Source: Bosea vestrisii | GTDB taxonomy: Bacteria > Pseudomonadota > Alphaproteobacteria > Rhizobiales > Beijerinckiaceae | DNA length: 64,000 bases | Direction of reading: 5' to 3' | Assembly (NCBI RefSeq): GCF_030144325.1 | Contig: NZ_CP126307.1 | Location: forward strand, 459,748 to 523,747 | Shown here: positions 1-64,000 of the stretch, piece by piece | How positions within the stretch are numbered: position 1 is the first letter of the stretch | Layout of the letters: every line of letters begins with the position of its first letter | Made by a program: the position numbers and the translations under genes | Notes under the pieces: generated by a model | What the model was told of the DNA's origin: nothing | The model's input: only the letters and a program-made list of their open reading frames with translations | Databases searched by the model: none

Positions 1-405
1 ACCCTGACGCTCTCCAGCCTGCGTGGCGGCACGGTCGCGCTCTACGCCTACCCGCAGGACGACACGCAAAGCTGCACCAATGAGGCCCTCTCCTTCGACG
101 CACTGCGCGAGGAATTCGCCGCCGCGGGCGCGACCGTGATCGGCATCTCGCCGGATTCGGTGAAGCGCCACGACAAGTTCAAACAGAAATACGGGCTGCG
201 ACTCACTCTCGTTTCGGACGAGGAGCGGGCAGCGATCGAAGCTTATGGCCTCTGGGTCCAGAAGCAGATGTATGGACGTCAGTATATGGGTGTCGAGCGC
301 AGCACCTTCCTGATCGATGCGACGGGCAACATCGCTCGCGTCTGGGCCAAGGTCCGGGTCAAGGGCCATGCCGAGGAGGTGCTCGCCGCTGCCCGGGCGC
401 TCTGA
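1..405 (+). CDS. bcp: Thiol peroxidase Bcp (peroxiredoxin, AhpC/TSA family), 5'-partial
   Basis: Frame 1 is open from nt 1 to the stop at 405 and reads ...LYAYPQDDTQSCTNEALSFDALREEFAAAGATVIGISPDSVKRHDKFKQKYGLRLTLVSDEE..., a peroxiredoxin Bcp-like active-site region and C-terminal half. The true start lies upstream of the window. Confidence 0.8.
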   Translation, partial: TLTLSSLRGGTVALYAYPQDDTQSCTNEALSFDALREEFAAAGATVIGISPDSVKRHDKFKQKYGLRLTLVSDEERAAIEAYGLWVQKQMYGRQYMGVERSTFLIDATGNIARVWAKVRVKGHAEEVLAAARAL

Positions 406-500
406 CGCTTATGAGGCCGAAACCCTGCGAAATCGGCCACGGTTTGCGATTGATTAACCCTAACGGGGTCTAATCGAACCATCGCAGCGTTAACTCGGTT

Positions 501-1832
501 TTGCGTATGATTCCCTCGGATTCTCGTGCCCAAGCTCCCGGCCCCGCACTTCCCGTGACGGGTGTCCTGTCCCGCCGCAACTTCACGATCAGCCGCTCCA
601 CCGCATTGTTCGGCCTGAGCCTGCTGGCGCTGACCACCGCTTGGAGCGGTGCGACGAGCTGGTACATCCTGCGCAAGGACGATCTCGCCGCGCGGCTGAT
701 CAGCCGTGAAACCTCGCGCCAATACGCCTATGAGGACCGGATCGCGGTGTTGCGTGCCGATGTCGACCGGCTCGCCAGCCGTGCCTTGCTTGATCAGGAC
801 GGGGTCGAGGCCCGTGTCGGCGAGATCGCCACGCGCCAGGCCGAACTCGAATCGCGGCAGTCCCTGGTCAACGCCGTCGCCGAGAGCCTGCAATCGGCCG
901 GCATCGGGGTGTCGCAAGCGGCGAAGAACCCGCTTCGCCAGCGCATGATCAAGCCCGAGGAGCCGATCCGTGCCTCCGGCGTCACCAGCTTCGCGCCTTT
1001 CGCATCCGGCAAGCCGACACCGGCTCCGGAGACCTTGCCGTTGCGCGGCGCCGACGACCGCCCTGCCCCCTGGCAATCGGGCGAGGCCGAGGAGCCGGTG
1101 CCGCCGGCCAAGCGTGTCGCCGGAGCGCTGATCCAGCTCGATCAATCGATCGAGCGCAGCTCGGCCGCCCAGCTTGCAGCCCTGCGCGACATCGACCAGA
1201 CCCTCGGCGAGACCCAGAAGACGCTGCGCGGCGCGCTCGCGGAAACCAGGCTCGACACCGACAAGCTCGCGGCCGCGAACTCCGTCACAAAGGGCGTCGG
1301 CGGGCCGCTCGTTCCCCTCAACATCGACCCTGCGGCGGGTCCCTTCGAGGCTACGCTAAGCTCGTTGCAGCCGCGCATAGCGGCTGTGTTTGGCTTGCGC
1401 GGCCTCGTCGAGCGGTTGCCGCTGAACAGGCCGCTCGACGGAGAACTCGAGCTGAGCTCCAACTATGGCTACCGCGCCGACCCCTTTACGCGTGGGGCCG
1501 CCCTGCACACCGGGATGGATCTGCGTGCCGAGCACGGCGCGCCGGTGCGCGCCACCGGCCCGGGAAAAGTCGTGACCGCCGAATATTCGGGTGGCTACGG
1601 CAACATGGTCGAGATCGAGCACGCGAACGGCCTCACCACACGCTACGCTCATATGTCGGCGATCCTGGTCAGCCTGGGCCAGACGGTGACCAGCGGGACC
1701 CTCATCGGCCGCGTCGGCTCGACCGGCCGCTCGACCGGGCCGCATCTGCACTACGAAACCCGCCTCGACGGCGATCCTATCGATCCGAACCGTTTCCTGC
1801 GGGCCGGCAACAAGCTCGCCGGGCGGGTTTGA
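501..1832 (+). CDS. M23 family metallopeptidase (LytM/EnvC-like peptidoglycan endopeptidase) with N-terminal TM anchor and coiled coil
   Basis: The C-terminus reads HTGMDLRAEHGAPVRATGPGKVV...GGYGNMVEIEHANGLTTRYAHMS...GSTGRSTGPHLHYE, matching the M23 HxxxD/HxH zinc-ligand motifs. A hydrophobic segment lies near the N-terminus; the start could instead be the ATG at 507. Confidence 0.8.
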   Translation: MRMIPSDSRAQAPGPALPVTGVLSRRNFTISRSTALFGLSLLALTTAWSGATSWYILRKDDLAARLISRETSRQYAYEDRIAVLRADVDRLASRALLDQDGVEARVGEIATRQAELESRQSLVNAVAESLQSAGIGVSQAAKNPLRQRMIKPEEPIRASGVTSFAPFASGKPTPAPETLPLRGADDRPAPWQSGEAEEPVPPAKRVAGALIQLDQSIERSSAAQLAALRDIDQTLGETQKTLRGALAETRLDTDKLAAANSVTKGVGGPLVPLNIDPAAGPFEATLSSLQPRIAAVFGLRGLVERLPLNRPLDGELELSSNYGYRADPFTRGAALHTGMDLRAEHGAPVRATGPGKVVTAEYSGGYGNMVEIEHANGLTTRYAHMSAILVSLGQTVTSGTLIGRVGSTGRSTGPHLHYETRLDGDPIDPNRFLRAGNKLAGRV

Positions 1833-1872
1833 GGCCTGCGCCTTCAGGCGCTCCAGTGGCCACGACAGCTTC

Positions 1873-1910
1873 ACAGATCGCTGTAATATTCACGCACAGC
1901 GATCTGTTTT
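1873..1910. terminator. Bidirectional Rho-independent terminator between convergent genes
   Basis: Perfect 12-bp inverted repeat ACAGATCGCTGT...ACAGCGATCTGT with an 11-nt loop, followed by TTTT. It sits between the M23 stop (1832) and the convergent SGNH stop (1925). Confidence 0.5.
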
Positions 1911-1924
1911 GATTCGATAATCAA

Positions 1925-3034
1925 TCAGCGCAAGGCTTCGGCAATAGCGGCGGCTGCCACCTGATGGCCATACTCGTTCCAGTGAGCATCGGCCTGGAAC
2001 TCGAAGCGTTTGCCGGCCTTGGCCCATTCGGCGGCGAAAACCGGATGCAGGTCAAGGAAGGCGATACCGTGCTTGCCGGCCATCTCGGCGGCGATCCGGT
2101 TGAGCTTCAGCGCCGGGCTGTCGGCCCGGCCGGCATAGATCGCCTCGCGATCGCCATCCATGACGAGTTGGAGCTTTGCCCCGATCGTGTCGGCGCGCGC
2201 CTTCAGCCGGCTGAACAGGTAATCCGTGGCGACGCGGATATCGGCCTCCTGCGCGAGCACACTCGCCACGTCGATATTGGCGGCATAGCCGCCCTCGCCC
2301 GCGGCCCTGGCGGGCCCGAGGATCGCGTCGACCAGCGCCTGTGGCCTGACCTGCCAGCGATAGAGCAGGAAGCGCGCCGTCGCGCTCTGGCGAACGAATT
2401 CGAGCCAACCGGCACGCCAGGGCTCGGGTGCGACCTCACCGACGACCTTGCCGCCTTCGATTTTCAGCTTGAGGAAGCTCGAGGTGTAGCGCCCCGGCTT
2501 GAAGACGAAGCTCTCGTCGAAGTCGTTGTGGACCAGGTTGACCACGATCCGGTCGGGCCGCCGCTGCACGACTTCGCGCTCGATCATCTGCAGATACTGG
2601 CTGAGCGGAGCGCCGGCGACCCCGAAGCGCTGAATCTCGACCGGCCCCACGGCAGCAAGCTTGGCGCCAACCGCTTCGGCAAAGCTCTTGTCGAGCGGCA
2701 CCTGCAGCGCCTCGACGAAGCTGTCGCCGACGAAGGCGATGCGGGCGACACCGGGTTTGCGCTCGACCGGATAATCCGGCAGCGGCGAGTTCCAGCCCTG
2801 CGCGTTGATCTTGAACGGTGCGGCGATCTCGTCGCGCACGCGCCAGACGCCGCTCTGTCCCGGCTGGTAGCGCACGACTTCGTTGACGAAGACGTTGCGC
2901 GGCACGTCGCTCGCCGGCAGCACGAAGCGGAACAGCACCAGCTCGCAGAACAGCAGGAAGACGACGATGCTGCCGACCGAGACCGCGAGATTGATCAGGA
3001 TCTCGCGGCCGCGGGAGCGTTTGGCCTCGCTCAA
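1925..3034 (-). CDS. SGNH/GDSL-like hydrolase family protein with N-terminal TM anchor
   Basis: 369-aa ORF with a TM helix (LINLAVSVGSIVVFLLF) and an SGNH block-I-like motif (ARIAFVGDSFVE). It starts on TTG overlapping the prfB stop. Homology is called by eye only. Confidence 0.55.
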   Translation of the reverse strand: MSEAKRSRGREILINLAVSVGSIVVFLLFCELVLFRFVLPASDVPRNVFVNEVVRYQPGQSGVWRVRDEIAAPFKINAQGWNSPLPDYPVERKPGVARIAFVGDSFVEALQVPLDKSFAEAVGAKLAAVGPVEIQRFGVAGAPLSQYLQMIEREVVQRRPDRIVVNLVHNDFDESFVFKPGRYTSSFLKLKIEGGKVVGEVAPEPWRAGWLEFVRQSATARFLLYRWQVRPQALVDAILGPARAAGEGGYAANIDVASVLAQEADIRVATDYLFSRLKARADTIGAKLQLVMDGDREAIYAGRADSPALKLNRIAAEMAGKHGIAFLDLHPVFAAEWAKAGKRFEFQADAHWNEYGHQVAAAAIAEALR

Positions 3035-4159
3035 TCGAGGTCCTCGACTTCGACGGTCGTGCCATAGACGCGCTGCGCCAGCGACGCCTCCATGAACGGA
3101 TCGAGTTCGCCATCGAGCACGTCGGCCGGTGCCGTCGAGGCGACGCCCGTGCGCAGATCCTTCACCAGCTGATAGGGCTGCAGCACATAGGAGCGGATCT
3201 GGTGGCCCCAGCCGATATCGGTCTTGGAGGCTTGCTCTGCGTTCGCCTTGTCTTCGCGTTTCTTGAGCTCGACCTCGTAGAGGCGGGCGCGCAGCATGTC
3301 CCAGGCCTTGGCCCGGTTCTTGTGCTGCGAGCGCTCCTGCTGGCAGGTCACGGCGATCCCGGTCGGGATATGGGTGATGCGCACCGCCGAATCGGTGGTG
3401 TTGATGTGCTGGCCGCCGGCACCCTGGGCCCGATAGGTGTCGATCCGGCAGTCGGACTCCTTGACGTCGATGACGATACGGTCGTCGACCACTGGATAGA
3501 CCCAGACCGAGGCAAAGGAGGTCTGTCTCCTGGCGTTCGAATCGAACGGCGAAATCCGCACCAGCCGGTGCACGCCGGATTCGGTCTTCAGCCAGCCATA
3601 GGCATTATGCCCCTTGAACTGCAGGGTTGCCGACTTGATGCCGGCCTGGTCGCCGTCCTGATAGTCGAGCGTCTCGACCTTGAACTTCCGCCGCTCGCCC
3701 CAGCGCCGGTACATGCGCAGCAGCATCTCGGCCCAGTCCTGGCTCTCGGTGCCGCCGGCGCCGGGATGGATCTCGACATAGGTGTCGAGCATGTCGGCTT
3801 CGCCCGACAGCAGGGTCTCGACCTGCCGCCGCGCCGCCTCGACCTCGACCGCCTTGATCGCCGCCTCGCCCTCGGAGACGGTCGCCTCGTCGTCTTCCAT
3901 CTCGCCGAGCTCGATCAGCGTCAGCGCATCGTCGAGATCGCGCTCGAGCTTGGCTATGCCGTTGATCTGGTCTTCGAGCGAGGTCCGCTCGCGCATCAGC
4001 TTCTGCGCGTTCTCGGCGTCGTTCCAGAAATCCGGACCTTCGGAAAGCGCGTTCAGCTCCGCCAGGCGTCGTTGTGCGACATCCCAGTCAAAGATGCCTC
4101 CTCAGCAGTCCAATCGACTGCTTGGCGTTGTCGAGCTGCGTCTGAATCTCTGGGCGCAT
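3031..4159 (-). CDS. prfB: Peptide chain release factor 2 (programmed +1 ribosomal frameshift at ~4088-4093)
   Basis: Main ORF 3031..3996 has the GGQ motif (GAGGQHINTTDSAVRI) and the RF2-specific SPF tripeptide (RISPFDSNARRQTSFASV). The upstream ORF MRPEIQTQLDNAKQSIGLLRRHL ends at the canonical AGGAGG-N3-CUU-UGA-C shift site; a +1 slip joins it in frame to ...DWDVAQRRLAELNALSEGPDFWNDAENAQKLMRERTSLED... Confidence 0.9.
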
Positions 4160-4253
4160 GATGCGGGATCGAAGTCCTGTGCAGAGTGCTGTTCGGCGCT
4201 GGCATAGAAAGGATGCGCCGCGCTGTAAATGCCCGGCCTTGCGTGGCCGGCGT

Positions 4254-4475
4254 TCAGAAGCCGCAGGCGAGGCAATGGCGCCCGCCATCGTGGCGATATT
4301 CGGCCTTCCAGTAATGCGGGTCGTTGATGTCCTGGTAGTCGAGCCCCGCCGTCAGCGTGTAGCGCTTGCAAAAGGGCCGTTGGAGGATCACCAGCAGATC
4401 GCAATGCGGAGGCCAGTCGGCGATCTCCGCGATCCGGTTGCCCCGTGCCAGTTCGGCCCGCAGGATATCCCGCAA
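4254..4475 (-). CDS. Hypothetical small Cys/His-containing protein (possible zinc-binding) between mrcA and prfB
   Basis: Minus-frame reading downstream of the mrcA stop: (TTG)RDILRAELARGNRIAEIADWPPHCDLLVILQRPFCKRYTLTAGLDYQDINDPHYWKAEYRHDGGRHCLACGF. The composition is protein-like, unlike neighbouring shadow ORFs. It has no ATG start and I recognise no homolog. Confidence 0.25.
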   Translation of the reverse strand: MRDILRAELARGNRIAEIADWPPHCDLLVILQRPFCKRYTLTAGLDYQDINDPHYWKAEYRHDGGRHCLACGF

Positions 4476-4516
4476 AGGCGCGGCGAGCGCCGCTGCCTTG
4501 GCGGGAATGGGAGGGC

Positions 4517-6964
4517 TCAGTAGAGCCCGCCCGTGCCGGAGCCGACCGAGCGACCGCCCGCCGGGGCAACGCTCATCGCCCCGCCCGTGCCATCGGACGC
4601 GCCGATCACCGAATAGCTGTCCGGCGGCGCCGTGCCCGGCTTGAACGCTTCCAGGATGCCGCCCTCGCCGCCGGCGCGCATGCCGGTACGTGGATCCACC
4701 CGGATCAGCTTGATACCGGGTGGCACGCGGAACGGGGTCGCCGGCTTGTCCTTCAGCGCGACGGTCATGAAGTCGCGGAAGATCGGTGCGGCGTACTGGC
4801 CGGCGGTCGCCGAGTTGCCGAGCGACTTCGGCTTGTCGAAGCCCATATAGACGCCGACGGCGAGATCCGGCGAGAAGCCGACGAACCAGACGTCCTTGGC
4901 GTCGTTGGTGGTTCCGGTCTTGCCGGCGAGCGGCTTGCCGACCGACTTCACCACAGTCGCGGTGCCAGCATTGACGACGCCTTCCAGCATCGAGACCATC
5001 TGGTAGGCGGTCAGCGGGTCGAGCACCTGCTCGCGATTGTCGACCAGGCGCGGCTCGCGCTGGTTCGCCCACTTATCGGCCTCGCAGCCCTCGCAGGTGC
5101 GCTGGTCGTGCTTATAGATCGTCGCGCCCCAGCGATCCTGAATGCGGTCGATCAGGGTCGGCCGGATGCGCTTGCCGCCATTGGCGAGCATCGAATAGGC
5201 CGCGGTCATCCGCATCACCGTGGTCTCGCCGGCGCCGAGCGACATCGAGAGAACCGGCAGCATGTCGTCATAGATGCCGAAGCGGCGGGCATATTCCGCG
5301 ATCAGCGGCATGCCGACATCCTTGGCGAGACGCACCGTCATCAGGTTCTTCGAGAACTGGATGCCGTAGCGCAGCGTCCGCGGGCCGGTGAACTTGCCGT
5401 CATAGTTGCTCGGCGTCCACATGCCGAGGCCACCGCCCTGGTCGACCTCGATCGGCGCGTCGAGCACGATGCTGGACGGGGTGTAGCCATTGTCGAGCGC
5501 CGTCGCATAGACGAAGGGCTTGAACGACGAACCCGGCTGGCGCAGCGCCTGCGTCGACCGGTTGAATTCCGACTGGTCATGCGAGAAGCCGCCGACCATG
5601 GCGAGCACGCGGCCCGAGAACGGGTCCATCACGGTGATCGCGCCATTGACCTCGGGCATCTGGCGCAGGCGGACCTGGCCGGGCTTGCCGTCGAGCGGCT
5701 CGACATAGACGACGTCGCCCGCCGAGACGGCCTGCGAAACGCGAGTACGCCGCGTCCAGCGGATGCCGTCCGGGCCGAGCGTCACCGTCTCGCGCTCCGG
5801 CCGGAGCTGGCCCGATGTCTCGCGAACCGGCTGCAAGCCGAGGCGGGCGCTGTCGCCGGCAACGTCGAGCACGACGGCGAGGCGCCAGGGCTTGACGTCG
5901 CCCAGCACCGGCAATTCGGCGATGGCGAGGCCCCATTCGCGGCTCGACGCATCGATCTTCTGGATCGCGCCACGCCAGCCGCGCGCCTCGTCGAAGCGCA
6001 CGAGACCATCGACCAGCGCCTTGCGCGCCATCAGCTGCATCTTCGGATCGACCGTCGCACGCACCGAGAGCCCGCCCTCGAGCAGCTTCTTCTCGCCATA
6101 GCGATCCTGCAGCTCGCGCCGGATCTCCTCGGCGAAGTAACCTGCGGCGATCTGGTTCGGCGAGACCGTGCGCGGATTGACGCCGAGCGGCTGCTTCTTG
6201 GCAGCCTCGGCATCGGGCCGCTTGAGGAAGCCGTTCTCGGCCATGCGGTCGAGCACGTAATTGCGCCGCTCGATCGCGCGCTCGCGGTTGCGGAACGGGT
6301 GCAGATCGGTCGGCGCCTTCGGCAGAGCCGCGAGATAGGCCGCTTCCTGCGCGTTCAACTCGTGCACCGACTTGCCGAAATAGTTCAGCGCTGCCGCAGC
6401 GACACCGTAGCTGCCCTGCCCCGGCGCCGGCGCACCGAGATAGATTTCGTTCAAATAGAGCTCGAGGATCTTGTCCTTGGAATAGGTCGACTCGATTCGC
6501 AGCGCGATCAGCGCCTCGCGGATCTTGCGCTCGATGCTCTGCTCGGAGCCGACCAGGAAGTTCTTCGCCACCTGCTGGGTGATGGTCGAAGCGCCCTGCG
6601 GGCGGCGGCCGGAGGCACGATTGCGGAAGTTCGAGATCGCGGCGCGGGCGAGGCCCTCGGGATCGACGCCGAAATGCTTGTAGAAGTTCTTGTCCTCGGC
6701 CGAGAGGAAGGCGTCGATGATCAGCTTCGGCACTGCCTGAATCGGCAGGTAAAGCCGGCGCTCCCTGGCGAACTCGGCGATCAGGCTGCCGTCGCCGGCA
6801 TGGACGCGGCTCATCACCGGCGGCTCGTAATTCCGCAGCTGCGCCGAATCGGGCAGGTCCTTGGAGTAGTGCCAGATCACGCCGGCAGCGCCTGCGACAC
6901 CGATGACGAACAGGATCGTACCGGCGGCGAACGCCCATCCGAAAAGGCGCAATATGAACCGCAT
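4517..6964 (-). CDS. mrcA: Penicillin-binding protein 1A (bifunctional transglycosylase/transpeptidase)
   Basis: 815 aa with an N-terminal TM segment, a GT51 transglycosylase region (...DAFLSAEDKNFYKHFGVDPEGLARAAISNF...RKIREALIALRIE...) and a transpeptidase region (...SSFKPFVYATALD..., ...KTGTTND...). Confidence 0.9.
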   Translation of the reverse strand: MRFILRLFGWAFAAGTILFVIGVAGAAGVIWHYSKDLPDSAQLRNYEPPVMSRVHAGDGSLIAEFARERRLYLPIQAVPKLIIDAFLSAEDKNFYKHFGVDPEGLARAAISNFRNRASGRRPQGASTITQQVAKNFLVGSEQSIERKIREALIALRIESTYSKDKILELYLNEIYLGAPAPGQGSYGVAAAALNYFGKSVHELNAQEAAYLAALPKAPTDLHPFRNRERAIERRNYVLDRMAENGFLKRPDAEAAKKQPLGVNPRTVSPNQIAAGYFAEEIRRELQDRYGEKKLLEGGLSVRATVDPKMQLMARKALVDGLVRFDEARGWRGAIQKIDASSREWGLAIAELPVLGDVKPWRLAVVLDVAGDSARLGLQPVRETSGQLRPERETVTLGPDGIRWTRRTRVSQAVSAGDVVYVEPLDGKPGQVRLRQMPEVNGAITVMDPFSGRVLAMVGGFSHDQSEFNRSTQALRQPGSSFKPFVYATALDNGYTPSSIVLDAPIEVDQGGGLGMWTPSNYDGKFTGPRTLRYGIQFSKNLMTVRLAKDVGMPLIAEYARRFGIYDDMLPVLSMSLGAGETTVMRMTAAYSMLANGGKRIRPTLIDRIQDRWGATIYKHDQRTCEGCEADKWANQREPRLVDNREQVLDPLTAYQMVSMLEGVVNAGTATVVKSVGKPLAGKTGTTNDAKDVWFVGFSPDLAVGVYMGFDKPKSLGNSATAGQYAAPIFRDFMTVALKDKPATPFRVPPGIKLIRVDPRTGMRAGGEGGILEAFKPGTAPPDSYSVIGASDGTGGAMSVAPAGGRSVGSGTGGLY

Positions 6965-7118
6965 CGAGAAATTTGACCTCGGCTAGCGGCAGCGGCGGCG
7001 CCCTCCCCTTTGGCGTCGCACCGTGCCCGGCTGATCTTGAACTCGTCTCTATATCATGGCGGACATGGCGGAACCGTGGCTTTACGACCACAAATCGCCA
7101 TCTTCGACCACTCCGCCG

Positions 7119-8351
7119 TCAAGGCTTGCTCTGCGCGGCCTTGCCCGGTGTTTGCAGGCGTTCGAAATACTGATCGACCGCCTGTTGGACAGCCGCCGCG
7201 GCCTGGTTGCGCCAGCCCTCGGAATTCAACAGCTCGGCATCCTTGGGGCTCGACATGTAGCCAAGCTCGATCAGAACCGACGGCACATCGGGAGCGGTCA
7301 ATACGCGAAACCCTGCGGAACGCAACGGAACCTTGTGCATCTTGACCGAGCCGCCGAGCCGCTCGACCAGATTTCGCGCGAAGATCGTCGAGAAGCTGCG
7401 GGTCTCGCGCTTGGCGAGATCCATCAGAATGCCGGCGACGTCATGCACGTCCTCACTCGAATCGAGCCCGGCGACGGCATCGGCCTGGTTTTCCTTCGCC
7501 GCCAGTCGTGCCGCCTCGGCGTCGCTCGCGCGCTCCGAGCCTGTATAGATGGTGGCGCCGCGCACATCCTGCGCCTGCGTCAGCGAATCGGCATGGATCG
7601 AGATGAACAGGCTGGCCTCGACGCCGCGCGCAATACGGACACGATCGCCGAGCGAGATGAAGGTGTCATCCGAGCGGGTCATGATCACCCGATAGCGCCC
7701 CTGCGCCTCGAGCTGCTCTTTCAGCTTCAGCCCGAAGGCGAGCACGACCGCTTTCTCTGCGATCGCGGCAACCTGCGTGCCCGGATCGATGCCGCCATGA
7801 CCGGGGTCGATCACCACGATGCGGCGTAAATCGCCCTCGGCCTTGCGTTCGACCGGAATGCTCGGCAGTTGCGCCTTGGCGGCTTCTTCTCGAGCGAGAG
7901 CGGCGAACTCCTCGCGGCTCGTGCGCTTCAGCTCGATAGTGAGTTCGCCGAAGCCGCCGCGTAGCGGTTTGACCGAGACGCTCTCCACCGCGGCCGGCTG
8001 CGCCAGATCGAGGATGATGCGGGCGCGGTCGGCCATGAACAGGCCATAGCGGAAACCGGAGACGAAGCCGGCCGATTTGCGTCCCTGCTTCGGCTCGATC
8101 TGGAAATTGATCGACGGCAGGTCGACGATGACGCGATCCGGGCCGGCCATCACGGTCGCGCTCGCGGTCACCGGTCGCGATAATGTCAACGTCAACCGGA
8201 CCGTATCGCCCTGAGCTTCGATCCGCGCATCGGTGGCGACGGGAGAATCGCTAGCGCCGCGGCCGCTGTTCGCCGCCACCGCGGTCGCAAGCAGGCAGCC
8301 TAGCGCCGCCGGCAAAACGAAACGCCGGGCCAGCATGGCGATTCGGCCCAT
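7119..8351 (-). CDS. N-acetylmuramoyl-L-alanine amidase (Amidase_3) with N-terminal AMIN domain and signal peptide
   Basis: Catalytic region RIVVIDPGHGGIDPGTQ...IMTRSDDTFISLGDRVRIARGVEASLFISIHADS. Start placed at ATG 8351 (MGRIAMLARRFVLPAALGCLLATAVAANSG, a signal peptide) rather than the longer ORF start at 8531. Confidence 0.85.
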   Translation of the reverse strand: MGRIAMLARRFVLPAALGCLLATAVAANSGRGASDSPVATDARIEAQGDTVRLTLTLSRPVTASATVMAGPDRVIVDLPSINFQIEPKQGRKSAGFVSGFRYGLFMADRARIILDLAQPAAVESVSVKPLRGGFGELTIELKRTSREEFAALAREEAAKAQLPSIPVERKAEGDLRRIVVIDPGHGGIDPGTQVAAIAEKAVVLAFGLKLKEQLEAQGRYRVIMTRSDDTFISLGDRVRIARGVEASLFISIHADSLTQAQDVRGATIYTGSERASDAEAARLAAKENQADAVAGLDSSEDVHDVAGILMDLAKRETRSFSTIFARNLVERLGGSVKMHKVPLRSAGFRVLTAPDVPSVLIELGYMSSPKDAELLNSEGWRNQAAAAVQQAVDQYFERLQTPGKAAQSKP

Positions 8352-8517
8352 GCGCGCCACGGAAAGGCGAAGCCCGTGCAGCAGGAGAAAGCTCCTCGAT
8401 TCGCTCGCTCGACGCTTAACGAAGGTTAACCATAGCGCCGCCATTCGTTGACAACCCGTTACCATGCGGGTGCAGCGCCGGGAACCGCCCGCCAAAACTT
8501 GGCCACTGTTAACGCGC

Positions 8518-8545
8518 TTGCAAAAATGCATCGCCTGTCTGTAAT
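8518..8545 (+). promoter_or_regulatory. Candidate sigma70-type promoter of rne (TTGCAA-N16-TGTAAT)
   Basis: The hexamers sit ~480 nt upstream of the rne ATG in the divergent amidase/rne intergenic region. This would give the long leader expected for an autoregulated rne transcript. Identified by eye only. Confidence 0.2.
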
Positions 8546-9025
8546 GGAGATGGTTGCAACGCGAAGGCTACCGCAGCGCACAAGCTGGGCTATTGGCCCG
8601 CCCGCGCCCTGCGAATTGGCCGAACGACCGGATCGGTAAAACCGATCCGCGCCGGCGCGGAGGCAGCCAACAACGGAATCGTCCGCGGACGAGCCTGCGC
8701 CAGGCAGCAATCGGCGCCGGTCTTCTTGTCCGCGAGCGTGTCAAACGCGGTGTCCCTCGTTCCAGAGGTGCACTGTAGGTCAAAGGTCAGATGTCGGGGC
8801 AAACGACGCCGCTTTCCCTTTCGGTGTTTCGTCGAGACCTTTCAGGTGGCGACGGGCTTTTTGCCCGCCCCGCCGCTCGCTCCCGTCGTCGTCTCTTGAT
8901 CGAATTCCTTCCCCTGCAACATGCCGGCCTCAGCCGGCTTACGCGCGGTGCCCCTGCCCGCGGCCGCGGATTCGCATCCGCAGCCCGGCGGATTGCCAAG
9001 GCCGCCGCGCCAATGGATTTGTCCC

Positions 9026-11764
9026 ATGGCCAACAAGATGCTTATCGATGCCACCCACCCGGAAGAGACCCGGGTCGTGGTGTCCCGCGGCTCGCGCATT
9101 GAAGAATTCGATTTCGAATCTGCCAGCCGCAAGCCGCTCCGCGGCAATATCTACCTGGCGAAGGTGACGCGCGTGGAGCCCTCGCTCCAGGCCGCCTTCG
9201 TCGAATATGGCGGCAACCGCCACGGCTTCCTCGCCTTCTCCGAAATCCATCCGGACTACTATCAGATCCCGATCGCCGACCGGCAGGCGCTGCTCGCCGA
9301 GGATGCCCGCGCCGAGCGCGAGGAAGAGCATGACGAGGAAAAGCGCGAGCGCCGCGGCCGCCGGGGTCGACGCGACCGCGACAATCGCCCCAAGCGCACC
9401 GCCGAGGCCGGCGAGACGGTCAGCGCCGAGGTCGAGGCTCCCAACGGAACTGTCGAGACCGACGGCAAGGAAGCCGCCATGGTCAATGAAGGTGCGCCCG
9501 CCTTCGGCCAGTCCTTTGCGCCTGCCGTCGCCGAATCCGACAGCGAGAACGTCGTCGAGAACGCCGCGCCGCTGACCTTCGAGACCGTTGAGTCTTCCGC
9601 TTCGGAAGACGGTGGCGAAGAGGTGCAGGCCCGTCGCCCGTCGCATGACGACGAGAGCGGCGACGACGAGAATAGCGGCGAGGACGCCCAGGAGGAGCCT
9701 GAGCAGCTCGGCGGCGGCGACGCCCTCGACGACGTTGCCGAACGGCCGCATCGCCATTCGCGTCGCCAGTACAAGATCCAGGAGGTGATCAAGCGCCGCC
9801 AGATCATCCTGGTCCAGGTCGTCAAGGAAGAGCGGGGCAACAAGGGCGCGGCGCTAACCACCTATCTGTCGCTCGCCGGCCGCTATTCCGTGCTGATGCC
9901 GAACACCGGCAAGGGCGGCGGCATCTCGCGCAAGATCACCAATGCCGAAGACCGCAAGCGCCTGAAGGAGATCGCCCAGGAGCTCGAGGTGCCGGAGGGG
10001 ATGGGCATCATCCTGCGTACCGCCGGCGCCTCCCGCACCAAGCCGGAGATCAGGCGCGACTACGAATATCTGATGCGGATGTGGGAGAGCGTCAGGGAGC
10101 TCACCCTCGGCTCGGTCGCCCCGGCGCTGGTCTATGAGGAGGGCAACCTCGTCAAGCGCTCGATCCGCGACCTCTACAACAAGGATATCGACGAGGTTCA
10201 CGTCGCCGGCGAGAGCGCCTATCGCGAGGCGAAGGACTTCATGCGCATGCTCATGCCGAGCCATGCCAAGAGCGTGAAGCCCTATCGCGACCAGACCCCG
10301 CTCTTTGCCGCCTTCGGCGTCGAGAGCCAGCTCGACGCGATGTTCTCGAACACGGTGACGCTGAAGTCGGGCGGTTACATCGTCATCAACCAGACCGAGG
10401 CGCTGGTCGCGATCGACATCAACTCCGGGCGTTCGACCCGCGAGCACAACATCGAGGATACCGCCCTCAAGACCAATATCGAAGCGGCGGAGGAAATCTC
10501 CCGCCAGCTGCGCCTGCGCGACCTTGCCGGCCTCATCGTGATCGACTTCATCGACATGGAGGAGAACCGCAACAATCGCGCCGTCGAGAAGAAGCTCAAG
10601 GACTGCCTGAAGAACGACCGCGCCCGCATCCAGGTCGGCCGCATCTCGGCTTTCGGCCTATTGGAGATGTCGCGCCAGCGCATCCGCACCGGCGTGCTCG
10701 AGAGTTCCTCGGTGCCCTGCGCGCACTGCGCCGGCGCCGGCCTCGTCCGCTCGACATCCTCGATCGCGCTGCAGATCCTGCGCGCGCTCGAGGAGGCGCT
10801 GATCAAGAGCGCCTCGCATAACCTCGAGGTCCGCACCCGGCCGGAGGTCGCGCTCTACGTGCTCAACCAGAAGCGCGCCCATCTGCGCGACCTGGAGGAG
10901 CGTTTCAACATCGCCATCATCGTCTCGGCCGACGCGGCTCTGCTCGGCACCCGCTACTTCGAGGTCGAGCGCGGCGAGTTCGTCGGCAACGAGAACCGCG
11001 TCGTGCCGGGATCGAGCATGCGCGCCGAGGCGATCATCGACGAGCCGGAGGACGACGATATCGTCGAGGCTGAGGCCGATGTCGAGGTTGAAGCTGAGGT
11101 TGCGAGCGAGGTCGAAGGCGAGACCGCGGCCGAGCCGCGCGCTGCTGCCGAGGGCGAAAGCCAGGAGAGCCGCGACGGTCGTCGGCGGCGTCGGCGGCGG
11201 CGTCGGCGGCGTGGTGGCGAGCGCGACGGGCAGGATCCACAGGGCGCTGCCGAGGGCAGCGACCAGGCCGAGGGCGACGATGACGACTCGGACGAGGGCG
11301 CTGCTCCGGCTCCCGTCACGGTTGCCACCGAGGAGGCAAGCCCGGCCGTGACCGAAGCGCCTGCTTCGGAATCCGAGGCCAAGCCGAAGCGCGCGCGCCG
11401 CGGTCGTGCCAAGAAGGCCGAAGCGGAGGCTGAGACCGTCGAAGCCCCCAAGGAAGCTGCAAAGGCAGTCGAAAGCACGGACGAGAGCGTCACCGAACCG
11501 GCCGAGAAGCCGAAGCGCAGCCGCTCGCGCAAGAAGGTCGTGCCGATCACCGAGGACGGCATCGCTGCCGTTCCTGCCGAACCGTCAGCCGCCCCCAAGC
11601 CGACCAAAGCCGCAGCCCCTCAGCCGGAGCCTGTTGCCGAGGAGCAGCCCGCCCCGCCTGCACCACGCATAGTCGAGGAGCCGGTCGCAGTCGTGCTGAC
11701 GCAACCGGATCCGGACCGGCCCAAGCGCGGCGGCTGGTGGAACAAGCTGGCCGGGCGCAAGTAG
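9026..11764 (+). CDS. rne: Ribonuclease E
   Basis: Start MANKMLIDATHPEETRVVVSRGSRIEEFDFESASRKPLRGNIYLAKVTRVEPSLQAAFVEYGG... (S1 domain), then a catalytic domain (...LVAIDINSGRST...). A long acidic insertion sits inside the S1 region. The C-terminal half is Arg/Pro-rich scaffold, including RRRRRRRRRRRGGERDG. Confidence 0.9.
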   Translation: MANKMLIDATHPEETRVVVSRGSRIEEFDFESASRKPLRGNIYLAKVTRVEPSLQAAFVEYGGNRHGFLAFSEIHPDYYQIPIADRQALLAEDARAEREEEHDEEKRERRGRRGRRDRDNRPKRTAEAGETVSAEVEAPNGTVETDGKEAAMVNEGAPAFGQSFAPAVAESDSENVVENAAPLTFETVESSASEDGGEEVQARRPSHDDESGDDENSGEDAQEEPEQLGGGDALDDVAERPHRHSRRQYKIQEVIKRRQIILVQVVKEERGNKGAALTTYLSLAGRYSVLMPNTGKGGGISRKITNAEDRKRLKEIAQELEVPEGMGIILRTAGASRTKPEIRRDYEYLMRMWESVRELTLGSVAPALVYEEGNLVKRSIRDLYNKDIDEVHVAGESAYREAKDFMRMLMPSHAKSVKPYRDQTPLFAAFGVESQLDAMFSNTVTLKSGGYIVINQTEALVAIDINSGRSTREHNIEDTALKTNIEAAEEISRQLRLRDLAGLIVIDFIDMEENRNNRAVEKKLKDCLKNDRARIQVGRISAFGLLEMSRQRIRTGVLESSSVPCAHCAGAGLVRSTSSIALQILRALEEALIKSASHNLEVRTRPEVALYVLNQKRAHLRDLEERFNIAIIVSADAALLGTRYFEVERGEFVGNENRVVPGSSMRAEAIIDEPEDDDIVEAEADVEVEAEVASEVEGETAAEPRAAAEGESQESRDGRRRRRRRRRRRGGERDGQDPQGAAEGSDQAEGDDDDSDEGAAPAPVTVATEEASPAVTEAPASESEAKPKRARRGRAKKAEAEAETVEAPKEAAKAVESTDESVTEPAEKPKRSRSRKKVVPITEDGIAAVPAEPSAAPKPTKAAAPQPEPVAEEQPAPPAPRIVEEPVAVVLTQPDPDRPKRGGWWNKLAGRK

Positions 11765-11770
11765 AATCGG

Positions 11771-11802
11771 GGCCGTCGCGAGCGATCGCGGCGGCCTTTT
11801 TC
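11771..11802 (+). terminator. Rho-independent terminator downstream of rne
   Basis: GGCCGTCGCGA-GCGA-TCGCGGCGGCC hairpin (one mismatch) followed by TTTTT, 7 nt after the rne stop. Confidence 0.5.
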
Positions 11803-11818
11803 ATGTTGGGGAGGAAGG

Positions 11819-12193
11819 ATGCGGCCGCCGCGAAGCCGTGAGCGCCTGGTGGTGAGGACGATCGCCTGCATTGGCCTGCTCAGTCTTGCCTGGCTCGCCC
11901 AGCAGACGATCGGCTGGCTCGGCGTCGGCCTGCTCGGCCTGTTCACCCTCTTCGTCGCGGTGCGCTACGAGTTGGAAGGCAACCTGCCGGTCGGCCCGCA
12001 GATGACGCCCGACCTCTATGCCAGCCAGTTCCACAAGCATGGCCGCGAGCATGAAGTCGAACGCGCCGGCCAGCGCCATGAATGGGCGGGCCAGCTCTCT
12101 GCCGCCCGTCTCGCCGCCGGCATCGGTGCCCTGCTTGCGCTGGTCGGCTTCGGCTTCTTCTTCATGCTGGATTTCGGCCACCAGCCCGGGTGA
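11819..12193 (+). CDS. Hypothetical small membrane protein (2 predicted TM helices)
   Basis: 124-aa ORF preceded by a strong SD (GGGGAGGAAGG) 4 nt upstream. Hydrophobic helices IACIGLLSLAWLAQQTIGWLGVGLLGLFTLFVAV and AAGIGALLALVGFGFFFML. No recognised family. Confidence 0.45.
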   Translation: MRPPRSRERLVVRTIACIGLLSLAWLAQQTIGWLGVGLLGLFTLFVAVRYELEGNLPVGPQMTPDLYASQFHKHGREHEVERAGQRHEWAGQLSAARLAAGIGALLALVGFGFFFMLDFGHQPG

Positions 12194-12214
12194 GCCACTT
12201 GGTCCGGTCGAGTT

Positions 12215-14461
12215 TTACTCCGCCGCCGGCGCGAGCGGGGTCGGCGGCGGCACGGCCGCGATCGCCGCGGCGGCGCTCTTGCCGGCCCCCTCCTTGACCG
12301 TGACCGCATTGGAGGCAAACGGCACCTCCGCCTCGTTCAGTCCGCGATAGACCCGCTTCAGCGCCTCGCGCTGCAGCATCGAGGCCTGGTTCGGCTTGCC
12401 GGTGAACTTCAACCGGATCACGACCGCTGAATCGGTGATGTCGGCGACGCCCTGCATCTTGAGTTGGGTGATGAAATGCGACCCGAACTCGGGATCCTCC
12501 AGCAACGCCAGTCCGATCTTCTTGATCGTCTTGCGCGCCTTCTCGATATCGGCGGAATGGTCGAGGCGAACGTTGAACTTGACCGTCGCCCAGTCGCGGC
12601 TGGCATTGGTCAGCGACTGGACCTGGCCGAACGGGACGGTGTGGATCTGTCCGCTCTGGTGGCGTAGCTGCATCGAACGCAGCGAGATCTTCTCGACCGT
12701 ACCCTTGAGCCGGCCGGTGTCGACATATTCGCCGACACGGAAGGCATCCTCGAGCATGAAGAAGAAGCCGGAGACGATGTCGCGGACCAGCGCCTGCGAA
12801 CCGAAGGAAACAGCGAGGCCGAGGATGCTGAAGGCCGCCAGCAGCGGGCCGATGTCGACGCCGAGGCGCGATAGCAGGACGAGCCCGGTCAGGCCGAACA
12901 CGGCGGTGAGAACCACGCCGCGCAGGATCGGCATCACGGTCGCCAGTCGTGACGGCACATGGTCGTGCGGAACCGCATCCTCATCGGCCGGACCTGCTGC
13001 GGCCGGGCGCGGCGCATAGGCGTCGAAGAAGCTGCGCAGGAAGACGATAGCCACCCAGCCGCCGAAGGCGAGCACCGCGACCCCGCCAGCCTGGCGCATC
13101 AACACGGCGAACTGGTCGGAGCTGACGCCGAACAGAAAGCCGGCCCAGAGCCGCGCCAGCAGGTAGAAGCCGCCGGCCCAGATCGCGCCGCCGGCAGCAG
13201 CTCGCAGGGCATGGCCGATCGCGAGCGAGAGCGGCGCGATCTCGCCCATCGCCGCCGCATGCGCCTGCCGGCAGGCCATCAAGCTGGTGACGCCAACCGC
13301 CAGGATCGGCGCCAGCACGATGATGAACTGCGTCAGTGCGGCAGCTTCCGCCCAGCGCGCCCCACCCTCCATCATCGAGGATGCATTGCCGACCATCCAG
13401 ATCAGCACGGCGAGCGCGGCATAGAGCCAACCCGTCGTCAGGGCGATCACGCGGCGCGCCGGCCGAGGTTCATGCGCGGAATGGAGAATCAATGCCGCGA
13501 GGTCGTGCCGCGCATCGATGAACCACCAGACCTTGAACAAGGTCGAGACAATGCCGACCAAAGCGAACAGCCCGACGACGGCTCCGGGGCCGGTGGCATG
13601 CTGGATCGACACCGTCGCCGTCAGCAGGACGGGCGTGAGAATGCCGAAGAAGATCAGGAATTTGAAGGCCCGCTCGGCCCGCGGCAGCGGCATGACCCGA
13701 CGTTCCGGGGCGCCGGGAGCGAGCAGGAAGCGTCCGAGGACCAGGTATCCGGCGCCAATGGTGAGGCCGTTGGCGATCGTGCGCAGCACCATGTGGGCGA
13801 GGTCGGGCTCCGGCAGCCAGAATCTGCGCACCGCATGCAGCACTGCGAGCCAGAGCCCGAGCGTCGCCAGATCCTGCAGCAAGCCCCAGGAGGACGCGAT
13901 CAGGCGCGGGGTGAACTCCGGCCCTTCCGGCCGCAGCCGGCGTGTGAACCAACTTTTGGTCGCGAATCGGAACAGCCCGGCCACGGCAAACGCGAGTACA
14001 AGGCCTACTGCAAGCCACCAGCCGGCCGAACCATTGCGATTCTGCGCCCAGGCGGTGCGCCAGGCGTCCGGTGTCTGGGCAAGGCGCGGCACTGCGGCGA
14101 GGCCTTGCGACACGCCATCGACGAAATGATCCCAGAATGCCTCGGCCGGGGTTTCATCCTCTGCCGGAGGGCTGCTCGACGATGCCGGCGTCGCCGCACC
14201 TGCCACTGCAGATGCCGGTGCCGCAGGAGCGGAAGCTGCTTCGCCCTTGCCGGCGATCCGGATTTCGACCTTGCGTCCGCCAGTCGACAGGGCATCGACA
14301 AGCTTGCGCACGGTTTCAGGTGTCTCATCGCCGCGCAAGGTCAGCACGGGTGATGAATCCGCCTTGGCATGCTGTGCCGCCACCGGGCGCGGGGCAACGC
14401 CAGCCAACAACGCCGCCCCGCACAGCGCCATGGCTCTCAGCCAATTCCGCATTGCGACCAT
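12215..14461 (-). CDS. Mechanosensitive ion channel, MscS family (MscK/KefA-like large form with periplasmic N-domain)
   Basis: The C-terminal MscS domain reads ...LLAAFSILGLAVSFGSQALVRDIVSGFFFMLEDAFRVGEYVDTGRLKGTVEKISLRSMQLRHQSGQIHTVPFGQV... with multiple TM helices upstream. Start placed at ATG 14461 (MVAMRNWLRAMALCGAALLAGVAPRPVAAQ, a signal peptide). Confidence 0.85.
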   Translation of the reverse strand: MVAMRNWLRAMALCGAALLAGVAPRPVAAQHAKADSSPVLTLRGDETPETVRKLVDALSTGGRKVEIRIAGKGEAASAPAAPASAVAGAATPASSSSPPAEDETPAEAFWDHFVDGVSQGLAAVPRLAQTPDAWRTAWAQNRNGSAGWWLAVGLVLAFAVAGLFRFATKSWFTRRLRPEGPEFTPRLIASSWGLLQDLATLGLWLAVLHAVRRFWLPEPDLAHMVLRTIANGLTIGAGYLVLGRFLLAPGAPERRVMPLPRAERAFKFLIFFGILTPVLLTATVSIQHATGPGAVVGLFALVGIVSTLFKVWWFIDARHDLAALILHSAHEPRPARRVIALTTGWLYAALAVLIWMVGNASSMMEGGARWAEAAALTQFIIVLAPILAVGVTSLMACRQAHAAAMGEIAPLSLAIGHALRAAAGGAIWAGGFYLLARLWAGFLFGVSSDQFAVLMRQAGGVAVLAFGGWVAIVFLRSFFDAYAPRPAAAGPADEDAVPHDHVPSRLATVMPILRGVVLTAVFGLTGLVLLSRLGVDIGPLLAAFSILGLAVSFGSQALVRDIVSGFFFMLEDAFRVGEYVDTGRLKGTVEKISLRSMQLRHQSGQIHTVPFGQVQSLTNASRDWATVKFNVRLDHSADIEKARKTIKKIGLALLEDPEFGSHFITQLKMQGVADITDSAVVIRLKFTGKPNQASMLQREALKRVYRGLNEAEVPFASNAVTVKEGAGKSAAAAIAAVPPPTPLAPAAE

Positions 14462-14520
14462 GTCCTGCCCCCAAGCCGGATCAGATTGAGTCCGCCGCGT
14501 CGCCTTGGCAAGCACTCGCT

Positions 14521-15711
14521 TCAGCGCGTCTTCAGCCAGCGCCCCAGGCGCGCCACCGCCTCCTCGCATTCGGCCAGAGAGCCGGCGAAGGAAAGCCTGA
14601 CGGTCCGCGCCCCGCGCTCCTCGTCGAAATCGAGCCCGGGCGTGATCGCGACGCCGGCATTCTCCAGAGCATCGCGGCAGAAGCTCATGGAATCATTCGA
14701 ATATCGCCCGATGTCCAGATAAATGTAGAAGGCCCCGTCGACGGGGAGGAAGTCGCCGAGCCCGATCTCCGGCAGCGCCTTGAGCAAGTAGGCCCGGTTC
14801 TCGGCGTAGCCAGTCTTGATCGCCTCACATTCCGCGGTCGCATCGAAAGCGGCCTCGCCCGCGACCTGGCTCAGCATCGGCACCGAGATCGAGAAATTCT
14901 GCTGCAGCCGCTCGATCGTACGCACCAGCCGCTCCGGCACCACCAGCCAGCCGACCCGCCAGCCGGTCATGCAATAGTACTTGGAGAAGGAACTGACGAC
15001 GATCGTGTCCGGGTCGGCGGCGAGCGCCGTCGTCGCCGGCCGCTCATAGGTCAGGCCGTGATAGATCTCGTCGGAGATGTACCAGAGTCCGAGCCGCCGG
15101 CATTCGGCCGCGACCGAGGCAATCGCCTCGGGGGCCATCACCACGCTTGTCGGATTGGCCGGGCTCATCGTCAGCACGCCGGCGAGCGGCTTCTCGGCAT
15201 GCGCGCCGGCGATCAGCTCCGGCGTCAACGCATAGCGCGTCTCCGGCCCGACCGGGATCGCGACCGGCTCCAGGCCAAGCGCGATCAGGATGTTGCGATA
15301 GGCCGGATAGCCCGGCGCAGTGATGGCGATGCGCGCTCCCGGTTCGAAACAGGCAAGGAAGCTCAGGATGAAGCCGCCGGAGGAGCCGGTCGTGACGACG
15401 ACGCGCTCGGCCGGCACCTCGACGCCATAGCGCTCGCGATAATGCCGGGCGATCCGAGCCCGGAGCGAGCCGATGCCGAGTGCCTGGGTATAGCCGATGC
15501 GGCCATCCTCCAGCGCCCGTGCCGCGGCCGCCCGGATACTGTCCGGCGTCGCCGCTGAAGGCTGGCCAACCTCCATATGGATGACAGAGCCGCCGCGCTG
15601 CTCGATCGCCTCGGCTGCGTTCATCACGTCCATGACGATGAAGGGCGAAACGGCCTGCGCCCGCTGGGCAGGCTTCGGCGCCGGCGGCAGGCCGGAAGCG
15701 GCGATGGTCAT
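14521..15711 (-). CDS. PLP-dependent aminotransferase, class I/II (aspartate/aromatic aminotransferase-like)
   Basis: ...IVVSSFSKYYCMTGWRVGWLVVPERL... (SxSK PLP-lysine motif) in a fold-type I layout; ~397 aa from ATG 15711. Confidence 0.85.
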   Translation of the reverse strand: MTIAASGLPPAPKPAQRAQAVSPFIVMDVMNAAEAIEQRGGSVIHMEVGQPSAATPDSIRAAAARALEDGRIGYTQALGIGSLRARIARHYRERYGVEVPAERVVVTTGSSGGFILSFLACFEPGARIAITAPGYPAYRNILIALGLEPVAIPVGPETRYALTPELIAGAHAEKPLAGVLTMSPANPTSVVMAPEAIASVAAECRRLGLWYISDEIYHGLTYERPATTALAADPDTIVVSSFSKYYCMTGWRVGWLVVPERLVRTIERLQQNFSISVPMLSQVAGEAAFDATAECEAIKTGYAENRAYLLKALPEIGLGDFLPVDGAFYIYLDIGRYSNDSMSFCRDALENAGVAITPGLDFDEERGARTVRLSFAGSLAECEEAVARLGRWLKTR

Positions 15712-15775
15712 GGCATCCTCGGGTCGCAATCGCATTTCCTGAGCCATGCCCCGCGAGCACGCCGACCGCAAGCCG

Positions 15776-16342
15776 CTAGAGATCGAGACCAGCTTGTCGC
15801 AAAGGCAGGGCCCGTGCGCTCTCGCCGGATCTCAGCTCGCTATGACGCACGATCGCGGCGCTCATGCTGACCCGGTAGCGCTCGCTCAGCGCGGTCGCGT
15901 CGAGCTCACGTACCACCGGCGTATCCGGAATCAGGAACGCCGCCGCATAGCGCCGCGCCTGATATTCCATCGACCGGAGCCGCGCCGAAACCCGCTCGGC
16001 TCGTCCGCCAGCCGGTGCACGGTTGAGATTGCCGTCATGGCCGAGCAGTGCGTGGCCGACCTCGTGTGCGACCGTCATCAGCGCCCTGCCCCCGCCGCGA
16101 TCGGCGGCCTGGAGCACGCTTTCCGGGATCAGCAGGCGCTTCCCCAGCGAATCCCACTGCGCCTCGGCCTCGCCAAGCGAACCATCGGGCACCTGCTCGT
16201 AGGAGAACTCCGGGTAGCGCGCCTTTAGCCTGGCCAGCAGCGTCATGGCATCGACGGCCTGATCGTCAGAAAAGCCGAGTCCGCGCCGATGCGCCAGGGC
16301 GCGGGCGTCGATCTGGGCGTCGGTGAGGAAGGCATGGCGCAT
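15776..16342 (-). CDS. ImmA/IrrE family metallo-endopeptidase (COG2856-like), stand-alone
   Basis: HEXXH motif in VAHEVGHALLGH with a downstream EYQARRYAAAFLIP, the COG2856 E...A.FA..LL.P motif. Start ATG 16342 is preceded by an AGGAGG SD. No adjacent XRE/HTH partner gene. Confidence 0.65.
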   Translation of the reverse strand: MRHAFLTDAQIDARALAHRRGLGFSDDQAVDAMTLLARLKARYPEFSYEQVPDGSLGEAEAQWDSLGKRLLIPESVLQAADRGGGRALMTVAHEVGHALLGHDGNLNRAPAGGRAERVSARLRSMEYQARRYAAAFLIPDTPVVRELDATALSERYRVSMSAAIVRHSELRSGESARALPLRQAGLDL

Positions 16343-16462
16343 CGGCAGGCCTCCTGAGCCCACCGATCATAGCCCTCCTGCCATGTCGCCTCAATGAAGG
16401 CAGCGCGCCTTGCGTTCAGACGGGTTGGTTGAACGACAAGGAGCCGCGCCAATCAGGAGACG

Positions 16463-17431
16463 TCAGCTCGCCAGGATCGCCTCGACGATCTCCTGCACGT
16501 TGAGCGCCTCTTCCAGCGTCGCCAGCTGATGCGCCTCTCCGCGCGCAAGCTTCGCCACGCCTTCAAGCTGCCGCTTCAGCGCGACCGGCCGTGCCTCAAG
16601 CTGTGTCAACGCATCGGGAGCGCGCTGCCAGGCCCCGTCCGGCTGGCGCTGCTCGGCCAGCGACCAGTCACACAGCCGGACCGCTCCGCCCGCGCCTTCC
16701 AGCATCCAGATGTTGTGATCGTCCTTCTGGGTTGTGCCGACGTTGCCGGTGAGCGTCACCGGGATATCGCCGGCCATCAGGCGCGCCTCGATCCGGCGCT
16801 CCGACTTGCCCGCCTCCGGGAAGGAGGCGCTCGCCTGCAGGCCATGCAGCGCCCCGCCGAGCCGGCGGCTCAGGAAGAGGAAGTGCGAGACGACCTCGCG
16901 GGTGAAACCGCCCTGCTCGCGCCGGTCGAGCCAGCCGGCCGCATCGGCCTGCCAGGAGCGCGGCCAGGTCGCGAAGGCGACCTCGATCGAAATCCGACGA
17001 TTTTTGTCGACAACCCCGGCCTCGATCCAATCCTGCAATTGCGCAATCGCAGGCGACGAGGCGAAGGGGAAATTGACTGCGCCGCGCGCTCCCGCCTCGG
17101 CGACGAAAGCGCGGGAATCGGCGACGTCGATCGCGAGCGGCTTCTCGCAGAAGATTGTTCTGCCGGCCGCGAGCGAGGCGCGCGCATGGCCGAGATGCGA
17201 AGCCGGCGGCGAGGCTATATAGACGCAGTCGCTCGCCGCGATCACCGCGGCGGCGTCGGCCAATCGCGCGACCTGCGGCAGCTCCTGCGCGATGCGGGCC
17301 ATGGCCTGCCCTGATGGGTCCCAGATCCCGGTGGCGCGCACGAGCTCGGGCGATTGCGCCAGGATCGCGCGCAGCATGCGCTCACCCATGATGCCGGCGC
17401 CGATCAGGCCGATGGAAACGGGTTCGGACAT
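16463..17431 (-). CDS. Gfo/Idh/MocA family oxidoreductase
   Basis: N-terminal Rossmann motif SIGLIGAGIMGERMLRAIL with the typical ~320-aa layout; start at ATG 17431. Confidence 0.8.
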   Translation of the reverse strand: MSEPVSIGLIGAGIMGERMLRAILAQSPELVRATGIWDPSGQAMARIAQELPQVARLADAAAVIAASDCVYIASPPASHLGHARASLAAGRTIFCEKPLAIDVADSRAFVAEAGARGAVNFPFASSPAIAQLQDWIEAGVVDKNRRISIEVAFATWPRSWQADAAGWLDRREQGGFTREVVSHFLFLSRRLGGALHGLQASASFPEAGKSERRIEARLMAGDIPVTLTGNVGTTQKDDHNIWMLEGAGGAVRLCDWSLAEQRQPDGAWQRAPDALTQLEARPVALKRQLEGVAKLARGEAHQLATLEEALNVQEIVEAILAS

Positions 17432-17489
17432 GGAAGTTCTCTCATCGCGAAGGACGGAGTGCCGCATAGCAGCTCACCGGCGGACGCGG

Positions 17490-18716
17490 CTAGCCCGCCA
17501 GACGCTCGCCGCTCTCGCCTAACTCGACCCGGTTCCGGCCCGAGGCCTTGCCGGCGTAGAGCGCCGCATCGGCACGCCGATAGAGATCGACGGCCGTCTC
17601 CTTCCCGTCGAAGCCGACGGCCCCCATGCTGACGGTGATGTATTGCGCCGTCGGCGAGGCCGCGTGCTCGATCCTGAGCTCGGCGATCGCCTGCGCCACC
17701 TGCTCCAGCCGCTCCTGCGCCTTCTCCGGCGTGGTGTCGTAGAGGAACAGGCCGAATTCCTCGCCGCCCAGCCGCCCGACCATATCCATCGGCCGGCGCA
17801 GCGTGCCGTCGACGGCGCGGGCGATCAGCGCCAGCGCGATGTCGCCGGCCTGATGTCCGTAACGGTCATTGTAGCGCTTGAAATGGTCGACATCGAGCAC
17901 CGCGAAGACAACCGGCACGCGGTCGCGCCGCGCCTGCAGGAGCGCCATGGCGACATGCTCCTCGAAGCCGCGCCGGTTGGCGATTCCGGTCAGCGCATCC
18001 GACATCGCCCGGCTGTGCAGCATGCGGCGCAGCAGGAACTGGTCGCGCTCTGCCCGTTCTCGCAACCAGGCGCCGACCGCGCTGACGAAGACAGCGAAGA
18101 ACAGCAGGATCGACAGCCGGCCATGTTCGGCCAGTTGCAACGGCTCGAGCATGACGAAGCCGAGCGCGGCGGTGAACATGGCGATCAGCAAGGCAACGCC
18201 GAGGCTCTGCAGGAAGGTCAGCCCGACGGGCAAGAACACCGCGGCGATGATCACGAGCTGGGCGATGTCCGCCTGCGGCAGGCCGCGCAGCTTGTACATG
18301 TTGGCGATGAAGGCGCAGGTTACGCCGATCAGCGCCAGCGCCAGCATGGTGAGATGGTGAAAGGAGCGCGCTTGCCGGTTGCGGCGCACGATCCAGACCA
18401 GCCGCAGGATCACGGCGAGCGTACCGAGCCGGAGCGCGATGCCGATCACGACCGAACCGTCTCCGCTTGCTATCGTGGCGAGATCGTCCAGCCGCGTCAG
18501 GTCGAGCCCGATGAAGGTCAGCCAGATGCCGAGCGCCGTGATCAGGCAGACCAGCGTGCTGCTGCGCTGGCCGGCGCGCATGTGCTGCCGATACTCACGT
18601 TCCAGCGTCGGCTCGAAACAGAGGCCGTCGAAACGACGCGCTGGCGCCGCGCTGCTCGGCGCTTCGCTCGCCGGTTCGGCGTGCCTGGAGATCGGATCGT
18701 GGCGTAGGGCGTGCAC
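17490..18716 (-). CDS. Diguanylate cyclase (GGDEF domain) with N-terminal multi-TM sensor region
   Basis: C-terminal ...ALTGIANRRGFEEHV...VFAVLDVDHFKRYNDRYGHQAGDIALALIARAV...RLGGEEFGLFL... (active-site GGEEF). Five to six hydrophobic helices lie upstream. Confidence 0.85.
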   Translation of the reverse strand: MHALRHDPISRHAEPASEAPSSAAPARRFDGLCFEPTLEREYRQHMRAGQRSSTLVCLITALGIWLTFIGLDLTRLDDLATIASGDGSVVIGIALRLGTLAVILRLVWIVRRNRQARSFHHLTMLALALIGVTCAFIANMYKLRGLPQADIAQLVIIAAVFLPVGLTFLQSLGVALLIAMFTAALGFVMLEPLQLAEHGRLSILLFFAVFVSAVGAWLRERAERDQFLLRRMLHSRAMSDALTGIANRRGFEEHVAMALLQARRDRVPVVFAVLDVDHFKRYNDRYGHQAGDIALALIARAVDGTLRRPMDMVGRLGGEEFGLFLYDTTPEKAQERLEQVAQAIAELRIEHAASPTAQYITVSMGAVGFDGKETAVDLYRRADAALYAGKASGRNRVELGESGERLAG

Positions 18717-18887
18717 GCGCAGGAAGATGGCTGCGACACACTAATTTCGCTTTGACGCATCACCCGCGACACACAGCTTTCGCCGCACAGGGTTTCGCAT
18801 CCCTGTTTGGAATCCAGTGCATTTGAATCAGCCCACGGCCGTAGGGGCGCTTGACCCTCCATCAGGTGGAGACGCTAGGACGGTTCC

Positions 18888-19808
18888 ATGACCACGACCG
18901 ACCAGCGCTACACCATCGGCGAGCTCGCCCGCCTCTGCGGCGTGCCCGTGCGCCGCATCCGCTTCTATTCCGACAAGGGGCTGCTGCCGCCGGCGACCCG
19001 CACCATGGCGAACTACCGCGTCTACTCCGACGCCGACGCGGCGCGCCTCGACCTGATCCAGGCGCTGCGTGCGATGGGCACGAGCCTCGCCGCGATCCAG
19101 GGCATCCTCGCCCGAAAGGGCTCACTCGCCGAGCTGTTGGCGCTGCGCCTCTCGGCGCTCGAGGCCGAGATCGCCGGCAAGCGCCGTATCGCCGCGACCC
19201 TGCGGGCCGCCTTGCGCAATCCCGAACCCACCACTGACGACATCAGGAGATTATGGACCATGACCAATCTGTCCAATGCCGACATGCGCGCTTTGACCGA
19301 GCGCTTCTACGACGAGGTCACCGGCGACAGGATGAACCCGGATTGGCGGCAGAAGGCGATCGAGGCCGGCGCGCCCGAGCTGCCCGATGATCCGACGCCG
19401 GAGCAGATCGACGCCTTCGCCGAGCTCAGAGCGATGCTGAGCGACGAAGCGGTGATCGCCAGCGCCAAGGCCGATGCCGCCGCGATGTGGACGCCTGAGT
19501 TCGACCCCGCCGCCTATCATGCCGCCGCCGAACGCATCTTCGCTCAAGTTGGCGAGGCGATGGCGGCCGGAGAAGCTCCTGACTCGCAAGCGGGCCGTGC
19601 CATCGCCCAGGACTGGCTCGATGCCTCGGCCACAGCGATGAAGCGCGAACCTGACGAGAGTTTCCGCGCTTGGCATCTCGATCAGCACCGCCGGCACCAT
19701 GACCGCTCGCTGCGCTATCAGCAGCTGCTCGCGACCCTGCGGGGCGAGGACGCGCCCGGCCGTGAATGGTGGTGGATCAACGAGGCGATGAAAGCGCTCG
19801 TGCTGTGA
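18888..19808 (+). CDS. MerR family transcriptional regulator with extended C-terminal effector domain
   Basis: N-terminal HTH YTIGELARLCGVPVRRIRFYSDKGLLPPATRTMANYRVYSDADAARLDLIQALRAMG (MerR signature) plus a ~200-aa C-terminal region. Confidence 0.85.
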   Translation: MTTTDQRYTIGELARLCGVPVRRIRFYSDKGLLPPATRTMANYRVYSDADAARLDLIQALRAMGTSLAAIQGILARKGSLAELLALRLSALEAEIAGKRRIAATLRAALRNPEPTTDDIRRLWTMTNLSNADMRALTERFYDEVTGDRMNPDWRQKAIEAGAPELPDDPTPEQIDAFAELRAMLSDEAVIASAKADAAAMWTPEFDPAAYHAAAERIFAQVGEAMAAGEAPDSQAGRAIAQDWLDASATAMKREPDESFRAWHLDQHRRHHDRSLRYQQLLATLRGEDAPGREWWWINEAMKALVL

Positions 19809-19898
19809 CAGCAGATCGCCGCGCACCCGACCCGGCTTCCGCTCGGCCTTCGCTGCGCTAAGACTGCAGCCGCCGAGCTGAGTCGCGAGAGGAAGGCC

Positions 19899-20576
19899 GT
19901 GGACATCTTCGACAGGTTGAAAACCGCTGCCGCACCCGCTTGGGCGTCCTATGTCGAGCATGATTTCGTGCGGCAGATGGGCGACGGCTCGCTCCCCGAG
20001 GCCGCGTTCCGGACCTATCTCGTCCAGGACTATCTCTTCCTCATCCAGTTCGCCCGCGCCTATGCGCTGGCGACCTATAAGAGCCGCAATCTCGCCGACA
20101 TGCGTGCCGCCAAGGCCGGCCTCTCCGCCATCCTCGACCTCGAGATGGACCTGCACGTCCGGCTCTGCGGCCGCTGGGGCCTCTCGCCGGAACAGCTGGA
20201 AGCTGCGCCCGAACATCAGGCGACGGTCGCCTATACCCGCTTCGTGCTCGATTGCGGGCAGGCTGGCGACCTGCTCGACCTTCACGTAGCGCTCGCGCCC
20301 TGCGTCGTCGGCTATGCCGAGATCGGTGCCCGCCTCGCCGCCGGGCTGGGACCGGCGCTAGCGACCCATCCCTATCGCGACTGGATCGGCGAATATGCCG
20401 GCGCGCCTTACCAGCAGGTCGCCCGCGACGCCCGCCGACATCTCGATGCCCTCGCCGCGCGGGCCATGACCGAAGCGCGCTTCAGCGAGCTCGCGGCATT
20501 GTTCGGCCTGGCCTCAAGACTGGAGGCCGATTTCTGGCAGATGGGACTGGAGGCGGTCGCCCTGGCTGCGAGGTAG
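19899..20576 (+). CDS. tenA: TenA family thiaminase II / aminopyrimidine aminohydrolase
   Basis: ...SYVEHDFVRQMGDGSLPEAAFRTYLVQDYLFLIQFARAYALATYKS... is characteristic of the TenA/THI-4 family. Confidence 0.75.
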   Translation: MDIFDRLKTAAAPAWASYVEHDFVRQMGDGSLPEAAFRTYLVQDYLFLIQFARAYALATYKSRNLADMRAAKAGLSAILDLEMDLHVRLCGRWGLSPEQLEAAPEHQATVAYTRFVLDCGQAGDLLDLHVALAPCVVGYAEIGARLAAGLGPALATHPYRDWIGEYAGAPYQQVARDARRHLDALAARAMTEARFSELAALFGLASRLEADFWQMGLEAVALAAR

Positions 20577-20815
20577 CGGCGAAGGTCTATACGGCGGCCG
20601 CCCACGTTCCAGCCCGCCTTGCAGCCAAACTCGAACGAGATCAAAGGGCAATAAGACCAACTGCCCCATGCGCCCGATGCAGGCCCGTCAGCCCATCGCC
20701 GGCCTCGACGGCTGTCCTGCATTGCCGGAAGACCAGTCCAACGCCGCGATCCCTTGGCTCCGTCTGTTCGGATGCCAAAGGGCATAGACACGTCGACGAG
20801 GCTGGGGGACCTGGT

Positions 20816-22033
20816 TTGAAGCTGCCGTTATGGGGGAGCGCCCTGAGCGCGACTCTCCTTGTGCAAGTCGTGAGTTCGTTCGCCGCTGCCGCGATCCCGC
20901 TGCTTGGGCCGATCCTGACGCTGCGTTGGGGCCTGGCGCCTGAAAACATCGGCTATGTTTCGGCCGTCGTCTCGGTCGGGATCTGCTGGTTTCTGGCCTG
21001 TGGCGGCCCGATGCTCGATCACCACGGCCCCATCCGCACGTTGCAACTCGGCCTGATCTTCGTCGTCGCGGGCCTGGCGCTCCTGTCGCAGCCGGCCATT
21101 TCGCTCGGGCTCGCCGGAGCGCTGCTCGTGGGTCTGGGGCTGGCGCCTAACACACCCGCCGGTAGCCAGGTCCTGATGCGCACCGCGCCGGCCGGACATC
21201 GCACGCTGATCTTCTCGATCAAGCAGGCGGGCGTGCCGCTCGGAGGGGCGATCGCCGGCATTACAGTCGCGCCTTTGGTCCTGGCGTTCGGCTTCATCGG
21301 CGCGGTTTCGACCATCATCGCCGTCGTGCTTGCCTGCACCGTGCTGGTCCAGGCCTTTCAGCCGCGGCTCGATACGGAACGGGGCCCCCGAAACCGGGGC
21401 TGGCCACGCCTGTTCCTGTCGCCATCGTCGCTGACGAGAGCAGCCCGCATCATCAACGCCCATCCGGGGTTGCCGATGCTCACCGCGATCGGGATTTCGT
21501 TCTCGATCACGCAAGCCTGCATCACGGCCTTCACCGCGACCTACATGGTCGTCCAGCATGGCGCGAGCCTGGCCCAGGCCGGGCTCTATATGTCGGTGCT
21601 GCTTGCGACGAGCACGGTCGCACGCATCGTCTTCGGATGGCTGGCGGACCGGTTGGGATCGGGCCTTCTGCTCCTGTCGGTCCTGGCGCTGGCCGCGGGC
21701 AGCGCAATCCTGCTGCTGGTGTGGTCGGCAACGGCAAGCCCCTGGCTGGTCTATGGCTGCATGGCGCTGGTCGGGGCGACATCGATGGGCTGGAACGGGG
21801 TTCACATGGCCGAGCTCGCGAGGGTTTCGCCGCTTGCGATCATTGGCGATGTGACGTCGAGCGCCAGCATGTTCGGCTTCATCGGCTCGATCTGCGGACC
21901 GTTGGTGTTCGCCATGATTGCCAGCAAGACCGGAAGCTTCACCTGGCCCTTCGTTCTTGTCGCTGGTCAGCTAATCGCCTTCGGGGCGTTCGCTCTCGTC
22001 ATCGGGCGGTTCGTCTCCCGATCGCATCGATGA
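20816..22033 (+). CDS. MFS transporter
   Basis: About 12 TM helices (LSATLLVQVVSSFAAAAIPLLGPIL..., ...GWLADRLGSGLLLLSVLALAAGSAILLL...). The long ORF from 20252 overlaps tenA, so the start is placed at the in-frame TTG 20816, which follows a GGGGGA SD. Start is uncertain. Confidence 0.65.
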   Translation: MKLPLWGSALSATLLVQVVSSFAAAAIPLLGPILTLRWGLAPENIGYVSAVVSVGICWFLACGGPMLDHHGPIRTLQLGLIFVVAGLALLSQPAISLGLAGALLVGLGLAPNTPAGSQVLMRTAPAGHRTLIFSIKQAGVPLGGAIAGITVAPLVLAFGFIGAVSTIIAVVLACTVLVQAFQPRLDTERGPRNRGWPRLFLSPSSLTRAARIINAHPGLPMLTAIGISFSITQACITAFTATYMVVQHGASLAQAGLYMSVLLATSTVARIVFGWLADRLGSGLLLLSVLALAAGSAILLLVWSATASPWLVYGCMALVGATSMGWNGVHMAELARVSPLAIIGDVTSSASMFGFIGSICGPLVFAMIASKTGSFTWPFVLVAGQLIAFGAFALVIGRFVSRSHR

Positions 22034-22268
22034 GAGGCGCATCGCGCCCGGTACGCCCCGGGATAGTCCACGCGATTCCGACGGCTAAGGTTCGGTAGCT
22101 TCCCGAGCGGGAGCCTTTCGCCAGCGAAAAGCAGACCCTCGGCAATATCTACGACCTTGGCAGTAGACCGGCCTGTGCTAGCCTAGATTTAGAGCGGAAC
22201 AAAAATCCGCCATCGGCTCCGCCGTTGGAAACCTTCGGCGCGGTCGGCCACGCAGGGAGGTGAATGCA

Positions 22269-23519
22269 ATGCGGAAGGCACTTATGGCCGCCGTTGCGGT
22301 CGGCGCTTTGATTGCGGCCGGTGGGACCGGCCAGGCTCAGGAAAAGCTCAAGATCGGCATGCTGGCGACGCTTTCGGGCGCGCTGACGTCGGGTGGCGAG
22401 GACGGTGTACGCGGTGCTCAGGTCGCCCTGAAGCAGCGTGGCGGCAAGATCGCCGGCCGCGAGGTCGAGTTCATCATCGCAGCGACCGACGCCAGCCCGG
22501 ACTCTGCGCTTCGGGCCGCGCGCAAGCTCGTCGAGCAGGACAAGGTCCAGCTCATCCTCGGCCCACTTTCGGGCTCCGAGGGCATCGCGATGCGCGACTA
22601 CTCGAAGACGGTTCCTAACGTCACTGTCGTCGACGCATCGTCGGGAGCGCTCGAGACCACCTACGTCAATCCATCGCCGAACTATTTCCGCTTCAACAGC
22701 AACGGCGCCATGTGGATGGCAGGTCTCGGCGACTACGTATTCAAGGACAAGGGCTACAAGAAGCTTGCGGTCATCGGCGAGGACTACTCCTTCCCCTATA
22801 CGCAGGTCTTCGGCTTCGCGCTCGGCTACTGCAAGGCCGGCGGCCAGATCGTGCAGCGTCAGTGGGTGCCGCTCGGCACCAAGGATTTTGGCTCGGTGAT
22901 CGCCAATATCCCCGATGACGTCGACGCCGTCTTCCTCGCGCTCGGCGGCGGCGACTCCGTCAACTTCCTCAACCAGTACGGTCAGACCGGCGGCAAGGCG
23001 AAGTTCGTCGGCGGCTCGATCATGGTCGACCAGACCGTGCTGTCGTCGCGCGGTAACGCCAAGCGCCTGCTCGTCGGCACGCCCTCCTCGGGCGGCGTCG
23101 CCGATGCCTGGGACGATCCGAAATGGAAGGCCTGGGTCAAGGCCTACCAAGACGCATTCCCGGCGGATAAGCGCTTTGCCAGCCCGTCCCTGTTCGCGAC
23201 CAATTATTACAATGCCTTCAACGGCATGGCGACAGGCCTTGAGAAGGTCAACGCCGACCTCTCCGATGGCGGGACCAAGCTTCGGGCCGAACTCGCCAAG
23301 GTCGAGCTTGATGCCCCGAACGGCCCGATCAAGCTCGACGACAACCGGCAGGCGATCGCCACGACATTCATCACCGAAGTCGTCGAGGCGGCCAATGGCG
23401 ACCTCACCAACAAGTTCGTCAAGACGGTGCCGAACGTCTCGCAGACGCTCGGCCTCTCCGCCGAGGCGTTCAAGGCCGTCGGGCTTCCGTCCCGGACCAA
23501 TCCGGAATGCAAGCCCTGA
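22269..23519 (+). CDS. ABC transporter substrate-binding protein, branched-chain amino acid (LivK/Peripla_BP_6) family
   Basis: A signal peptide (MRKALMAAVAVGALIAAGGTGQAQ) and a periplasmic-binding-protein type I fold (...KIGMLATLSGALTSGGEDGVRGAQVALKQ...). GGGAGG SD lies 8 nt upstream of ATG 22269. Confidence 0.85.
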   Translation: MRKALMAAVAVGALIAAGGTGQAQEKLKIGMLATLSGALTSGGEDGVRGAQVALKQRGGKIAGREVEFIIAATDASPDSALRAARKLVEQDKVQLILGPLSGSEGIAMRDYSKTVPNVTVVDASSGALETTYVNPSPNYFRFNSNGAMWMAGLGDYVFKDKGYKKLAVIGEDYSFPYTQVFGFALGYCKAGGQIVQRQWVPLGTKDFGSVIANIPDDVDAVFLALGGGDSVNFLNQYGQTGGKAKFVGGSIMVDQTVLSSRGNAKRLLVGTPSSGGVADAWDDPKWKAWVKAYQDAFPADKRFASPSLFATNYYNAFNGMATGLEKVNADLSDGGTKLRAELAKVELDAPNGPIKLDDNRQAIATTFITEVVEAANGDLTNKFVKTVPNVSQTLGLSAEAFKAVGLPSRTNPECKP

Positions 23520-23541
23520 TCGCTTCCACTGACTGACTCTC

Positions 23542-23577
23542 CGGGAAGGGACGCAACAGGAAACGCGCCCCTTCCCG
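23542..23577 (+). terminator. Stem-loop downstream of the SBP gene (possible terminator or attenuator; no T-run)
   Basis: CGGGAAGGG-N18-CCCTTCCCG inverted repeat 23 nt after the SBP stop. It lacks a U tract, so intrinsic termination is uncertain. Confidence 0.25.
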
Positions 23578-23689
23578 CCTACCGTCCCGCTCCGGTCAAC
23601 GACGTCGCGCGCGATCCGCCTGCGCCGTCGGGCGAAGGCTCACCTGATGAGGCCGCCTTGCGCCACCGGGCATTGCTACGCGAGGAGCC

Positions 23690-24544
23690 ATGAGTCGCGC
23701 AGTCGCGGTCTGCCACGGTCCGTTCGGACGGGTATCGATCTACGATCTCGATCGCCCGATGGTGGTGCATGCGCATCGCGAAGCGCATCTGATCTTCTTC
23801 CTCGAGGGCTCACAGGGCCTGGTTACGGTCAACGACCAGACCGTGCGCGTCGACCCTTTCATGGGCGTTGCCGTCAACCCCTGGGAACCGCACAATTTCC
23901 AGCCGGAACAACCCGGCTCGTTCGGCCTATTCCTCGTCGTCTATCTCAAGCCGGAATGGCTGGCCAAGCAGACCATGTCGGCGCCCGGCTCGCTGGTTTT
24001 TCCGTCCTCCGAACTGGTCGTGACCCGCGAGCTCGAGGCCTGGCGCGATCAGGCCATCGACATGCTGCTGTCCCGGCATAGCGAGCTCAACCTCGCCCCG
24101 GTGCTCATGGCGCTGGCGCTGGCGTCGAGCGAACCGATCGAGTCCCATCTCGCCTCCTCGCTGCTGCATCTCACGTCGGAGTCCGCACTCGACCGGCGCG
24201 TGCTGCGCGCCCGCCGGCTGTTGGAACAGTATCCCTCCCATGAGGGCGCACTTGTCCGCGTGGCGCGCGAGGCCGGGCTGTCGCGCGCCCATTTCTTCAA
24301 GCTCTTCCGCGAGCAGGTCGGCGTCACCCCGACGATCTTCGCCAATACGGTCCGGCTCGATGCGGCGCTCGACCGGATCGTTCTCTCGAACGATCCGGTG
24401 ACCAGCATCAGCCACAGCCTCGGCTTCTCCGGCCAGAGCGTGTTCACGCGCTTCTTCACCGCCCATATGGGCATGGCGCCACGCGACTACCGGCGGGTGC
24501 TGCGGACGGTGGGCCTGCCGCAATCGCAGGCGAGCCATGTCTGA
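23690..24544 (+). CDS. AraC family transcriptional regulator (cupin-like N-domain + AraC HTH)
   Basis: C-terminal ...LVRVAREAGLSRAHFFKLFREQVGVTPTIFANTVRLDAALDRIVLSNDPVTSISHSLGFSGQSVFTRFFTAHMGMAP... is the AraC-type double HTH. Confidence 0.85.
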   Translation: MSRAVAVCHGPFGRVSIYDLDRPMVVHAHREAHLIFFLEGSQGLVTVNDQTVRVDPFMGVAVNPWEPHNFQPEQPGSFGLFLVVYLKPEWLAKQTMSAPGSLVFPSSELVVTRELEAWRDQAIDMLLSRHSELNLAPVLMALALASSEPIESHLASSLLHLTSESALDRRVLRARRLLEQYPSHEGALVRVAREAGLSRAHFFKLFREQVGVTPTIFANTVRLDAALDRIVLSNDPVTSISHSLGFSGQSVFTRFFTAHMGMAPRDYRRVLRTVGLPQSQASHV

Positions 24545-25550
24545 TTTCATCGGCCGCCGCCCGATCTGGTCGCTGGTCATCCTGATCGCGATCGCCCTCC
24601 TCGCCTTCCTGGTCTTCGCGGTCTGGACGCCGTGGATGGAGCTGACCTTCGGCAGGAAGCGCGTCTTCCTGAGCGCGCTCTTCAACGGCATCACGCTCGG
24701 CGGGCTCTATTTCCTCGTCGCCAGCGGCTTCACGCTGATCTTCGGCCTGATGCGCAACGTCAATCTGGCGCATGGCTCGCTTTATCTGTTCGGCGGCTAT
24801 GTCGGCTACAGCATCGGCAACCTGACCGGCTCCTGGTTCGCCGCGCTCATCGGCGCCTTCGTCATCGTCGCTTTGGCCGGCATGCTGATGCAGGTGCTGC
24901 TCTTCCGCTGGATGGAAGGCCAGGACCTGCGCCAGACGCTGGTCACGATCGGCCTCTCGATCATCGTCGCCGACCTTCTGCTCTGGAGCTATGGCGGCGA
25001 CACCTTCCAGGTGACGACGCCGGACTGGCTCTCCGGACCGATCCAGCTGCCTTTCGTCGTCGCGCTGCGCAGCAATGGCGAGGCGGTGATGATGATGTAC
25101 CCGCTGGTCCGCATCGCGATCCTGATCGGCGCGATCATCCTTGGCGTCGCGATGTGGCTCGTGCTCAACCGCACCCGCATCGGCATGCTGGTGCGCGCCG
25201 GCGTCGACGACCGCGACATGCTCTCCGCCACCGGCGTGCGCGTGCAGCTCGTCTTCATCATGGTCTTCGCCTTCGGGGCCGGGCTCGCCGGTCTCGCCGG
25301 CGTCGTCGGCGGCACCTTCCAGTCGCTCCAGCCCGGCGAGGATACCAAGATTCTGCTGTCCTCGCTCGTCGTCGTCATCGTCGGCGGCATGGGCTCGATC
25401 CCAGGCGCGGCGATGGGTGCGCTCATCGTCGGCCTCGCCGAGCAGTTCGGCTCGGTCTACATGCCGACCTATGCGGTGATGCTGACCTTCGTCATCATGG
25501 TCGTGGTGCTGGCGATCCGGCCGCAAGGCCTGGCAGCGGTGAGGCGCTAA
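24537..25550 (+). CDS. Branched-chain amino acid ABC transporter permease (LivH-like)
   Basis: ...ALFNGITLGGLYFLVASGFTLIFGLMRNVNLAHGSLYLFGGYVGYSIG... The start overlaps the AraC stop by 8 nt; the alternative start MELTFG at 24633 removes an extra N-terminal TM. Confidence 0.8.
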   Translation: MSDFIGRRPIWSLVILIAIALLAFLVFAVWTPWMELTFGRKRVFLSALFNGITLGGLYFLVASGFTLIFGLMRNVNLAHGSLYLFGGYVGYSIGNLTGSWFAALIGAFVIVALAGMLMQVLLFRWMEGQDLRQTLVTIGLSIIVADLLLWSYGGDTFQVTTPDWLSGPIQLPFVVALRSNGEAVMMMYPLVRIAILIGAIILGVAMWLVLNRTRIGMLVRAGVDDRDMLSATGVRVQLVFIMVFAFGAGLAGLAGVVGGTFQSLQPGEDTKILLSSLVVVIVGGMGSIPGAAMGALIVGLAEQFGSVYMPTYAVMLTFVIMVVVLAIRPQGLAAVRR

Positions 25551-25552
25551 AG

Positions 25553-26641
25553 ATGGCGCTCGCAGAACCCCGCCTCGCAATTGCGACTCCGCGCCAGCGC
25601 GAAGGGCTCAGCGAGGTGATCGCCCGGCAGGGCACGGCCTTCTGGATTGTCGCAGCCCTGCTGCTGATGATGCCGCTGATCGCGAACCCGTTCTGGCTCG
25701 TCCAGATCCTCGCCTACGCGATGATCCTCGGCATGATCGCGCTCAGCCTGATGTTCCTTGCCGGCTATGGCGGCATCGTCAGCCTGATCCAGATGACGGT
25801 CGCGGCCTTCGCCGCCTATCTCGTCGCCATCTTCGGCGACAGCGCCATCACCCAGATCAGCCTGAAATGGCCGTGGTGGACGGCGGTGCCGGTCGCGATC
25901 CTGCTCGCCACTTTGTTCGGCACGCTGGGCGGCGCACTCTCGGTCAGGACCGAGGGCATCTACACGATCATGATCACGCTCGCGATCGGCTCGGCATTCT
26001 ACTACCTGACGCTGCAGAACTACACGATCTTCAATGGTTTCAGCGGCTTCAACGGGGTTCTTCCTCCGGTCTTCCTCGGGGTCGACTGGGGCAGCACCGT
26101 GCCGTTCTATTACCTTGCGCTCGGCTGCGCCGCCCTCGCTTATGCGGTCGTCGTCTATGTCTCGCGGGCGCCCTTCGGCCTTGCCTTGCAGGGCACGCGC
26201 GACAATCCCAGGCGCATGGCGGCGCTCGGCTTCGACGTCGTCGCCCATCGCATCGCCGCCTATGCCTTTGCCTCGGTGATCGCCGCGTTCGCCGGTGTGC
26301 TGCTGGTCTGGTATCAGCGCCAGGTCTCGCCCGGGACGGGCGGTGTCGGGCCGGTGGTCGACATGCTGATCATCGCCGTGGTCGGTGGATTGAGCCGCCC
26401 GATCGGCCCGTTCATCGGCGCGCTCGTCTATGTGCTGCTGCGGACCTTCGCGCTCGACCTGCTCGAAGCGGTCGGGTTCGAGGGCAAGCGCTATCAGCTG
26501 CTCATCGGCCTCGGCTTCCTCGTCATCGTGCTGTTCTCGCCGGACGGGCTGATCGGCATCTGGCAGCGCCTGCGCGAGCGCTATCGTCGCGGCCGCGAGA
26601 CGCAGGCAGCACAGATGCGCGTCGGCGGAGGCTCGCCATGA
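25553..26641 (+). CDS. Branched-chain amino acid ABC transporter permease (LivM-like)
   Basis: The second BPD_transp_2-type permease (...LAYAMILGMIALSLMFLAGYGGIVSLIQMTVAAFAAY...). ATG 25553 lies 3 nt after the LivH-like stop. Confidence 0.85.
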   Translation: MALAEPRLAIATPRQREGLSEVIARQGTAFWIVAALLLMMPLIANPFWLVQILAYAMILGMIALSLMFLAGYGGIVSLIQMTVAAFAAYLVAIFGDSAITQISLKWPWWTAVPVAILLATLFGTLGGALSVRTEGIYTIMITLAIGSAFYYLTLQNYTIFNGFSGFNGVLPPVFLGVDWGSTVPFYYLALGCAALAYAVVVYVSRAPFGLALQGTRDNPRRMAALGFDVVAHRIAAYAFASVIAAFAGVLLVWYQRQVSPGTGGVGPVVDMLIIAVVGGLSRPIGPFIGALVYVLLRTFALDLLEAVGFEGKRYQLLIGLGFLVIVLFSPDGLIGIWQRLRERYRRGRETQAAQMRVGGGSP

Positions 26642-27426
26642 GCGCCGTGCCGAGCCTGGAGCGGCTGAGCACTGCCAGCTCGGGCAATGCGCTCGAACTG
26701 CGCGGCGTCTCGCGCCTGTTCGGTGCGCTCGCGGCCCTGTCCGACGTCACGCTGTCGGTCCGGCCCGGCGAGCGGCGCGCCGTGCTCGGCTCGAACGGGG
26801 CCGGCAAGACCACGCTGTTCAACTGCGTCACCGGCGATTTCACGCCGAGCTCCGGCGTCATCCGCTTCTTCGGCGAGGATGTTACGACATTCCCGCCGCA
26901 TGAGCGCATCCGCCGCGGGCTCAGGCGCACCTACCAGATCTCGTCGCTCTTCGCCGGGCTGACGGTGGTCGACAATGTCTACCTCGCCTGCCGCGGCGTC
27001 TCGCGGAACCGTTTCTCGCTGCGGCGGCCGCGCCGTGACGACACGCTCCAGCATGCTGCCGAGAGCCTGGTCGATGCCGTCCATCTCACGGCCGTCAAGG
27101 ACAGGCTGGTCGGAGAGCTTGCCTATGGCCAGCAGCGCCAGCTCGAGATCGCCCTCGCCCTCTCGGGCGCACCGCGCTTCATCCTGTTCGACGAGCCGGC
27201 GGCGGGCCTGTCGCCGACCGAGCGGCAGGATCTCGTCCGGATCCTGACCTCGCTGCCGGCCCATATCGGCTACATCATCATCGAGCACGACATGGACGTG
27301 GCGCTACGCGTCGTCGAGAGCGTGACGATGATGCACAACGGCCGCATCTTCAAGGAAGGACGGCCCGACGAGATCGAGTCCGATCCCGAAGTGCAGGAAC
27401 TCTATCTCGGGGGCGGTCATGGCTGA
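26638..27426 (+). CDS. ABC transporter ATP-binding protein (LivG-like)
   Basis: Walker A GSNGAGKTT, signature YGQQRQLEIALAL and Walker B ILFDEPAAGL. ATGA overlap with the upstream permease. Confidence 0.85.
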   Translation: MSAVPSLERLSTASSGNALELRGVSRLFGALAALSDVTLSVRPGERRAVLGSNGAGKTTLFNCVTGDFTPSSGVIRFFGEDVTTFPPHERIRRGLRRTYQISSLFAGLTVVDNVYLACRGVSRNRFSLRRPRRDDTLQHAAESLVDAVHLTAVKDRLVGELAYGQQRQLEIALALSGAPRFILFDEPAAGLSPTERQDLVRILTSLPAHIGYIIIEHDMDVALRVVESVTMMHNGRIFKEGRPDEIESDPEVQELYLGGGHG

Positions 27427-29662
27427 GCGCCTGAAAGCCCCACCCGCCGCCGGCGTTCCGATCCTGCAGATCGCGGGCTTGAATGTCTTCTACGGCCGCT
27501 CGCACGCCGTCCAGGGTGTCGACCTCACGCTGCAGCACGGCGTCCTCTCCGTCGTCGGTCGCAATGGCATGGGCAAGACGACCATGTGCAAGGCGATCAT
27601 GGGGCTGGTCCCGATCGCATCGGGCTCGATCCGCTTCTTCGGCGAGGAGATCGCCGGCCGCTCGCCGGCCGAGGTGGCGCGACTCGGCATCGGCTATGTG
27701 CCGCAAGGCCGCCGGCTCTGGCGCTCGCTGACGGTCGACGAGCATTTGCGGCTGATGCAGCGCGGCAAGCGCGGCGCCTGGACGCCGGAGCGCATCTACG
27801 AGGTCTTCCCGCGCCTGGCCGAGCGCCGCAGCAATGGCGGCGGCCAGCTCTCCGGCGGCGAGCAGCAGATGCTGGCGATCAGCCGGGCGCTGCTGCTCAA
27901 TCCCCGCTTGCTGGTCATGGACGAGCCGACCGAGGGGTTGGCGCCGGTCATCGTCGCCCATGTCGAGGAGATGCTGGTCCGGCTCGCCGACCAGGGCGAT
28001 GTCGCGATCCTGGTGATCGAGCAGAACATCGGCGTCGCCACGCAGATGTCCGACCCCGTCGCGATCATGGTCAACGGCCGGATCAACCGCATCATCGCCT
28101 CGGCGACGCTCGCCGGCGACCGCGAGCTGCAGCAGCGCCTGCTCGGCGTCGGCCGCCACGGCCATGACGATACCGATGCGGCCTTGGACACCGCGCGTCC
28201 CGGCACGGCCGCAGAGGCCGCCTCCCCCGCCCCGACCGGACCGATCCGCGTCTATGTCTCGAACCCGGTTATCCCGAACCGCTGGTCACAAGCCGTGCCG
28301 GCCGCCCGTATCGAGGCTCAGGCCCGCACCATCTCGCGCCCGACGCTGGCGACCCGCGATGGCCAGCCGATCGGCGGGGTCCGGCCGCTCGCGGCTGCGG
28401 CGAACAGCGAGCCCTATGTGGTCGTCGCCGGCACGCTCGACACCAAGGGCGAGGAGCTGCGTTTCATCCGCGACCTGATCCGGGCCGAGGGGTTGCGCAC
28501 CCGTCTCGTCGATCTGTCGACATCCGGCCGCAGTGCCGGGGGTGACGTCACCCCGCAAGAGGTCGCCCTCGCCCATCCGAAAGGCTCGGCCGGCATCTCC
28601 TCAGGCGATCGCGGCACGGCGGTCGCGGCGATGACCGAGGCGTTCAAAGCCTGGCTGCCGCGCCAGCAGGGCCTGCTCGGCATCATCTCGGCCGGCGGCT
28701 CGGGCGCCACCGCGATGGTAACGCCGGCGATGCAGGCGCTGCCGGTCGGCCTGCCCAAGTTGATGATCTCGACCATGGCGTCGGGCGATGTCCGCGCCTA
28801 TGTCGGCGCCACCGACATCGCGATGCTGCACGCCGTCACCGATGTGCAGGGCATCAACCGTGTCTCGCGCCTCGTGCTCGGCAATGGTGCGCACGCCATC
28901 GCCGCCATGGCCAAGGCCCGCCTCGCCGAGCTCAAGCCCGAAGGGCCGCGCCGCCGGGAGCCCGAGAAGCCGCTGGTCGGGCTCACCATGTTCGGCGTGA
29001 CCACGCCTTGCGTCCAGCAAGTCTCCAGGCTCCTCGCCGCGGAATGGGAACCGCTCGTCTTCCACGCCACCGGCACCGGTGGCCGCTCGCTGGAGAAGCT
29101 GGTCGATTCCGAGCTCGTCAGCGCGGTGATCGACGTCTCGACCACTGAGATCTGCGACATGCTGATGGGCGGCATCCTGCCGGCGACGGAGGACCGTTTC
29201 GGCGCGATCATCCGCACCCGCATCCCCTATGTCGGCTCGGTCGGCGCGCTCGACATGGTGAACTTCGCCGCGCCCGAGAGCGTGCCCGAGCGCTATCGCG
29301 GCCGCCTCCTCTATCCGCACAACCCGCAGATCACCCTGATGCGGACCACGTCGGAGGAGAACACGCGTATGGGCCGCTGGATCGGCGAGCGGCTGAACCA
29401 GATGGAAGGGCCGGTCCGCTTCCTGATCCCCGAGCTCGGCGTCTCCGCCCTGGATGCACCCGGCCAGCCTTTCCACGACCCGTCCGCCGATGCGGCGTTG
29501 TTCCAGGCGCTGGAGCAGACGGTGCGCACCAGTTCGAACCGGCAGCTCATCCGCCTGCCGCTCCACATCAACGACCCCGCCTTCGCCTCGGCATTGGTGC
29601 AGCAGTTCCGCACCCTGCACGCCGGGAGGCGGCGCGAGCGGGCCGGCGGAGGCAGGTCATGA
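27419..29662 (+). CDS. ABC transporter ATP-binding protein (LivF-like, aa 1-~245) continuing in frame into a UPF0261/Tm-1-like domain (aa ~330-747); possible fusion
   Basis: N-terminal GRNGMGKTT...[16 protein letters not shown]...[13 protein letters not shown] is a LivF-like ATPase, normally ~240 aa ending about ...[10 protein letters not shown]. There is no stop for another 1.5 kb. After an Ala/Pro-rich ~85-aa linker comes ...[24 protein letters not shown]...[21 protein letters not shown]...[12 protein letters not shown]..., a UPF0261 (PF06792) domain. An in-frame GTG at 28418 ([13 protein letters not shown]) could be an independent UPF0261 start. Confidence 0.55.
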
Positions 29663-30540
29663 CGAGCTTCGACAAGAAGGCCCTGCTGAAACGCTTCCGG
29701 GCGATGATCGCCAGGGGCGAGCCGATTGTCGGCGGCGGCGCCGGCACGGGCCTGTCCGCCAAATGCGAAGAGGCCGGCGGGATCGACCTGATCGTGATCT
29801 ACAATTCCGGCCGCTACCGCATGGCCGGCCGCGGCTCGCTCTCCGGGCTGATGCCCTATGGCGACGCCAACGCCATCGTCATGGAGATGGCGGCCGAAGT
29901 GCTGCCGGTCGTGAAGACAACGCCGGTGATCGCCGGCGTCTGCGGCACCGATCCGTTCCGGCGCATGGATGTCTTTCTCGACGAGGTGAAGCGCATCGGC
30001 TTTGCCGGCGTGCAGAACTTCCCGACCGTTGGCCTGATCGACGGCACCTTCCGCGCCAATCTCGAAGAGACCGGCATGGGCTTTGGGTTGGAGGTCGAGA
30101 TGATCGCCCTTGCCAACGCCAAGGGCCTGCTGACCACACCTTACGTCTTCTGCGAGGACGACGCCCGCGCGATGGCAAAAGCCGGCGCCGACATCATCGT
30201 CTGCCATCTCGGTCTCACCACCGGCGGCTCGATCGGCGCCGAAACGGCGCTCAAGCTCAAGGACTGCCCGGCGCTGGTCGAGCGCTGGGCGAAGGCTGCG
30301 CTCGCCGTGAAGAAGGATGCGATCATCCTCGTCCATGGCGGGCCTGTCGCCGAGCCGGCCGACGCCGACTTCATCATGAAGAACACGGTCAACTGCCACG
30401 GCTTCTACGGCGCGTCCTCGATGGAGCGCCTGCCGGTCGAGGTCGCGATCCGCGACCAGACCCGTGCCTTCAAGCAGATCGGCCGCGCAGCCAAAGCCAG
30501 CAAGCCGGCACGCAAGCCCGACAAAGGCACGAAACCATGA
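29659..30540 (+). CDS. Phosphoenolpyruvate hydrolase-like TIM-barrel protein (PF09370; homolog of the Tm-1 C-terminal domain)
   Basis: ...[61 protein letters not shown]...VCGTDPFR... is the characteristic PF09370 N-terminus. ATGA overlap with the preceding ORF and a GGAGG SD. Confidence 0.8.
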
Positions 30541-30551
30541 GCATTCGGCTC

Positions 30552-30680
30552 ACCCTCAGCCCTCATCCTGAGGAGCCGCGAAGCGGCGTCTCGAAGGATG
30601 ATCCAGGAGACTCCGGAACCATCTGGAGCATCCTTCGAGACGCGCCTGCGGCGCTCCTCAGGATGAGGGCTGAAGGGGAA
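30552..30680. repeat. Nested palindromic REP/MITE-like element (20-bp perfect outer inverted repeat + 13-bp inner inverted repeat)
   Basis: Outer arms CAGCCCTCATCCTGAGGAGC / GCTCCTCAGGATGAGGGCTG; inner arms GTCTCGAAGGATG / CATCCTTCGAGAC. Spurious translations read ...HPEEPRSGVSKDD...ILRDAPAALLRMRAEG..., a pattern I recall from a widespread alphaproteobacterial intergenic repeat family. Confidence 0.5.
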
Positions 30681-30715
30681 GGCGCGAACGCGGCGCTGGC
30701 GGGGAGAACATCACC

Positions 30716-33471
30716 ATGACGGGGCAACTGATCGGATCGCTGATCCTCTGGCTGATCGTGGCGGTGATCATCATCGCCATCGTCGTCTATCTGGTGAACT
30801 GGCTCTACCGCCGGTCCTCGAAGGAGGTCTCCTTCGTCCGCACCGGCCTGTTCGGCGAAAAGGTGGTGATCAATGGCGGCGCCTTCGTGCTGCCGATCAT
30901 CCACGACGTCACGCCGGTCAACATGAACGTGCTGCAGCTCGCGGTGACGCGGGCGAGCAACGATGCGCTCATCACCCGCGACCGGATGCGCGTCGACATC
31001 GACGCCGAATTCTATGTCCGAGTGAAGCCGGAGCGGCAGTCGGTCTCCATCGCAGCCGCCACGCTCGGCCGGCGCACCCTGCAGCCGGACCAGCTCCATG
31101 CCCTCCTGTCCGGCAAGTTCATCTCCGCTCTCAGGACGGTCGCCTCCGAGATGACGATGGAGGAGATGCACGAGCAGCGCGGCGCCTATGTCCAGCGCGT
31201 CAAGGATGCCGCCGCCGAGGCGCTCGACCAGAACGGCCTCCTGCTGGAATCGGTTGCGCTCACCGATCTCGACCAGACCGACCTGCAATACTTCAACCCG
31301 TCCAACCGCTTCGACGCCGCCGGTCTGACGCGGATCATCGAGGAGATCGAGGACAAGCGGAAGCTTCGCAACGACATCGAGCAGGACTCGATGATCCGCA
31401 TCCGCACCCGCAACCTCGAAGCCGAACGCCAGGCGCTCGACATCGAACGCGAGAGCGAGACGGCGCGTCTCGAGCAGCAGCGCGAAATCGAGATCAAGCG
31501 CGCCATGCAGCGCACCGAGGTCGCCCGCGAGCGCGCCATCCGCGACACCGAGGCGGAGCAGGCCCAGATCACCTCGCGCGAAGAGATCGAGAAATCACGC
31601 ATCGCCAATGAGCGCGGGATCAGCGAAGCACGCATCGCTTCGGAGCGCGACATCCGCCAGCAGGAGATCGCCCGGACGCAGGCCGTCGAGGAGGCGGAGA
31701 TCGCCGCGCGCGAGCATGTCGAGAAGGCGCGCATCGCCAACGAGCAGACGATCAATGCCGTCCGCATCGCCTCCGAACGCGAGATCAGGCAGCAGGAGAT
31801 CGAGCGCACCAGGGTGCTGGAAGCAGCCGAGATCGAAGCGCGCGAGTCGACCGAGAAGGCGCGCATCCTGCAGGAAACCGCGGTGAGTGCCGAGCGCATC
31901 ACCCGCGAGCAGGAGATCCGCAATCGCGAGATCGAGCGCACCCGCACGCTCGACCAGGAAGACATCGCGGCGCGCGAGGCGGTCGAAACCTCCCGCATCG
32001 GCCAGGAAGAGCGCGTGCGCGCCCTCCAGATCGCCCGCAACAGAGCGCTGGACGAGGCTGAGATCAGCGCGCGTGAAGCGGTCGAGAAGGCAAGGATTGC
32101 CCAGGAGGACGCGATCACGGCCGACCGGATCGCCCTAGACCAGCGCAAGAGCCTGCTCGAGATCGGGCGTACCGAAGCGATCGACACCGCCGAAATCTCG
32201 GCCCGCGAAGCGACCGAAGCCGCCCGCATCGGCCAGGAGAAAGCCGTCGCGGCCGGTCGCATCGCCGCCGAACTCGCGACTAAGGGGCTCGAGATCAAGC
32301 GCAATGCCGAGCTCGACACCGCCGAGCTGAAGCGCCGCGACGCGGTCGAGCGCCAGCGGATCGCAACCGAGCTCGGTCTCGACGAAGAGCGGATCAATTC
32401 GAGCAAGACCCGCGAGATGCTGCAGATCGCCCAGAAGAAGGCGGTCGAGGTCGCCGAGGAAGAGCGCGCTATCGTGCTCGCCGCCAAGAAGGTCGAACGC
32501 GCCGACGCCGACAAGACACTGCGCCAGGCCGAGATCACCGCGCGCCAGCATGTCGAGACCGTCGACATCGCCCGCGAGCAGGCGCTGGAAGCGGTGCGGA
32601 TCGAGCGTCGCCGCGCGCTTGAGCAATTGGAAATCGCGCGCAATCAGGCGCTGCAGGAGGCGCAGATCGTCTCGAACGAGGAAGTCGAGCGGGCGCGTAT
32701 CTCCTCCGATCGCGGCCTCGACGAGGCCCGTATCGGTCGCCAGCGCGAGCTGCGCAAGCTCGAGATCGGGCGCGAACGCGAGGTCGAGGCGGCCGCCATG
32801 GACAAGGCGATCGCGCTCTACGCCAAGTCGCTGGAGGAATCGGCGGCGCAGGTCAGTGCCGAGATTGCCCGCGCCAAGGCGGTCGAGGCCGAGGAAAAGG
32901 TCAAGACCGTCCGCGAGAGGAGAGCGCGCAGCGGCGCAAGACCGTCGAGATCCTGCTCGCCGAGAAGGCCGCCGAAGAATCCCGCATTGCGTCCGAGGCC
33001 GAGAAGGTGCGCCGCGCCGTCGATGCCGAGGCGCAGAAGCTGCTCTACGAGGCCGAGAACGTGCTCAGCGACGGCGCCCGCTACGGGCTGTTCCGGCGGC
33101 GCCTGCTCGACAAGATCGAGGGCATCGTCCGCGAGAGCGTCAAGCCGATGGAGAAGATCGAAGGCATCCGCATCCTTCATGTCGATGGGCTCGCCGGTGC
33201 GGCCAGCGGCGCCGGTGGCGCCGCACGCTCGCCCACCGACGAGGTCATGGAGTCGGCGCTGCGCTACCGGGTCCAGGCGCCGATGATCGACCAGGTGCTG
33301 AAGGAGATCGGCATCGAGGGCGGCAATCTCGCCAAGATGGGCGGGCTCATGCGCGAGGCCTCGGACATGCAGCGCGTCGCCAAGGAAGCGCAGCCGGCCA
33401 AGCCGAAGGACAGTGGCGGTGAACCTGCCCCCGAAGGTGGCGGTCGCTCCGGCCCCCGCAAGAAATCGTGA
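30716..33471 (+). pseudogene. Flotillin-like SPFH/band-7 protein (YqiK-like) with long coiled-coil tandem repeats; single frameshift near 32915-32925
   Basis: N-terminal TM plus SPFH (...VSFVRTGLFGEKVVINGGAFVLPIIHDVTPVNMNVLQLAV...), then ~10 imperfect ~44-aa repeats (EAEIAAREHVEKARIANEQTINAVRIASEREIRQQEIERTRVL...). The frame-1 tail after ...KVKTVRE is Arg/Ser/Pro garbage. The true C-terminus (QRRKTVEILLAEKAAEESRIASEAEKVRRAVDAEAQKLLYEAENV...ILHVDGLAGAASG...) continues in the +2 frame to 33471. Confidence 0.65.
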
Positions 33472-33482
33472 GGCGCTGACCG

Positions 33483-33920
33483 ATGGCCCGCGTCTACGTT
33501 TCCAGCGTCATCGCCGCTCCCGCCGTCAAGGTCTGGGCCCGGGTGCGCGACTTCAACGGCCTGCCGAACTGGCACCCCCGCATCGCCGAAAGCCGGATCG
33601 AGAACGGCGAGCCGGCCGACAAGGTCGGCTGCATCCGCGCCTTCTCGCTGCGCAGCGGCGACCGGCTGCGAGAGCAGCTGCTCGGCCTCTCCGACTACGA
33701 TATGTTCTGCACCTATGCGATCCTCGACTCGCCGATGCCGCTGACGAACTACGTCGCGACGCTCAGGCTGACGCCGATCACCGACCAGGAGCGGACCTTC
33801 ATCGAGTGGTCGGCCGATTTCGACTGCGCGCCGGAGCGCGAGGCCGAGCTCGTCGCCGGCATAGGCACCAATGTCTTCCAGGGCGGTTTCGACGCCCTCA
33901 AGCGCGCCTTTGGGGGATAG
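33483..33920 (+). CDS. SRPBCC (Bet v1-like) family protein, CoxG-like
   Basis: 145 aa: ...SVIAAPAVKVWARVRDFNGLPNWHP...TLRLTPITDQERTFIEWSADFDC... is a polyketide-cyclase/CoxG-type fold. It lies immediately upstream of the Cox-like subunits. Confidence 0.7.
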   Translation: MARVYVSSVIAAPAVKVWARVRDFNGLPNWHPRIAESRIENGEPADKVGCIRAFSLRSGDRLREQLLGLSDYDMFCTYAILDSPMPLTNYVATLRLTPITDQERTFIEWSADFDCAPEREAELVAGIGTNVFQGGFDALKRAFGG

Positions 33921-33922
33921 CC

Positions 33923-34375
33923 ATGCCCCATGTTGTCCGCAGCACGATCATCGATACGCCGGCGGACCGGCTCTGGTCGGTCCTGCGCGACTTCAACGGA
34001 CACGACAAATGGCACCCCATCGTGGTGCGGAGCGAGATCGAACGCGCCTACCCGGCCGACCGGGTCGGCTGCGTCAGGCGCTTCGTCCTGCGCGACGGCA
34101 GCGAATTGCGCGAGCAGCTGCTTACGCTCTCCGATCTCGAGATGACCTTCAGCTACTGCCTGCTCGATACGCCGATCCCGCTGTTCAACTACGTCGCCCA
34201 TGTCCGGCTGCTGCCGGTGACCGACGGCAATCGCAGCTTCTGGCACTGGGAAAGCCGCTTCACCACGCCACCCGGGCGGGAGGCGGAACTCGCCAGACTC
34301 GTCGGCGACGAGGTCTACACCAACGGCATCGAGGCGGTCCGCCGCCTGCCCGCGATCGTCGGCGAGGAGGTCTGA
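33923..34375 (+). CDS. SRPBCC (Bet v1-like) family protein, CoxG-like paralog
   Basis: 150 aa: ...STIIDTPADRLWSVLRDFNGHDKWHP...HVRLLPVTDGNRSFWHWESRFTT... It is clearly paralogous to the preceding gene. Confidence 0.7.
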   Translation: MPHVVRSTIIDTPADRLWSVLRDFNGHDKWHPIVVRSEIERAYPADRVGCVRRFVLRDGSELREQLLTLSDLEMTFSYCLLDTPIPLFNYVAHVRLLPVTDGNRSFWHWESRFTTPPGREAELARLVGDEVYTNGIEAVRRLPAIVGEEV

Positions 34376-34376
34376 C

Positions 34377-35198
34377 ATGCTCGATCTGAGAACCTGCGCG
34401 AGCCTGTCGGAAGCCGCCGGCATCGTCTCCGGCGATCGCCAGGCGCTGCTGATCGGCGGCGGCACCCTGGTGATGCGTGAGGTCAACGAGGGCCGGCTGA
34501 CCGAGGGCACGCTCGTGCGCGTCACTGATCCGGCCTTCCGCCAGATCAGCGCCGGCGGCGCCCGCGTCGAGCTCGGTGCCGGCGTGACCATGGCGATGGT
34601 GCTGGCCAACCGCGAGCTCGCCTGTCTGCATGCGCCTGCACGCGGCATCGGCGGGCCGGCGGTCCGGACGATGGCGACGATCGGCGGCAATCTTTTCGCC
34701 GCTGCGCCCTATGGCGACTTCACCGTGGCGCTGCTGGCGCTCGATGCGCAGGTCGTGCTGCAATCCGGCTATGGCTCGGGCCGGGCGGTATCGCTGGAGG
34801 ATTTCCTGAGCGCGCGCGAACGCGGCGGCCAGGGCCTGGTCACCGCCGTTCAGTTCGCCAGGCCGCAGAACCCGCCCGAGCTCCACTTCCGCAAGATCAG
34901 CCGGGTCAAGCCGAAGGGCATCTCGGTGCTCTCGATCGCGGCCTATTTGCCGCTCTCGGGTGGCCGCGTCACGCAGGCGCGCGTCGCCTATGGCGCGATG
35001 GCGCCGACCCCGATCCGCGCCCGCGGCGTCGAGCGCGCCCTCGACGGCAAGCCGCTCGACCAGGCGGCGATCCAGGCGGCAAAGCAGGCGGCGCTCGAAG
35101 GCTGCCGGCCGGCGACCGACGCAATCGCGAGCGAGTGGTACCGGCGCGAGATCCTCCCCGTCCATCTCGGCCGGCTCCTGGCCGGCGAACCCCGCTGA
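34377..35198 (+). CDS. Xanthine dehydrogenase family FAD-binding subunit (CoxM-like medium subunit)
   Basis: ...ALLIGGGTLVMREVNEGRL... and ...MATIGGNLFAAAPYGDFTVALLALDAQVVLQSGYG... match the FAD_binding_5 plus CO_deh_flav_C layout. Confidence 0.85.
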   Translation: MLDLRTCASLSEAAGIVSGDRQALLIGGGTLVMREVNEGRLTEGTLVRVTDPAFRQISAGGARVELGAGVTMAMVLANRELACLHAPARGIGGPAVRTMATIGGNLFAAAPYGDFTVALLALDAQVVLQSGYGSGRAVSLEDFLSARERGGQGLVTAVQFARPQNPPELHFRKISRVKPKGISVLSIAAYLPLSGGRVTQARVAYGAMAPTPIRARGVERALDGKPLDQAAIQAAKQAALEGCRPATDAIASEWYRREILPVHLGRLLAGEPR

Positions 35199-35209
35199 GG
35201 AGGCGCGCC

Positions 35210-35692
35210 ATGGCCAAGCTCCCGGTCCAGTTCCGCCTCAATGGCAGCGATCGCGCCACCTTCGTCGACCCGGCGAGCAATCTGCTCGATACGCTCCGCC
35301 GCGGGCTCGGCGACTTCGGCCCGAAATATGGCTGCGGCCAGGGCACCTGCGGCGTCTGCACCGTGCTGGTCGACGGCGAGCCGCAACTCGCCTGCCTGAC
35401 GCTCGCGGCCTCCTGCGAGGGCCGCCAGATCGAGACCACCTCCGGGATGGCTGATGGCCCCGAGCTGCATCCGCTGCAGGCCGCCTTCATGGACCATTTC
35501 GCCGCGCAATGCGGCTTCTGCACGCCGGGCATGCTGACCGCCGCGCGGGCGCTGCTGGCAAAGAACCCGCATCCAAGCCGGGACGAGGTCGTCGAGGCGA
35601 TCAGCGGCAACATCTGTCGCTGCACCGGTTACGAGCCGATCATCGCCGCCATTCTCGCCGCAGCGGACGCGCCCGGCGCGCGCCGGGCCTGA
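35210..35692 (+). CDS. (2Fe-2S)-binding small subunit of xanthine dehydrogenase family (CoxS-like)
   Basis: Plant-type ferredoxin cysteines GCGQGTCGVCTVLVDG and a second cluster motif CGFCTPGML...[18 protein letters not shown] upstream. Confidence 0.85.
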   Translation: MAKLPVQFRLNGSDRATFVDPASNLLDTLRRGLGDFGPKYGCGQGTCGVCTVLVDGEPQLACLTLAASCEGRQIETTSGMADGPELHPLQAAFMDHFAAQCGFCTPGMLTAARALLAKNPHPSRDEVVEAISGNICRCTGYEPIIAAILAAADAPGARRA

Positions 35693-35706
35693 AGAAGGAA
35701 CCCGCC

Positions 35707-37470
35707 ATGCTCGAGATGCGCAAGGACCTGTTCGCCGACGAGCGCGACGACAATCTCAACGTCGTCGGCAAAGGCGTGCAGCGCCAGGATATGCCCGGCC
35801 ATGTCACGGCACGCACCCGCTTCTTCGACGACCACGCCTTCGACGGCATGCTGCATCTCAAGGTGGTACGCAGCCCGCATCATCATGCCCGCATTCGTTC
35901 GATCGACGTCTCGGCCGCCGAGCGTGCACCCGGCGTCAAGCGTGTGCTGCGCGGCGCCGATGTGCCCGTGAACAAGAACACGCTGCTCAGCCTGATCAAT
36001 TTCGGCAAGGACGACGAGCCTTCGCTGGCGGTGAACAAGGTCTGCTACAAGGGCGAGCCGGTCGTGGCGATCCTCGCCGACAGCGAGGCGCAGGCGCAGG
36101 CCGCCTGCAAACTCGTCCGGATCGACTACGATCCGCTGCCGGCGGTGTTCGACGTCGAGGAGACTCTGAAAGCCGGCGCGCCGGTGGTCAACGAGACCTA
36201 TCCCGGCAACTACTTCGAATATCACGAGCGCTTCGACCATCAGAAGCTGCGCTTCGGCGATGTCGAGCGCGGTTTTTCCGGCGCCGACATCGTGATGGAG
36301 CATCGCTACCAGATGTCCCCGATCGAGCATGCGCCGACCGAGACCAATGGCTCGATCGCCGCGCCCGAGCAGAATGGCCGCTTCGTCGTGCACTCCTGCG
36401 CCCAGGGCCTGTTCTTCGCGCTGGGAACGACTGCCAAGATCGTCAATGTCGAGTCGAACCAGCTGCATTTCATCGGCGGCACCGTTGGTGGCGGCTTCGG
36501 CGGCAAGGTCGACTCCCTGACCGAGCCGCTCGCCGTGCTCGGCGCCATGCTGACCGGCCGGCCGGTGCGCTTCGTCCTCGATCGCGAGGAGGAGATGCTC
36601 TACGGCTCGCCGCGCGGCGCCGAGCGCATCTACATCAAGGACGGATTGATGCGCGACGGGCGGATCGTCGCCCGCCATATCCGCAGCTATTTCGACGCCG
36701 GCGCCTATACTCGCCTGTCGAGCTACGCGGCGATCAAATGCACGGCGCATGTGCCGGGACCGTACTGGATCCCGAACGTCACCTCCGACATCTATGTCGC
36801 CTATACCAATCGCTGCCCGTCTACCGCCATGCGCGGCTTCGGCGTCACCGCGGTCGATTTCGCGCTCGAGGTCCAGATGGATCGCCTTGCCGAAGCCGCG
36901 AACATGGACCCGATGGAGCTGCGCATCCTCAACGCCTATCGCGATGGCGATATGAAACCGCATCGGCGCGCCGCCAAGAACACGGCGCTGGTCGAATGCG
37001 TGCAGGTCGCGGCCGGGAAGGCGAACTGGCCACTATCCGAGCAGGCGAAGCGGGCGTCCTCGCTGATCGGCGGCGGCGCCGGCGAGCGCGCGCAGATCCC
37101 GGCGACCCAGCTCGACGCCCGCGGCCAGATCGGCCGGCCCGACACGCGCAGCGGGCCCGTGACGCAGGTTCTGCCCGCCGGCACGACCCGGATCGCGCCG
37201 AGCAAGCAGCCGGTGATGGAAGGCGCTCGCGACGGGCGCGCGACGCCGACGCAGGTGCCGCGCTACGAGCCGCCACGGCCAGCGACCGGGGTACCGCCTT
37301 CCCCCTATCAGCCAGCGCCGCCGCCATCCTACCAGCCGGCCGGTTCGCATCCGGCACCGCCCGCCTACCAGCCGCCGCCCGCTCCCGCTGCCCCGCCGCC
37401 GGCTGCGCCGGCGCAGACGCAGCACGGCGCGGTGCGGTTCTCTTCCGTCTTCGGCACGAGGAGGCGCTGA
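35707..37470 (+). CDS. Xanthine dehydrogenase family molybdopterin-binding subunit, N-terminal two-thirds (CoxL-like), with C-terminal Pro/Gln-rich tail
   Basis: Ald_Xan_dh_C hammerhead plus the start of the MoCo domain (...HLKVVRSPHHHARIRSIDVS..., ...YVAYTNRCPSTAMRGFGVT..., resembling the XDH PSNTAFRGFG loop). Ends with ...PSPYQPAPPPSYQPAGSHPAPPAYQPPPAPAAPPP... before the stop. Confidence 0.8.
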   Translation: MLEMRKDLFADERDDNLNVVGKGVQRQDMPGHVTARTRFFDDHAFDGMLHLKVVRSPHHHARIRSIDVSAAERAPGVKRVLRGADVPVNKNTLLSLINFGKDDEPSLAVNKVCYKGEPVVAILADSEAQAQAACKLVRIDYDPLPAVFDVEETLKAGAPVVNETYPGNYFEYHERFDHQKLRFGDVERGFSGADIVMEHRYQMSPIEHAPTETNGSIAAPEQNGRFVVHSCAQGLFFALGTTAKIVNVESNQLHFIGGTVGGGFGGKVDSLTEPLAVLGAMLTGRPVRFVLDREEEMLYGSPRGAERIYIKDGLMRDGRIVARHIRSYFDAGAYTRLSSYAAIKCTAHVPGPYWIPNVTSDIYVAYTNRCPSTAMRGFGVTAVDFALEVQMDRLAEAANMDPMELRILNAYRDGDMKPHRRAAKNTALVECVQVAAGKANWPLSEQAKRASSLIGGGAGERAQIPATQLDARGQIGRPDTRSGPVTQVLPAGTTRIAPSKQPVMEGARDGRATPTQVPRYEPPRPATGVPPSPYQPAPPPSYQPAGSHPAPPAYQPPPAPAAPPPAAPAQTQHGAVRFSSVFGTRRR

Positions 37471-37471
37471 C

Positions 37472-38515
37472 ATGGCCCGTCACGAAGGCAGGGGCATGGC
37501 CTCGGTCAACTACCCGATCGGCATGAATCTCGGCGGCGATCCGAGCCAGGCCCTGATCCACTCCAACCCGGACGGCAAATTCACCGTCGCGCTCTCGGCG
37601 ATCGATCTCGGCCAGGGCATGAAGCAGGTCTCGCGCCAGATCGCGGCCGAGACGCTCGGCGTTCCCGTCGAGGACGTCTATGTCGACACCGCCGACAGCG
37701 ACACCGGCCCGCACGACATGGGCTCCTTCGCCTCGCGCGGCACCCATCGCATGGGCAACGCCATCATCGTCGCCGCCCGCGAGGCGCGCGGCGTGCTGCT
37801 CGAAGCCGCAGCCGAGGAGCTCGAGGTCAACGCCGCCGACCTCGTCACCGACGGGCTCGGCAACATCCATGTCCGCGGCGCGCCCTCGCGCAGCATCACG
37901 GTCAAGGCGACGGCGCAGGCGGCGCAGTTCAAGCAGGGCAAGACCATCGCCGGGCGCGGCATCTTCCTGATTCCGCTCTCGGCCGTCGATGCCGAGACCG
38001 GCGAGATGAACCCGAACACCGCCTTCGCCCATGCCTGCCTCGTCGCCGATGTCGCCGTCGATGACGAGACCGGCGAGGTCGAGGTGCTCAGGATGACCAG
38101 CGCCTACGAGCTCGGCCGCGTCATCAACCCGCGCATGGTCGAGCAGCAGCTCGTCGGCGGCGCCTGGATGGGGATCAGCCACGCGCTCTATGAGACGCCG
38201 GAGCCGTACTATCCCAATCCCGAGCACGGCCCGCGCGACTTCAACGAATATTTGATGCCGGGACCGGGCGACATCGCGCCCTATCACGTCACCGTGCTGG
38301 AGCGACCGGCGCCGGACGGCCCGTTTGGCGGCAAGGGCCCGGGCGAGATGTGCGCCAATCCGGTGCTGCCGGCGGTCGCCAATGCCGTCTACAACGCCAT
38401 CGGCGTCCGGGTCGACGAATTGCCGATCACGCCGGAGAAGATCCTGCGGGCTATCCGGGCCAATGGCGGCGTCAAACCGGGGCCTCGTCGCGGCGGCCCG
38501 GTGAACTGGCGGTGA
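37472..38515 (+). CDS. Xanthine dehydrogenase family molybdopterin-binding subunit, C-terminal third (separate ORF)
   Basis: Starts 1 nt after the previous stop, in the +1 frame, with an AGGAGG SD 7 nt upstream. ...ALSAIDLGQGMKQVSRQIAAETLGVPVEDVYVDTADSDTGPHDMGSFASRGT... and ...YELGRVINPRMVEQQLVGGAWMGISHAL... complete the MoCo domain. Confidence 0.75.
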   Translation: MARHEGRGMASVNYPIGMNLGGDPSQALIHSNPDGKFTVALSAIDLGQGMKQVSRQIAAETLGVPVEDVYVDTADSDTGPHDMGSFASRGTHRMGNAIIVAAREARGVLLEAAAEELEVNAADLVTDGLGNIHVRGAPSRSITVKATAQAAQFKQGKTIAGRGIFLIPLSAVDAETGEMNPNTAFAHACLVADVAVDDETGEVEVLRMTSAYELGRVINPRMVEQQLVGGAWMGISHALYETPEPYYPNPEHGPRDFNEYLMPGPGDIAPYHVTVLERPAPDGPFGGKGPGEMCANPVLPAVANAVYNAIGVRVDELPITPEKILRAIRANGGVKPGPRRGGPVNWR

Positions 38516-38519
38516 CGGC

Positions 38520-39404
38520 ATGGCGCTGAGGACGACCGTCGCTGGCATTTCGAGCCCGGAGGACCTCGCCGAGGCCCTGCAGGCGGCGATGTATCTCGCC
38601 GATGACGGCATCGCCACGGCCGGCTACCTCTCGCTCGCGCTCGGCAAGCCGCTGCTGCTCGAAGGCGCGCCCGGCGTCGGCAAGACCGAGGCGGCGAAAG
38701 CGCTCGCCGGCATTCTCGGGCGCCAGCTCATTCGTCTCCAGTGTTTCGAAGGCATCGACGCGGCGGCTGCCCTCTATGAGTGGAACTATCCGCGCCAGAT
38801 GCTCGCCATCCGCCAGGCGAAGGAAGGCGAGCAGCTCGACATCTACCGCGACGACTTCCTGATTGAGCGGCCGATGCTGACGACGCTACGGCGGCCGGAA
38901 TCGACCGTGCTGCTGATCGACGAGATCGACCGCTCCGACCATGAATTCGAGGCCTTCCTGCTCGAATTCCTCTCGGATTTCTCGATCTCGATCCCCGAGC
39001 GCGGCACGTTGCGCGCCGCCGAGCGGCCGGTCGTGATCCTGACCTCGAACCGGACGCGCGAGCTGCACGAGGCGCTCAGGCGCCGCTGCGTCTACCACTA
39101 TATCGCCTATCCCGAGCCGGAGCGCGAGGCGCAGATCATCATGCTGCGCTCCTCCGCCGTCGCCGAGAGCACGGCGCGGGCCGTCGTCCAGGCCGTCGGA
39201 TTGTTGCGGCAGGAGCCGCTCGCCAAGCCACCGGGCGTCGCCGAGGCAGTCGACTGGGCCGAGGCCGCGACGGCGCTCGCGCAGACCGGCGCACCCTGGC
39301 CGGAGGCCTTCCGCCGCTCGCTCGGCGCCGCGATCAAGGACGAGGAAGACCTCGTCCATCTGCGGCCGCGCCTGCCGCTCTTCATCCCGGGGCTGGCGGC
39401 ATGA
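38520..39404 (+). CDS. MoxR family AAA+ ATPase (CoxD-like)
   Basis: Walker A LLEGAPGVGKTEAAKALA and Walker B VLLIDEIDRSD, with the AAA_5 layout. Confidence 0.85.
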   Translation: MALRTTVAGISSPEDLAEALQAAMYLADDGIATAGYLSLALGKPLLLEGAPGVGKTEAAKALAGILGRQLIRLQCFEGIDAAAALYEWNYPRQMLAIRQAKEGEQLDIYRDDFLIERPMLTTLRRPESTVLLIDEIDRSDHEFEAFLLEFLSDFSISIPERGTLRAAERPVVILTSNRTRELHEALRRRCVYHYIAYPEPEREAQIIMLRSSAVAESTARAVVQAVGLLRQEPLAKPPGVAEAVDWAEAATALAQTGAPWPEAFRRSLGAAIKDEEDLVHLRPRLPLFIPGLAA

Positions 39405-39713
39405 GGATTTCAACGTCATTGCGAGCGAAGCGAAGCAATCAAGGGGGACGTGGAGCCCTGCCGCCCCCGGATTGCTTCATCGCTTCGCGCCTCGCAATGA
39501 CGGACGCTGCAAACGCGTTCCCTTCCCCCTTGTGGGGAAGGGTTAGGGATGGGGGCGAACGACCGGGTACAAGACAACTCGTAAAAGCGGATCTGTCTAT
39601 TTCCCAGCGAATTTGCCCCGACTTTCCGCCCCCCACCCCTGCCCCTCCCCACAAGGGGGAGGGGTTCTCCGCGCCTCTCCGCCTTTCGCAAATGGAGAAA
39701 GGAGGTACGCGCC
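39405..39713. repeat. Cluster of palindromic REP/MITE-like repeats between the MoxR and VWA genes
   Basis: Inverted pair TCATTGCGAGCGAAGCGAAGCAATC ... GATTGCTTCATCGCTTCGCGCCTCGCAATGA, plus two G/C palindromes CCTTCCCC-TTGT-GGGGAAGG and CCCCTCCCC-ACAA-GGGGGAGGGG. Spurious translations read SLRAKRSNQ...DCFIASRLAMTD...PSPLWGRV, which I recall as typical of known alphaproteobacterial repeat families. Confidence 0.5.
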
Positions 39714-40829
39714 ATGATCGCGCCACTCCCCGCCGCCATCAGGCTCTTCGTCGCCTTCCCGGCGCTGCTGCGCGAGCACGGTATCGCGGCTGCCCCAGAG
39801 CAGGCGACCAGCTTTTTGATGGCGATCAAGCTGCTCGGTCCGCGCAGCATCGCTGATATCCGCAAGGCGGCGATCGCGACGCTTAGCCCCCATCCCGAAC
39901 AGCGCGAACGCTTCGACGCGCTGTTCGACATGCATTTCCTCGGTGGCGCATTCGCCGAACCAGGCGATGACGACTTCGCCCCTGACGAGGACATCTCCGT
40001 CCAGGAGGACACCGGCTCGCGCGAGGTGCTGATCGGCGAGGAAGCCAACGAGACCGGCCAGGTCGCGACCGGCGCCGAGGCCCTGTCGATCCGGCAGCTG
40101 AAGACGCTCGACGACAGCGAGACCTTGCGCCGTTTCGGCCGGGCGCTGCCGGCCGCCCTGCCCCGCCGCCGCGGCTATCGTCATCGCACGGCGCGGCGCG
40201 GACCGATGGTCGACCTCGCCCGCAGCCTCAAGGACGCGATCCGTCATGACGGCGAGGTGATGAGCCTGAAGCGGCTCCGGCGGGTGACGCGGCCGCGACC
40301 GATCCTGCTGCTGATCGATGTCTCAGGCTCGATGAAGCAGCGCAGCGACGCCAATCTCGCGCTGGCGCATACGATCGTGCAAGCGACGCAGCGGGTCGAG
40401 GTCTTCACCTTCGGTACCCGCCTCACCCGCGTCACGCGGGCGCTGCGGCGCAAGCGGCGCGAGCAGGCGCTGGCCGAAGCCTCCGGCCTCGTCGCCGACT
40501 GGGATGGCGGCACGCGCATCGGCGATGCGCTGCAGGCCTTCCTCGCCGTGCCCCGCTTCGCGCCCTACGCCCGTGGCGCGGTCGTCGTCGTGCTTTCGGA
40601 TGGTCTCGAACGCGGCGATCCATCGGCTCTGGTCGGCGCCGTCGCTCGGCTGGCACAGCGCGCCCATCGCATCGACTGGCTGACGCCGCTCGCCGCCGAT
40701 CCCGGCTACCGGCCCGAGACCGAAGCGCTTCGGCTGATCGCGCCGCGCCTCGCCAGCCTCTCGGATGGCGCCAGCACGGCGCGGATTTGCCGGCACATCC
40801 TGTCACTCGGAGGCTCGCTAGCCGCATGA
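39714..40829 (+). CDS. VWA domain-containing protein (CoxE-like)
   Basis: ...RPILLLIDVSGSMKQRSDANLALAHTIV... (MIDAS DxSxS) sits in the C-terminal half. This is the typical partner of a MoxR ATPase in cox/xdh clusters. Confidence 0.8.
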   Translation: MIAPLPAAIRLFVAFPALLREHGIAAAPEQATSFLMAIKLLGPRSIADIRKAAIATLSPHPEQRERFDALFDMHFLGGAFAEPGDDDFAPDEDISVQEDTGSREVLIGEEANETGQVATGAEALSIRQLKTLDDSETLRRFGRALPAALPRRRGYRHRTARRGPMVDLARSLKDAIRHDGEVMSLKRLRRVTRPRPILLLIDVSGSMKQRSDANLALAHTIVQATQRVEVFTFGTRLTRVTRALRRKRREQALAEASGLVADWDGGTRIGDALQAFLAVPRFAPYARGAVVVVLSDGLERGDPSALVGAVARLAQRAHRIDWLTPLAADPGYRPETEALRLIAPRLASLSDGASTARICRHILSLGGSLAA

Positions 40830-41707
40830 TCGGCATCATCGATTCCCATTTCCACATCTGGCGGCAGGCCGACCTGCCTTGGCTGCTCGGCCCGATGCAA
40901 CCGCGCATCTTCGGGCCTTACGAGCCGATCCGGCGCGATTACCCGATCACCGAATATCTCGGCGATTGCCGCCCGGCAGGCGTGACCGAAGCCGTCTATG
41001 TCCAGGCCAATTGGGCGGTCGAGCGCTATCTCGACGAGGTGACTTACGTCTCGCAGGCCTCGGAGGAAGCCGGTTTCCCGATCGCCATCGTCGCCTATGC
41101 CGACATGCTCGCCGGCGATGTCCGCCCACAGCTCGACCAGCTTGCGCGCAACGCCCGTGTGCGCGGCGTGCGCATGCAATTGCACTGGCACGAGAACACG
41201 CTCTACCGCTTCGCCAGCGGGCCTGACCTCGCGCGCGATCCGCGGCTGATCGCCAATGTCGGGCGGCTGGCGGAGTACGGCTTCAGCTTCGACCTCCAGG
41301 TCTTCGCCGGTCAGATGGCGGGCGCCGCCGAGCTCGCCGCCGCCTGCCCGGGCGTGACCTTCGTGCTCCAGCATGCCGGCATGCTGGAGAACCTTTCCCC
41401 AGAAGGCATCGCCGCCTGGCAAGCGGGCATGAATCTGCTCGCAGGCCAGCCCAACATCGCCAGCAAGCTGTCGGGTCTCGGCACTTTCCTCCGCCGCAAC
41501 GATCCCGAGACAATTGCCTTCATCGCCGGCGAGACGCTCAGCCTGTTCGGCGCCGCGCGCTGCCTGTTCGGCTCCAATTTCCCGATCGAGAAGCTCTGGA
41601 CGACCTACGCCGAGCTGATCGAGGCGCATCGCGCCGCCGTGCCCGAAACGGCGCAGGCCGCCGTGTTCAATGAGACTGCAAGGCGGGTCTACCGCCTCGA
41701 CCAATAA
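40826..41707 (+). CDS. Amidohydrolase family protein (amidohydrolase-2/PF04909-like TIM-barrel metal-dependent hydrolase)
   Basis: MIGIIDSHFHIW... (HxH metal site at the N-terminus), ...VLQHAGM... and ...LFGSNFP... follow the LigI/ACMSD-like pattern. ATGA overlap with the VWA gene. Confidence 0.75.
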   Translation: MIGIIDSHFHIWRQADLPWLLGPMQPRIFGPYEPIRRDYPITEYLGDCRPAGVTEAVYVQANWAVERYLDEVTYVSQASEEAGFPIAIVAYADMLAGDVRPQLDQLARNARVRGVRMQLHWHENTLYRFASGPDLARDPRLIANVGRLAEYGFSFDLQVFAGQMAGAAELAAACPGVTFVLQHAGMLENLSPEGIAAWQAGMNLLAGQPNIASKLSGLGTFLRRNDPETIAFIAGETLSLFGAARCLFGSNFPIEKLWTTYAELIEAHRAAVPETAQAAVFNETARRVYRLDQ

Positions 41708-41724
41708 TCAAGGGGAGGACGTTC

Positions 41725-42573
41725 ATGGCCCTCGAAATCAAGATCCTCGACTATGGCGATATCGAGCTGGAATCGAGCTTCCTCGTTCTCGGCCGCGATT
41801 GCGGCCGCACAAGGCGCGTGCCGACCTATGGCTTCCTGATCCTCGGCGGTCCCTGGCCGGTCGTGGTCGATACCGGCTACCGCCACAACCAGATCATGGA
41901 GAGCCTCGGTATGCGCGGCCTCCAGTTCCATGAAAACATGATCGAGAACCAGCTCTCGAGGCACGGCGTGCGGATGGGCGATGTGCGCTATGTCATGCAC
42001 ACCCATCTCCATATCGACCATGCCGGCAAGGACGAGCTCTTCCCGATGAACACCACGGTGCTCGTCAACCGGCGCGAGCTCGAATACTCCGTCTCCGGGC
42101 TGATGCACCCGCAATATCCGGCGCCCGACATCAAGCACCTGATCGACCGGCTCCATACGCGCGACGCGCTGCGCTTCGAGGATCTCGAACTCTCGGGGAT
42201 GATCGAGCTCTTCCCCGGCTGCTATCTCGAAGCCGCCGGCGCCCACACCGAAGGCTCGATGAACGTCCATGTCGACACCAATGAGGGCCGCGCCATCATC
42301 TGCGGCGACGTGATCTACGACTTCAACGACCAGATCGTCACGCCCTTCCACGAGCTCCACGCCAACGAGCCGCGCACCACCGGCAATCACGGTGTCTCCA
42401 AGCGCGAGGAGAAGGCGGCGATCAAGAAGCTGCTCTCGGCCGGTGCGTTCCTGCTGCCGGTGCACGACAAGCCGGCCAAGATCGCCCATGGCCAGGTCGT
42501 CGGCCGCATGGACATGGCCGTGCCCGGCCCGGTGGTGCAGTCGCTGCCGGCGCGAAACTGGTTCGCGGCCTGA
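41725..42573 (+). CDS. MBL-fold metallo-hydrolase (N-acyl homoserine lactonase/AttM-AiiB-like)
   Basis: HTHLHIDHAG (HxHxDH) plus downstream His/Asp ligands (...GAHTEGSMNVHVD..., ...CGDVIYDF...). Confidence 0.8.
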   Translation: MALEIKILDYGDIELESSFLVLGRDCGRTRRVPTYGFLILGGPWPVVVDTGYRHNQIMESLGMRGLQFHENMIENQLSRHGVRMGDVRYVMHTHLHIDHAGKDELFPMNTTVLVNRRELEYSVSGLMHPQYPAPDIKHLIDRLHTRDALRFEDLELSGMIELFPGCYLEAAGAHTEGSMNVHVDTNEGRAIICGDVIYDFNDQIVTPFHELHANEPRTTGNHGVSKREEKAAIKKLLSAGAFLLPVHDKPAKIAHGQVVGRMDMAVPGPVVQSLPARNWFAA

Positions 42574-42587
42574 CGGGGCCCGCCAGC

Positions 42588-44204
42588 ATGACCACGCATC
42601 TCGCCGTCCAGCCCGGCTTCGCCGACCTGATCGACCTCTGGGCGCCGGTGCGCCAGCTCGGCACGGGCTTCGAGTTCGGCGAGGGCCCAATCTGGCATCC
42701 GCACGAGCAGCACCTGCTGTTCTCGGACATGCCGGGCGATGTCCGCCGCCGCTGGGACAAAAGCGGCGTCCGCGAGGTCAGGCGGCCGGCGAACAAGTGC
42801 AACGGCATGACCTATGACGCCGCGCTCGACCTCATCGTCTGCGAGCACGCGACCTCGGCGCTGGTGCGCGAGCGGCCGGACGGGCAGCACGAGACCATCG
42901 CCTCGCATTTCGAGGGCATGGAGCTCAACAGCCCCAACGACGTCGTCGTGAAGTCGGACGGGGCGATCTATTTTTCCGATCCCTGGTATGGCCGCATGCC
43001 GGTCTTTGGCGTCGAGCGGCCGCGCCAGCTCGGCTTTCAGGGGGTCTACCGCGTTCCGCCAGAGGGTGGAGCGCCGCAGCCCCTGGTCGACCGCTATCTC
43101 TTCGACCAGCCAAACGGGCTCTGCTTCTGCCCGAGCGAGGACCGGCTCTTCGTCAACGACACCGTCCAGCACAATATCCGCGTCTTCGACGTCAAGCCGG
43201 ATGGCCGGCTCGGCCCCGGCCGCATCTTCGCCTCCGGCATCGTCGGCTCCGAGCCCGGCGTCCCCGACGGGATGAAATGCGATGCGCAGGGCAATATCTG
43301 GGTCACCGGACCGGGCGGCGTCTGGGTCTATTCGATCAAGGGCGAGCTGATCGGCAAGCTGCGCGTGCCCGAGCTCGTCGGCAACCTCACCTGGGGCGGG
43401 GCGGACTGGCGCACGCTCTTCCTCACCGCGAGCCATTCGCTCTACGCTGTCGAGACCAAGGTCGGGCCGCGCCGTGAGCCCTACATGAAGGCGGCCGCCC
43501 AGCAACTGGGCCGCAGCGCCGCGGCGGAGCGCCCACTCGCCGACGCCAGCCCCGCTGCCTCCGTCTCGGCAAACGGCACGAAGAAGGCCGCATCCGGCTA
43601 CCGGCTCGATCCGTCGCGCTGCGCCCTGATCATCCAGGACATGCAGAACGACGTCGTCATGGAGGGCGGCGCCTTTGCCAGCTCGGGCTCGCCGGAGCAT
43701 TGCCGGCAGCAGAACGCGATCGCCAATGGCGCGCGGCTGGCGCAGGTGGCGCGGGCGCGCGGCATTCCGGTGATCCATGTCTGGTTTGTCGTCGAGGCCG
43801 GCGCGCCCGGCGTCACCATGAACGCGCCATTGTTCGAAGGCCTGGCCGATGCCAAGGCGCTGGTGCGCGGCAGTTGGGGCGCAGCGCCCGTGCCGGGCCT
43901 CGAGGCGCAGAGCGGCGACCATATCGTCGAGAAGCAGCGCATGAGCGCCTGGGAAGGCACGCGGCTCGAAACCGTACTCAAGGCGCGCGGCCGCGACATC
44001 GTCATCGTCACCGGTGCCTGGACCAACATGTCGATCGAGCACACCGCCCGCACCGGCGCCGACAAAGGCTATTTCATGGTGGTGCCGGAGGATGCCTGCT
44101 CGACGATGAACGCCGAATGGCACACCGCGTCTGTCAACTACGCGCTGCAGAATGTCGGCGTCGTCACCGATGTCGACGCCGTCATCGCCGCGACCGGTGC
44201 GTGA
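42588..44204 (+). CDS. Two-domain protein: SMP-30/gluconolactonase/LRE-like beta-propeller (aa 1-~300) fused to isochorismatase-family cysteine hydrolase (aa ~345-538)
   Basis: N-terminal ...GFEFGEGPIWHPHEQHLLFSDMPGDVRRRWDKSG...GMELNSPNDVVVKSDGAIYFSDPWYG...PNGLCFCPSEDRLFVNDT...DGMKCDAQGNIWVT... (SGL, PF08450). C-terminal ...ALIIQDMQNDVV...IPVIHVWFVVEAG...IVIVTGAWTNMSIEHTARTGADKGYFMVVPEDACS... is the isochorismatase fold with a catalytic Cys. No stop separates the two domains. Confidence 0.7.
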   Translation: MTTHLAVQPGFADLIDLWAPVRQLGTGFEFGEGPIWHPHEQHLLFSDMPGDVRRRWDKSGVREVRRPANKCNGMTYDAALDLIVCEHATSALVRERPDGQHETIASHFEGMELNSPNDVVVKSDGAIYFSDPWYGRMPVFGVERPRQLGFQGVYRVPPEGGAPQPLVDRYLFDQPNGLCFCPSEDRLFVNDTVQHNIRVFDVKPDGRLGPGRIFASGIVGSEPGVPDGMKCDAQGNIWVTGPGGVWVYSIKGELIGKLRVPELVGNLTWGGADWRTLFLTASHSLYAVETKVGPRREPYMKAAAQQLGRSAAAERPLADASPAASVSANGTKKAASGYRLDPSRCALIIQDMQNDVVMEGGAFASSGSPEHCRQQNAIANGARLAQVARARGIPVIHVWFVVEAGAPGVTMNAPLFEGLADAKALVRGSWGAAPVPGLEAQSGDHIVEKQRMSAWEGTRLETVLKARGRDIVIVTGAWTNMSIEHTARTGADKGYFMVVPEDACSTMNAEWHTASVNYALQNVGVVTDVDAVIAATGA

Positions 44205-44303
44205 GCGCTCAAGCGTCGCATGACCGGCAGTGCGGAACTCGGGCCGTGTGATGGCGCGCCCGGCATGGTCTCCGCACCGATCGGACAAGACCGGCCTCGC
44301 GCA

Positions 44304-44960
44304 TCAGCCGATGCGCATGGACAATTCGACGTCCTCGGCAAAGGGGACGGACAGGTAGCCGCTGCCGGGTGCGCGCACCCGCTGCAAGTATTCCGGGCAG
44401 TCATCGGCGTTGTCCGCGACGACGAGCGAACCAGGACGGAGGGCGCCCTCCACCAGGTCGAGGACATCAGGGTAAAGCGACTTGGCGCCGTCCAGCAGCA
44501 GCAGATCGATCGTTTCAGGAAGACCTGCACCGAGCGTCTTCAGCGCATCGCCCTGCCTGATCTCGACGAGGTCGGCGAGGCCGCCGGCGTTGAGGTGCTC
44601 GCGAGCCCGCGCCACCTTGGCGGGCTCGAACTCGGTGGTGATCAATCGTCCGCCGCCATTGTCCCGCAGGGCCGCGGCGAGGTGCAGGGTAGAGATGCCG
44701 AAGGAGGTGCCGAACTCGACGATCGTCCGGGCCCGGCTGCTGCGCGCCAGCATGTAGAGCAACACGCCCGTCTCCCGCGAAACCGGAAGCCAGAGATCCT
44801 TCAGGCGGCCATAGAGGTCGAGATACTCGGTCTTGCTGCGCATCAGGCGCTCGCGTTCCTCGCGAGAGAAGTCCGGAAGCGCAGGGCTGGGAGCCGCGCT
44901 CGCCTGCTCGAAAAGGTGGTCCAGAAGAGGCGCGAGCGGCGCCGTTGCCAGGGTCGTCAT
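44304..44960 (-). CDS. Class I SAM-dependent O-methyltransferase (family 3, caffeoyl-CoA OMT-like)
   Basis: ...RTIVEFGTSFGISTLHLAAAL... (SAM motif I), ...LLLLDGAKSLYPDVLDL..., ...GSLVVADN... Confidence 0.8.
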   Translation of the reverse strand: MTTLATAPLAPLLDHLFEQASAAPSPALPDFSREERERLMRSKTEYLDLYGRLKDLWLPVSRETGVLLYMLARSSRARTIVEFGTSFGISTLHLAAALRDNGGGRLITTEFEPAKVARAREHLNAGGLADLVEIRQGDALKTLGAGLPETIDLLLLDGAKSLYPDVLDLVEGALRPGSLVVADNADDCPEYLQRVRAPGSGYLSVPFAEDVELSMRIG

Positions 44961-45056
44961 GGGATTTGCTCCGATCGGAAGGCGGTGGGTTCTTGTCTCG
45001 GAGTAGAAAATACGAATAATTCGTCGCGTTTCCTATTCGCATTGCCGGAGCACGAT

Positions 45057-45695
45057 GTGGCCGATCAGCCAACCTCCCGAATTTCCTCGCGAAAAACGCC
45101 GAAACAGACGCGCTCAGCGGAGCTGGTCTCGGCCATATTGGAAGCCGCTGTTCAGGTTCTGGCGCAGGAAGGTGCTCAGCGCTTCACCACGGCCCGCGTG
45201 GCCGAGAGGGCCGGCGTCAGCGTCGGCTCGCTCTACCAGTATTTCCCGAACAAGGCGGCCATCCTGTTCCGGCTGCAGAGCGACGAATGGCGGCAGACCA
45301 ACGCGATGCTGACCGGTATCCTCGGCGATGCCACCAAGCCGCCGCTCGCCCGCCTGAGAATGCTGGTCCATGCCTTCATCCGGTCCGAATGCGACGAGGC
45401 CACAGTGCGCGTCGCGCTCAGCGATGCGGCCCCGCTCTACCGTGACGCGCCTGAAGCGAAGGAGGCCCGCGCGGCTGGCAGCCGGCTTTTCGAGACGTTC
45501 ATGACAGCTGCGCTGCCAGCTGCGTCGGCAGGGGAACGCATGCTGGCCAAGGATCTGATCACCATGACGCTGAGCGCCGTCGGCAAGCAGTTCTCGGCAA
45601 CGGCGAGGACCGATGCCGAAATCCAGGCCTATTCCGACGCTCTCGCCGACATGTTTTGCGCCTATCTGCGCCATTTAGGGCAAGGCCGCGGATGA
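45057..45695 (+). CDS. TetR/AcrR family transcriptional regulator
   Basis: HTH ...TRSAELVSAILEAAVQVLAQEGAQRFTTARVAERAGVSVGSLYQYFPNKAAIL... The start is GTG 45057 or TTG 45042, as there is no in-frame ATG. It is divergent from the methyltransferase, and a 13-bp palindrome sits in the shared promoter region. Confidence 0.75.
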   Translation: MADQPTSRISSRKTPKQTRSAELVSAILEAAVQVLAQEGAQRFTTARVAERAGVSVGSLYQYFPNKAAILFRLQSDEWRQTNAMLTGILGDATKPPLARLRMLVHAFIRSECDEATVRVALSDAAPLYRDAPEAKEARAAGSRLFETFMTAALPAASAGERMLAKDLITMTLSAVGKQFSATARTDAEIQAYSDALADMFCAYLRHLGQGRG

Positions 45696-45960
45696 GCACG
45701 GCGATCGGAACGGGCAGCGCGCCTACGGTTTTGAGCAGTCCGTCATTCTCTATCGTCATGATGGGCGCGCTTATCGGGCAGGCAACCCGACCAGCACCGC
45801 TACGCCGATCAACATCGCACCTGCAACACCCCACAACGTCCAGAGACCCCGCACCCTGCATTCGAGCACGGCAAGTGCGCTCGACGCCACCCTCGCAGCA
45901 GTCGTTCTCGTCGTCGCTGGCGGCCCGGCGCTCGCAGCCGAGCAGGCCGCCAAGCTCTTC

Positions 45961-46212
45961 ATGGTCGTGACCGAGAAGGATGAGACTGTCGTGGCGCTCA
46001 CAAAAGAAGATACCTCGCTGACGGCCGATGCCACGGCAATCAGCAAGGCCCTGGGCGAGCGTGGTTCGCTGACCGTCTGGCGCTATGCGGTTCGCAAAGC
46101 AAAGGACGGCGAACTTGAGCAAGCTCCGTGGGGCAAGATCAGTGTGCAGGCTCAAGGGGTTCTGCGCGTCGAGCCCTATCGAACGCCCCTTCGCGTCGTA
46201 GCCGCAGAATGA
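45961..46212 (+). CDS. Hypothetical small protein (possibly secreted; N-terminus uncertain)
   Basis: ATG-initiated 83 aa: MVVTEKDETVVALTKEDTSLTADATAISKALGERGSLTVWRYAVRKAKDGELEQAPWGKISVQAQGVLRVEPYRTPLRVVAAE. The same frame is open for ~240 nt upstream and encodes a signal-peptide-like ...LDATLAAVVLVVAGGPALAAEQAAKLF but has no canonical start. Confidence 0.3.
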   Translation: MVVTEKDETVVALTKEDTSLTADATAISKALGERGSLTVWRYAVRKAKDGELEQAPWGKISVQAQGVLRVEPYRTPLRVVAAE

Positions 46213-46414
46213 AGCCCTCTGTAGCGTCGCGGTTTGTTCGTAGGACATGACGGTCAGCTGGCCTTGGCCGCCTTGCGCGCGATGGCGTCTTCCTCCGCTG
46301 TTGGCCAAGGCCCATTTTCTTGGCCAACGTCGAGCGAGCCTCTGCACAAGCGGCGCAATCATCGGATAGTCAGCCGGCAGATTCCGACCTGCACGATATT
46401 GATCCGGCGACATG

Positions 46415-46722
46415 TCATAGGCCCTTCTCACGGGCACAAGCCGGAAGCGCGGTCGCTCCAGAAGGACATGCTTGCCCGCCGCGAGGCCGCCATGGCCTTG
46501 CCCCCGGCGCGGCAGGGGCGGCGTGCACAGGCGAAGGCGTCGATCTCGGGCGCCTGCGCCAGCAACTCCTCCAGCGTCGCGTAGTGCGCGATCGCTTCGG
46601 GGCTGGCGTTGCGACTGGCGATCGCCGCCAGTTCGATGCCGGCCGTCGCCGCGATGGCCGGAACACGCTAATCGCGGGCGATCTTGCCCAGACCGACTAT
46701 AGCGAGACGGGTTGGCGACATC
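46415..46722 (-). pseudogene. Gfo/Idh/MocA oxidoreductase N-terminal remnant (premature TAG and frameshift)
   Basis: The minus strand reads MSPTRLAIVGLGKIARD-TAG-RVPAIAATAGIELAAIASRNASPEAIAHYATLEELLAQAPEIDAF..., a typical Rossmann N-terminus. It is interrupted by an in-frame stop and then loses frame (...LCTPP...GKHVLLE appear in other frames). Confidence 0.35.
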
Positions 46723-46753
46723 GGCTGGATACCTACGAGGCGGCCTGCGAAGC

Positions 46754-48051
46754 TCAGGCTGCATCCTTCCATTTCGGCAGGGCATCGCCATGGGCGGCGA
46801 TGAGCTCGTCGACCATGCGCCGCGTCTCCTGCAGCGACAGCACGCTCGCCGCATGGCGGTCGAGCGCCGCGGCCCGGTGGACGCGCTCGCGGTCGCCATC
46901 GAGCGCCGCGCGCACCGTCAGATCCTGGACGAAGACATGGGGGCGCAATGCGCCGCCAACTCCGGCGGCAGCGTGCCGGCATGGCAGGGGCGCAGGCCGT
47001 TGCGATCGACGATGACCGGCACCTCGACGCAGCAACCCTCGGGCAGGTTGTCGATCAGCCGGGTGTTCTCGACATTGCCGTAGATCACGGTCGGCTCGCC
47101 GGTCACCATGGCGCGGATGATCAGGGAGCCGTACTCGTCGCTGCGTTCCAGCGGGAAGGCTTCGCCGGCCAGGAGCTTGCGGCGCGTCTCGGTATAGCGG
47201 CCGAGATTGCGGACGCTGCGGCGGACATATTCATCGACCGGCACGTCGTATTCGGCGATCTGGTCGTCGCGGCGCAGGAAATACGGGGTGTATTCGGCAT
47301 TGTGCTCGCTGGATTCGCTGACGAACCAGCCGAGCGTCCGCATCAGCTCGAAGCGGACCTTGTCCCTGGCGTAGATCTCCGGATCGGCCATCGCCTTGCG
47401 TAGCGCCGGATAGGCGTCCTTGCCATCAATCTGGAGCTTGAGGAACCAGGTCATGTGGTTGATGCCGGCACAGTCATAGCTCAGCCGCGACTGCTCGACG
47501 CCGAGATAGCTCGCAAGATCGCGCGCCGTGTGCTGGACGTTGTGGCAAAGACCGACGACCCGCTGCTCGGGATAGGCCTTGTAGACCGCCCAGGTCAGGA
47601 TGCTCATCGGGTTGGTGTAGTTCAGCAGGACGGCGTCGGGGCAGAGCTCGCGCATGTCGGCGACGAGGTTGAGCATGAAGGGGATGGTGCGCAGGCCCCG
47701 GAAGATGCCGCCTATGCCGACCGTGTCGGCGATCGTCTGCTTCAACCCGTATTTCCGCGGGATGTCGAAGTCGAGCAAAGTCGCCTCGTGCATGCCGATC
47801 TGGACCATGTTGATGACAAAGTCGCAGCCCTCGAGCGCGCGCCGGCGATCGAGATGCTCCTCGATCACCGCATCGGCGCCGAATTGCTGGGCGGTCCAGC
47901 GCGCCATCATGCCACCGGTCTCGAGCCGCTCGGGATCGATGTCGTGCAGCGAGATCACGATGCGGCCGAGCTCGGTGAAGTTCAGGATGTCGGTCAACAG
48001 GTTCTTGACGAAGACGGCGCTGCCCGCGCCCATCATGGCAATCTTGACCAC
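46754..48051 (-). pseudogene. Glycoside hydrolase family 4 (NAD/Mn-dependent alpha-glucosidase/galactosidase-like), frameshifted near 46945-46960
   Basis: MVKIAMMGAGSAVFVKNLLTDIL... (the GH4 Rossmann start) ...CHNVQHT...NHMTWF... The main frame ends ...LPPELAAHCAPMSSSRI*. The conserved C-terminus (...ALRPHVFVQDLTVRAALDGDRERVHRAAALDRHAASVLSLQETRRMVDELIAAH) continues in the +1 frame to 46754, consistent with a 1-nt deletion. Confidence 0.65.
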
Positions 48052-48108
48052 CGGTCTTTCCCTTTCGAAACGTCGATGCTGGTTGGCCCGCGCCCATGCG
48101 CGAGCCGG

Positions 48109-48954
48109 TCACTTGAGGCCCGAGCCAGAGATGCCCTGGACGAAATAGCGCTGGAAGAAGGTGAAGATGATCAGCATCGGCACCAGCGAAAGCAGTGCGA
48201 TCGCCATGATCATCGTCCACTCGGTGTTGAACTGGCCGCGCAGGAGGTTGAGGCCGAGCTGCACGGTGTACATCTCCTGCTTCATCATTATCACCAGCGG
48301 CAGGGCGAAGTCGTTCCAGCGCCACATGAAGGTAAAGATCACCAGCACGGCGATGATCGGCTTCGAGAGCGGCACGACGATCTTGAAGAATATCTTCAAC
48401 TCGCTGGCGCCGTCGATACGCGCCGCCTCGAGCAGTTCATCGGGGATCGAGACCATGAACTGGCGCACCATGAAGATGCCGAAGGCCTCGGCCGCGCGCG
48501 GCAGGATCACGCCCCAGTAGTCGCTGAGCAGGCCAAGCTCGGAGACCACCAGGAAGAGCGGCACGATGATGACCTGGAACGGGATCATCAGCGCCGACAG
48601 CACCGCAAGGAAGAGGATGTCGCGGCCGGCGAAGCGGAACTTGGCGAAGGCATAGCCGCACAGCAGGTTGATCGTCACGGTGATCACCACCGCGACCACG
48701 GTGATGACCAACGAGTTCGCCGCCCAATTCAGGAACGGCACCCGCCCGATCGCGTCGGCGAAGTTCTGCCAGACGAAGCTCGACGGGATCAGCCCGGCAG
48801 CGCCGCTGAAGACCTCGTCCTTCGGCCGCACCGCAGTCGCGAACATCCAGTAGACCGGGAAGAACATGATCCCGGCTCCCGCCACCAGCAGGAGCCAGAT
48901 GCCGGAACTCTCCAGGCGTCGGCTCCAGGCGCGGTCGCTCGATCCCGCTATCAT
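48109..48954 (-). CDS. Carbohydrate ABC transporter permease (MalG/AglG-like)
   Basis: BPD_transp_1 EAA-loop ...EAARIDGASELKIFFKIVVPLSKP... and six TM helices. Confidence 0.85.
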   Translation of the reverse strand: MIAGSSDRAWSRRLESSGIWLLLVAGAGIMFFPVYWMFATAVRPKDEVFSGAAGLIPSSFVWQNFADAIGRVPFLNWAANSLVITVVAVVITVTINLLCGYAFAKFRFAGRDILFLAVLSALMIPFQVIIVPLFLVVSELGLLSDYWGVILPRAAEAFGIFMVRQFMVSIPDELLEAARIDGASELKIFFKIVVPLSKPIIAVLVIFTFMWRWNDFALPLVIMMKQEMYTVQLGLNLLRGQFNTEWTMIMAIALLSLVPMLIIFTFFQRYFVQGISGSGLK

Positions 48955-48964
48955 GGCTGCCTCC

Positions 48965-49918
48965 TCATGCGACGTCCTCGACCCGCCGGTTCACCCGCCA
49001 TTGCATCAGGGTGAAGAGCAGGATCATCACGAACAGAACCATGCCCATGGCGCTGGCATAGCCCATCTCCGAACTGACGAAGGCGGCCTGGTAGATGTAC
49101 TGGACGATCATCGTCGTCGAGAAACCGGGGCCGCCACCGGTCATGACGTAGATCAGGTCGAAGACCTGGAACGAGTAGATCACGCCGAGGATCAGCAGCA
49201 GGAAGGTCGCCGGCCTGAGCAGCGGCCAGGTGATGTAGCGGAATTGCTGCCAGCGGGTGGCGCCGTCCATCTTGGCGGCGTCGTAATAGGTCGGCGAGAT
49301 CGATTGCAGCGCGGCGAGATAGACCACCATGCAAAAGCCGATGCGAACCCAGAGCGTGGTGACGATCAGCGAGAATAGCGCCCAACGCGGTGAGGACAGC
49401 CAGGCGACGGGGCCGAGGCCGATCCGTTGCAGCAGCGTGTTGATGACGCCGTAATTGTCGTTGAAGAGCCAGGCTGCGATCACCGCCGTGGCGACGTTCG
49501 AGATCACCACCGGCAGGAAGTAGATGCTACGGAGCAGGGTGCGGCCGACGAGGTCGCGGTTCAGCGCCACCGCCAGCAGGAGGCCAATCGCAAGGCTCAT
49601 CGGCACGGTCGCGACGGAGAAGACCAGCGTGTTGCGCAGCGACTGCCAGAACAGCGCGTCATTGGCCAGTCGGACGTAGTTCTCCAGCCCGATATAGCGC
49701 GGCGTGTCGATCAGGCTCCATTCTCGCAGGCTGATGTAGAGCGCATAGAGCAGCGGGAAGAAGACGAAGACCGAGAACAGCGCCATGTTCGGTGCGATGA
49801 ACATGTAGGGCGTCAGCTGGTTGCGCTTGGCTTGCAGCCAATAGCGCCGAGCATCGGCGGCCGAGGGCCGGCCGGCGGCGGGCCCTCTCAGGTTTTCTGC
49901 GATCGCCATCATCGCCAT
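48965..49918 (-). CDS. Carbohydrate ABC transporter permease (MalF/AglF-like)
   Basis: ...AAKMDGATRWQQFRYITWPLLRP... EAA-loop, 317 aa. Confidence 0.85.
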   Translation of the reverse strand: MAMMAIAENLRGPAAGRPSAADARRYWLQAKRNQLTPYMFIAPNMALFSVFVFFPLLYALYISLREWSLIDTPRYIGLENYVRLANDALFWQSLRNTLVFSVATVPMSLAIGLLLAVALNRDLVGRTLLRSIYFLPVVISNVATAVIAAWLFNDNYGVINTLLQRIGLGPVAWLSSPRWALFSLIVTTLWVRIGFCMVVYLAALQSISPTYYDAAKMDGATRWQQFRYITWPLLRPATFLLLILGVIYSFQVFDLIYVMTGGGPGFSTTMIVQYIYQAAFVSSEMGYASAMGMVLFVMILLFTLMQWRVNRRVEDVA

Positions 49919-49922
49919 GCCG

Positions 49923-51206
49923 TCAGACCAGCAGCGTGGAACGCACGTGCTTTTCTATGTTCGCGACGGTCGCTGTGGGCGATTGGCCGGAGGTGAAGGC
50001 GAGCTCGAGCTCGTCGGCCAGCTTGGCGTTGAAGCGGTCCCAGGTCGGCCTGACGATGGTGCTGACGAGGTGTTCCGGGACGGTCGCCGACTGCTCGAGG
50101 AAGACCTTCATCTCCTCGTTGCGGATGTCATAGACGAGGCCTTTGTCCTTCAGCGATTTGCGCACCGGCAGGAACTGCGCCTTGGTGACGAAGCTGCGCA
50201 TCGACTCCTCTTCGACCATGAACTTGACGAAGTCGGCCGCCACGTCGGGGCTCTTGCTGTCACGCGAGACCGCCAGGGCGTTGCCACCGAGATCAGCCGC
50301 CATCGCGACATCGCGCGGCAGATAGGTGACGCCCCATTTGAACTTGGCCTGGTCCTGGATGAAGGGGATTTGCCAGTCACCATGCAGCAGCATGGCGATC
50401 TTGCCGGTGGCGAACAGGTTCTGCACCGGCTCGGAACTCTTCAGCGAGGTGTTGGGCGGAACGAGCCCATCCTTGAACCAGCTCTGGGTCCAGGCGACGG
50501 TCTCTGCCGCCTCCTTCGTATTGACCTGCGGACCCTTGAGCTCGTTGTCGAGCAGCTGGCCGCCATGCTGGTAGAGATACATCAGCCAGCGATAGGCGTT
50601 GGAGTTCTGCCAGTTCATCGCGAAGGCGTAGTTCAGGCCGGCCTTCTCCTTCACCAGCTTGGCGGCGCTGATGAATTTCTGCCAGCTCCAGCTCTTGTCG
50701 AGGCTCCTGGGCGCCTCGATGCCGAGCTTCTCGAAGATCTCGGCGTTGTAGAACAGCGCGAAGGTGTCGGTGTGATGCGGCAAGGCGTGGGGCTTGCCTT
50801 TGAAGGTCGAGGCACGCCAGACCGAGGGCAGGAAGTCCTGGCCGAACCCGGCATCGAGATATTGCGACAAGTCGATCGCCGCGCCGCTCTGCCCGTAGCG
50901 CCCGATCCGCTGATACTGGGCGCGGAAGATGTCCGGGGCCTGCTTGCCGGCGAAGCGGGTGTCGAGCTGCTGGTAGTACTGGCCGCTGGGCACGACCTCG
51001 AGCTTGATGGCGACGTTGGGATTGCGGGCCTTGTACTGCTCGATCAGGGCATTGAAGGCGGCGACCTCGGCGGGCGACCCCCAGGAGGTCATGCTCAGCG
51101 ACGCGGCCTTCTGGGCGCTCGCTGCGCCCCAGTACATGCCGGCCCCGGCGCCGATACCGGCGCACAGCCCGGTTTTGAGGAAACTGCGCTTGGTGATGGT
51201 CGTCAT
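49923..51206 (-). CDS. ABC transporter substrate-binding protein (sugar-binding, SBP family 1), Tat/Sec-type signal
   Basis: MTTITKRSFLKTGLCAGIGAGAGMYWGAASAQ is a Tat-like signal peptide, followed by an SBP_bac_1-like fold. It sits in an operon with the two permeases and the GH4 gene. Confidence 0.85.
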   Translation of the reverse strand: MTTITKRSFLKTGLCAGIGAGAGMYWGAASAQKAASLSMTSWGSPAEVAAFNALIEQYKARNPNVAIKLEVVPSGQYYQQLDTRFAGKQAPDIFRAQYQRIGRYGQSGAAIDLSQYLDAGFGQDFLPSVWRASTFKGKPHALPHHTDTFALFYNAEIFEKLGIEAPRSLDKSWSWQKFISAAKLVKEKAGLNYAFAMNWQNSNAYRWLMYLYQHGGQLLDNELKGPQVNTKEAAETVAWTQSWFKDGLVPPNTSLKSSEPVQNLFATGKIAMLLHGDWQIPFIQDQAKFKWGVTYLPRDVAMAADLGGNALAVSRDSKSPDVAADFVKFMVEEESMRSFVTKAQFLPVRKSLKDKGLVYDIRNEEMKVFLEQSATVPEHLVSTIVRPTWDRFNAKLADELELAFTSGQSPTATVANIEKHVRSTLLV

Positions 51207-51257
51207 GGTTTCGATCTCCCTTTTGTCTTTTTTATCGTTGGAACGCGGTAGGCTCTT

Positions 51258-52336
51258 TCAGGCTCCTTCCCGGTCGATAGCGGCGCGAGCGCCGCCGCAG
51301 GATTCGCGCACCAGCAGGCGCACCGGCAGCACCTGCTCGCGGGGCGGCGGCTCGGCCTCGCCTTCCAGCCGGCCGATCACCGCCTCGACGGCGAGCCGGC
51401 CGATATCGGCGCGGGAATAGTCGACCGTGGTCAGTTCCGGCGTAACGAAGCCACCGAGTGCGATGCCGTCGAAGCCGACGACCGCCATCTCCTCCGGCAC
51501 GCGCACGCCGTGCTGGCGCAGCGCATGCAGCACGCCGATCGCCATCTGGTCGCTGTAGACGAAGACGGCGCTCGGCCGTTCGTCCTGTGCCAGCAGCTCT
51601 TCCATTGCCGAGAAACCGCCGGCGAGACTTGGCTCCGCCATCGCGACCAGGTGCGGGTCCACGGCGATACCGGCTTCCTGCAGCGCCCGCGCATAACCGT
51701 CCGAGCGCTCGCGGCGCTTCAGCAGGCGCTGTGACGTGCTGCCGATATGGGCGATGCGGAGATGGCCGAGATCGATCAGGTGGCGAGTCGCGACATAGCC
51801 ACCCCCTCCAGGTCGACACGCACAGCCTGGATTGCCGGATCGGGGCTGTGGTGCTGCATGACCACGATCGGCATGCCGTTGTCGGCGAGCTTCTTCAGGT
51901 CGGCAGCGAGGTCGGCGGGGGGAGCAGCGACGATCACGCCGTCGGCGACCCCGCCGGAGAGCAGCGCATAGGCCCGCCGCTGCACCTCGTCGAACTTCGC
52001 CGACATGATGTTCAGCGAGTAGCCACGCTCGAGCGCGGCAGCATGGGCGGCGCCGATGATCTCGGCATTGTAGAAACTGTCCAGCGTATAAAGCAGCAGC
52101 GCGATGACGTTGGTGCGCCAACGCCGCAGCGAACGCGCAGCATGGCTCGGCTGATAGCTCAGTCGGGCGGCTGCATCGGCGACGCGCGCCCGCGTCTCGG
52201 CCGAGATACCGAGCTCGCCGCCGCGATCATTGAGAACGAGGGAGACAGTGGTCCGCGAGACGCCGGCGAGCTTGGCCACCTCCGCGCTGGTGGCGCGGCG
52301 ACTGGTTCGCTCGAGCGGAAGCGCGCGCTTCGCCAA
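51258..52336 (-). pseudogene. LacI family transcriptional regulator, frameshifted in a G-run at ~51804-51808
   Basis: HTH ...RRATSAEVAKLAGVSRTTVSLVLND... plus the N-terminal sugar-binding half end ...AVRVDLEGVAMSRLAT*. The remainder (...GGGGYVATRHLIDLGHLRIAHIG...VFVYSDQMAIGVLHALRQHGVRVPEEMAVVGFDG...) lies in the +1 frame to 51258, with the junction inside GAGGGGGTGG. TTG start with a GGAGGG SD. Confidence 0.65.
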
Positions 52337-52852
52337 AGCTCATCCCTCCATAGATTACTATCTAACACGATTTAGGAAGAGGCTAGATGCGAACTCACCC
52401 TCCTGTCAAGGCTTACGGGATGGGCGCTTTCGCTGCTGCGGAGAATTCCAGGGCGCACATTACAGGGCAGCTTGTTCGATGTGCGCGATCAAATCGGTGG
52501 AGGTTTGGCCCCGATCAATGCCTGTATCGTCGACGGCTCCCCCTCCCCTAAAGAACGGAGCGATCTACCGGATCAGGCTAGCCAATCAGCAGATCGGAAT
52601 GCCTCGGTTGGATCGTCGGCGCGGCGACTAGTCCGGGGTGGCGGCTATGCCGGACGACCTTGAGCAGATCGATGCACCGGCCGCGAACTTGTGGGCAATT
52701 GAAAGCTCCGCCGGAGGCGTACGGGGGCTGACCGCGAAGAGCCCTCCGAGCTCGGCGCCATTTACGCTGGTCGCAAAAGACAGCGAGTTCTTGCGAGGAA
52801 TGGCACCGCAGGAACCGGACCGAACATCCCGCGATGAATTGCGGCCTCTTTG

Positions 52853-53629
52853 CTATTCCGCCGCGCTTTTCTGCGCGTAGCCGAGGCGCTGGTTGAGCTC
52901 TTCCAGCAGCTTCTCGGCGGCGTCGGCGATGACGGTGCCGGGTGGGAAGATCGCGCTGGCGCCGGCCTCGATCAGCGCGTCGAAATCCTGTGGCGGGATC
53001 ACGCCGCCGACGACGATCATGATGTCGGGTCGCCCAGCCTTGGCGAGCGCCGCCTTCAGCTCGGGCACCAGCGTCAAATGGCCGGCAGCCAGCGACGAGA
53101 CGCCGACGATATGGACGTCGTTCTCGACGCCCTGCCGCGCCGCCTCGTCGGGCGTGGCGAAGAGCGGTCCGATATCGACGTCGAAGCCGAGATCGGCGAA
53201 GGCCGAGGCGATCACCTTCTGGCCGCGGTCGTGGCCGTCCTGGCCCATCTTGGCGACAAGGATGCGCGGGCGGCGCCCGTCCGCCTCCTCGAAGGCCTCG
53301 CACATCAATTGCACGCGCGTCACCGCAGGGTTCATCTCGCCGACCTCCCGCTTGTAGACGCCCGAGATCGACTTGATCTCGGCCCGGTGGCGCCCGAAGA
53401 CCTGCTCCATCGCCAGCGAGATCTCGCCGACGGTCGCCTTCGCCCGCGCCGCCTTGACCGCAAGGTCGAGCAGATTGGCCTTGCCTTGCGCGCCATGGGT
53501 CAGCGCGGTGAGGGCCGCCTGGCTCAAGCGACGTCGGTCTTCAACGTCCTGAGGTCGACATATTGCCGCCCCATGCGTCGGCTGCGGCCGCCACAAGGGC
53601 GACCGTCCCGAGCCTCTGCTACAAATCAT
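52853..53629 (-). pseudogene. Methylmalonyl-CoA mutase family protein, 3' fragment only (linker + B12-binding domain); 5' catalytic domain absent
   Basis: ...LSQAALTALTHGAQGKANLLDLAVKAARAKATVGEISLAMEQVFGRH... matches the end of the mutase TIM-barrel/linker. RPRILVAKMGQDGHDRGQKVIASAFADLGFDVDIGPLF...VHIVGVSSLAAGHLTLVPEL...IMIVVGGVIP is the cobalamin-binding domain (DxHxxG). The ORF begins 6 nt from the autotransporter stop, so ~450 aa of N-terminal sequence are missing. Confidence 0.6.
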
Positions 53630-53635
53630 CTGCCC

Positions 53636-56600
53636 TTAGAAGCTGACCCTAAGCTGGGCCGATCCGCCGATGCGGCTGCTATTGGCGGAGAGCTCGCTGT
53701 CGAGGCTGAGGCCGAGCGTGACGCGCTCGCTGAGCCTGGCCATGGCGCCGACGCCGACGAGGGCGCTGTTGCGGTCGGCTTGGGCGCCAGTCGCGGTGAA
53801 GCTCGCGCCGGGCAGTCCGATCAGGTTCGCGGTCAGGTCGGCATCACGCCGAAAATAGTGCGCCCAGGCCACCCGGACATAGCCGGTGACGGCAACACCG
53901 CCGAGCACGGTATCGGCATCAAGCTGCAGGCCGAGCTCGCTGCGGGCGGTGACATCGCCGCGCTTGGCCAGCGCGAGCGCCCCGGCATTGGCTCCTGCCC
54001 AGTTCGCCTCGATCAGGGCTGGGCTGCGCGCCCGCGTCGCCTGGATCGCTGCTAGCGGCGAGAGCGAGAGCCCGTTCCAATTCAGCAGCGCGGCGCTTGC
54101 CTGCAGCCGCCCGCTCCACGCTGTCGTCGCATAGGAGGATGACAGGCTCGAGCCCAGCACCGGAATGCTGCGGCGGATGTCGTTCTCGAGTCTGGCGTAG
54201 CTCAGCGCTGCGCCGAGCCTGACCGGGCCGAGCTGCGTCACGCCGTAGAGGCCTGCCTGGAATACCTCCGCATCGACCTTGCCGATCACGCCCGGCAGCG
54301 AAGCCCGCGCCTTGCCGCCCGAAAGCGCGACACCCGCGACCGTCCCCGGCTGCAGCCGGACATCGATGCCCGTCGCCAGATGCGCGTCGTCGATCGTGCG
54401 CCTGGCCGAGCCGATATAGGCACTACCGTCGGTGCGGCCATGGGAGCCATAGGCCGAGCCCCAGACCGAATAGAACGGCAGGTCGAGACGCGAGGGGCCA
54501 GCAGGTCGATCCGCGCCCTTGCGCGCGAGACCGGAGAACGCCGCCGCGCCTGGCCCAGCCGCCCCGGCATCGCCGAGCCGACCCATGGCCGTCGGATCGA
54601 GCATCACCCGCAAGAACTGGTCGGACGCGGCATTCGCCATTGCAGGTGCAGCGGTGTGCACCTCGCCCGACAGGCTGTTCACCGCAGCCGGAATCGATGC
54701 CGCCGGCAGATTGTAGATCCCGAACAGTGAGGACGGATCGGCACCATCCGCCACCGCTCGGTCGATGGCCCTGCCAATGGCGTAGGCATTCTTCGGCCCC
54801 GTCACCCCGATAAAGCCTGGGCCGGGAGACATCACCGGTGGATCGACAGGCGTCAGCGGCTTCGGCGTCAGCGTCAGCTGCACGTCATTGCTCGTGTAGC
54901 TCACTGTCGTGGTGACGCCATCGCCAAAGCTGCCTGTCGTATCGACCGGGCTGAAGGTGCCGGTCCGGCCCCCGGTCGCCGAGAGCAGCGTGTAGGGCGA
55001 GGAGAAGGTATAGGCGCCGCCGAGCGGCACGATCCGCAACGTTCCCGCCAGCGAAGCCGTGCCGGAGACATCGACCCGGTCGGCATTCGCACCCTGCACC
55101 TCGGCGAGATAGGTCGAGCCCGCGTTGAGGGTCAGGTCTCCCCGCACAGTCAGCGTGCCCGGCGAGTTGCCGGGCGACAGCGTGCCGCCATTGATCACCG
55201 TCGTTGGAACCACGCCCGCACCACCGAGCGTCGCGCCGGCCGCAACCGTCACACTGGAGGACGCCGCAATCGAGCCGTTCACGATCAGCGAGCCGGCATT
55301 GACCAGCGTCGCGCCCTCGTATGTGTTCACTCCGTTCAGGGTGAAGCTGCCAGTGCCGACCTTGGTCAGGGAGCCATCACCGAAAATGCTGCCAATGGTG
55401 CCGCTGAAGATGGTGCTCGTGTTGTTCGCACCCGTTGTCAGCACTACTCCCGGGCTGAGGATCACGTTCGTATCTGCCCCACCAGCAAGCGAGCCGATCC
55501 GCTGGTCGAATAGCGTCTCAAACTGCGAACCGGCCCCCGTCAGGCTGACCGCCCCCGTGGATGACAGGGCGTTGGGCTCGAAAACGACGAACCGAGCGCC
55601 GTTGGAGATGTTGATCGCGGTCGAGTTGAGGATGGACCCGCCCTGGCCAATTCTCAGTGTCCCACCCGCGACACTGGTTGGGCCGGAATAGGTGTTGGTC
55701 CCAAAGATATTGAGACCGGCCGATCCCGTCTTGGTCAGACCGCCCGAGCCGGAAATATCGCCCCTGAAGACAAAAAAGGCGCTGTTGTCGATGGTCAATA
55801 TCGCCGCGCCCAGTTTGATCGCCGTGCCGGGGGCGTTTCCTTCCAATCTCTTGACGGTTTGATCGTAGCCGTTGAGGTCCCAGGTGCTGCTGCCCTGAAG
55901 GATGATACCGGCAGAAGAGGTCAGGGCATTGGCCGTACCCATCCGCAGCGTACCTGCCGAGATCGTCGTATCTCCGGTGTAGCTTTGCACCCCGGCCAGG
56001 GTGAGGGTGCCGGTGTTCGTCTTCGTGAAACTGCCATCGCCCGAGATGGTCCCGGAATAGGTGCCGTCGCTTCCCTGGTTGAAAACGACGGCGCGCGTTC
56101 CAGGGCCCGTCGCAAAAGTCAGGTTGCCGGCCATGCTGGCCGTGCTGCCGCTGAGCGTCCCTTCCCGGACCGTCCAGTTCTGGCTGCCGGCTCCCGCCAG
56201 CGCCCAGGTCGACGTGCCCGTCTTTTCGAAAGCCGTGAAGCCGGTATGGCTACTCGTCAAGTTCGAAAGGTCGACAGAGCCATTCGTGGCTCCGCCGAGC
56301 GCCAGAACATTGTTGGTGCCGCCGGGCGCAACCACGACATTGCCGTTAGTTACTGACCCGGCCCACATCTCGAAACGATTGTCGCTACCGAAGAGCTCGA
56401 CCGCATTGGCGCGCACGCCGTCGCCGGAAAGCCCACCCGAGATCGATCCGGAATTGATGATCGAGATGCCGCCGCTCGCCGCGCCGACGATGCCGACGCC
56501 GCCGGGGCCAAAATTGCTGCCGGCAACGACCGTGCCGCCAGTACCGCCTGAAATCGTCCCGGCATTGCTCAGGCTCGCGGTCTGGCCGTCCCGGAACACC

Positions 56601-57685
56601 ACGCCAGCCCCACCGGCGCCTGCAGCATAAACCGGGTTGGCCGAGATCTGGTTGCCGCCAGCGCCGCCCGAGATGACGCCGGTCGCCGTGTTGGCAACGG
56701 TGCCGCCCCAGGCTTCCAGGCCCGCACCGCCCGATCTTCGAGCGGGCACCGTATGGCCCGCATTTGCGTCGCCGCTGCGGCCGCCGGTGATGGTGGCCCG
56801 GTTGTCGATGGCGCCCTGATTGCTCAGAACGCCCGCGCCGCCGTGGCCGGCGTATTGGCCCGATCCACCCGCCCCGCCTGTGATGGTGCCGGCCTGATGG
56901 GACAAGGTGCCGCCATTATACAGGAGCAGCCCGGCGCCGCCGTCCCCGGATTCCCCGCCACCACCGCCCTGTCCGCCGGTAATGGCGCTGGTGCCACCCG
57001 CTCCGGTCGCGACAGTGATCGTGCCGCCATCGAGCAGCACCAGCCCCGCGCCACCGCCACCGCCACCGCGGCTCCCGCCACCGCCAGAGCCGCCCGTCAC
57101 GTTGAACCCGCTCGTGTCGAGCATGGCGCCGGCGCCGGCCAGGACAAGGCCGCCAGCGCCGCCGCCGTTACCACCTCTATCAGCCAGGCCACCCGTGCCA
57201 GCCAAGCCAGCCGCTCCAGCTCCGCCGCCATGGTCTGCGCCAAATTGGAAGGGACCAGTCGTACCGAGGACAGTACCGCTGCCTCCGGCTCCGCCCGCTC
57301 CGCCATCGCCGGGACTTGCGGAGTCAAAACTGCCGATACCACCACCGCCGCCACCACCGGCAGCAAGATCATTGGGCGTCCCGGGGGCCCGCCTGCGCCG
57401 CCGCCCCCCAGCGCCATTATCTCCGGTTCCGCCCGGCGAGGCGGAGCCGCCGGGAGCCTGCGCCGCCGAGCCGCCAGCCCCTGTCAATCCAAATGCCCCG
57501 CCGCCGGCCCCGCCCCCGCCACCTGCGATGCCGCCAGCTCCATCGGTCGCGCCAATGCCACCACTATTGCCACCACCAGTGCCGCCACCCTGAGTGATCT
57601 GCTGCGCAGCAGCCGGGTGGGGCAACAGCAACAGCCCCGCGCCGAGCGACAATCCGAGCGAAAGGCAGGTCCAGGAGGTCGTCAT
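53636..57685 (-). CDS. Autotransporter (type Va) with Gly-rich beta-helical passenger carrying PATR repeats and C-terminal beta-barrel
   Basis: Signal peptide [29 protein letters not shown]. The passenger is dominated by GGxGG repeats and autotransporter-associated beta-strand repeats (...[25 protein letters not shown]..., ...[26 protein letters not shown]...). The C-terminal barrel ends ...[25 protein letters not shown]. The ORF is open to 58024; start placed at ATG 57685. Confidence 0.8.
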
Positions 57686-58088
57686 GCGCAGGTTTTTCCG
57701 CCGCCGCGAAACAGCGCCCGGATGCGCCTGAACTCCCGCACCATCCGCATCACCGCAACCACCAGAAAAGGCAGGGGCGATAGATCCTGACAGGGCAGGC
57801 ATCGATCTCATCGGTGCCGTAGCGTATGAAAGCGCAAGCGGGCGCATCAGCGACTGGCGTCCGCAGACCGTCATAGAAATCCCCCTCCTGTGCCGCGAGC
57901 GGGCCGACGACCCTTTCAGCACCGCTCCGATCCCGCGCTCCTTTCCGGAGCGCCGCGTCCTGCGTTGCAGCTGGGTCGGCTCAAATGCGTCCGCCCGCAC
58001 CTGAAACCGCAGCAACGTCATCATTCCGTCAGGCGAACAGCGAGGCGGATTGGGATCAGGATAAATCCCCCGTTCCCGACAACGCCAT

Positions 58089-58366
58089 CAATCAATTCTG
58101 CTGAATTCTGACCAATTCTTGCAGGACTTTCGCGGAGCAGCGAAGATATAGACCGCTATGCTTCTCGTGCGGCTTTTACGCGGATTAACCACGGCCGCCG
58201 CCTACCGGAATGGGCAATATCGCTCCGTTACCCACCTGGCGCAGGGGCTCCGGAATTGCCGCGCGCCGCCTTTTTTCTCAGCGCGCCCAAAGCAGTATTT
58301 CGGATGCATATTTTAATCGTGGGCGACTTCTCTACCAATGAGAGCCAATCAATTCTGACAAATTCT
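58089..58366. promoter_or_regulatory. AT-rich intergenic region with phased AATTCTG direct repeats (candidate response-regulator binding sites)
   Basis: CAATCAATTCTG-CTGAATTCTG-ACCAATTCTTG has three AATTCT units at 10-bp phasing (58094/58104/58114), and a second pair lies in GCCAATCAATTCTGACAAATTCTTACG (58351/58361). GC content drops to ~45% between the divergent autotransporter and the two-component genes. Confidence 0.3.
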
Positions 58367-58449
58367 TACGATTCCGGATCGCTCTTGCACGACTCCTCAA
58401 CTCCTGCGAAGTGTAAGCTTACAGATATTGCTCATGAAGCCGCATAAGG

Positions 58450-59898
58450 ATGCTTGATCTCAAAACCGTTCTGGTTGTGGCGCTGGCGACGGCCAGCTTG
58501 CAGGCCGTCGCCTGGGTCTTCGTGTGGCGGGCCTGGCGCCATTTCTACGAGCTTAAATTCCTGGCAGCAGGTTTTGGAGCCATTGCCGTCGGCCTCCTCC
58601 TGATGCTCGTTCGTGGCGCGGAGCCGGCCGCTTTAGCCATCGTCTTGCACAACACGGTCATCAAGCTTGGACTCGTGCTGCTCGCTGAAGGGCTCGCGCG
58701 CTTCCTGGGGCAGCCGCGCTACACATGGATCGGCGTCTCGCTCCTCGTCTTCCAGATCGTCGTCTGGAGCGCGGCCGTGGTGATCGACCCCGACAACCTC
58801 GCGATCCGCATTCACAGCTCGACCGTCTTCACCGTGATCATGATGTCGGTGATGTGCTTGGGCCTCGCGCGAGACAGGACGCAGCCTCCGCTCCTGCGCT
58901 GGATCACCATTGGTCTCCTCGCTGAGTACATGGCGGCCAGTTTCCTGCAGAGCGTCATCGAGTATCGCCTGCCGGCCGAGTTCGACAGTGGCCCGATTCT
59001 GGCGGACCGCAATGCCTGGTATCTGTTGCAGGGCACCCTCTTCCTGATCGCGCTTTTCGCCTGCCTGCTCTTCATGGTCAGCGCGAGGCTCTCCACCGAC
59101 CTGCGCAAAAACCACGATGCTCTGCTGCGGGAAGTGGAGGAACGGCGAAGGCTCGAGAGCCGGCTCAGCGCCAGCCTGGAGGCCGAGCGTGCCTTGCGCG
59201 ACGAGCAGGCGGACTTCATGCGCGTCGTCAGCCATGAGTTCCGCACGCCGCTCGCGATCATTCGCAACGCCGCCGACATGATCGGCCTTGTCGGCGACAG
59301 ATCGCCCGACGCGACCCGAGAGCGCCTCTCCGGCATCGGCGAGGCGCTCAACCGCCTCTTTTCCCTGATCGACAGGTTCATGGCGGATGATCGAGAGAAT
59401 GGCTTTCAGCCGGAGCCGCTTCAGCTCGGCTCCCTGATAGGAGACGTGCGGCTGCATTTCGAGATGACTGCACGCGGCGAGCGCCTGCAGTTCATCATGG
59501 AAGACGAAACAGTCTCTTTCGACGCCGACCCGGACATGCTCGCGACAGTCATCATCAACCTGATCGACAACGCCTTGAAATATTCGCCGGACGACCTGCC
59601 GATCCGCATAGCGACCTGGGCGGAGCACGGATTCGTCGTGATCCAGGTCCAGGATCGCGGCATCGGCATTCCCGGTGCCGAGCTCAGCAAGATCGGACGT
59701 CGCTTCTTCCGAGCATCCAATGCCAAGGCCAGTACCGGTACCGGTCTTGGGCTCTACTCGGCGCGCAAGCTCCTAGCCTACCACGGAGGGACGCTGCAGC
59801 TGCTTCCCAACGATGAAGGGGGAACGACAGCCATCGTGCGCCTGCCTTCGTCGGGCGAGGTATCCAGCGCTGAGTTGCCTGAGGAGACGACGGCGTGA
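58450..59898 (+). CDS. Sensor histidine kinase (multi-TM sensor + HisKA + HATPase_c)
   Basis: Six hydrophobic helices, then the H-box ...FMRVVSHEFRTPLAIIRNAADMI... and the ATPase blocks ...INLIDNALKYSP... and ...VQDRGIGIPGAELSKIGRRFFRA...GTGLGLY... Confidence 0.85.
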   Translation: MLDLKTVLVVALATASLQAVAWVFVWRAWRHFYELKFLAAGFGAIAVGLLLMLVRGAEPAALAIVLHNTVIKLGLVLLAEGLARFLGQPRYTWIGVSLLVFQIVVWSAAVVIDPDNLAIRIHSSTVFTVIMMSVMCLGLARDRTQPPLLRWITIGLLAEYMAASFLQSVIEYRLPAEFDSGPILADRNAWYLLQGTLFLIALFACLLFMVSARLSTDLRKNHDALLREVEERRRLESRLSASLEAERALRDEQADFMRVVSHEFRTPLAIIRNAADMIGLVGDRSPDATRERLSGIGEALNRLFSLIDRFMADDRENGFQPEPLQLGSLIGDVRLHFEMTARGERLQFIMEDETVSFDADPDMLATVIINLIDNALKYSPDDLPIRIATWAEHGFVVIQVQDRGIGIPGAELSKIGRRFFRASNAKASTGTGLGLYSARKLLAYHGGTLQLLPNDEGGTTAIVRLPSSGEVSSAELPEETTA

Positions 59899-60587
59899 CG
59901 CAGATTCTGATCGTCGAGGACGAAACGAGGTTGCGCAAGGATCTGGCCGATTTTCTCGGCCTATGCGGATTCACGGCCAGTGGGGTCGCAACAGCGCATG
60001 AGCTGCGTCAGGCACTCGCGGATGGCCATTCACCAGACGTGATCATTCTCGATGTCGGCTTGCCGGACGGCAATGGCTTTGAGCTCGCAAGCCAGATTCG
60101 TGAAACCCACCGCTGCGGCATCATCATGCTGACGGCGCTCGGCGACAGTGACGACCGCATCCGGGGCTTCGAGAGCGGCGCTGACATTTACCTCGTCAAG
60201 CACAGCACACTGCGCGAGATCGAAGCGGCAATTCGCAGCCTGCTGCGACGGAGCGGAAACCTGCCCAGCTCTGCAAACGGCGGTGATCAGTGGGTGCTGG
60301 ATGGCACGAATTGGATGCTGGTCGCGCCCAATCACCGTTCGCTCAAGCTAACGGCGACTGAATTCGCCTTCATGAGCGTGTTGTGCAGCAATGGTGGCGA
60401 CATCTGTCAGCGCGAGGATCTGATGGAGACGCTCGCCCGCCCCAGATCAAATTTCGGCAACCGTCATCTCGACGCCATCGTCAGCCGCTTGCGCCGCAAG
60501 ATCGAGGAACGCACCAGCCTGCCAGCGCCAATCAAGGTCGTCTATGGCGTCGGATACACCTTCACAGGCGCTGCGGCGATGCAATGA
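59895..60587 (+). CDS. Response regulator, OmpR/PhoB-type winged-helix DNA-binding
   Basis: REC domain ...ILIVEDETRLRKDLADFL...DVIILDVGLPDGNG...DIYLVKHSTLREIEAAI..., then a trans_reg_C domain ...LKLTATEFAFMSVLCSNGGDICQREDLMETL...RHLDAIVSRLRRKIE...VYGVGYTF. GTGA overlap with the kinase. Confidence 0.85.
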   Translation: MTQILIVEDETRLRKDLADFLGLCGFTASGVATAHELRQALADGHSPDVIILDVGLPDGNGFELASQIRETHRCGIIMLTALGDSDDRIRGFESGADIYLVKHSTLREIEAAIRSLLRRSGNLPSSANGGDQWVLDGTNWMLVAPNHRSLKLTATEFAFMSVLCSNGGDICQREDLMETLARPRSNFGNRHLDAIVSRLRRKIEERTSLPAPIKVVYGVGYTFTGAAAMQ

Positions 60588-60607
60588 GCATCCGTTGAAC
60601 GATTGCT

Positions 60608-60823
60608 TTGGCTTTCCGCGCAGCGCGCTGTTCGCTTCGGCAGACCCCCCACAGCTGGACCGCGCCAGAAACCGACACTCGGAAGCGGACGCACGGACCG
60701 GCGAGCGTCCCGATGCCGGTCCACGTCCTCTACGCTTCGACGCGTTACCTGGATCCGAAAGTTCGCGGCTTCGTGGATTGGTGCCGGGATGCCTTCACGG
60801 CCGGCGCCGACAACTCGGATTGA
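60608..60823 (+). pseudogene. LysR family regulator, extreme C-terminal remnant (~35 aa recognisable)
   Basis: ...PMPVHVLYASTRYLDPKVRGFVDWCRDAFT... matches the conserved LysR C-terminal tail (PVH.VYPS.R.L.PKVRAF.DFL). No HTH or co-inducer domain lies upstream. Confidence 0.35.
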
Positions 60824-61029
60824 GAGAGGCGACAGGGCGCCACTAGCACACGTCGCAGTTCACCGACCGGGTTCACGGTGCGGCAGCCGCCCGCCAGAAT
60901 TCGCAGGCGCCTGTGACCCATGCGCCTCCGAGCCTTCAGCCATGGCCGCCACCGCGACGGCACAGCCGCCCTCCGTGAAACGCGCAGAGCCACTTGCCAG
61001 CGCGCTCCTACCGAACAGACCTTTTCGTC

Positions 61030-61275
61030 TCAGCGACGGTTGCTTGAAACCCGGCCCTGATGCCCACTGGAGAGGAACTGCATGAAAGCCGGCGGGATCT
61101 CAATGAAGCTGAGAGCTTCCTGGCGGATATCGAAGTCCGCGATAGCCTCGGTTAGCATCTCGAATTCCCGCTCACCGTCAGAGCCCCTCAAGGATGAGAT
61201 TAGCTGTGCAGCTCGCAGTACAGCAGCCTTCCGCTGTTCATAAGACGAGATCATCACGGCGTCGGCGTTGGGCAT
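61030..61275 (-). CDS. Hypothetical protein (low-GC ORF, doubtful)
   Basis: 81-aa ATG ORF MPNADAVMISSYEQRKAAVLRAAQLISSLRGSDGEREFEMLTEAIADFDIRQEALSFIEIPPAF... in a ~52% GC patch. It has protein-like composition but no recognised family. Confidence 0.2.
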   Translation of the reverse strand: MPNADAVMISSYEQRKAAVLRAAQLISSLRGSDGEREFEMLTEAIADFDIRQEALSFIEIPPAFMQFLSSGHQGRVSSNRR

Positions 61276-61568
61276 GACACCACCTCATCGCTACGCAACT
61301 CACACCCACTACGTTAGCGATCCAATCGTTGGAATACGAGTCGCTCATACGAGATTGCTCGGCATCTAGCCGCAGACGCCTAAAATGGGGTTAGCTGACG
61401 GCCCGCGTTCGGAGACGTGGGCCGTCGTAGCGCGCCAGGAGCAGACACTGAGCCGCCACTGGAACCGGACATTCGTTTTTCCTTATCGGAGCTGCAGATG
61501 TTCAAATGGACTTGATTGGCGAGTGAGCAGACGGGCCACGGCGTTCATGCGCCGTGGCCCGTCGGAGG

Positions 61569-61939
61569 CTATCGTGCCGCTTCTTCGATCAGCCCCGCGA
61601 CGAGCTGAGGCTGGGAGACCATTACGACATGCGATGCGCCGTTCACCACGACCGTGCGCTTGGACCGCGCGCGCTCGGCCATGTATGCGAGCGCCTTGGC
61701 CGGGATGTTTTTGTCCCCCTCGCCATAGACGAAGTAGGACGGCTGGCTTGATCAATGTAGAGGTCGACGCCGCCGCCGGTGAGCTTGACCGGAGGCGCGA
61801 GCGCCTCGCCGAGCGTCCCGCCCGGGTACTTGCCGGCGAGATCAGCCGCCGCCTCGCCGGCATCCGGCGCGAACGCCGCCACATAGACCAGCGACTTGAC
61901 GTTGTCGTGGCCCTTCGCCGCGTTCGAAATGACCTGGCC
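61569..61939 (-). pseudogene. Alpha/beta-fold hydrolase, C-terminal fragment with internal frameshift
   Basis: ...GQVISNAAKGHDNVKSLVYVAAFAPDAGEAAADLAGKYPGGTLGEALAPPVKLTGGGVDLYIDQ is followed by a frameshift near 61745-61760, then ...SQPSYFVYGEGDKNIPAKALAYMAERARSKRTVVVNGASHVVMVSQPQLVAGLIEEAAR* (stop ~61569), the typical alpha/beta hydrolase C-terminal His region. No nucleophile-elbow N-terminal half is present. Confidence 0.4.
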
Positions 61940-62303
61940 GCACGCCGCGGTCCTTGATGACCGGAAACGCCTCCTTGCCGTGATGCTCGAAGGTAGGCGC
62001 CATGTCCTCATGGCTTTCGGGCAAGGCCAACCAGGTCTGGATGCCAAATAGGCTGTTCGGCCCGCTTCGGCTGGCTGCGGAGGTACGCTCCGAGTGGGAC
62101 ACGCCACGCCCGGCGACCATCCAGTTCAACGCGCCGGGGCGGATGATCTGGTCGGCCCCGGTACTGTCCCGATGATGAAAATCGCCGCGGAAGAGATAGG
62201 TCACGGTGCCGAGACCGATGTGCGGGTGCGGCCGGACGTCGATGCCCTGGCCGGTCAGCAGCTCGGCCGGCCCGGCCTGATCGAAGAAGATGAACGGCCC
62301 GAC
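61934..62303 (-). pseudogene. Pirin family (cupin) protein, N-terminal domain fragment
   Basis: ...VGPFIFFDQAGPAELLTGQGIDVRPHPHIGLGTVTYLFRGDFHHRDSTGADQIIRPGALNWMVAGRGVSHSE...LFGIQTWLALPESHEDMAPTFEHHGKEAFPV... matches the pirin N-terminal cupin. The C-terminal cupin is absent and the frame runs into the hydrolase fragment. Confidence 0.4.
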
Positions 62304-62389
62304 CATTTGCCGCTTCGGCGCCGGCAAGGCGCAGGATGGCGAATACGCCCACATCGGCGGGGCTGCGGCTCTCCGGCCAGGTCGAGCTG

Positions 62390-62719
62390 GCATCGGTCGA
62401 TGCGCCGCCGAACTGGAACCGCGTCGATGTCCTGACCGCCCATGCGCGCACGACCTATGCGGCGCTGGCCGGGATGCAGCAGCTGACCGTCGACAAATGG
62501 ATGGGACATCGGCCGTCGACGCCGGACGGGCTTCCTGTGATCGGCCGGTCCTCGCTGTCGCCGGATGTCTTCTACGCATTCGGGCATGGCCATGTCGGCT
62601 TCGCCGCGGGCCCGGCGACAGGGCGCATCGTCGCCGAGCATGTCGCCGGCCTGGCAGACGCCTCCGACATCGAAGCCTATTCGCCGCGGCGCTTCAGGCT
62701 CGGCCGGCTTCTGTCATGA
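62390..62719 (+). pseudogene. FAD-dependent oxidoreductase (DAO/DadA family), C-terminal fragment
   Basis: ...ALAGMQQLTVDKWMGHRPSTPDGLPVIGRSSLSPDVFYAFGHGHVGFAAGPATGRIVAEHVAGL... matches the C-terminal 100 aa of D-amino-acid/glycine oxidase family enzymes. No N-terminal FAD-binding GxGxxG region lies upstream. Confidence 0.4.
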
Positions 62720-62832
62720 GTGCCGGGAGCGAGCCATTCCCAAGCCGAAAGCCGCACCCTGCGCGCCCGGTCTCCGGACGTGGTGCGCCGCTGCTGGATT
62801 CGTCGATCCCCAAGCCTTGTAGGAGATGAAGA

Positions 62833-64000
62833 ATGCGTGGCGCAGATATCCTGGTCGAGATGCTGATCGGCTACGGCGTGGAGGTCGTCTTCGGCGTGCC
62901 GGGCGATACGAACGTGCCGTTCTATGAAGCGCTGCAACTATGCGGATTTCCCTTCATGTCGAAGATGAGTGCAAGGAGTTTCCGGCCTATCCAACGCTCC
63001 TTTCCCCGGAAAAGCTCGACACGCTGATCTCGCTGCTCACCGGCAGCAAGCGCCCGCTGATCGTCTCGGGCGGCGGGGTTAATCGCTCCTGCGCAGGTCC
63101 GCAGGTAACGGAGCTGGCGGAGCGCCTGAACATCCCGGTCTGCACGACGATGACCGGGCAAGGCACCATGCCTGACGACCATCGCCTGGCGGTCGGCGTC
63201 GTTGGCGACAACGGCTTTCACCCGCACGCCAACTGGGCGCTGGAACATGCCGATTTCGTGCTCTTCGTCGGCTCTCGAATGGGCTCTGTGGTGACGATTG
63301 GCTGGACTTTCCCGAAGATCACGCTGAACAAGCGCGTCGCCCAGATCGATATCGACCCGGAGATCATGGCGAACAACTACGAGAACGTGGTGTCGGTCCA
63401 GGGAGATGCCGGCCTGGTCCTCCAGCGCCTGATCGACATGGTTGCTGCCGACAGAGATGCCGGACGAACGCGGGAATGGGTCGACGAGCTCAACGATCTG
63501 CGCGCGAATTTCTGGGCGAATGCCGAGGTTCTGTTGAATTCGGAAGCAACGCCTCTGCGACCGGAGCGAGCCGTACGCTGCTTCAACGAGGCTCTGGAGC
63601 TCTATGGCAGGCCTGCCCATATCTATTCGGACGCCGGTACGCCGACGCCCCATATGACGCGCTTTCTCACGCTCAAGGATCGCAGGACGCGCCTTGCGAT
63701 TCCGCGTGCCTTCGGCGGCCTCGGTTCGGCGCTGCCCGCCACGGCCGGGGCGTGGTTCGCGGACAAGGAGCGCCGGCCCATCGGCATGTTCGGCGATGGT
63801 TCATTCGGGATGTCGCTCGGCGAACTGGAGACGCTCGTCCGCCTGCAGGTGCTGGCCATCCTCCTGCTGTTCGACAACGGCACGTTCGGATGGATCAAAG
63901 GCCTGCATCGGCTGAAGGGCCATAATCAATGTTTCGGCGTTGATTTCACGCCTCCCCGCGGCCAGGCGATCGCTGAGGCTTTCGATGTGAGAGCCTGGAC
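62833..64000 (+). pseudogene. Thiamine-diphosphate-dependent enzyme (acetolactate synthase-like) with internal deletion/frame break at ~62920-63000; 3'-partial
   Basis: N-terminal MRGADILVEMLIGYGVEVVFGVPGDTNVPFYEALQ breaks into garbage. A second frame resumes at ...LDTLISLLTGSKRPLIVSGGGVNRSCAGPQVTELAERLNIPVCTTMTGQGTMPDDHRLAVGVVGDNG... and continues through the TPP-binding region (...GMFGDGSFGMSLGELETLVRLQVLAILLLFDNGTFGWIKG...). About 130 aa of the pyrimidine-binding domain are missing, replaced by a ~78-nt low-GC stretch. The gene continues beyond the window. Confidence 0.5.

Follow-up and report, generated by a model that had tools for sequence, protein, structure and literature searches.

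A LivF-like ATPase fused to a Tm-1-like UPF0261 module in an ABC importer locus of Bosea vestrisii and related Alphaproteobacteria

In the soil bacterium Bosea vestrisii, the gene for the second ATPase of an ABC importer continues into a UPF0261 domain. This raises the question of whether the joint gene is real and what such a domain might do at a transporter. The window, which is the whole stretch of 64,000 nucleotides that was analysed, carries the locus at 22269-30540. By Pfam, the locus encodes a binding protein, an AraC regulator, two permeases, a LivG-like ATPase, the fusion, and a PF09370 protein; every gene and domain in the original prediction, including ABC_tran, PF06792, and PF09370, was present at its predicted position. 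All genes described here are on the forward strand. The periplasmic binding protein (SBP, 22269..23519, Peripla_BP_6, E 3e-58) has a signal peptide, and its ATG at 22269 is preceded by GGGAGG 9 nt upstream. It is followed by the AraC-family regulator, with a cupin-type ligand domain (AraC_binding/cupin) and HTH_18 (23690..24544), the LivH/UrtB-like permease 1 (24537..25550, BPD_transp_2, E 8e-34), the LivM/UrtC-like permease 2 (25553..26641, BPD_transp_2, E 1e-32), and the LivG/UrtD-like ATPase (26638..27426, ABC_tran and BCA_ABC_TP_C by Pfam and NCBIfam). The fusion gene (27419..29662) encodes 747 aa, which Pfam and NCBIfam resolved into a LivF/UrtE-like ATPase, a linker, and a Tm-1-like UPF0261 two-domain module. 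Two 8-nt overlaps join neighbouring genes, one between the AraC stop and the livH-like start and one between the stop of the LivG-like ATPase gene and the start of the fusion gene.

In the 747-aa protein, Pfam placed ABC_tran at aa 32-171 (E 3.5e-25), the UPF0261 N domain PF06792 at aa 333-501 (E 4e-59), and UPF0261_C PF23189 at aa 517-733 (E 3e-89). The tail scored 599 bits against NF002673 (cut-off 520), while the head scored 221 bits against UrtE, under the cut-off of 286. Of at least 573 related loci, the sample took the 80 nearest (identity of 64% or more), which came from independent genomes and MAGs. The ABC and UPF0261 parts were in one stop-free frame in 80/80 of them, and none had the stop between livF and UPF0261 that would have separated the two genes. 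Since the third-position GC of the ORF is uniformly high (0.90), a 100% identical protein from Bosea vestrisii is on record (P0001), and the frame is continuous in all 80 loci, a GC-rich genome leaving the frame open by chance does not explain the ORF. An artefact joining livF to a UPF0261 gene (a frameshift, a lost stop, or a misassembly) was ruled out for the same reasons and because the linker motif is conserved in frame, even though the flotillin gene of the window apparently has one 1-nt frameshift and the frame is plainly garbled in some database relatives (P0162, P0148). Full-length fusions were found in several 50%-identity clusters (P0121-P0124, P0130, P0143) and in about 120 further 90%-identity clusters, many of them from Rhodobacterales. 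The fusion recurs across Hyphomicrobiales and Rhodobacterales, with hundreds of copies in Alphaproteobacteria. The fusion is thus real and selected. Copies in JGI are named as two-part proteins, and those in NCBI are misnamed "ABC transporter permease". The arrangement had not been recognised as described; this stands for the literature searched, where we found no description of an NBD::UPF0261 fusion, but not for the databases, which hold these hundreds of copies.

The transporter genes accompany the fusion throughout. The SBP gene was present in 68/68 loci extending to its position, permease 1 in 74/74, and permease 2 and the LivG-like ATPase each in 76/76. The AraC gene was found in 69 of 71 loci and is missing from the minimal cores L084 and L088. 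Transporter linkage is therefore conserved and complete in the sampled loci, and the physical and genetic wiring of a compact importer to the UPF0261/PF09370 pair, as originally predicted, is not accidental. The importer is a binding-protein-dependent ABC transporter of the HAAT (Liv/Urt-type) family. To call it "amino-acid-type", however, was an overstatement, since no transporter gene reached a Liv or Urt equivalog cut-off in NCBIfam. The top match of permease 1 was UrtB (172 bits, cut-off 250), and the SBP scored far under the UrtA/LivJ cut-offs. Its closest solved structures are 4zpj, 4ey3/4eyg/4eyk, 4evq, 4evs, and 4f06, which we take to be aromatic-acid binders. Aromatic-acid HAAT importers are on record, for example CouPSTU (PMC3610893).

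The unit was first drawn as ending at 30540, but it goes on with genes for a flotillin and two SRPBCC proteins in every locus sampled, as well as in most distant contexts reaching that far. In the window, a palindromic REP/MITE-like insertion of about 130 nt (30541..30715, 81.5% self-complementary over 130 nt) separates the PF09370 gene from the flotillin gene; some Bosea loci have it and others (L001) are without it. The flotillin (30716..33471, about 918 aa) has Band_7/SPFH by Pfam, a long coiled-coil, and a Flot domain. It is frameshifted by a 1-nt deletion near 32920, and Pfam found the Flot domain on the downstream frame. Intact ORFs of 916-965 aa are present in L001, L003, L061, and L008. 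The flotillin gene was found in 70/70 loci reaching that far, and among the distant contexts, L081, L083-L088, and L091 have a flotillin or a large unannotated protein 3' of the fusion. The tandem SRPBCC genes (Polyketide_cyc2/START-like, 33483-33920, E 9e-28, and 33923-34375, E 1e-17) were present in 69/69 loci and in six of eight distant contexts (L081, L083, L084, L086, L088, L091).

Bosea-type loci also add a molybdenum hydroxylase of the xanthine-dehydrogenase family (34377..38515), MoxR/VWA genes, and hydrolases, all identified by Pfam. The hydroxylase consists of an FAD subunit (34377-35198), a 2Fe-2S subunit (35210-35692), and a large subunit split into 35707-37470 and 37472-38515; the same split occurs in L081, L086, and L091. 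No NCBIfam equivalog cut-off was reached, and the top solved relative was the large subunit of Eubacterium barkeri nicotinate dehydrogenase (3hrd_A, E 1e-54). These genes were present in all loci counted (62-67 of 62-67) and are accessory, as they are missing from the cores L083 and L088. Then come a MoxR-type AAA protein (38520-39404), VWA_CoxE (39714-40829), Amidohydro_2 (40826-41707), a metallo-beta-lactamase-fold hydrolase (41725-42573), and an SMP-30/gluconolactonase::isochorismatase fusion (42588-44204); all NCBIfam matches in 38520..44204 were under cut-off. MoxR/VWA followed by an amidohydrolase or Lactamase_B gene was also seen in L081, L086, and L091. Related loci carry Fe-ADH, and a Yoonia plasmid adds an aldehyde dehydrogenase. 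The hydroxylase, the lactonase-like enzymes, and the amidase-like domain suggest a catabolic context in the window.

The tail (28415..29617; N domain aa 333-501, C domain aa 517-733) was compared with known structures by PDB sequence search, alignment, and AF2, which gave it a pLDDT of about 90. It matched Tm-1 (3wry, E 3e-94) and MarK (9mpy, E 3e-59). The original prediction regarded the bacterial function as unknown, and this is partly outdated, since MarK (2025) is a UPF0261 protein and an ATP-to-ADP phenol kinase (PMC12624787). The motifs GTLDTK, FGVTT, FHATG, and [10 protein letters not shown] are all kept in 236/259 full-length relatives. In the residue-level alignment, K343 of GTLDTK is invariant and aligns with Tm-1 K20 and MarK K16, the ATP-contacting lysine; with the E16K change, MarK became about 1600 times as active (PMC12624787). 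The phenol-oxygen ligands G195 and H219 and the stacking H304 of MarK are conserved as G526, H549, and H634. Thus the fusion tail looks like an active enzyme. However, four of seven residues of the MarK substrate pocket differ (T196V, F283M, I285N, H348L), so the substrate of the tail must differ, and MarK itself, more distantly related, lacks a PF09370 partner. For the Tm-1-like subfamily paired with PF09370, we know of no activity on record. Both MarK and Tm-1 form homodimers via the N subdomain (PMC12624787), whereas a LivG/LivF heterodimer would bring one tail per transporter. Several lineages have lost the putative catalytic motifs but keep a full-length tail (P0124, P0125, P0130, P0133, P0143, P0145, P0156), which suggests that a non-catalytic role also exists.

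UPF0261 and PF09370 occur as adjacent pairs in bacteria and as a single polypeptide in plant Tm-1 (P0190; PMC5028733), as the original prediction held. Here the PF09370 'PEP hydrolase-like' TIM-barrel protein (29659..30540, Pfam E 8e-130; E 3e-117 against 2p10, Mll9387) has its start codon overlapping the fusion stop as ATGA. The gene was present in 76/76 loci, in most of them starting -10 to +10 nt from the fusion stop. It was not found nearby in three distant loci (L081, L085, a 6.8-kb contig, and L086). PF09370 was lost together with the tail motifs in these three lineages, where the tails have 25-43% identity and the ABC half 64-75%; in loci keeping PF09370, tail identity is 49-66%. The close spacing, the 76/76 presence, and this decay suggest that tail and PF09370 are functionally coupled. 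L081 and L086 keep the remainder of the island although PF09370 is missing, so the island does not strictly need the pair.

The head (aa 1-249, 27419..28165) looks like an active ATPase, since Walker A ([10 protein letters not shown]), the signature LSGGEQQ, and Walker B LLVMDEP are invariant in alignment A1, as is the LivF-type EQN. The motifs are present in 250-252 of 259 full-length relatives, and the AF2 pLDDT is about 80-93. Between head and tail is a tether of ~85 residues. Two variable spacers (mean identity 0.25 and 0.23) flank a segment (aa 276-304, 28244..28330, ...Y..NP..P.RW...VP...I...ART) with a mean identity of 0.62, on a par with the conservation of the domains. N282, P283, P286, R288, W289, and A302 are invariant, and 243/259 full-length relatives carry P-x-R-W-[ST], as do two degenerate-tail proteins, P0124 and P0130. 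P0233 has P-I-T-R-W-T in the linker and then an alpha/beta hydrolase in the UPF0261 position; such an alternative enzyme would fit an enzyme-tethering platform.

The reading we favor, with a probability of about one half, is that a Tm-1-like ATP-dependent enzyme is tethered to the importer and works with PF09370 on the imported compound. The original prediction offered three roles for the pair towards an imported small molecule (acting on it, sensing it, or gating it), of which acting and gating are the candidates left. The binding protein would hand a small organic compound to the permeases and the two ATPases for import, and the tether would keep the UPF0261 module at the transporter's cytoplasmic opening. 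There the module might spend ATP on modifying the compound as it enters, or the first product made from it; phosphorylation of a hydroxyl, as in MarK, would be the likeliest chemistry. The translationally coupled PF09370 protein might work on the resulting product. We infer that the flotillin and the two START-like SRPBCC proteins would organise or serve a membrane-bound assembly. In Bosea-type loci, the nicotinate-dehydrogenase-like hydroxylase and several hydrolases could extend catabolism, and the AraC regulator probably governs expression.

Alternatively, the tail might be a regulatory or gating domain that senses ATP and/or a cytoplasmic metabolite, possibly one made or bound by PF09370, and acts as an on/off switch for the ATPase. 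Other ABC importers are regulated in this way through a C-terminal domain (MalK, MetN, ModC, OpuAA), and all ABC regulatory domains known to us lie C-terminal to an NBD, as the tail does. Full-length tails without the putative catalytic motifs suit a binding or structural role, and the conserved linker segment could dock on the NBD dimer. As PMC12624787 summarises, the Tm-1 UPF0261 domain binds the tobamovirus helicase domain, a P-loop NTPase, with ATP at the interface, so a tail that binds an NBD is not far-fetched. Nevertheless, we regard this as unlikely. In the main family, neither the ATP-site residues nor those that bind the substrate hydroxyl vary, constraint on the tail follows the presence of an enzyme-like partner, and a regulatory role is hard to reconcile with the unrelated hydrolase of P0233. 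The regulatory domains known to us work as dimers on an NBD homodimer, while the NBDs here form a heterodimer, and the AF2 model (pTM 0.55) gave no predicted contact and no defined head-tail geometry; the lack of geometry counts against the favored reading too. Moreover, the transporter type can do without the tail. In L095/L096, a transporter of the fusion-locus type (LivF 58%, LivG 63%, LivH 60%, and SBP 51% identity) shares one operon with a UPF0261, a cupin, and a PF09370 gene, each separate, and the L095 LivF is plain (247 aa).

This unfused operon serves as a Rosetta-stone control in support of the tethered-enzyme reading, and it also favors the idea that the fusion serves only co-expression or stoichiometry (a Rosetta-stone case), with a soluble catabolic pair of the same pathway and a tether without mechanistic effect. 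AF2 predicts a long, disordered tether (pLDDT below 50), and stand-alone pairs are common, adjoining other transporter families, cupins, and oxidoreductases. Plasmid records matching the tail number 346; among those listed or inspected, Yoonia (H3) is the sole fusion, and both records studied closely carry stand-alone pairs. We doubt this explanation somewhat more than the regulatory one, since the fusion has lasted across two or more orders of Alphaproteobacteria and none of the 80 loci has reverted, the linker is not a spacer alone, and tails persist after motif decay. Furthermore, L087 (a single contig) has a degenerate NBD and keeps the tail, PF09370, and a large downstream protein (47% to flotillin), a pattern that hints that membrane anchoring itself may be selected.

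The NBD::UPF0261 fusion with conserved PF09370 linkage is undescribed in the literature searched. Plants use the UPF0261 domain in the Tm-1 virus-resistance protein, and the fusion offers a practical route to the function of the UPF0261/PF09370 pair.

The layout of the unit was taken from a six-frame ORF listing and translation and then from Pfam, and it exactly reproduced the succession of importer, AraC, UPF0261 and PF09370 genes put forward in the original prediction. The gene of the periplasmic binding protein (SBP, 22269-23519) encodes a Peripla_BP_6 protein (PF13458, E 3e-58), and the N terminus of its translation is a signal peptide (MRKALMAAVAVGALIAAGGTGQAQE). It is followed by the AraC regulator (23690-24544), a LivH-like permease (24537-25550) and a LivM-like permease (25553-26641), both BPD_transp_2 proteins, and a LivG-like ATPase with a BCA_ABC_TP_C tail (26638-27426). 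The 747-aa ORF (27419-29662) matched three Pfam domains, ABC_tran at aa 32-171, UPF0261 N at aa 333-501 (E 4e-59) and UPF0261_C at aa 517-733 (E 3e-89), and its third-position GC is 0.90. The PF09370 gene (29659-30540) overlaps the stop of the fusion as ATGA, and its product matched PF09370 as expected (E 8e-130). The genes proposed for the unit therefore stand, but its proposed end at 30540 does not, since flotillin and SRPBCC genes follow in related loci.

From araC on, neighbouring genes overlap by 4-8 nt, except for the two permease genes, which have 2 nt between them. A promoter and terminator scan of 21800-35000 gave nothing over shuffled expectation, and thus the transcription units were drawn from gene overlaps only. 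The first 8 nt of the first permease gene (24537-24544, ATGTCTGA) also belong to the AraC gene; in Bosea the regulator thus seems to share a transcript, and to be translationally coupled, with the transporter, which it presumably controls. The araC-permease spacing in distant loci is 150-300 nt. The upstream MFS, TenA, MerR and GGDEF genes were rejected as members of the unit, being syntenic only in the closest Bosea genomes. The MFS transporter gene (20795-22033), just upstream of the SBP gene, is hidden in a 593-aa TTG ORF, and its true frame was set by third-position GC.

One genome per species was scanned; of the at least 573 stretches that matched, the 80 best loci were analyzed. The ABC and UPF0261 halves share one stop-free frame in all 80, and the fusion ORFs are 715-754 aa long, save at one locus that is cut by the contig end. 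These loci come from Bosea, Aquabacter, Enterovirga, Microvirga, Phreatobacter and Rhabdaerophilum, from Bradyrhizobium, Pseudolabrys and Methylobacterium MAGs, and from Hyphomicrobiaceae, Geminicoccaceae, Paracoccaceae and other Rhodobacterales. When representatives clustered at 50% identity were searched exhaustively, several clusters of full-length fusions appeared at 41-58% identity (P0121-P0124, P0130, P0143). A word-indexed search seeded with one of them, P0130, added about 120 further 90%-identity clusters, many from marine Rhodobacterales; its matches included Roseobacter, Sulfitobacter and Shimia, plus Roseibium, Hoeflea and Rhizobium mongolense. LivF-UPF0261 fusions are therefore common in public data.

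The fusion had not been recognised as a described arrangement in the original prediction. A full-text literature search indeed found no paper describing an ABC ATPase::UPF0261 fusion, but the databases hold many under another name. NCBI and UniRef name most of the proteins P0001-P0120 and P0271-P0389 "ABC transporter permease". This label is wrong, as no membrane domain is present, and it hides hundreds of fusions from searches. JGI names the fusions as two-part proteins.

Synteny was followed by tblastn of the window proteins against the 80 loci, counting for each gene the loci whose contig reaches far enough. The linkage proposed for the importer, AraC, UPF0261 and PF09370 genes is kept in this sample: SBP was found in 68/68 loci, AraC in 69/71, LivH in 74/74, and LivM, LivG and PF09370 each in 76/76. 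Conservation extends to a SPFH/flotillin gene (70/70), two SRPBCC genes (69/69), and the FAD subunit (67/67) and the N and C parts of the large subunit (63/63 and 62/62) of a molybdenum (Mo) hydroxylase.

Core and accessory genes were judged from the Pfam-annotated contexts of distant fusion clusters. The minimal core is seen at locus L088 (P0123, 52% identical), where LivH, a small ORF, LivM, SBP, LivG, the fusion, PF09370, flotillin and two SRPBCC genes are placed between recA and unrelated opposite-strand genes. Locus L084 (P0122) matches this core as far as its contig goes. L081, L086 and L091 have the full Bosea-type island with an Fe-alcohol dehydrogenase between SBP and AraC, beside which an aldehyde dehydrogenase is added in the Yoonia plasmid L091. 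Therefore, the recurrent core is a five-component importer with a tailed ATPase, PF09370, flotillin and two START-like proteins, while the regulator and the oxidoreductases vary between lineages and the Mo hydroxylase is accessory. At L083 (P0121), PF09370 is divergently transcribed upstream of the permeases, and after flotillin and SRPBCC a SRPBCC::Zn-alcohol-dehydrogenase fusion (14461-15951) replaces the second SRPBCC and the Mo enzyme.

The flotillin gene (30716-33471) has the domain order Band_7/SPFH (PF01145), coiled-coil and Flot (PF15975), and it scores 43 against the FloT equivalog, below the cut-off of 700. There is a 1-nt deletion near 32920 (GAGAG-GAGAG versus GAGAGCGAGAG in the related locus L001), and the Band_7 part (ORF 30716-33286) and the Flot domain (33007-33471) thus lie in different frames. 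Intact ORFs of 916-965 aa are present in L001, L003, L061 and L008, and the break stems either from an error in sequencing or from recent pseudogene formation. Between the PF09370 and flotillin genes (30541-30715) there is a REP/MITE-like element of about 130 nt, 81.5% self-complementary. It is found at the same junction in some other Bosea loci (L002, L012, L028, L010, L027, L026, L070) and at other sites in L021 and L052, and it is absent from L001, where the PF09370-flotillin gap is about 35 nt. Inserts of 139-205 nt also occur between the fusion and PF09370 (L002, L003, L010, L014, L027, L071, L075).

The two SRPBCC genes (33483-33920 and 33923-34375) match PF10604 and are followed by the FAD subunit (34377-35198), the 2Fe-2S subunit (35210-35692) and the two halves of the large subunit (35707-37470 and 37472-38515) of the Mo hydroxylase. 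The large subunit is split at the MoCoBD_1/MoCoBD_2 boundary with a gap of 0-1 nt or a 1-nt overlap, and the split recurs in L081, L086 and L091, though their fusion proteins are only about 42-57% identical. The best solved match of the N half is Eubacterium barkeri nicotinate dehydrogenase (3hrd_A, E 1e-54), which likewise has FAD and 2Fe-2S subunits and a large subunit split at the same domain boundary (PDB 3HRD). The next genes encode MoxR AAA (38520-39404) and VWA_CoxE (39714-40829) proteins, which with SRPBCC resemble the accessory functions coxD, coxE and coxG of aerobic CO dehydrogenase; the CoxG family was not among the reported matches of the SRPBCC genes. However, the Mo hydroxylase falls below all NCBIfam equivalog cut-offs. 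It is unlikely to be a CO dehydrogenase, since those models score below the xanthine-dehydrogenase, 4-hydroxybenzoyl-CoA reductase and nicotinate-dehydrogenase matches. Further downstream, an Amidohydro_2 protein (40826-41707, nearest to L-fucono-1,5-lactonase) and a metallo-beta-lactamase-fold hydrolase (41725-42573, nearest to 4-pyridoxolactonase and AHL lactonases), both lactonase-like, precede a 538-aa SMP-30/gluconolactonase::isochorismatase fusion (42588-44204) whose isochorismatase-family domain is amidase-like. All three score below cut-off.

In an alignment of 62 fusions (57-93% identity), the LivF-type half does not vary in Walker A, the signature and Walker B, and K343, G526, T528/T529, H549 and H634 are invariant in the tail. 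The motif GT[LFM]DTK is present in 245 of 259 full-length relatives. The linker has a conserved segment at aa 276-304 (mean identity 0.62; 0.65-0.79 in the domains) between variable spacers at aa 250-275 and 305-332 (0.25 and 0.23), and a P-x-R-W-[ST] motif is found in the linker of 243 of the 259 relatives. AlphaFold2 with this alignment modelled both domains confidently (pLDDT mostly 80-98), with low values at residues 244-329 and a pTM of 0.55, and neither the arrangement of the domains nor the course of the linker could be read from the model of the full fusion. Being conserved and yet of low model confidence, the segment looks like a motif that needs a partner. Short representatives that were candidates for an unfused LivF with the linker motif are mostly frame-garbled or cut sequences.

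The tail consists of PF06792 (N) and PF23189 (C), both full length, and scores 599 bits against NF002673 (cut-off 520). It aligns over its whole length with the inhibitory domain of plant Tm-1 (PDB 3WRV-3WRY; 3wry E 3e-94) and, more distantly, with MarK (9mpy, E 3e-59). K343, the lysine of GTLDTK, corresponds to Tm-1 K20 and MarK K16, which contact the ATP alpha-phosphate. The PF09370 protein covers profile positions 2-267 of 267 and is homologous to the C-terminal TIM barrel of Tm-1. It is about 70% identical over 270 residues to the structural-genomics protein Mll9387 (PDB 2P10, E 3e-117). Tm-1 and Tm-1-like proteins of plants are fusions of UPF0261 and TBST/PF09370 (PMC5028733), as in P0190. 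Here, in contrast, UPF0261 is joined to an ABC ATPase, PF09370 is a separate but translationally coupled gene, and the setting is a bacterial uptake and catabolic island, not antiviral defence.

MarK (Saro_1862) phosphorylates acetovanillone and related phenols, converting ATP to ADP, and is the first of the UPF0261 proteins for which a reaction was demonstrated (PMC12624787). It is also the only biochemical precedent for the putative chemistry of the tail. MarK homodimerises through its N subdomains, its G195 and H219 are ligands of the phenolic oxygen and H304 stacks, and E16K, at the position of the ATP-contacting Tm-1 K20, raised its activity about 1600-fold (PMC12624787). The tail shares the two-domain fold family and keeps the equivalents of K16, G195, H219 and H304, but it has T196V, F283M, I285N and H348L in the pocket, exactly as in Tm-1. 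With four of the seven pocket residues (G195, T196, H219, F283, I285, H304, H348) changed, the pocket does not match that of a MarK-type aromatic (acetovanillone) kinase. MarK stands alone as a homodimer, accompanied by acvCDEF carboxylase genes and lacking a PF09370 partner, whereas no acvCDEF/hpeCBAD carboxylase or phosphatase genes were found in 14500-44960 of the window or in related loci. Fold and ATP site together speak for ATP-dependent chemistry on a ligand with a hydroxyl group, but not on acetovanillone.

With a signal peptide-bearing Peripla_BP_6 SBP, two BPD_transp_2 permeases and two different ATPases, LivG- and LivF-like, in operon order, the transporter belongs with the HAAT importers (LivJHMGF, UrtABCDE, CouPSTU; TC 3.A.1.4). 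It differs from them in the C-terminal extension of about 500 residues on the LivF-like subunit and in an operon that runs on into flotillin and SRPBCC genes. The original prediction of an amino-acid-type importer was not borne out. The parts score best against urea-transporter models, far below cut-off (UrtA 72/493, UrtB 172/250, UrtD 200/304, UrtE 221/286; LivF 142/441), and because all Liv and Urt equivalog cut-offs of NCBIfam were missed, branched-chain amino acid and urea specificity were both rejected. The nearest solved relatives of the SBP include 4ey3, 4evq, 4evs and 4f06, benzoate-derivative binders of Rhodopseudomonas palustris as reportedly described by Michalska and colleagues in 2012. 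HAAT importers for aromatic acids, such as CouPSTU, are documented (PMC3610893).

We propose, with a probability of about 0.5, that the locus encodes an enzyme tethered to its transporter. A small compound, hydroxylated, aromatic or heteroaromatic, would enter through the importer. Kept at the transporter as the tail of LivF, the Tm-1-like module would spend ATP to modify this compound or its first product, and PF09370 would act next. Flotillin and the SRPBCC proteins may organise or serve a membrane-bound assembly, and lineage-specific oxidoreductases and hydrolases would finish catabolism. We infer the chemistry, the substrate and every protein-protein contact in this model. It resembles in concept PTS group translocation, PnuC with the NadR kinase and FadL/FadD vectorial acylation, in which a solute is modified on entry to trap or activate it. 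However, there is no homology to these systems, none of them has its modifying enzyme joined to an ABC ATPase, and the coupling suggested here is putative. A stronger version, which we consider unlikely, has the importer doing vectorial chemistry: the tethered module would phosphorylate or ATP-activate the solute as it leaves the translocation pathway, and the product would go on to be processed by PF09370, the whole assembly lying in a membrane patch scaffolded by flotillin, along with START-like carriers and, in some lineages, the Mo hydroxylase.

Distant loci were compared for the state of the tail and the presence of PF09370. No PF09370 gene lies within 10 kb on either side in L081/L082 (P0130) and L086 (P0124), and in L085 (P0143), a contig of only 6.8 kb, it is not the next downstream gene. 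The tails of these loci are 28%, 43% and 25% identical to that of the window, respectively, and lack the GTLDTK, FGVTT, FHATG and HNPxxTLMRT motifs, although their ABC halves are still 64-75% identical and their other island proteins are as conserved as in equally distant loci. L083, L084, L087, L088 and L091 keep PF09370, and their tails (49-59%) have intact motifs. Motifs and PF09370 are thus missing together in three lineages (3/3 degenerate tails without PF09370, 5/5 intact tails with it, plus 76/76 close loci), and constraint on the putative active site of the tail goes with PF09370. Yet the tail is kept at full length after this constraint is lost. Further degenerate tails are represented by P0125, P0133, P0145 and P0156; P0130 is a singleton whose nearest relatives, at about 50% identity, are of the intact type. 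Degenerate tails may be decaying remnants or repurposed domains. The reverse was seen on a single contig, L087 (10001-12157, P0137), where Walker A of the ATPase half is lost or degenerate and the tail and PF09370 are intact. A large downstream protein there, with a 47% match to flotillin, is intact, and neither an SBP gene nor a second ATPase gene lies close by.

The persistence of motif-less tails fits a regulatory or gating domain, and so does the known ATP-bridged binding of Tm-1 to a P-loop NTPase. MalK, MetN (C2/NIL), ModC and OpuAA (CBS) also carry an extra domain C-terminal to the importer ATPase; these are small ligand-binding domains that form dimers on homodimeric ATPases. In contrast, the present tail is a 400-residue ATP-binding enzyme-like module rather than a TOBE, NIL or CBS fold, and it sits behind a long low-confidence linker on one subunit of a heterodimer of two gene products. 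We regard a regulatory tail as rather improbable, though worth keeping in mind beside the tethered enzyme.

An unfused counterpart bears on whether the fusion matters beyond expression. In L095/L096 (93-7544), one operon encodes UPF0261, cupin, PF09370, LivH, LivM, SBP, LivG and LivF. The UPF0261 protein (410 aa) has intact motifs and is 47% identical to the tail, PF09370 is 59% identical, and the transporter proteins are similarly related (LivH 60%, LivM 50%, SBP 51%, LivG 63%); LivF, here an untailed protein of 247 aa, matches the ABC half at 58%. This transporter clade is thus associated with the Tm-1-like pair independently of the fusion. That the fusion serves only co-expression seems to us quite unlikely. 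The PF09370 gene also adjoins a stand-alone UPF0261 gene on the Mesorhizobium sp. AR07 plasmid and on S. meliloti pSymA, where UPF0261/PF09370/cupin sets adjoin other ABC importers and oxidoreductases. Since the trio recurs in all these places, the stand-alone system may include the small cupin as a third member, one that is missing from the fused form. The closest stand-alone UPF0261 representatives, P0138 and P0142, are on contigs of 1.4-1.9 kb that give no informative context. P0233 (L094, 6472-8424) is a LivF-like ATPase with a P-I-T-R-W-T linker motif and an alpha/beta-hydrolase tail in place of UPF0261; it is in the same kind of HAAT operon, and its contig ends just downstream. Finally, an artefact or frameshift in the 747-aa ORF is ruled out for practical purposes by the 80 continuous frames and by a 100% identical 747-aa protein on record for Bosea vestrisii.

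The components of the locus belong to known families and the fusion was already visible, misnamed, in databases, so it is not categorically new. What is new is a large, conserved family of HAAT importers with a Tm-1-like module on the LivF subunit, together with the linker motif conserved in it, the flotillin and START-like genes that recurrently accompany it, and the correlation of tail integrity with PF09370. Specialists in ABC transporters may find this moderately surprising. Bacteria and archaea widely carry the UPF0261/PF09370 pair, and plants recruited it as the antiviral protein Tm-1. Because the pair is hard-wired to an importer here, its native function can be tested through the SBP, an easy soluble handle whose ligand should name the substrate of the enzyme pair or a near precursor. 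If the vectorial reading were true, the locus would reveal a transporter-anchored metabolon and the ancestral biochemical function of plant Tm-1. If the tethering is mechanistic, the locus would offer one of the rare ABC importer ATPases that carry a metabolic enzyme, and it would link a bacterial flotillin to a specific transporter in a genetically defined way.

Follow-up and report, generated by a model that had tools for sequence, protein, structure and literature searches.

C-terminal regulatory domains are common on the ATPases of ABC importers (MalK, MetN, ModC), where they are small, compact modules that lie under the ATPase dimer. The canonical ATPases LivF and UrtE end at ...YLG(G/V). 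UPF0261 proteins are very widespread, and the first catalytic activity in the family was reported only in 2025. It belongs to MarK (Saro_1862 of Novosphingobium aromaticivorans; 9MPY), which phosphorylates phenolic aromatics in an ATP-dependent reaction that forms ADP, and it is the only UPF0261 activity demonstrated (PMC12624787). MarK is free-standing and homodimeric, and its acetovanillone operon has no reported TIM-barrel partner or transporter (PMC12624787). In plant Tm-1-like proteins, as at the locus described here, UPF0261 has a functional link with a PEP-hydrolase-like TIM barrel ('TBST') (PMC5028733); in the plant proteins the C-terminus of UPF0261 is fused to that barrel. The known role of tomato Tm-1 (3WRY, 3WRW; PMC5028733), the binding of a viral replicase, has no bearing on bacteria.

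The open reading frame at 27419..29662 of the window (the whole 64,000-nucleotide stretch of Bosea vestrisii DNA that was analysed) is very probably a single gene for one 747-aa polypeptide, in which the LivF-type ATPase of a HAAT importer is covalently joined to a complete UPF0261 module. The ATPase part has the same ABC fold, motifs (EQN included) and partners as LivF and UrtE, but the protein runs on for 500 residues past the point where those end. As in MalK, MetN, and ModC, the extra module is at the C-terminus of the importer's nucleotide-binding subunit; here, however, it is a 416-residue enzyme-like module on a long, predicted disordered tether that contains a conserved motif. The UPF0261 part shares with MarK a two-subdomain fold, the D-T-K of the ATP site and the G/H/H of the ligand site, but is tethered to an importer. 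It aligns with tomato Tm-1 from end to end, including the pocket segments GT-x-DTK, GALDMVNF, and GVSALDAPG. Whereas the plant protein carries its TIM barrel at the C-terminus, in Bosea a gene of its own, translationally coupled, encodes the barrel, and it is the N-terminus of UPF0261 that is fused, to the ABC ATPase. We found no paper that describes an ABC ATPase–UPF0261 fusion, and none of relevance on Tm-1 together with an ABC transporter.

The fused reading frame and its neighbours

The features of the locus are as follows.

22260..23519, + strand, periplasmic substrate-binding protein, Peripla_BP_6, 419 aa (PF13458, E 3e-58; syntenic in most related loci)
23690..24544, + strand, AraC-family regulator (cupin/AraC_binding plus HTH_18, Pfam), its stop overlapping the start of permease 1
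24537..25550, + strand, HAAT-family permease 1, BPD_transp_2 (PF02653, E 8e-34; synteny)
25553..26641, + strand, HAAT-family permease 2, BPD_transp_2 (PF02653, E 1e-32; in-frame ATG at 25553)
26638..27426, + strand, LivG/UrtD-type ABC ATPase, partner of the fused subunit (Pfam ABC_tran and BCA_ABC_TP_C; in-frame ATG at 26638)
27419..29662, + strand, fused LivF-type ABC ATPase–UPF0261 reading frame, 747 aa in a single frame
27419..28153, + strand, LivF/UrtE-type ABC ATPase domain of the fusion, aa 1-245 (Pfam, NCBIfam, motifs, dN/dS 0.13)
28160..28237, + strand, variable linker segment 1, aa 248-273 (alignment of 81 sequences, dN/dS 0.50, composition, pLDDT 28-42)
28238..28330, + strand, conserved linker motif, aa 274-304 (alignment of 81 sequences, dN/dS 0.17)
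28331..28411, + strand, variable linker segment 2, aa 305-331 (indel-rich, dN/dS 0.43, pLDDT 36-43)
28412..29662, + strand, UPF0261 (Tm-1/MarK-type) two-subdomain ATP-binding module, aa 332-747, 416 residues (Pfam, NCBIfam and PDB matches)
28418..28420, + strand, GTG of Val334, a valine codon like any other within the first beta-strand of UPF0261
29659..30540, + strand, PEP-hydrolase-like TIM-barrel protein ('TBST'), the usual UPF0261 partner (PF09370, E 8e-130; PDB 2p10, E 3e-117)
30716..33286, + strand, flotillin-family protein, SPFH/Band_7 plus a long coiled coil (Pfam Band_7)

Between an ABC ATPase (aa 1-245) and UPF0261 (aa 332-735), the 747-aa frame has about 86 residues that match no domain. 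The layout given in the preliminary description was borne out: the LivF-like part ends at aa 248 (nt 28162), and UPF0261 follows after some 83 codons. Pfam places ABC_tran (PF00005) at aa 32-171 with 89.6 bits against a cutoff of 25, and the N- and C-terminal UPF0261 families at aa 333-501 (PF06792, 199.9 bits) and aa 517-733 (PF23189, 298.3 bits), each against a cutoff of 27; it finds no domain between aa ~246 and ~331. The NCBIfam model NF002673 (PRK02399.1-1) matches aa 332-735 at 599.1 bits, above its cutoff of 520.

The ATPase part has intact Walker A (GRNGMGKT, 47), Q-loop (VPQG, 94), signature (LSGGE, 144), and Walker B (LLVMDEP, 164) motifs, together with IEQN (200), the equivalent of the H-loop, which is EQN in the LivF/LivG group. 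All of them are invariant across 56 sequences. Its scores fall below the equivalog cutoffs of both UrtE (TIGR03410, 221.2 against 285.8) and LivF (NF008626, 142.5 against 441), and we therefore describe it as LivF-type within the HAAT family rather than as LivF or UrtE itself. The upstream ATPase at 26638..27426 likewise has UrtD/LivG as its best NCBIfam models, yet below their cutoffs. The closest solved relatives of the UPF0261 part are Tm-1 (3wry, E 5e-93) and MarK (9mpy, E 6e-59). Residues D341-T342-K343 align with D14-T15-K16 of MarK, the lysine being the ATP-contacting residue (K20 in Tm-1, K16 in MarK). The D-T-K, like the ligand positions G195, H219, and H304 of MarK, is conserved in the fusion and does not vary within the main fused clade. 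In a full-chain AF2 prediction from the alignment of 56 sequences, both domains are folded (pLDDT ~85-95), and residues 243-329 between them score 28-54.

The locus encodes a complete HAAT importer set (a Peripla_BP_6 binding protein, two BPD_transp_2 permeases, the LivG-type ATPase, and the fused ATPase), which is syntenic in related loci. The order binding protein, AraC regulator, two permeases, LivG, fusion, PEP hydrolase, and flotillin is kept across loci, including that of Variovorax. The AraC regulator is in the same position in 66 of 80 loci, its absences being mostly at contig ends; the PEP-hydrolase gene is downstream of the fusion, and the flotillin-family gene present, in 71 of the 71 loci with enough sequence. 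The LivG-type stop overlaps the start of the fused frame (ATGGCTGA), and the fused stop overlaps the start of the TIM-barrel gene (ATGA), which is a separate reading frame in another frame and has GGAGG as its Shine-Dalgarno (SD) sequence. Relative to its orthologues, the flotillin-family reading frame is frame-shifted near 32,900-32,930.

The preliminary description spoke of a possible novel fusion protein. The databases already annotate the 747-aa protein, with an exact match in Bosea vestrisii, so it is not new as an entry. NCBI names it 'ABC transporter permease', which is wrong, and JGI names it 'UPF0261 family / ABC-type branched-chain amino acid transport ATPase'. Public annotation thus misnames the family systematically, in that a soluble ATPase-enzyme fusion is labelled a permease.

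The linker and the proposed internal start

The preliminary description left two readings of the junction: a true fusion, or a LivF-type gene followed by a stop-free, GC-rich spacer and a second gene starting at the in-frame GTG at 28418. It treated the junction as ambiguous, and as far as the single sequence goes rightly so: when 28154-28411 is shuffled by dinucleotides, 33% of the shuffles have no in-frame stop either, which makes the open frame uninformative on its own, and a second frame of the + strand is likewise open across this interval. Our conclusion is accordingly taken from comparative data. From 567 confirmed relatives in species-representative genomes, we took as orthologous loci the 80 best-scoring matches to the fused query (58-93% identity). 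Both domains are in one frame with no intervening stop in 80 out of 80, a figure that carries an ascertainment bias because the loci are the best matches to a fused query; the other confirmed relatives could include split operons that are closely related. All 80 loci are from Alphaproteobacteria (Hyphomicrobiales, Rhodobacterales, Acetobacteraceae, and Geminicoccaceae). The database homologues listed (120 + 120) are all 717-761 aa long with both domains present.

Among the orthologues the linker varies from 73 to 91 aa in 18 length classes, and the frame is always kept, indels coming in multiples of three. Selection differs along the protein: dN/dS is 0.13 in LivF, 0.50 in the first linker arm, 0.17 in the motif, 0.43 in the second arm, and 0.19 in UPF0261, with 0.34 for the linker as a whole. 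The linker is under purifying selection at the protein level, and this, the unbroken frame, and the lengths of the database homologues strongly support a true fusion. The earlier suggestion to examine GC3 periodicity gave a divided answer: GC at the three codon positions is 0.73/0.65/0.84 in the linker and 0.71/0.45/0.93 in the LivF part, so that periodicity is retained but weakened. Such a pattern fits an Ala/Pro/Gly-rich coding sequence, and GC3 periodicity is weakly informative here. The comparison of orthologues, also proposed there, was the more telling check, since it shows the linker to be conserved as protein in part, namely in the motif.

The GTG at 28418 exists where it was described, as codon 334 of the same reading frame, but is not supported as a start. 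The codon is GTG, and so capable of initiation, in 30 of 81 sequences and otherwise GTC, GTT, or GTA. No SD sequence precedes it: the duplex with the anti-SD has -2.8 kcal/mol, at the 41st percentile of the background, whereas the real operon starts at 27419 and 29659 reach -8.6 and -9.5 kcal/mol, and unfused UPF0261 genes have a GGAGG-type SD and an ATG. We found no promoter, terminator, or Rfam RNA family in the LivF/UPF0261 junction. Two genes, with translation from this GTG either instead of or besides the fusion, are therefore highly improbable, even though the open frame is unremarkable within the window alone, initiation at codon 334 would give an N-terminus of the conventional kind (unfused genes begin MKRIYVVGT or MPTVVLIGT), and a split arrangement does occur in Thermomicrobium roseum. 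Against these points stand the frame kept over 18 linker lengths, the constraint on the motif, the inconstancy of the codon and its lack of an SD, and a junction with no promoter or terminator found in it.

An artefact of sequencing or assembly, in which two genes had been run together by an indel that erased the stop of LivF, is effectively refuted. The flotillin gene nearby does show an apparent frameshift, so that indels, real or artefactual, occur in the assembly. However, the same architecture and frame recur in 80 independent genomes and in more than 240 database proteins, and the annotated Bosea vestrisii protein matches over all 747 aa. The gene model is thus settled in favour of one 747-aa protein over two genes.

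The ATPase and UPF0261 are joined by a translated tether of ~86 residues that is predicted to be disordered and consists of two fast-evolving, length-variable, Ala/Pro-rich arms around the motif. The earlier characterization of the linker as Ala/Pro/Arg-rich and of low complexity describes the two flanks and fails for the centre (aa 274-304), a near-invariant stretch of 31 aa. The first arm is indel-rich, rich in Ala, Pro, Glu, Asp, Gly, and Thr, and predicted to be disordered. The motif reads GP-x-[RK]-[IV]-Y-x-[SA]-N-P-x-x-P-[TN]-R-W-[ST]-x-x-V-P-x-x-x-[IL]-E-x-x-A-R, with N282, P283, P286, R288, and W289 invariant in all 81 aligned sequences, and it evolves about as slowly as the two catalytic domains. 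Its dS (0.87) equals or exceeds that of the domains, which places the constraint on the peptide and not on the DNA; we rejected a DNA or RNA element at this site, since synonymous positions vary freely.

Among 1.84 billion representatives, the motif is found only in this family. A search of them gave 60 matches, all informative ones being fragments of the fused family; since these are mostly contig-end or frameshifted fragments, the search shows family specificity and is no count of complete proteins. The linker peptide matches no Pfam family even at E<=10, and its PDB matches are at chance level only (E 0.6-0.7). We infer that the motif may serve to dock another protein in trans. The candidate partners are the TIM-barrel protein, LivG or the permeases, and the scaffold of the flotillin family, which is always encoded two genes downstream. 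The full-chain AF2 prediction left it undocked.

The motif might instead be a site of protease recognition or maturation, the fusion existing at the level of the gene and the mature proteins being separated by cleavage in the linker. A tether predicted to be disordered would be accessible, and a short conserved motif within it could be a processing site. We nevertheless judge this quite improbable: the conserved cluster contains no protease gene, 31 conserved residues are long for a cleavage site, and obligatory cutting after fusion would offer little advantage over the ancestral split operon.

Split relatives and divergent lineages

The preliminary description named as evidence against a fusion a stop after the LivF domain together with a separate ribosome-binding site and start for UPF0261. 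This arrangement is absent from the 80 orthologous loci but present in a distant phylum, on plasmid NC_011961 of Thermomicrobium roseum (TRD_RS14640 / TRD_RS14635 / TRD_RS09630), where the LivF-type and Tm-1-like genes are split. The LivF-type protein there has 244 aa, is 59% identical, and stops after ...YLGVSAWQAA. A 12-nt spacer, AGGGAGGGCCCG, containing AGGGAGGG, leads to the ATG of the Tm-1-like gene (49% identical), which is followed by the PEP-hydrolase gene. The gene order is the same as in Bosea (permeases, binding protein, LivG-type, LivF-type, Tm-1-like, PEP hydrolase), but the split operon lacks the linker, the motif, and the flotillin gene, all three of which accompany the Bosea fusion. 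The fusion arose from an operon with adjacent, separate LivF-type and UPF0261 genes, an ancestral arrangement that T. roseum still has.

In a small, midpoint-rooted neighbor-joining tree of UPF0261 domains, the main fused clade is coherent, and the tree does not decide whether a single fusion event also covers Variovorax, P0139, and P0163. The fused form of Variovorax is independent-looking. One divergent fused lineage (P0139, locus L083) retains the fusion together with the motif and a flotillin gene, the L083 orthologue of which also has a Flot domain, despite the loss of both its putative catalytic residues and its PEP-hydrolase gene. Judged by its residues, the tethered UPF0261 domain of this lineage presumably has a non-catalytic role. 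The flotillin gene is absent at the unfused Sinorhizobium loci.

Possible roles of the tethered module

The nearest solved relatives of the binding protein are 4zpj, 4ey3, and 4evq, ahead of urea and Leu/Ile/Val binders, and 4ey3, 4evq, and 4evs are structures that we take to be of benzoate-derivative binders. Binding proteins of COG0683 often bind aromatics (PMC3223731). The importer might thus bring in a small solute, possibly phenolic or aromatic; the tethered UPF0261 module and the co-translated TIM-barrel protein would bind ATP and phosphorylate or otherwise process the solute on the transporter's inner face, and uptake would thereby be coupled to the first metabolic step. We propose this coupling of import to processing by UPF0261 and the TIM-barrel protein, with UPF0261 probably acting as a kinase, as a tentative reading. 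The conserved tether to a HAAT-type importer, together with the split operon in another phylum, is strong guilt-by-association evidence and suggests that in bacteria a small molecule brought in from outside is what the Tm-1-like/TIM-barrel pair acts on. The ligands that the cluster's binding protein takes up would offer a tractable route to this substrate.

That substrate is not the one of MarK. Four MarK pocket residues are replaced in the fusion (T196 by V, F283 by M, I285 by N, and H348 by L), while G195, H219, and H304 are kept, and the fusion is therefore not a MarK orthologue. A further difficulty is that UPF0261 proteins, on the example of MarK, are homodimers, whereas a LivG/LivF transporter would carry one copy.

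A regulatory or sensory module that gates the ATPase by binding ATP or a metabolite, in the manner of MalK, MetN, or ModC, or one that serves only in assembly, would also be a true fusion. Such C-terminal domains are frequent on importer ATPases, and the P0139 lineage shows that the fusion, motif, and flotillin gene can be kept after the catalytic residues and the PEP-hydrolase gene are gone. Tm-1, the closest solved relative, works by ATP-bridged binding and not by catalysis; it has no known catalytic activity. The family of the TIM-barrel partner has itself been called 'signal transduction' (PMC5028733). We regard a regulatory or assembly role as possible but rather unlikely, since the sole known biochemical activity of UPF0261 is the ATP-dependent phosphorylation of MarK, the main clade shows no variation at the D-T-K site or at the G/H/H ligand residues, and the tight packing of the MalK and MetN domains has little in common with a tether of 86 residues that is predicted to be disordered.

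If the coupled mechanism holds, the complex would be an ATP-driven analogue of group translocation. The likeness to the phosphotransferase system is one of working only, in that uptake would be tied to phosphorylation; that system has no homology to the fusion, and here ATP would serve at two sites, as energy source and as phosphoryl donor, in an ABC importer. A more speculative extension, which we think unlikely as a whole, is an importer with its cargo kinase on a leash, in which the motif would either recruit the complex to a flotillin scaffold or clamp UPF0261 and the TIM barrel onto the ATPase dimer, giving an 'uptake-and-phosphorylate' machine in a membrane microdomain. The co-occurrence of fusion and flotillin (71 of 71 loci, Variovorax, and the P0139 lineage, with no flotillin gene in T. 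roseum or at the unfused Sinorhizobium loci) fits the microdomain reading. Together, the motif and its invariant flotillin neighbour provide a concrete hypothesis for how bacterial flotillins might recruit client transporters.

A single reading frame across the LivF-UPF0261 junction

The fused gene occupies a single ORF of 747 aa in the window, and a database search finds the identical protein already annotated in Bosea vestrisii. Pfam and family-model searches gave no domain match for residues ~246-331, the linker between the two modules.

Features of the fused ORF (27419..29662, + strand), in amino acid positions
16 to about 245: LivF/UrtE-type similarity
32-171: ABC ATPase domain (Pfam)
248-273: variable arm 1, Ala/Pro/Glu/Asp/Gly/Thr-rich, unalignable and full of indels; dN/dS 0.50
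274-304: conserved block, a near-invariant motif; dN/dS 0.17
305-331: variable arm 2, unalignable and full of indels; dN/dS 0.43
333-501 and 517-733: two UPF0261 domains (Pfam)
D341-T342-K343: MarK D14-T15-K16 (ATP site) by alignment mapping, kept
G526, H549, H634: MarK G195, H219, H304 by alignment mapping, kept
V, M, N, L: MarK T196, F283, I285, H348 by alignment mapping, changed, as in Tm-1

The preliminary description asked whether this is a true fusion or two genes with an internal start, and its quoted sequences and the GTG at 28418 (codon 334) match the window exactly. Its view that one sequence leaves the matter open is borne out: when the 258-nt linker is shuffled with dinucleotides preserved, 33% of the shuffles are free of in-frame stops, and the window has another open forward frame across the linker. 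The GC check that it suggested gives 0.73/0.65/0.84 at codon positions 1/2/3 of the linker versus 0.71/0.45/0.93 in the LivF part; this fits Ala/Pro/Gly-rich coding sequence but is not decisive.

The suggested alignment of orthologues is more informative. A scan of one genome per species yielded 80 loci at 58-93% identity, the best-scoring of 567 confirmed relatives (Bosea, Bradyrhizobium, Methylobacterium, Microvirga, Phreatobacter, Pseudolabrys, Roseiarcus, Hoeflea, Phyllobacterium, Mesorhizobium, Devosiaceae, Roseibium, Acuticoccus, several Rhodobacterales, Roseomonas/Acetobacteraceae, and Geminicoccaceae). In every one of the 80, a single frame free of stops spans both the LivF-type and the UPF0261 part. 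Likewise, the 240 homologues listed by two protein-database searches are all 717-761 aa long with both domains present; these lists and the loci are ranked by similarity to the fused query, and close split relatives may lie among the unlisted matches. At these loci, linkers have 18 different lengths (73 to 91 aa), all in frame, and thus record many independent indels, each frame-preserving. There is very little doubt that this is a single gene whose one translated product includes a peptide motif under constraint, set in a tether predicted to be disordered.

The internal start fares poorly. Codon 334 is GTG in only 30 of 81 orthologues and GTC, GTT, or GTA elsewhere, apart from five with ATC, GCG, or CTC, none of these alternatives being start-capable; the pattern reads as ordinary valine codon usage. 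Anti-SD pairing in the 17 nt upstream of 28418 reaches only −2.8 kcal/mol, which ranks at the 41st percentile among all in-frame ORF positions, whereas the real starts pair far better: −8.6 for the fused ORF (27419) and −9.5 for the next gene (29659). Both of these overlap the preceding stop (ATGGCTGA; GGAGG-N6-ATGA), a signature of translational coupling. Free-standing Sinorhizobium UPF0261 genes, quite unlike the codon 334 site, read GGAGGAGAG-ATG (MKRIYVVGT…) or GGAAGGAGAAAG-ATG (MNRVYVVGT…) at their starts. At the junction itself, neither a promoter-like nor a terminator-like site was found.

A conserved motif in the tether

The linker had been described as Ala/Pro/Arg-rich and of low complexity. 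In the alignment of 81 sequences this suits its two variable arms, but not the near-invariant block between them, GP-x-[RK]-[IV]-Y-x-[SA]-N-P-x-x-P-[TN]-R-W-[ST]-x-x-V-P-x-x-x-[IL]-E-x-x-A-R. N282, P283, P286, R288, and W289 are the same residue in 81/81 sequences, and Y279, E299, A302, and R303 are at least 96% identical. For comparison, dN/dS over 13 sequences (Bosea to Methylobacterium) is 0.13 in the LivF domain and 0.19 in UPF0261. Inside the motif dS is not lowered (0.87); it is thus the peptide that is constrained, rather than an RNA or DNA element.

Even at E ≤ 10, Pfam gives no match to the linker; PDB gives matches at chance level only, and Rfam no family. Searched exhaustively with phmmer, using the linker as query, a set of 1.84 billion representative proteins gave only 60 matches, of which all informative ones are fragments of the fused family (the LivF C-terminus before the motif, the UPF0261 N-terminus after it, or both); no complete stand-alone protein with the motif occurs among these representatives. 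AlphaFold2, given a 56-sequence alignment, assigns pLDDT of about 85-95 to both domains and 28-54 to residues 243-329, with predicted motif structure limited to a strand of three residues (276-278) and one short helix (295-300). Taken together with the alignment, dN/dS, and search results, this model suggests that the tether behaves as an intrinsically disordered linker holding a short linear motif, which would be expected to order only on a partner.

The two modules and their possible function

In the ABC part, Walker A, Q-loop, signature, Walker B, and the LivF/LivG-typical EQN are all intact. Since it scores under both the LivF and UrtE equivalog cutoffs, we regard it as a LivF-type subunit of a HAAT-family system rather than LivF or UrtE proper. 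For the UPF0261 part, the structural matches are tomato Tm-1 (3WRY, E 5e-93) and MarK (9MPY, E 6e-59). MarK is the first UPF0261 protein with shown activity, the ATP-dependent phosphorylation of phenolic aromatics, and its K16 sits at the ATP site (PMC12624787). The MarK-mapped residues are invariant throughout the main fused clade. The module looks ATP-binding and probably catalytic, though apparently not on MarK's substrate.

A tentative mechanism would have the importer hand its cargo directly to the tethered UPF0261/TIM-barrel enzyme, which would phosphorylate it with ATP and so couple uptake to the first metabolic step. The main alternative, somewhat less probable, is that UPF0261 serves the transporter as a domain for regulation or assembly; one divergent fused lineage, described below, has altered putative catalytic residues. 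There is a weak hint that the cargo may be phenolic or aromatic acids. The binding protein's best solved relatives are 4zpj, 4ey3/4eyg/4eyk, 4evq, and 4evs, and we take 4ey3, 4evq, and 4evs to be Rhodopseudomonas benzoate-derivative binders. COG0683 binding proteins commonly bind aromatics, not branched-chain amino acids (PMC3223731), and MarK's phenolic substrates agree. MarK is a homodimer via its N-terminal subdomain, whereas a LivG/LivF transporter would carry one UPF0261 copy; the long tether could let modules of neighbouring transporters pair.

The protein resembles known ABC importer ATPases with a C-terminal accessory module, but is unusual among them in its large enzyme-like ATP-binding module, its disordered tether, and the tether's own invariant motif. 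It is already in public databases under several names. NCBI calls the family (27419-29662; homologues P0001-P0300) 'ABC transporter permease', despite its lack of any membrane domain; other records read 'Tm-1-like ATP-binding domain-containing protein', 'LivF', or 'HAAT family ATP-binding protein 2'. This naming is inconsistent and partly wrong for an ATPase joined to a Tm-1-like domain. In the literature library searched, no paper on the ABC-UPF0261 fusion, the linker motif, or the flotillin association was found.

Gene cluster, candidate flotillin partner, and relatives

The cluster lies on one strand: a Peripla_BP_6 binding protein, an AraC regulator, two permeases, a LivG-type ATPase, the fusion, a PEP-hydrolase-like TIM barrel (29659..30540; 2P10-like, E 3e-117), and a large flotillin-family protein. 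This complete arrangement is found in 51/80 loci, contig ends cutting nearly all others, and the TIM-barrel and flotillin-family genes are both present in 71/71 loci with at least 2.5 kb downstream, five loci with gene start/stop overlaps included. The AraC gene (23690-24544) is co-directional with the transporter genes, and there is an overlap of 8 nt between its stop and the first permease start (24537); co-transcription and translational coupling of the regulator with the genes presumably under its control are therefore probable. Immediately before the binding-protein gene, in the same orientation, is an MFS_1 transporter ORF (20252-22033; listed at 593 aa, with a TTG start).

P0139, from a metagenome scaffold (L083:8001-13629), represents a divergent fused lineage without the TIM-barrel gene. 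Its putative UPF0261 catalytic residues are altered (K→R, G→D, H→A, N→R, H→Y), and it retains the fusion and the motif (RIYVSNPAPPTRWS). Directly downstream is an orthologous flotillin (1142 aa, SPFH and Flot domains, 54% identical). The flotillin gene is found neither in the split Thermomicrobium roseum operon nor at the unfused Sinorhizobium loci. Fusion and flotillin thus travel together whether or not UPF0261 is active, and mainly for this reason the flotillin scaffold is considered a candidate partner for the motif. The window's own flotillin-family gene (30716-33460) is frame-shifted near 32,900-32,930: orthologues at five loci (L001-L004, L008) are 961-970 aa in one frame, whereas its 856-aa ORF passes after ...EEKVKTVRE into an out-of-frame Arg/Pro/Ser-rich tail, and the orthologous C-terminus (…KTVEILLAEKAAEESRIASEAEK…YEAENVLSDGARYGLFRRRLL…) runs on in another frame. 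The break is either a real frameshift/pseudogene or an assembly indel.

Split relatives were sought separately, including in an annotated plasmid/chromid collection. A stop followed by a separate RBS and start, the pattern that the preliminary description set against fusion, was absent from all 80 loci and present only in T. roseum (Thermomicrobiota), the most telling of the comparators. There the genes run permease, permease, binding protein, LivG-type, LivF-type (244 aa, 59% identical), Tm-1-like (412 aa, 49% identical), PEP hydrolase; the junction reads …YLGVSAWQAA-stop, a 12-nt spacer AGGGAGGGCCCG, then ATG-MPTVVLIGTLDTKG. Because the pattern is seen only there and, unlike in the fusion, without any linker, the preferred interpretation is that T. 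roseum retains the split ancestral arrangement that gave rise to the fusion.

The nearest stand-alone relatives in the plasmid/chromid collection (55-58% identical) lie on Sinorhizobium/Rhizobium plasmids and are annotated 'Tm-1-like ATP-binding domain-containing protein'; each is followed by PEP-hydrolase-family and cupin genes and adjoins sugar-type ABC transporters. At two Sinorhizobium loci (L081, L082) such pairs, with the cupin gene next, adjoin CUT1 transporters, so the ABC importers linked to the UPF0261/TIM-barrel pair seem to come from more than one family. At L082 another PEP-hydrolase-family gene, truncated, lies upstream in the opposite orientation.

The fused form also occurs on Shinella and Yoonia chromids and in Variovorax paradoxus (Betaproteobacteria), whose 750-aa fused gene (domains 65% and 59% identical) is followed by PEP-hydrolase and 'flotillin family protein' genes; in its linker of ~95 aa the RVY and TRW anchors alone remain of the motif. 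The order at this locus (L084:5947-12682, CP063167) differs: amidohydrolases, permeases, binding protein, LivG, fusion, with flotillin and two SRPBCC genes after it. SRPBCC genes recur near the cluster, since L083 has SRPBCC/Polyketide_cyc2 genes further downstream, together with a molybdenum hydroxylase (CO-dehydrogenase-type) gene set. Two records carry unexpected organism names: 'Frankia sp. RB7' (L036) has a Bradyrhizobium-like cluster and 'MAG: Stutzerimonas stutzeri' (P0027) a Bosea-like one (92% identical), likely through contamination, mis-binning, or mislabelling rather than lateral transfer.

Follow-up and report, generated by a model that had tools for sequence, protein, structure and literature searches.

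A widespread ~22-kb gene unit in Bosea links an XDH-family molybdenum hydroxylase to lactonase-like hydrolases

We analyzed a 64,000-nucleotide stretch of DNA (the window) from a Bosea species, in which a conserved unit of ~22 kb extends from position 22260 to 44204. An earlier note on this DNA had described the downstream half of the unit, and the genes that it listed are all real and lie at or near where it placed them (Pfam, NCBIfam). The features are the following, where fractions give the loci in which a gene was found:

22260-23519, plus strand: periplasmic solute-binding protein (Pfam Peripla_BP_6, HAAT family)
23690-24544, plus strand: AraC-family regulator (Pfam HTH_18, AraC_binding)
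24537-25550, plus strand: ABC permease, LivH-type (Pfam BPD_transp_2; kept in Yoonia and Shinella)
25553-26641, plus strand: ABC permease, LivM-type (translation and tblastn conservation)
26638-27426, plus strand: ABC ATPase, LivG-type (conservation)
27419-29662, plus strand: ABC ATPase (LivF-type) fused to a UPF0261 kinase-like domain (Pfam ABC_tran, UPF0261 and UPF0261_C in one ORF)
29659-30540, plus strand: PEP_hydrolase-like TIM-barrel protein (Pfam, E=8e-130; 59/61)
30716-33471, plus strand: flotillin-type membrane scaffold (Band_7 and Flot domains in two frames)
33483-33920, plus strand: SRPBCC protein 1 (Pfam PF10604; 65/66)
33923-34375, plus strand: SRPBCC protein 2 (Pfam PF10604; 64/66)
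34377-35198, plus strand: FAD-binding subunit (Pfam FAD_binding_5, CO_deh_flav_C)
35210-35692, plus strand: subunit with two [2Fe-2S] clusters (Pfam Fer2, Fer2_2)
35707-37470, plus strand: MoCo large subunit part 1, L1 (Pfam hammerhead, MoCoBD_1)
37027-37470, plus strand: Pro-rich, low-complexity C-terminal tail of L1
37472-38515, plus strand: MoCo large subunit part 2, L2 (Pfam MoCoBD_2)
38520-39404, plus strand: MoxR-type AAA+ ATPase (Pfam AAA, AAA_5, AAA_3; 77/77)
39714-40829, plus strand: VWA protein of the CoxE family (Pfam VWA_CoxE, E=4e-49; 75/76)
40826-41707, plus strand: Amidohydro_2 hydrolase (Pfam; 68/74 alphaproteobacterial loci)
41725-42573, plus strand: lactonase-like MBL-fold hydrolase (Pfam Lactamase_B; 67/70 alphaproteobacterial loci)
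42588-44204, plus strand: fusion of an SMP-30/gluconolactonase-like (SGL) and an isochorismatase-like domain (Pfam SGL, Isochorismatase; 67/68 alphaproteobacterial loci)
44304-44960, minus strand: methyltransferase
about 45057-45695, plus strand: TetR

The genes of the unit are found together across hundreds of bacteria. Because the same gene order recurs in 80 out of 80 fetched genomes (Hyphomicrobiales) and in four more alphaproteobacterial orders or plasmids (Jannaschia, Roseomonas, Yoonia and Shinella), the arrangement lies far beyond chance. The analysis establishes the gene content, family membership, conservation and linkage of the unit. From 33483 to 44204, neighbouring genes overlap or lie 1-17 bp apart, save for one repeat insertion; the gap between MoxR and VWA measures 310 bp and is filled with repeats. 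The ATGA overlap between the VWA and Amidohydro_2 genes that the earlier note had pointed out is borne out (start at 40826, stop at 40829), and the LivG-type ATPase start overlaps the LivM-type permease stop in the same way. The unit is probably co-transcribed as one operon. It is widespread and vertically inherited, rather than the island previously proposed, and starts ~11 kb upstream of the start reported for that island. At the other end, synteny with other Bosea stops at 44,194-44,208, and the methyltransferase and TetR genes, which had been counted as members, are each kept in 0 of 66 loci; they are unrelated neighbours outside the unit. Regulator, Mo enzyme, MoxR, VWA and Amidohydro_2 make up a minimal core that is present in Sinorhizobium BG8, Nonomuraea, Nocardioides, Mycobacterium, Prauserella and a Thermomicrobiales MAG, reaching Actinobacteria and Chloroflexota, and a haloarchaeon has the split Mo enzyme accompanied by an SRPBCC protein. 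Upstream additions to the unit are the ABC transporter, AraC, the ABC-ATPase::UPF0261 fusion, the PEP_hydrolase-like protein and flotillin. Neighbouring genes in some genomes are of FAA-hydrolase-family, SDR, glycerate kinase and sugar ABC type (FAA-hydrolase-family and SDR genes 3' of the cluster in Yoonia, Nocardioides and Mycobacterium; glycerate kinase in Nocardioides).

By sequence, the Mo enzyme is assigned to the XDH-family hydroxylases and not to the CO dehydrogenases (CODH), as the earlier note had argued: NCBIfam CODH models give it 154-158 bits, where their cut-offs lie at 950-991, and the solved structures closest to it are those of nicotinate dehydrogenase, aldehyde oxidoreductase and 4-hydroxybenzoyl-CoA reductase. 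L1 carries the motif GGGFGGK at residue 261 and, at residues 363-379, the loop YVAYTNRCPSTAMRGFG exactly as previously read. The best PDB match of L1 is Eubacterium barkeri NdhL (3HRD_A, E=3e-56), with an alignment spanning the whole of NdhL, and L2 matches 3HRD_B (E=4e-48; residues 4-330 aligned to 3-327). The two MoCo chains share ~35-40% identity with this nicotinate dehydrogenase and are split at the same point, an identity not above that of many enzymes from other gene contexts. In the alignment, Tyr14 and Glu292 of L2, both invariant among 20 orthologues, correspond to NdhM Tyr13 and to NdhM Glu289, which we take to be the catalytic base. NdhM Tyr13 has been modelled as contacting or hydrogen-bonding the pyridine nitrogen (PMC5746545). 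Among NCBIfam models, 4-hydroxybenzoyl-CoA reductase gamma subunit is the top match of the 2Fe-2S subunit, under its cut-off, and glyceraldehyde dehydrogenase models give substantial partial scores. The orthologous group forms an isolated cluster whose next full-length relatives are at most 47% identical.

The accessory genes had been likened to those of cox clusters. For the two SRPBCC proteins, which are paralogues (49% identical), the label 'CoxG-like' holds at the level of the fold only: both match PF10604 (Polyketide_cyc2), and neither matches the CoxG family at E<=0.01. An AF2 model of SRPBCC-1 (pLDDT 77) has uncharacterised bacterial SRPBCC proteins and PYR/PYL ligand receptors as its nearest folds, with no CoxG-described entry in the top 50. 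An arginine-rich ORF at 33871 was rejected as a candidate for SRPBCC-2. The MoxR ATPase, which scores 258 bits against an NCBIfam MadB-like model (cut-off 475), would have a CoxD-like role. In addition, the L1 tail (70-150 residues) ends in a conserved peptide, HGAxRFSSVFGTRRR (37435-37467), that is kept across many synonymous changes, and therefore selection acts on the protein, with the exception of an AGGAGG that doubles as the Shine-Dalgarno sequence of L2. All 79 alphaproteobacterial loci with a readable region have this motif, and the 7 loci without a flotillin gene lack it, so that motif and flotillin occur both in 79 loci and neither in 7. The flotillin was found in 60 of 62 loci; the intact protein has ~920 aa and, in Bosea locus L009, combines a TM helix at the N terminus with an SPFH domain, a long coiled coil built of repeats and a Flot domain. 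In the window it is frameshifted by a 1-bp deletion at ~32,920 relative to L009. The actinobacterial versions lack the SRPBCC proteins, flotillin and tail, which are therefore inessential to the chemistry.

All three downstream hydrolases are co-conserved with the Mo enzyme in the alphaproteobacterial loci. CODH membership of the large subunit and a lack of such co-conservation were the two findings that the earlier note had named as fatal to its reading, and neither was observed. Judged from its sequence, the Amidohydro_2 protein belongs to a lactonase subgroup (presumably COG3618, with LigI among its members), not to the decarboxylases or the typical amidases. When 11 orthologues were combined into a profile, it matched 4DLF over its full length (E=2e-28), followed by 6UVZ, and no decarboxylase-named entry up to E=1; 4DLF, which we assume to be an L-fucono-1,5-lactonase, is the sole clear solved relative. 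Like other amidohydrolase-superfamily lactonases, the protein retains an N-terminal D-x-H-x-H motif, but it scores 84 bits against the NCBIfam fuconolactonase model (cut-off 400) and is partnered with a Mo hydroxylase rather than an NAD(P)-dependent sugar dehydrogenase. No other hydrolase is retained in Nonomuraea, Prauserella, the Thermomicrobiales MAG and Sinorhizobium BG8, and in Nocardioides and Mycobacterium an FAA_hydrolase-family gene joins it. The MBL hydrolase carries an HLHIDH motif and weakly matches AHL lactonases and 4-pyridoxolactonase. The fusion protein matches 3E5Z and 3KL2 in the PDB, with SGL-domain matches deposited as 'putative Gluconolactonase' and 'Exported gluconolactonase'. 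Its isochorismatase-like domain has an Asp-Lys-Ser triad (D351, K449 and S482, invariant in 67/67 sequences), and in the alignment Ser482 falls on the catalytic Cys of RutB (TNVCVEST). This invariant Ser in place of the catalytic Cys weakens the earlier argument from maleamate and N-carbamoylsarcosine amidases. What stands of the earlier reading is thus the XDH-family hydroxylase and its linkage to hydrolases; what falls is the methyltransferase and TetR and the island, and the amidase argument is weakened.

The upstream half adds transport, regulation and a kinase-like protein. The binding protein, with orthologues at the same position in Yoonia and Shinella, matches 4ZPJ first ('extracellular ligand-binding receptor') and then 4EY3, 4EVQ, 4EVS and 4F06 from Rhodopseudomonas palustris, which we take to be hydroxybenzoate and vanillate binders. 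The conserved regulator is AraC (same position in Yoonia, Shinella and Sinorhizobium BG8, 33-39% identity), with GntR instead in Actinobacteria. The ABC-ATPase::UPF0261 fusion is called as the same fusion in Jannaschia (729 aa) and aligns nearly full length in a single piece in Yoonia and Shinella. UPF0261 is the family of MarK (Saro_1862, Novosphingobium aromaticivorans), that is, of ATP-dependent aromatic kinases; the Bosea domain shares with MarK the N- and C-terminal UPF0261 domains and the DTK ATP-site motif, retaining the ATP-contact Lys in GTLDTKGEE (PMC12624787). Unlike MarK, it shares a polypeptide with an ABC-transporter ATPase and has a PEP_hydrolase-like protein as its partner, and the operon has no acetovanillone carboxylase genes. 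The PEP_hydrolase-like domain is the partner of UPF0261 in Tm-1-like proteins.

We propose, at about even confidence, that the ~22-kb operon serves to import a heterocyclic or aromatic acid, to hydroxylate it in a respiratory reaction and then to open the ring by hydrolysis. For the substrate, our best guess is a carboxylic acid of heterocyclic or aromatic type. In favour of the proposal, the binding protein resembles aromatic-acid binders, Amidohydro_2 is of lactonase type and UPF0261 is an aromatic kinase family; we infer the substrate class, the order of reactions, the membrane tethering and the phosphorylation step. There is a precedent in HpdA1-4, the 3-hydroxypyridine dehydrogenase of Ensifer adhaerens HP1, a Mo hydroxylase that has an SRPBCC protein as a subunit of its own and needs the ATP/PEP-dependent kinase-like proteins encoded beside it (bioRxiv 10.1101/2020.01.08.898148). 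Unlike in Bosea, its description gives one MoCo component (HpdA1) and mentions no split, its kinase-like proteins belong to the PEP-utilising/dikinase family and not to UPF0261, and it adjoins maleamate-pathway genes that the Bosea operon lacks. Against the proposal stand the sugar-acid-type neighbours in some genomes, the absence of Amidohydro_2 from 6 of 74 alphaproteobacterial loci, the flotillin frameshift in this very window, the actinobacterial versions without SRPBCC proteins, flotillin and tail, the isolation of the orthologous group and the lack of a characterised homologue above ~40% identity. To complete a classical heteroaromatic pathway, a dioxygenase, reductase or CoA ligase would also be called for, and the operon contains none.

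It is unlikely that the Mo enzyme oxidises an aldehyde or cyclic hemiacetal (from a sugar, deoxysugar or ring-fission semialdehyde) straight to a lactone that the three lactonase-like enzymes hydrolyse, in a molybdenum-dependent version of non-phosphorylative sugar-acid routes. Mo-dependent oxidation of deoxyribose to a lactone is on record, and the 4DLF match, the gluconolactonase-named SGL matches, the missing amidase Cys, the partial glyceraldehyde dehydrogenase scores and the FAA-hydrolase, SDR and glycerate kinase neighbours all fit this route. However, the transporter is a HAAT-type system and not a sugar CUT1/CUT2 one, its binding protein is aromatic-acid-like, a conserved sugar-acid dehydratase or aldolase is absent from the operon, the UPF0261 precedent is phenol phosphorylation, and Tyr14, the counterpart of the ring-nitrogen-bonding residue of nicotinate dehydrogenase, is invariant.

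Degradation of nicotinate or nicotinamide by an E. barkeri-type dehydrogenase is more doubtful still. The Bosea enzyme resembles NdhFSLM in its FAD, two [2Fe-2S] clusters, two-chain MoCo subunit, split position and conserved Tyr and Glu, with NdhL/NdhM as the best solved homologue of both chains, and benzoate-type binders are among the relatives of the binding protein. Yet many alphaproteobacterial enzymes in quite different gene contexts are equally close to NdhM. As to differences between the two systems, L1 has a tail absent from NdhFSLM. The E. barkeri cluster reportedly includes Hnr and enamidase, whereas the Bosea partners are lactonases, MoxR/VWA and flotillin. The operon genes match no reductase, dioxygenase or monooxygenase family and the only amidohydrolase is of lactonase type, and therefore none resembles 6-hydroxynicotinate reductase, enamidase, NicC or NicX; the Cys on which maleamate amidase and nicotinamidase rely is likewise missing from the isochorismatase domain. 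E. barkeri is an anaerobe with a Mo=Se site (PMC5746545), and an unsystematic look at the Bosea genes revealed no Se-insertion genes. Azorhizobium, Bradyrhizobium USDA110, R. palustris and strain SG-6C are on record as having a distinct nicotinate cluster, with a 6-hydroxynicotinate reductase (Hnr) homologue and its own ABC transporter (PMC3511419).

An aerobic CO dehydrogenase of form I or II with CoxD/E/G accessory genes is effectively refuted: the three-cofactor architecture, the MoxR, VWA_CoxE and SRPBCC genes beside the enzyme and, in Bosea, a Cys in the loop recall cox clusters (CoxMSL with CoxD/E/G), but in addition to the low model scores the loop reads YTNRxPxTAMRGFG, unlike the form I and form II signatures AYRCSFR and AYRGAGR, its Cys is Thr, Val or Gln in Bradyrhizobium, Jannaschia, Roseomonas, Nonomuraea and others, CODH structures rank under those of nicotinate dehydrogenase, aldehyde oxidoreductase, 4-hydroxybenzoyl-CoA reductase and quinoline oxidoreductase, the SRPBCC proteins lie outside the CoxG family, and the operon has no CoxF/XdhC gene.

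In the proposed hydroxylation and ring opening of a heterocyclic or aromatic acid, the whole operon would handle one imported small molecule. The HAAT-type ABC transporter would bring the compound in under control of AraC, and the UPF0261 domain on the transporter ATPase, with its PEP_hydrolase-like partner, may activate it using ATP. The four-chain XDH-family enzyme, matured by MoxR and VWA, would then hydroxylate a substrate carbon (beside a ring heteroatom, or an aldehyde/hemiacetal carbon) with oxygen from water and pass electrons to the respiratory chain. The product would be a lactone or lactam tautomer whose ring Amidohydro_2 hydrolyses, with the MBL and SGL::isochorismatase-like enzymes processing further ester or lactone intermediates. 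In Alphaproteobacteria, the two SRPBCC proteins, the dedicated flotillin and the Pro-rich tail of L1 plausibly keep this enzyme held at the membrane.

Every member of the gene list in the earlier note was present in Pfam and NCBIfam matches, in a window of 65-69% GC that shares 95-99% protein identity with neighbouring loci in sequenced Bosea genomes. That observation is confirmed; the interpretation placed on it, in which a Cox-like molybdenum hydroxylase, hydrolases, a methyltransferase and a TetR regulator form one candidate N-heterocycle/lactone catabolic island, is right in part only.

Genes of the region, in window positions
33483-33920, plus strand: first SRPBCC gene (PF10604)
33923-34375, plus strand: second SRPBCC gene (PF10604)
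34377-35198, plus strand: FAD subunit (FAD_binding_5/CO_deh_flav_C)
35210-35692, plus strand: 2Fe-2S subunit (double [2Fe-2S])
35707-37470 and 37472-38515, plus strand: MoCo subunit in two genes, L1 and L2 (Hammerhead, MoCoBD_1, MoCoBD_2)
38520-39404, plus strand: MoxR ATPase
39714-40829, plus strand: VWA_CoxE protein
40826-41707, plus strand: Amidohydro_2 hydrolase, ATGA overlap with the VWA gene
41725-42573, plus strand: MBL-fold hydrolase (Pfam Lactamase_B)
42588-44204, plus strand: SGL and isochorismatase fusion
44304-44960, minus strand: methyltransferase
~45057-45695, plus strand: TetR regulator, probable GTG start at 45057

An open reading frame at 33871, considered for the second SRPBCC gene, is a spurious arginine-rich frame, and the gene was re-called as listed. 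Judged by conserved gene order, the operon is larger than the earlier note reported and spans ~22260-44204, because the upstream genes keep the same order in Jannaschia, Roseomonas, and Yoonia and Shinella plasmids. This conserved upstream set opens with a Peripla_BP_6 binding protein and then an AraC regulator; next come two permeases and the ATPases of LivG type and LivF type, the latter with a fused UPF0261 domain, and a PEP_hydrolase-like protein and a flotillin of ~900 residues complete it. Directly 5' of the binding-protein gene lie MerR regulator, TenA/PQQC-family and MFS transporter genes (18888-22033). In NCBIfam, the nearest names for the MoxR and VWA proteins are MadB/MadC. Between these two genes we observed a 310-bp insertion (39405-39713) with two long palindromic elements, including GTCATTGCGAGCGAAGCGAAGCAATC...GGATTGCTTC...CTCGCAATGAC, and a very stable predicted fold (-175 kcal/mol for 330 nt); VWA is directly 3' of MoxR in four Bosea loci (L001-L004), some other Bosea have insertions of other lengths, and no second copy was found within the window. 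Searched against Rfam, the window gave no match to a riboswitch or to any other RNA family. Elsewhere, prfB (release factor 2; 3031-~4160, minus strand) carries a classical programmed +1 frameshift site at ~4093 (AGGAGG CAT CTT TGA C), its first frame terminating in LLRRHL and a stop, and 46918-51206 (minus strand) holds a family-4 glycoside hydrolase gene with a CUT1-type sugar ABC transporter made up of a binding protein and two permeases, all unrelated to the operon.

Scanning one genome per species, we found the enzyme in at least 583 species representatives, in Hyphomicrobiales, Rhodobacterales and Acetobacterales, with relatives in Actinobacteria, Chloroflexota and haloarchaea. Conservation is unusually high, L2 being ~80% identical between alphaproteobacterial orders. 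We fetched the best 80 loci and counted co-conserved genes among the alphaproteobacterial loci with sufficient flanking sequence. The three hydrolases travel with the Mo enzyme (Amidohydro_2 in 68/74 loci, MBL in 67/70 and the SGL-isochorismatase fusion in 67/68), as do MoxR (77/77), VWA (75/76) and the first SRPBCC gene (65/66). The methyltransferase and TetR, which had been placed in one functional unit with the hydroxylase, each occur in 0/66 loci. Moreover, at the DNA level, synteny with nine further Bosea genomes ends at 44,194-44,208; we therefore reject TetR as a regulator of the cluster, as it is not conserved and lies beyond this end. The two genes form their own divergent pair, neither of which adjoins the operon in any other genome examined, and their intergenic region holds a perfect palindrome, ACGAATAATTCGT (~45010-45022), overlapping a promoter-like site (44993-45020).

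Smaller versions of the system occur in several lineages. In Sinorhizobium BG8 the system consists of AraC, a single SRPBCC gene, the Mo enzyme with MoxR and VWA, and Amidohydro_2. In Nonomuraea, Nocardioides, Mycobacterium, Prauserella and a Thermomicrobiales MAG, a divergent GntR gene precedes the Mo enzyme, MoxR, VWA and Amidohydro_2, and two of these GntR-type loci have an extra FAA-hydrolase-family gene and YCII gene. On a haloarchaeal plasmid, the split enzyme is followed by genes for a cyclase-family hydrolase and an SRPBCC protein. Because the minimal versions retain them, the chemistry-defining core is, by gene content, the hydroxylase with its MoxR and VWA, usually with Amidohydro_2. 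Flanking genes vary (in the Yoonia locus L086 at 2831-5362 and 26418-28752, in the Shinella locus L088 at 5075-6208, and at ~14-16 kb in the comparison loci L089 and L090). In some other genomes, the binding protein and AraC are separated by Fe-ADH and aldehyde dehydrogenase genes, and the operon is followed by genes of the SDR, FAA-hydrolase-family, YCII, XdhC and glycerate kinase types. These variable genes may hint at later steps of the pathway.

The enzyme has the complete domain set of the XDH/aldehyde oxidase family (Hammerhead, MoCoBD_1, MoCoBD_2, FAD_binding_5/CO_deh_flav_C and double [2Fe-2S]; Pfam E 1e-26 to 1e-66) and the active-site motifs of that family, with GGGFGGK at L1 residue 261 and L2 Glu292 at the catalytic-Glu position (GxGE). 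Both MoCo chains have as their best solved relative the nicotinate dehydrogenase of Eubacterium barkeri (chains NdhL and NdhM; PDB 3HRD), at an identity of only ~35-40%. L2 Glu292, invariant in 20 orthologues, aligns with NdhM Glu289, which we take to be the catalytic base. L2 Tyr14, also invariant among orthologues, aligns with Tyr13 of NdhM, for which a contact to the pyridine nitrogen has been modelled in the E. barkeri enzyme (PMC5746545). The large subunit is divided at a point identical to that between NdhL and NdhM (L1 18-439 against NdhL 6-415 of 425; L2 4-330 against NdhM 3-327 of 330), and we consider the split genuine because L2 has its own Shine-Dalgarno sequence, AGGAGG, ahead of it and second chains of ~340 residues dominate the database matches. 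Two long database proteins, P0027 and P0071, were considered as natural L1-L2 fusions and are read, by inspection only, as frame-shifted metagenome-assembly ORFs, with linkers resembling an out-of-frame L1 tail and no RFSS motif before the L2 start.

The earlier view that this enzyme is not a CO dehydrogenase is borne out by NCBIfam scores, the ranking of solved structures and the loop sequence. The CO dehydrogenase models scored far below their cut-offs (TIGR02416, 154 bits vs 991; NF040766, 158 vs 950), and CO dehydrogenase ranked below nicotinate dehydrogenase, aldehyde oxidoreductase, 4-hydroxybenzoyl-CoA reductase and quinoline oxidoreductase in a placement that is a ranking of scores rather than a phylogeny. 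The loop quoted in that note lies at L1 residues 363-379 and reads AYTNRCPSTAMRGFG, without the CO dehydrogenase signature, which is AYRCSFR in form I and AYRGAGR in form II. Its Cys is limited to a branch of Bosea, Xanthobacter, Methylobacterium and Phreatobacter, with Thr, Val or Gln elsewhere. In a search of 1.84 billion cluster representatives, the orthologous group formed an isolated cluster, its next full-length relatives being at most 47% identical and mixing split and fused forms. Other alphaproteobacterial enzymes equal in similarity to NdhM occupy quite different contexts, with TTT transporters and a ThDP enzyme or with purine permease genes, and the nearest-structure label is therefore no predictor of substrate. 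The annotations 'nicotinate dehydrogenase', after the nearest structure, and 'CO/xanthine dehydrogenase' are both likely misleading.

The Amidohydro_2 ortholog profile matched 4DLF (E=2e-28), presumably an L-fucono-1,5-lactonase, then one uncharacterised structure and, marginally (E=0.09), an entry labelled putative 2-pyrone-4,6-dicarboxylate hydrolase; among matches at E<=1, none was named as a decarboxylase (e.g. ACMSD, LigW, IDCase). Because of this match to 4DLF and to no named decarboxylase, we assign the protein by profile to the lactonase subgroup of the amidohydrolase superfamily, which we take to be COG3618; its D-x-H-x-H motif (D6, H8, H10) is invariant. An ACMSD- or PicC-like decarboxylase, which would suit a picolinate-type route, is rejected, since the profile finds only structures of the lactonase subgroup. 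The translated MBL protein contains HLHIDH, the HxHxDH metal-binding motif (Pfam Lactamase_B), and is weakly similar to AHL lactonases and 4-pyridoxolactonase, and the N-terminal domain of the fusion resembles gluconolactonases. Its isochorismatase-like domain keeps Asp351 and Lys449 and has Ser482 at the position of the RutB catalytic Cys, invariant in 67/67 sequences, and so departs from the Asp-Lys-Cys triad of the cysteine amidohydrolases (NicF, CSHase, RutB, BiuH, PncA). This invariant change weakens assignment as a maleamate amidase or nicotinamidase and undercuts the analogy drawn earlier with maleamate and carbamoylsarcosine amidases, moving the emphasis from amide to ester/lactone hydrolysis.

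Upstream, the binding protein best matched 4ZPJ, whose entry name says no more than 'extracellular ligand-binding receptor', followed by four Rhodopseudomonas palustris structures (4EY3, 4EVQ, 4EVS, 4F06) that were reportedly crystallised with hydroxybenzoates and vanillate. The gene at 27419-29662 joins a LivF-type ATPase to a UPF0261 kinase-like domain by an Ala/Pro-rich linker of ~90 residues, an arrangement kept in Jannaschia, Yoonia and Shinella, and this fusion architecture suggests that uptake may be coupled to phosphorylation. The one activity demonstrated for UPF0261 is that of MarK, which uses ATP to phosphorylate aromatic hydroxyl groups (PMC12624787), and the window domain retains the DTK ATP-site motif.

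Several features bear on the location of the enzyme. The SRPBCC proteins, previously called CoxG-like, did not match the CoxG family PF06240 and had only PF10604 and PF03364 at E<=0.01; for an AF2 model (pLDDT 77), the Foldseek top 50 were uncharacterised bacterial SRPBCC proteins and plant PYR/PYL ligand receptors. Alphaproteobacterial L1 proteins end in a Pro-rich tail of 70-150 residues closing with HGAxRFSSVFGTRRR, found in 79/79 alphaproteobacterial loci with a readable region and absent from seven loci without a flotillin gene. Codons vary synonymously throughout RFSSVFG, and in that part alone, so selection there acts at the protein level, and the AGG AGG codons are fixed; the terminal RRR is not a purely protein-level signal, as these codons also serve as the L2 ribosome-binding site. 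The flotillin gene (30716-33471, plus strand) has a 1-bp deletion at ~32,920 relative to another Bosea locus (L009) that breaks the ~920-aa ORF into two frames; it is intact in six other genomes checked (875-999 aa), and the frameshift either is an error of sequencing or marks a strain-specific pseudogene. We infer that flotillin, the SRPBCC proteins and the L1 tail may place the enzyme at the membrane. A more elaborate possibility, which we think improbable, is an alphaproteobacterial metabolon in which a dedicated flotillin would organise the soluble Mo hydroxylase at the membrane, the Pro-rich tether would dock through its terminal RFSSVFG to flotillin (or else to the SRPBCC proteins) so that electrons reach quinone, and the ATPase-UPF0261 fusion would couple uptake to phosphorylation. 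Together these would make up a catabolic pathway not recognised before, serving an abundant heterocyclic acid, such as a CoA-independent route from furoate or pyrrole-2-carboxylate to 2-oxoglutarate.

The best-supported scheme for the operon has four stages. A heterocyclic or aromatic acid would be imported, possibly activated at the expense of ATP, and hydroxylated by the Mo enzyme with water, the electrons passing to the respiratory chain; Amidohydro_2 would then hydrolytically open the resulting lactone/lactam tautomer, and the other two hydrolases would take related esters. The minimal clusters are self-sufficient, suggesting that central metabolism may be reached in two steps. By analogy with known CoA-dependent chemistry, we speculate that the five-membered heteroaromatic 2-carboxylates 2-furoate and pyrrole-2-carboxylate could yield 2-oxoglutarate by such a route. 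A serious rival is the conversion of a sugar or aldehyde to a lactone, because the hydrolases have lactonase affinities and FAH, SDR and glycerate-kinase genes are neighbours. Nicotinate is disfavoured: the L/M split of the E. barkeri type lies at the same site and the equivalent of Tyr13 of NdhM is invariant, but the operon has no gene resembling 6-hydroxynicotinate reductase, enamidase, monooxygenase or dioxygenase, neither set of nicotinate pathway partners (Hnr and enamidase, or NicC and NicX) was found in the operon across ~90 loci, and a separate nicotinate cluster with a reductase homologue has been reported from Azorhizobium (AZC_2790-2804), Bradyrhizobium (blr3818-3830), Rhodopseudomonas and strain SG-6C (PMC3511419).

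We found no paper in the literature assigning the enzyme a substrate, and the operon is an orphan, very widespread system with several unusual accessories. Knowing its substrate would close a gap in the picture of carbon and nitrogen turnover in soil, in the rhizosphere and at sea, and would give functions to the UPF0261/PEP-hydrolase pair, to an isochorismatase fold of the Ser variant and to a flotillin of a catabolic operon.
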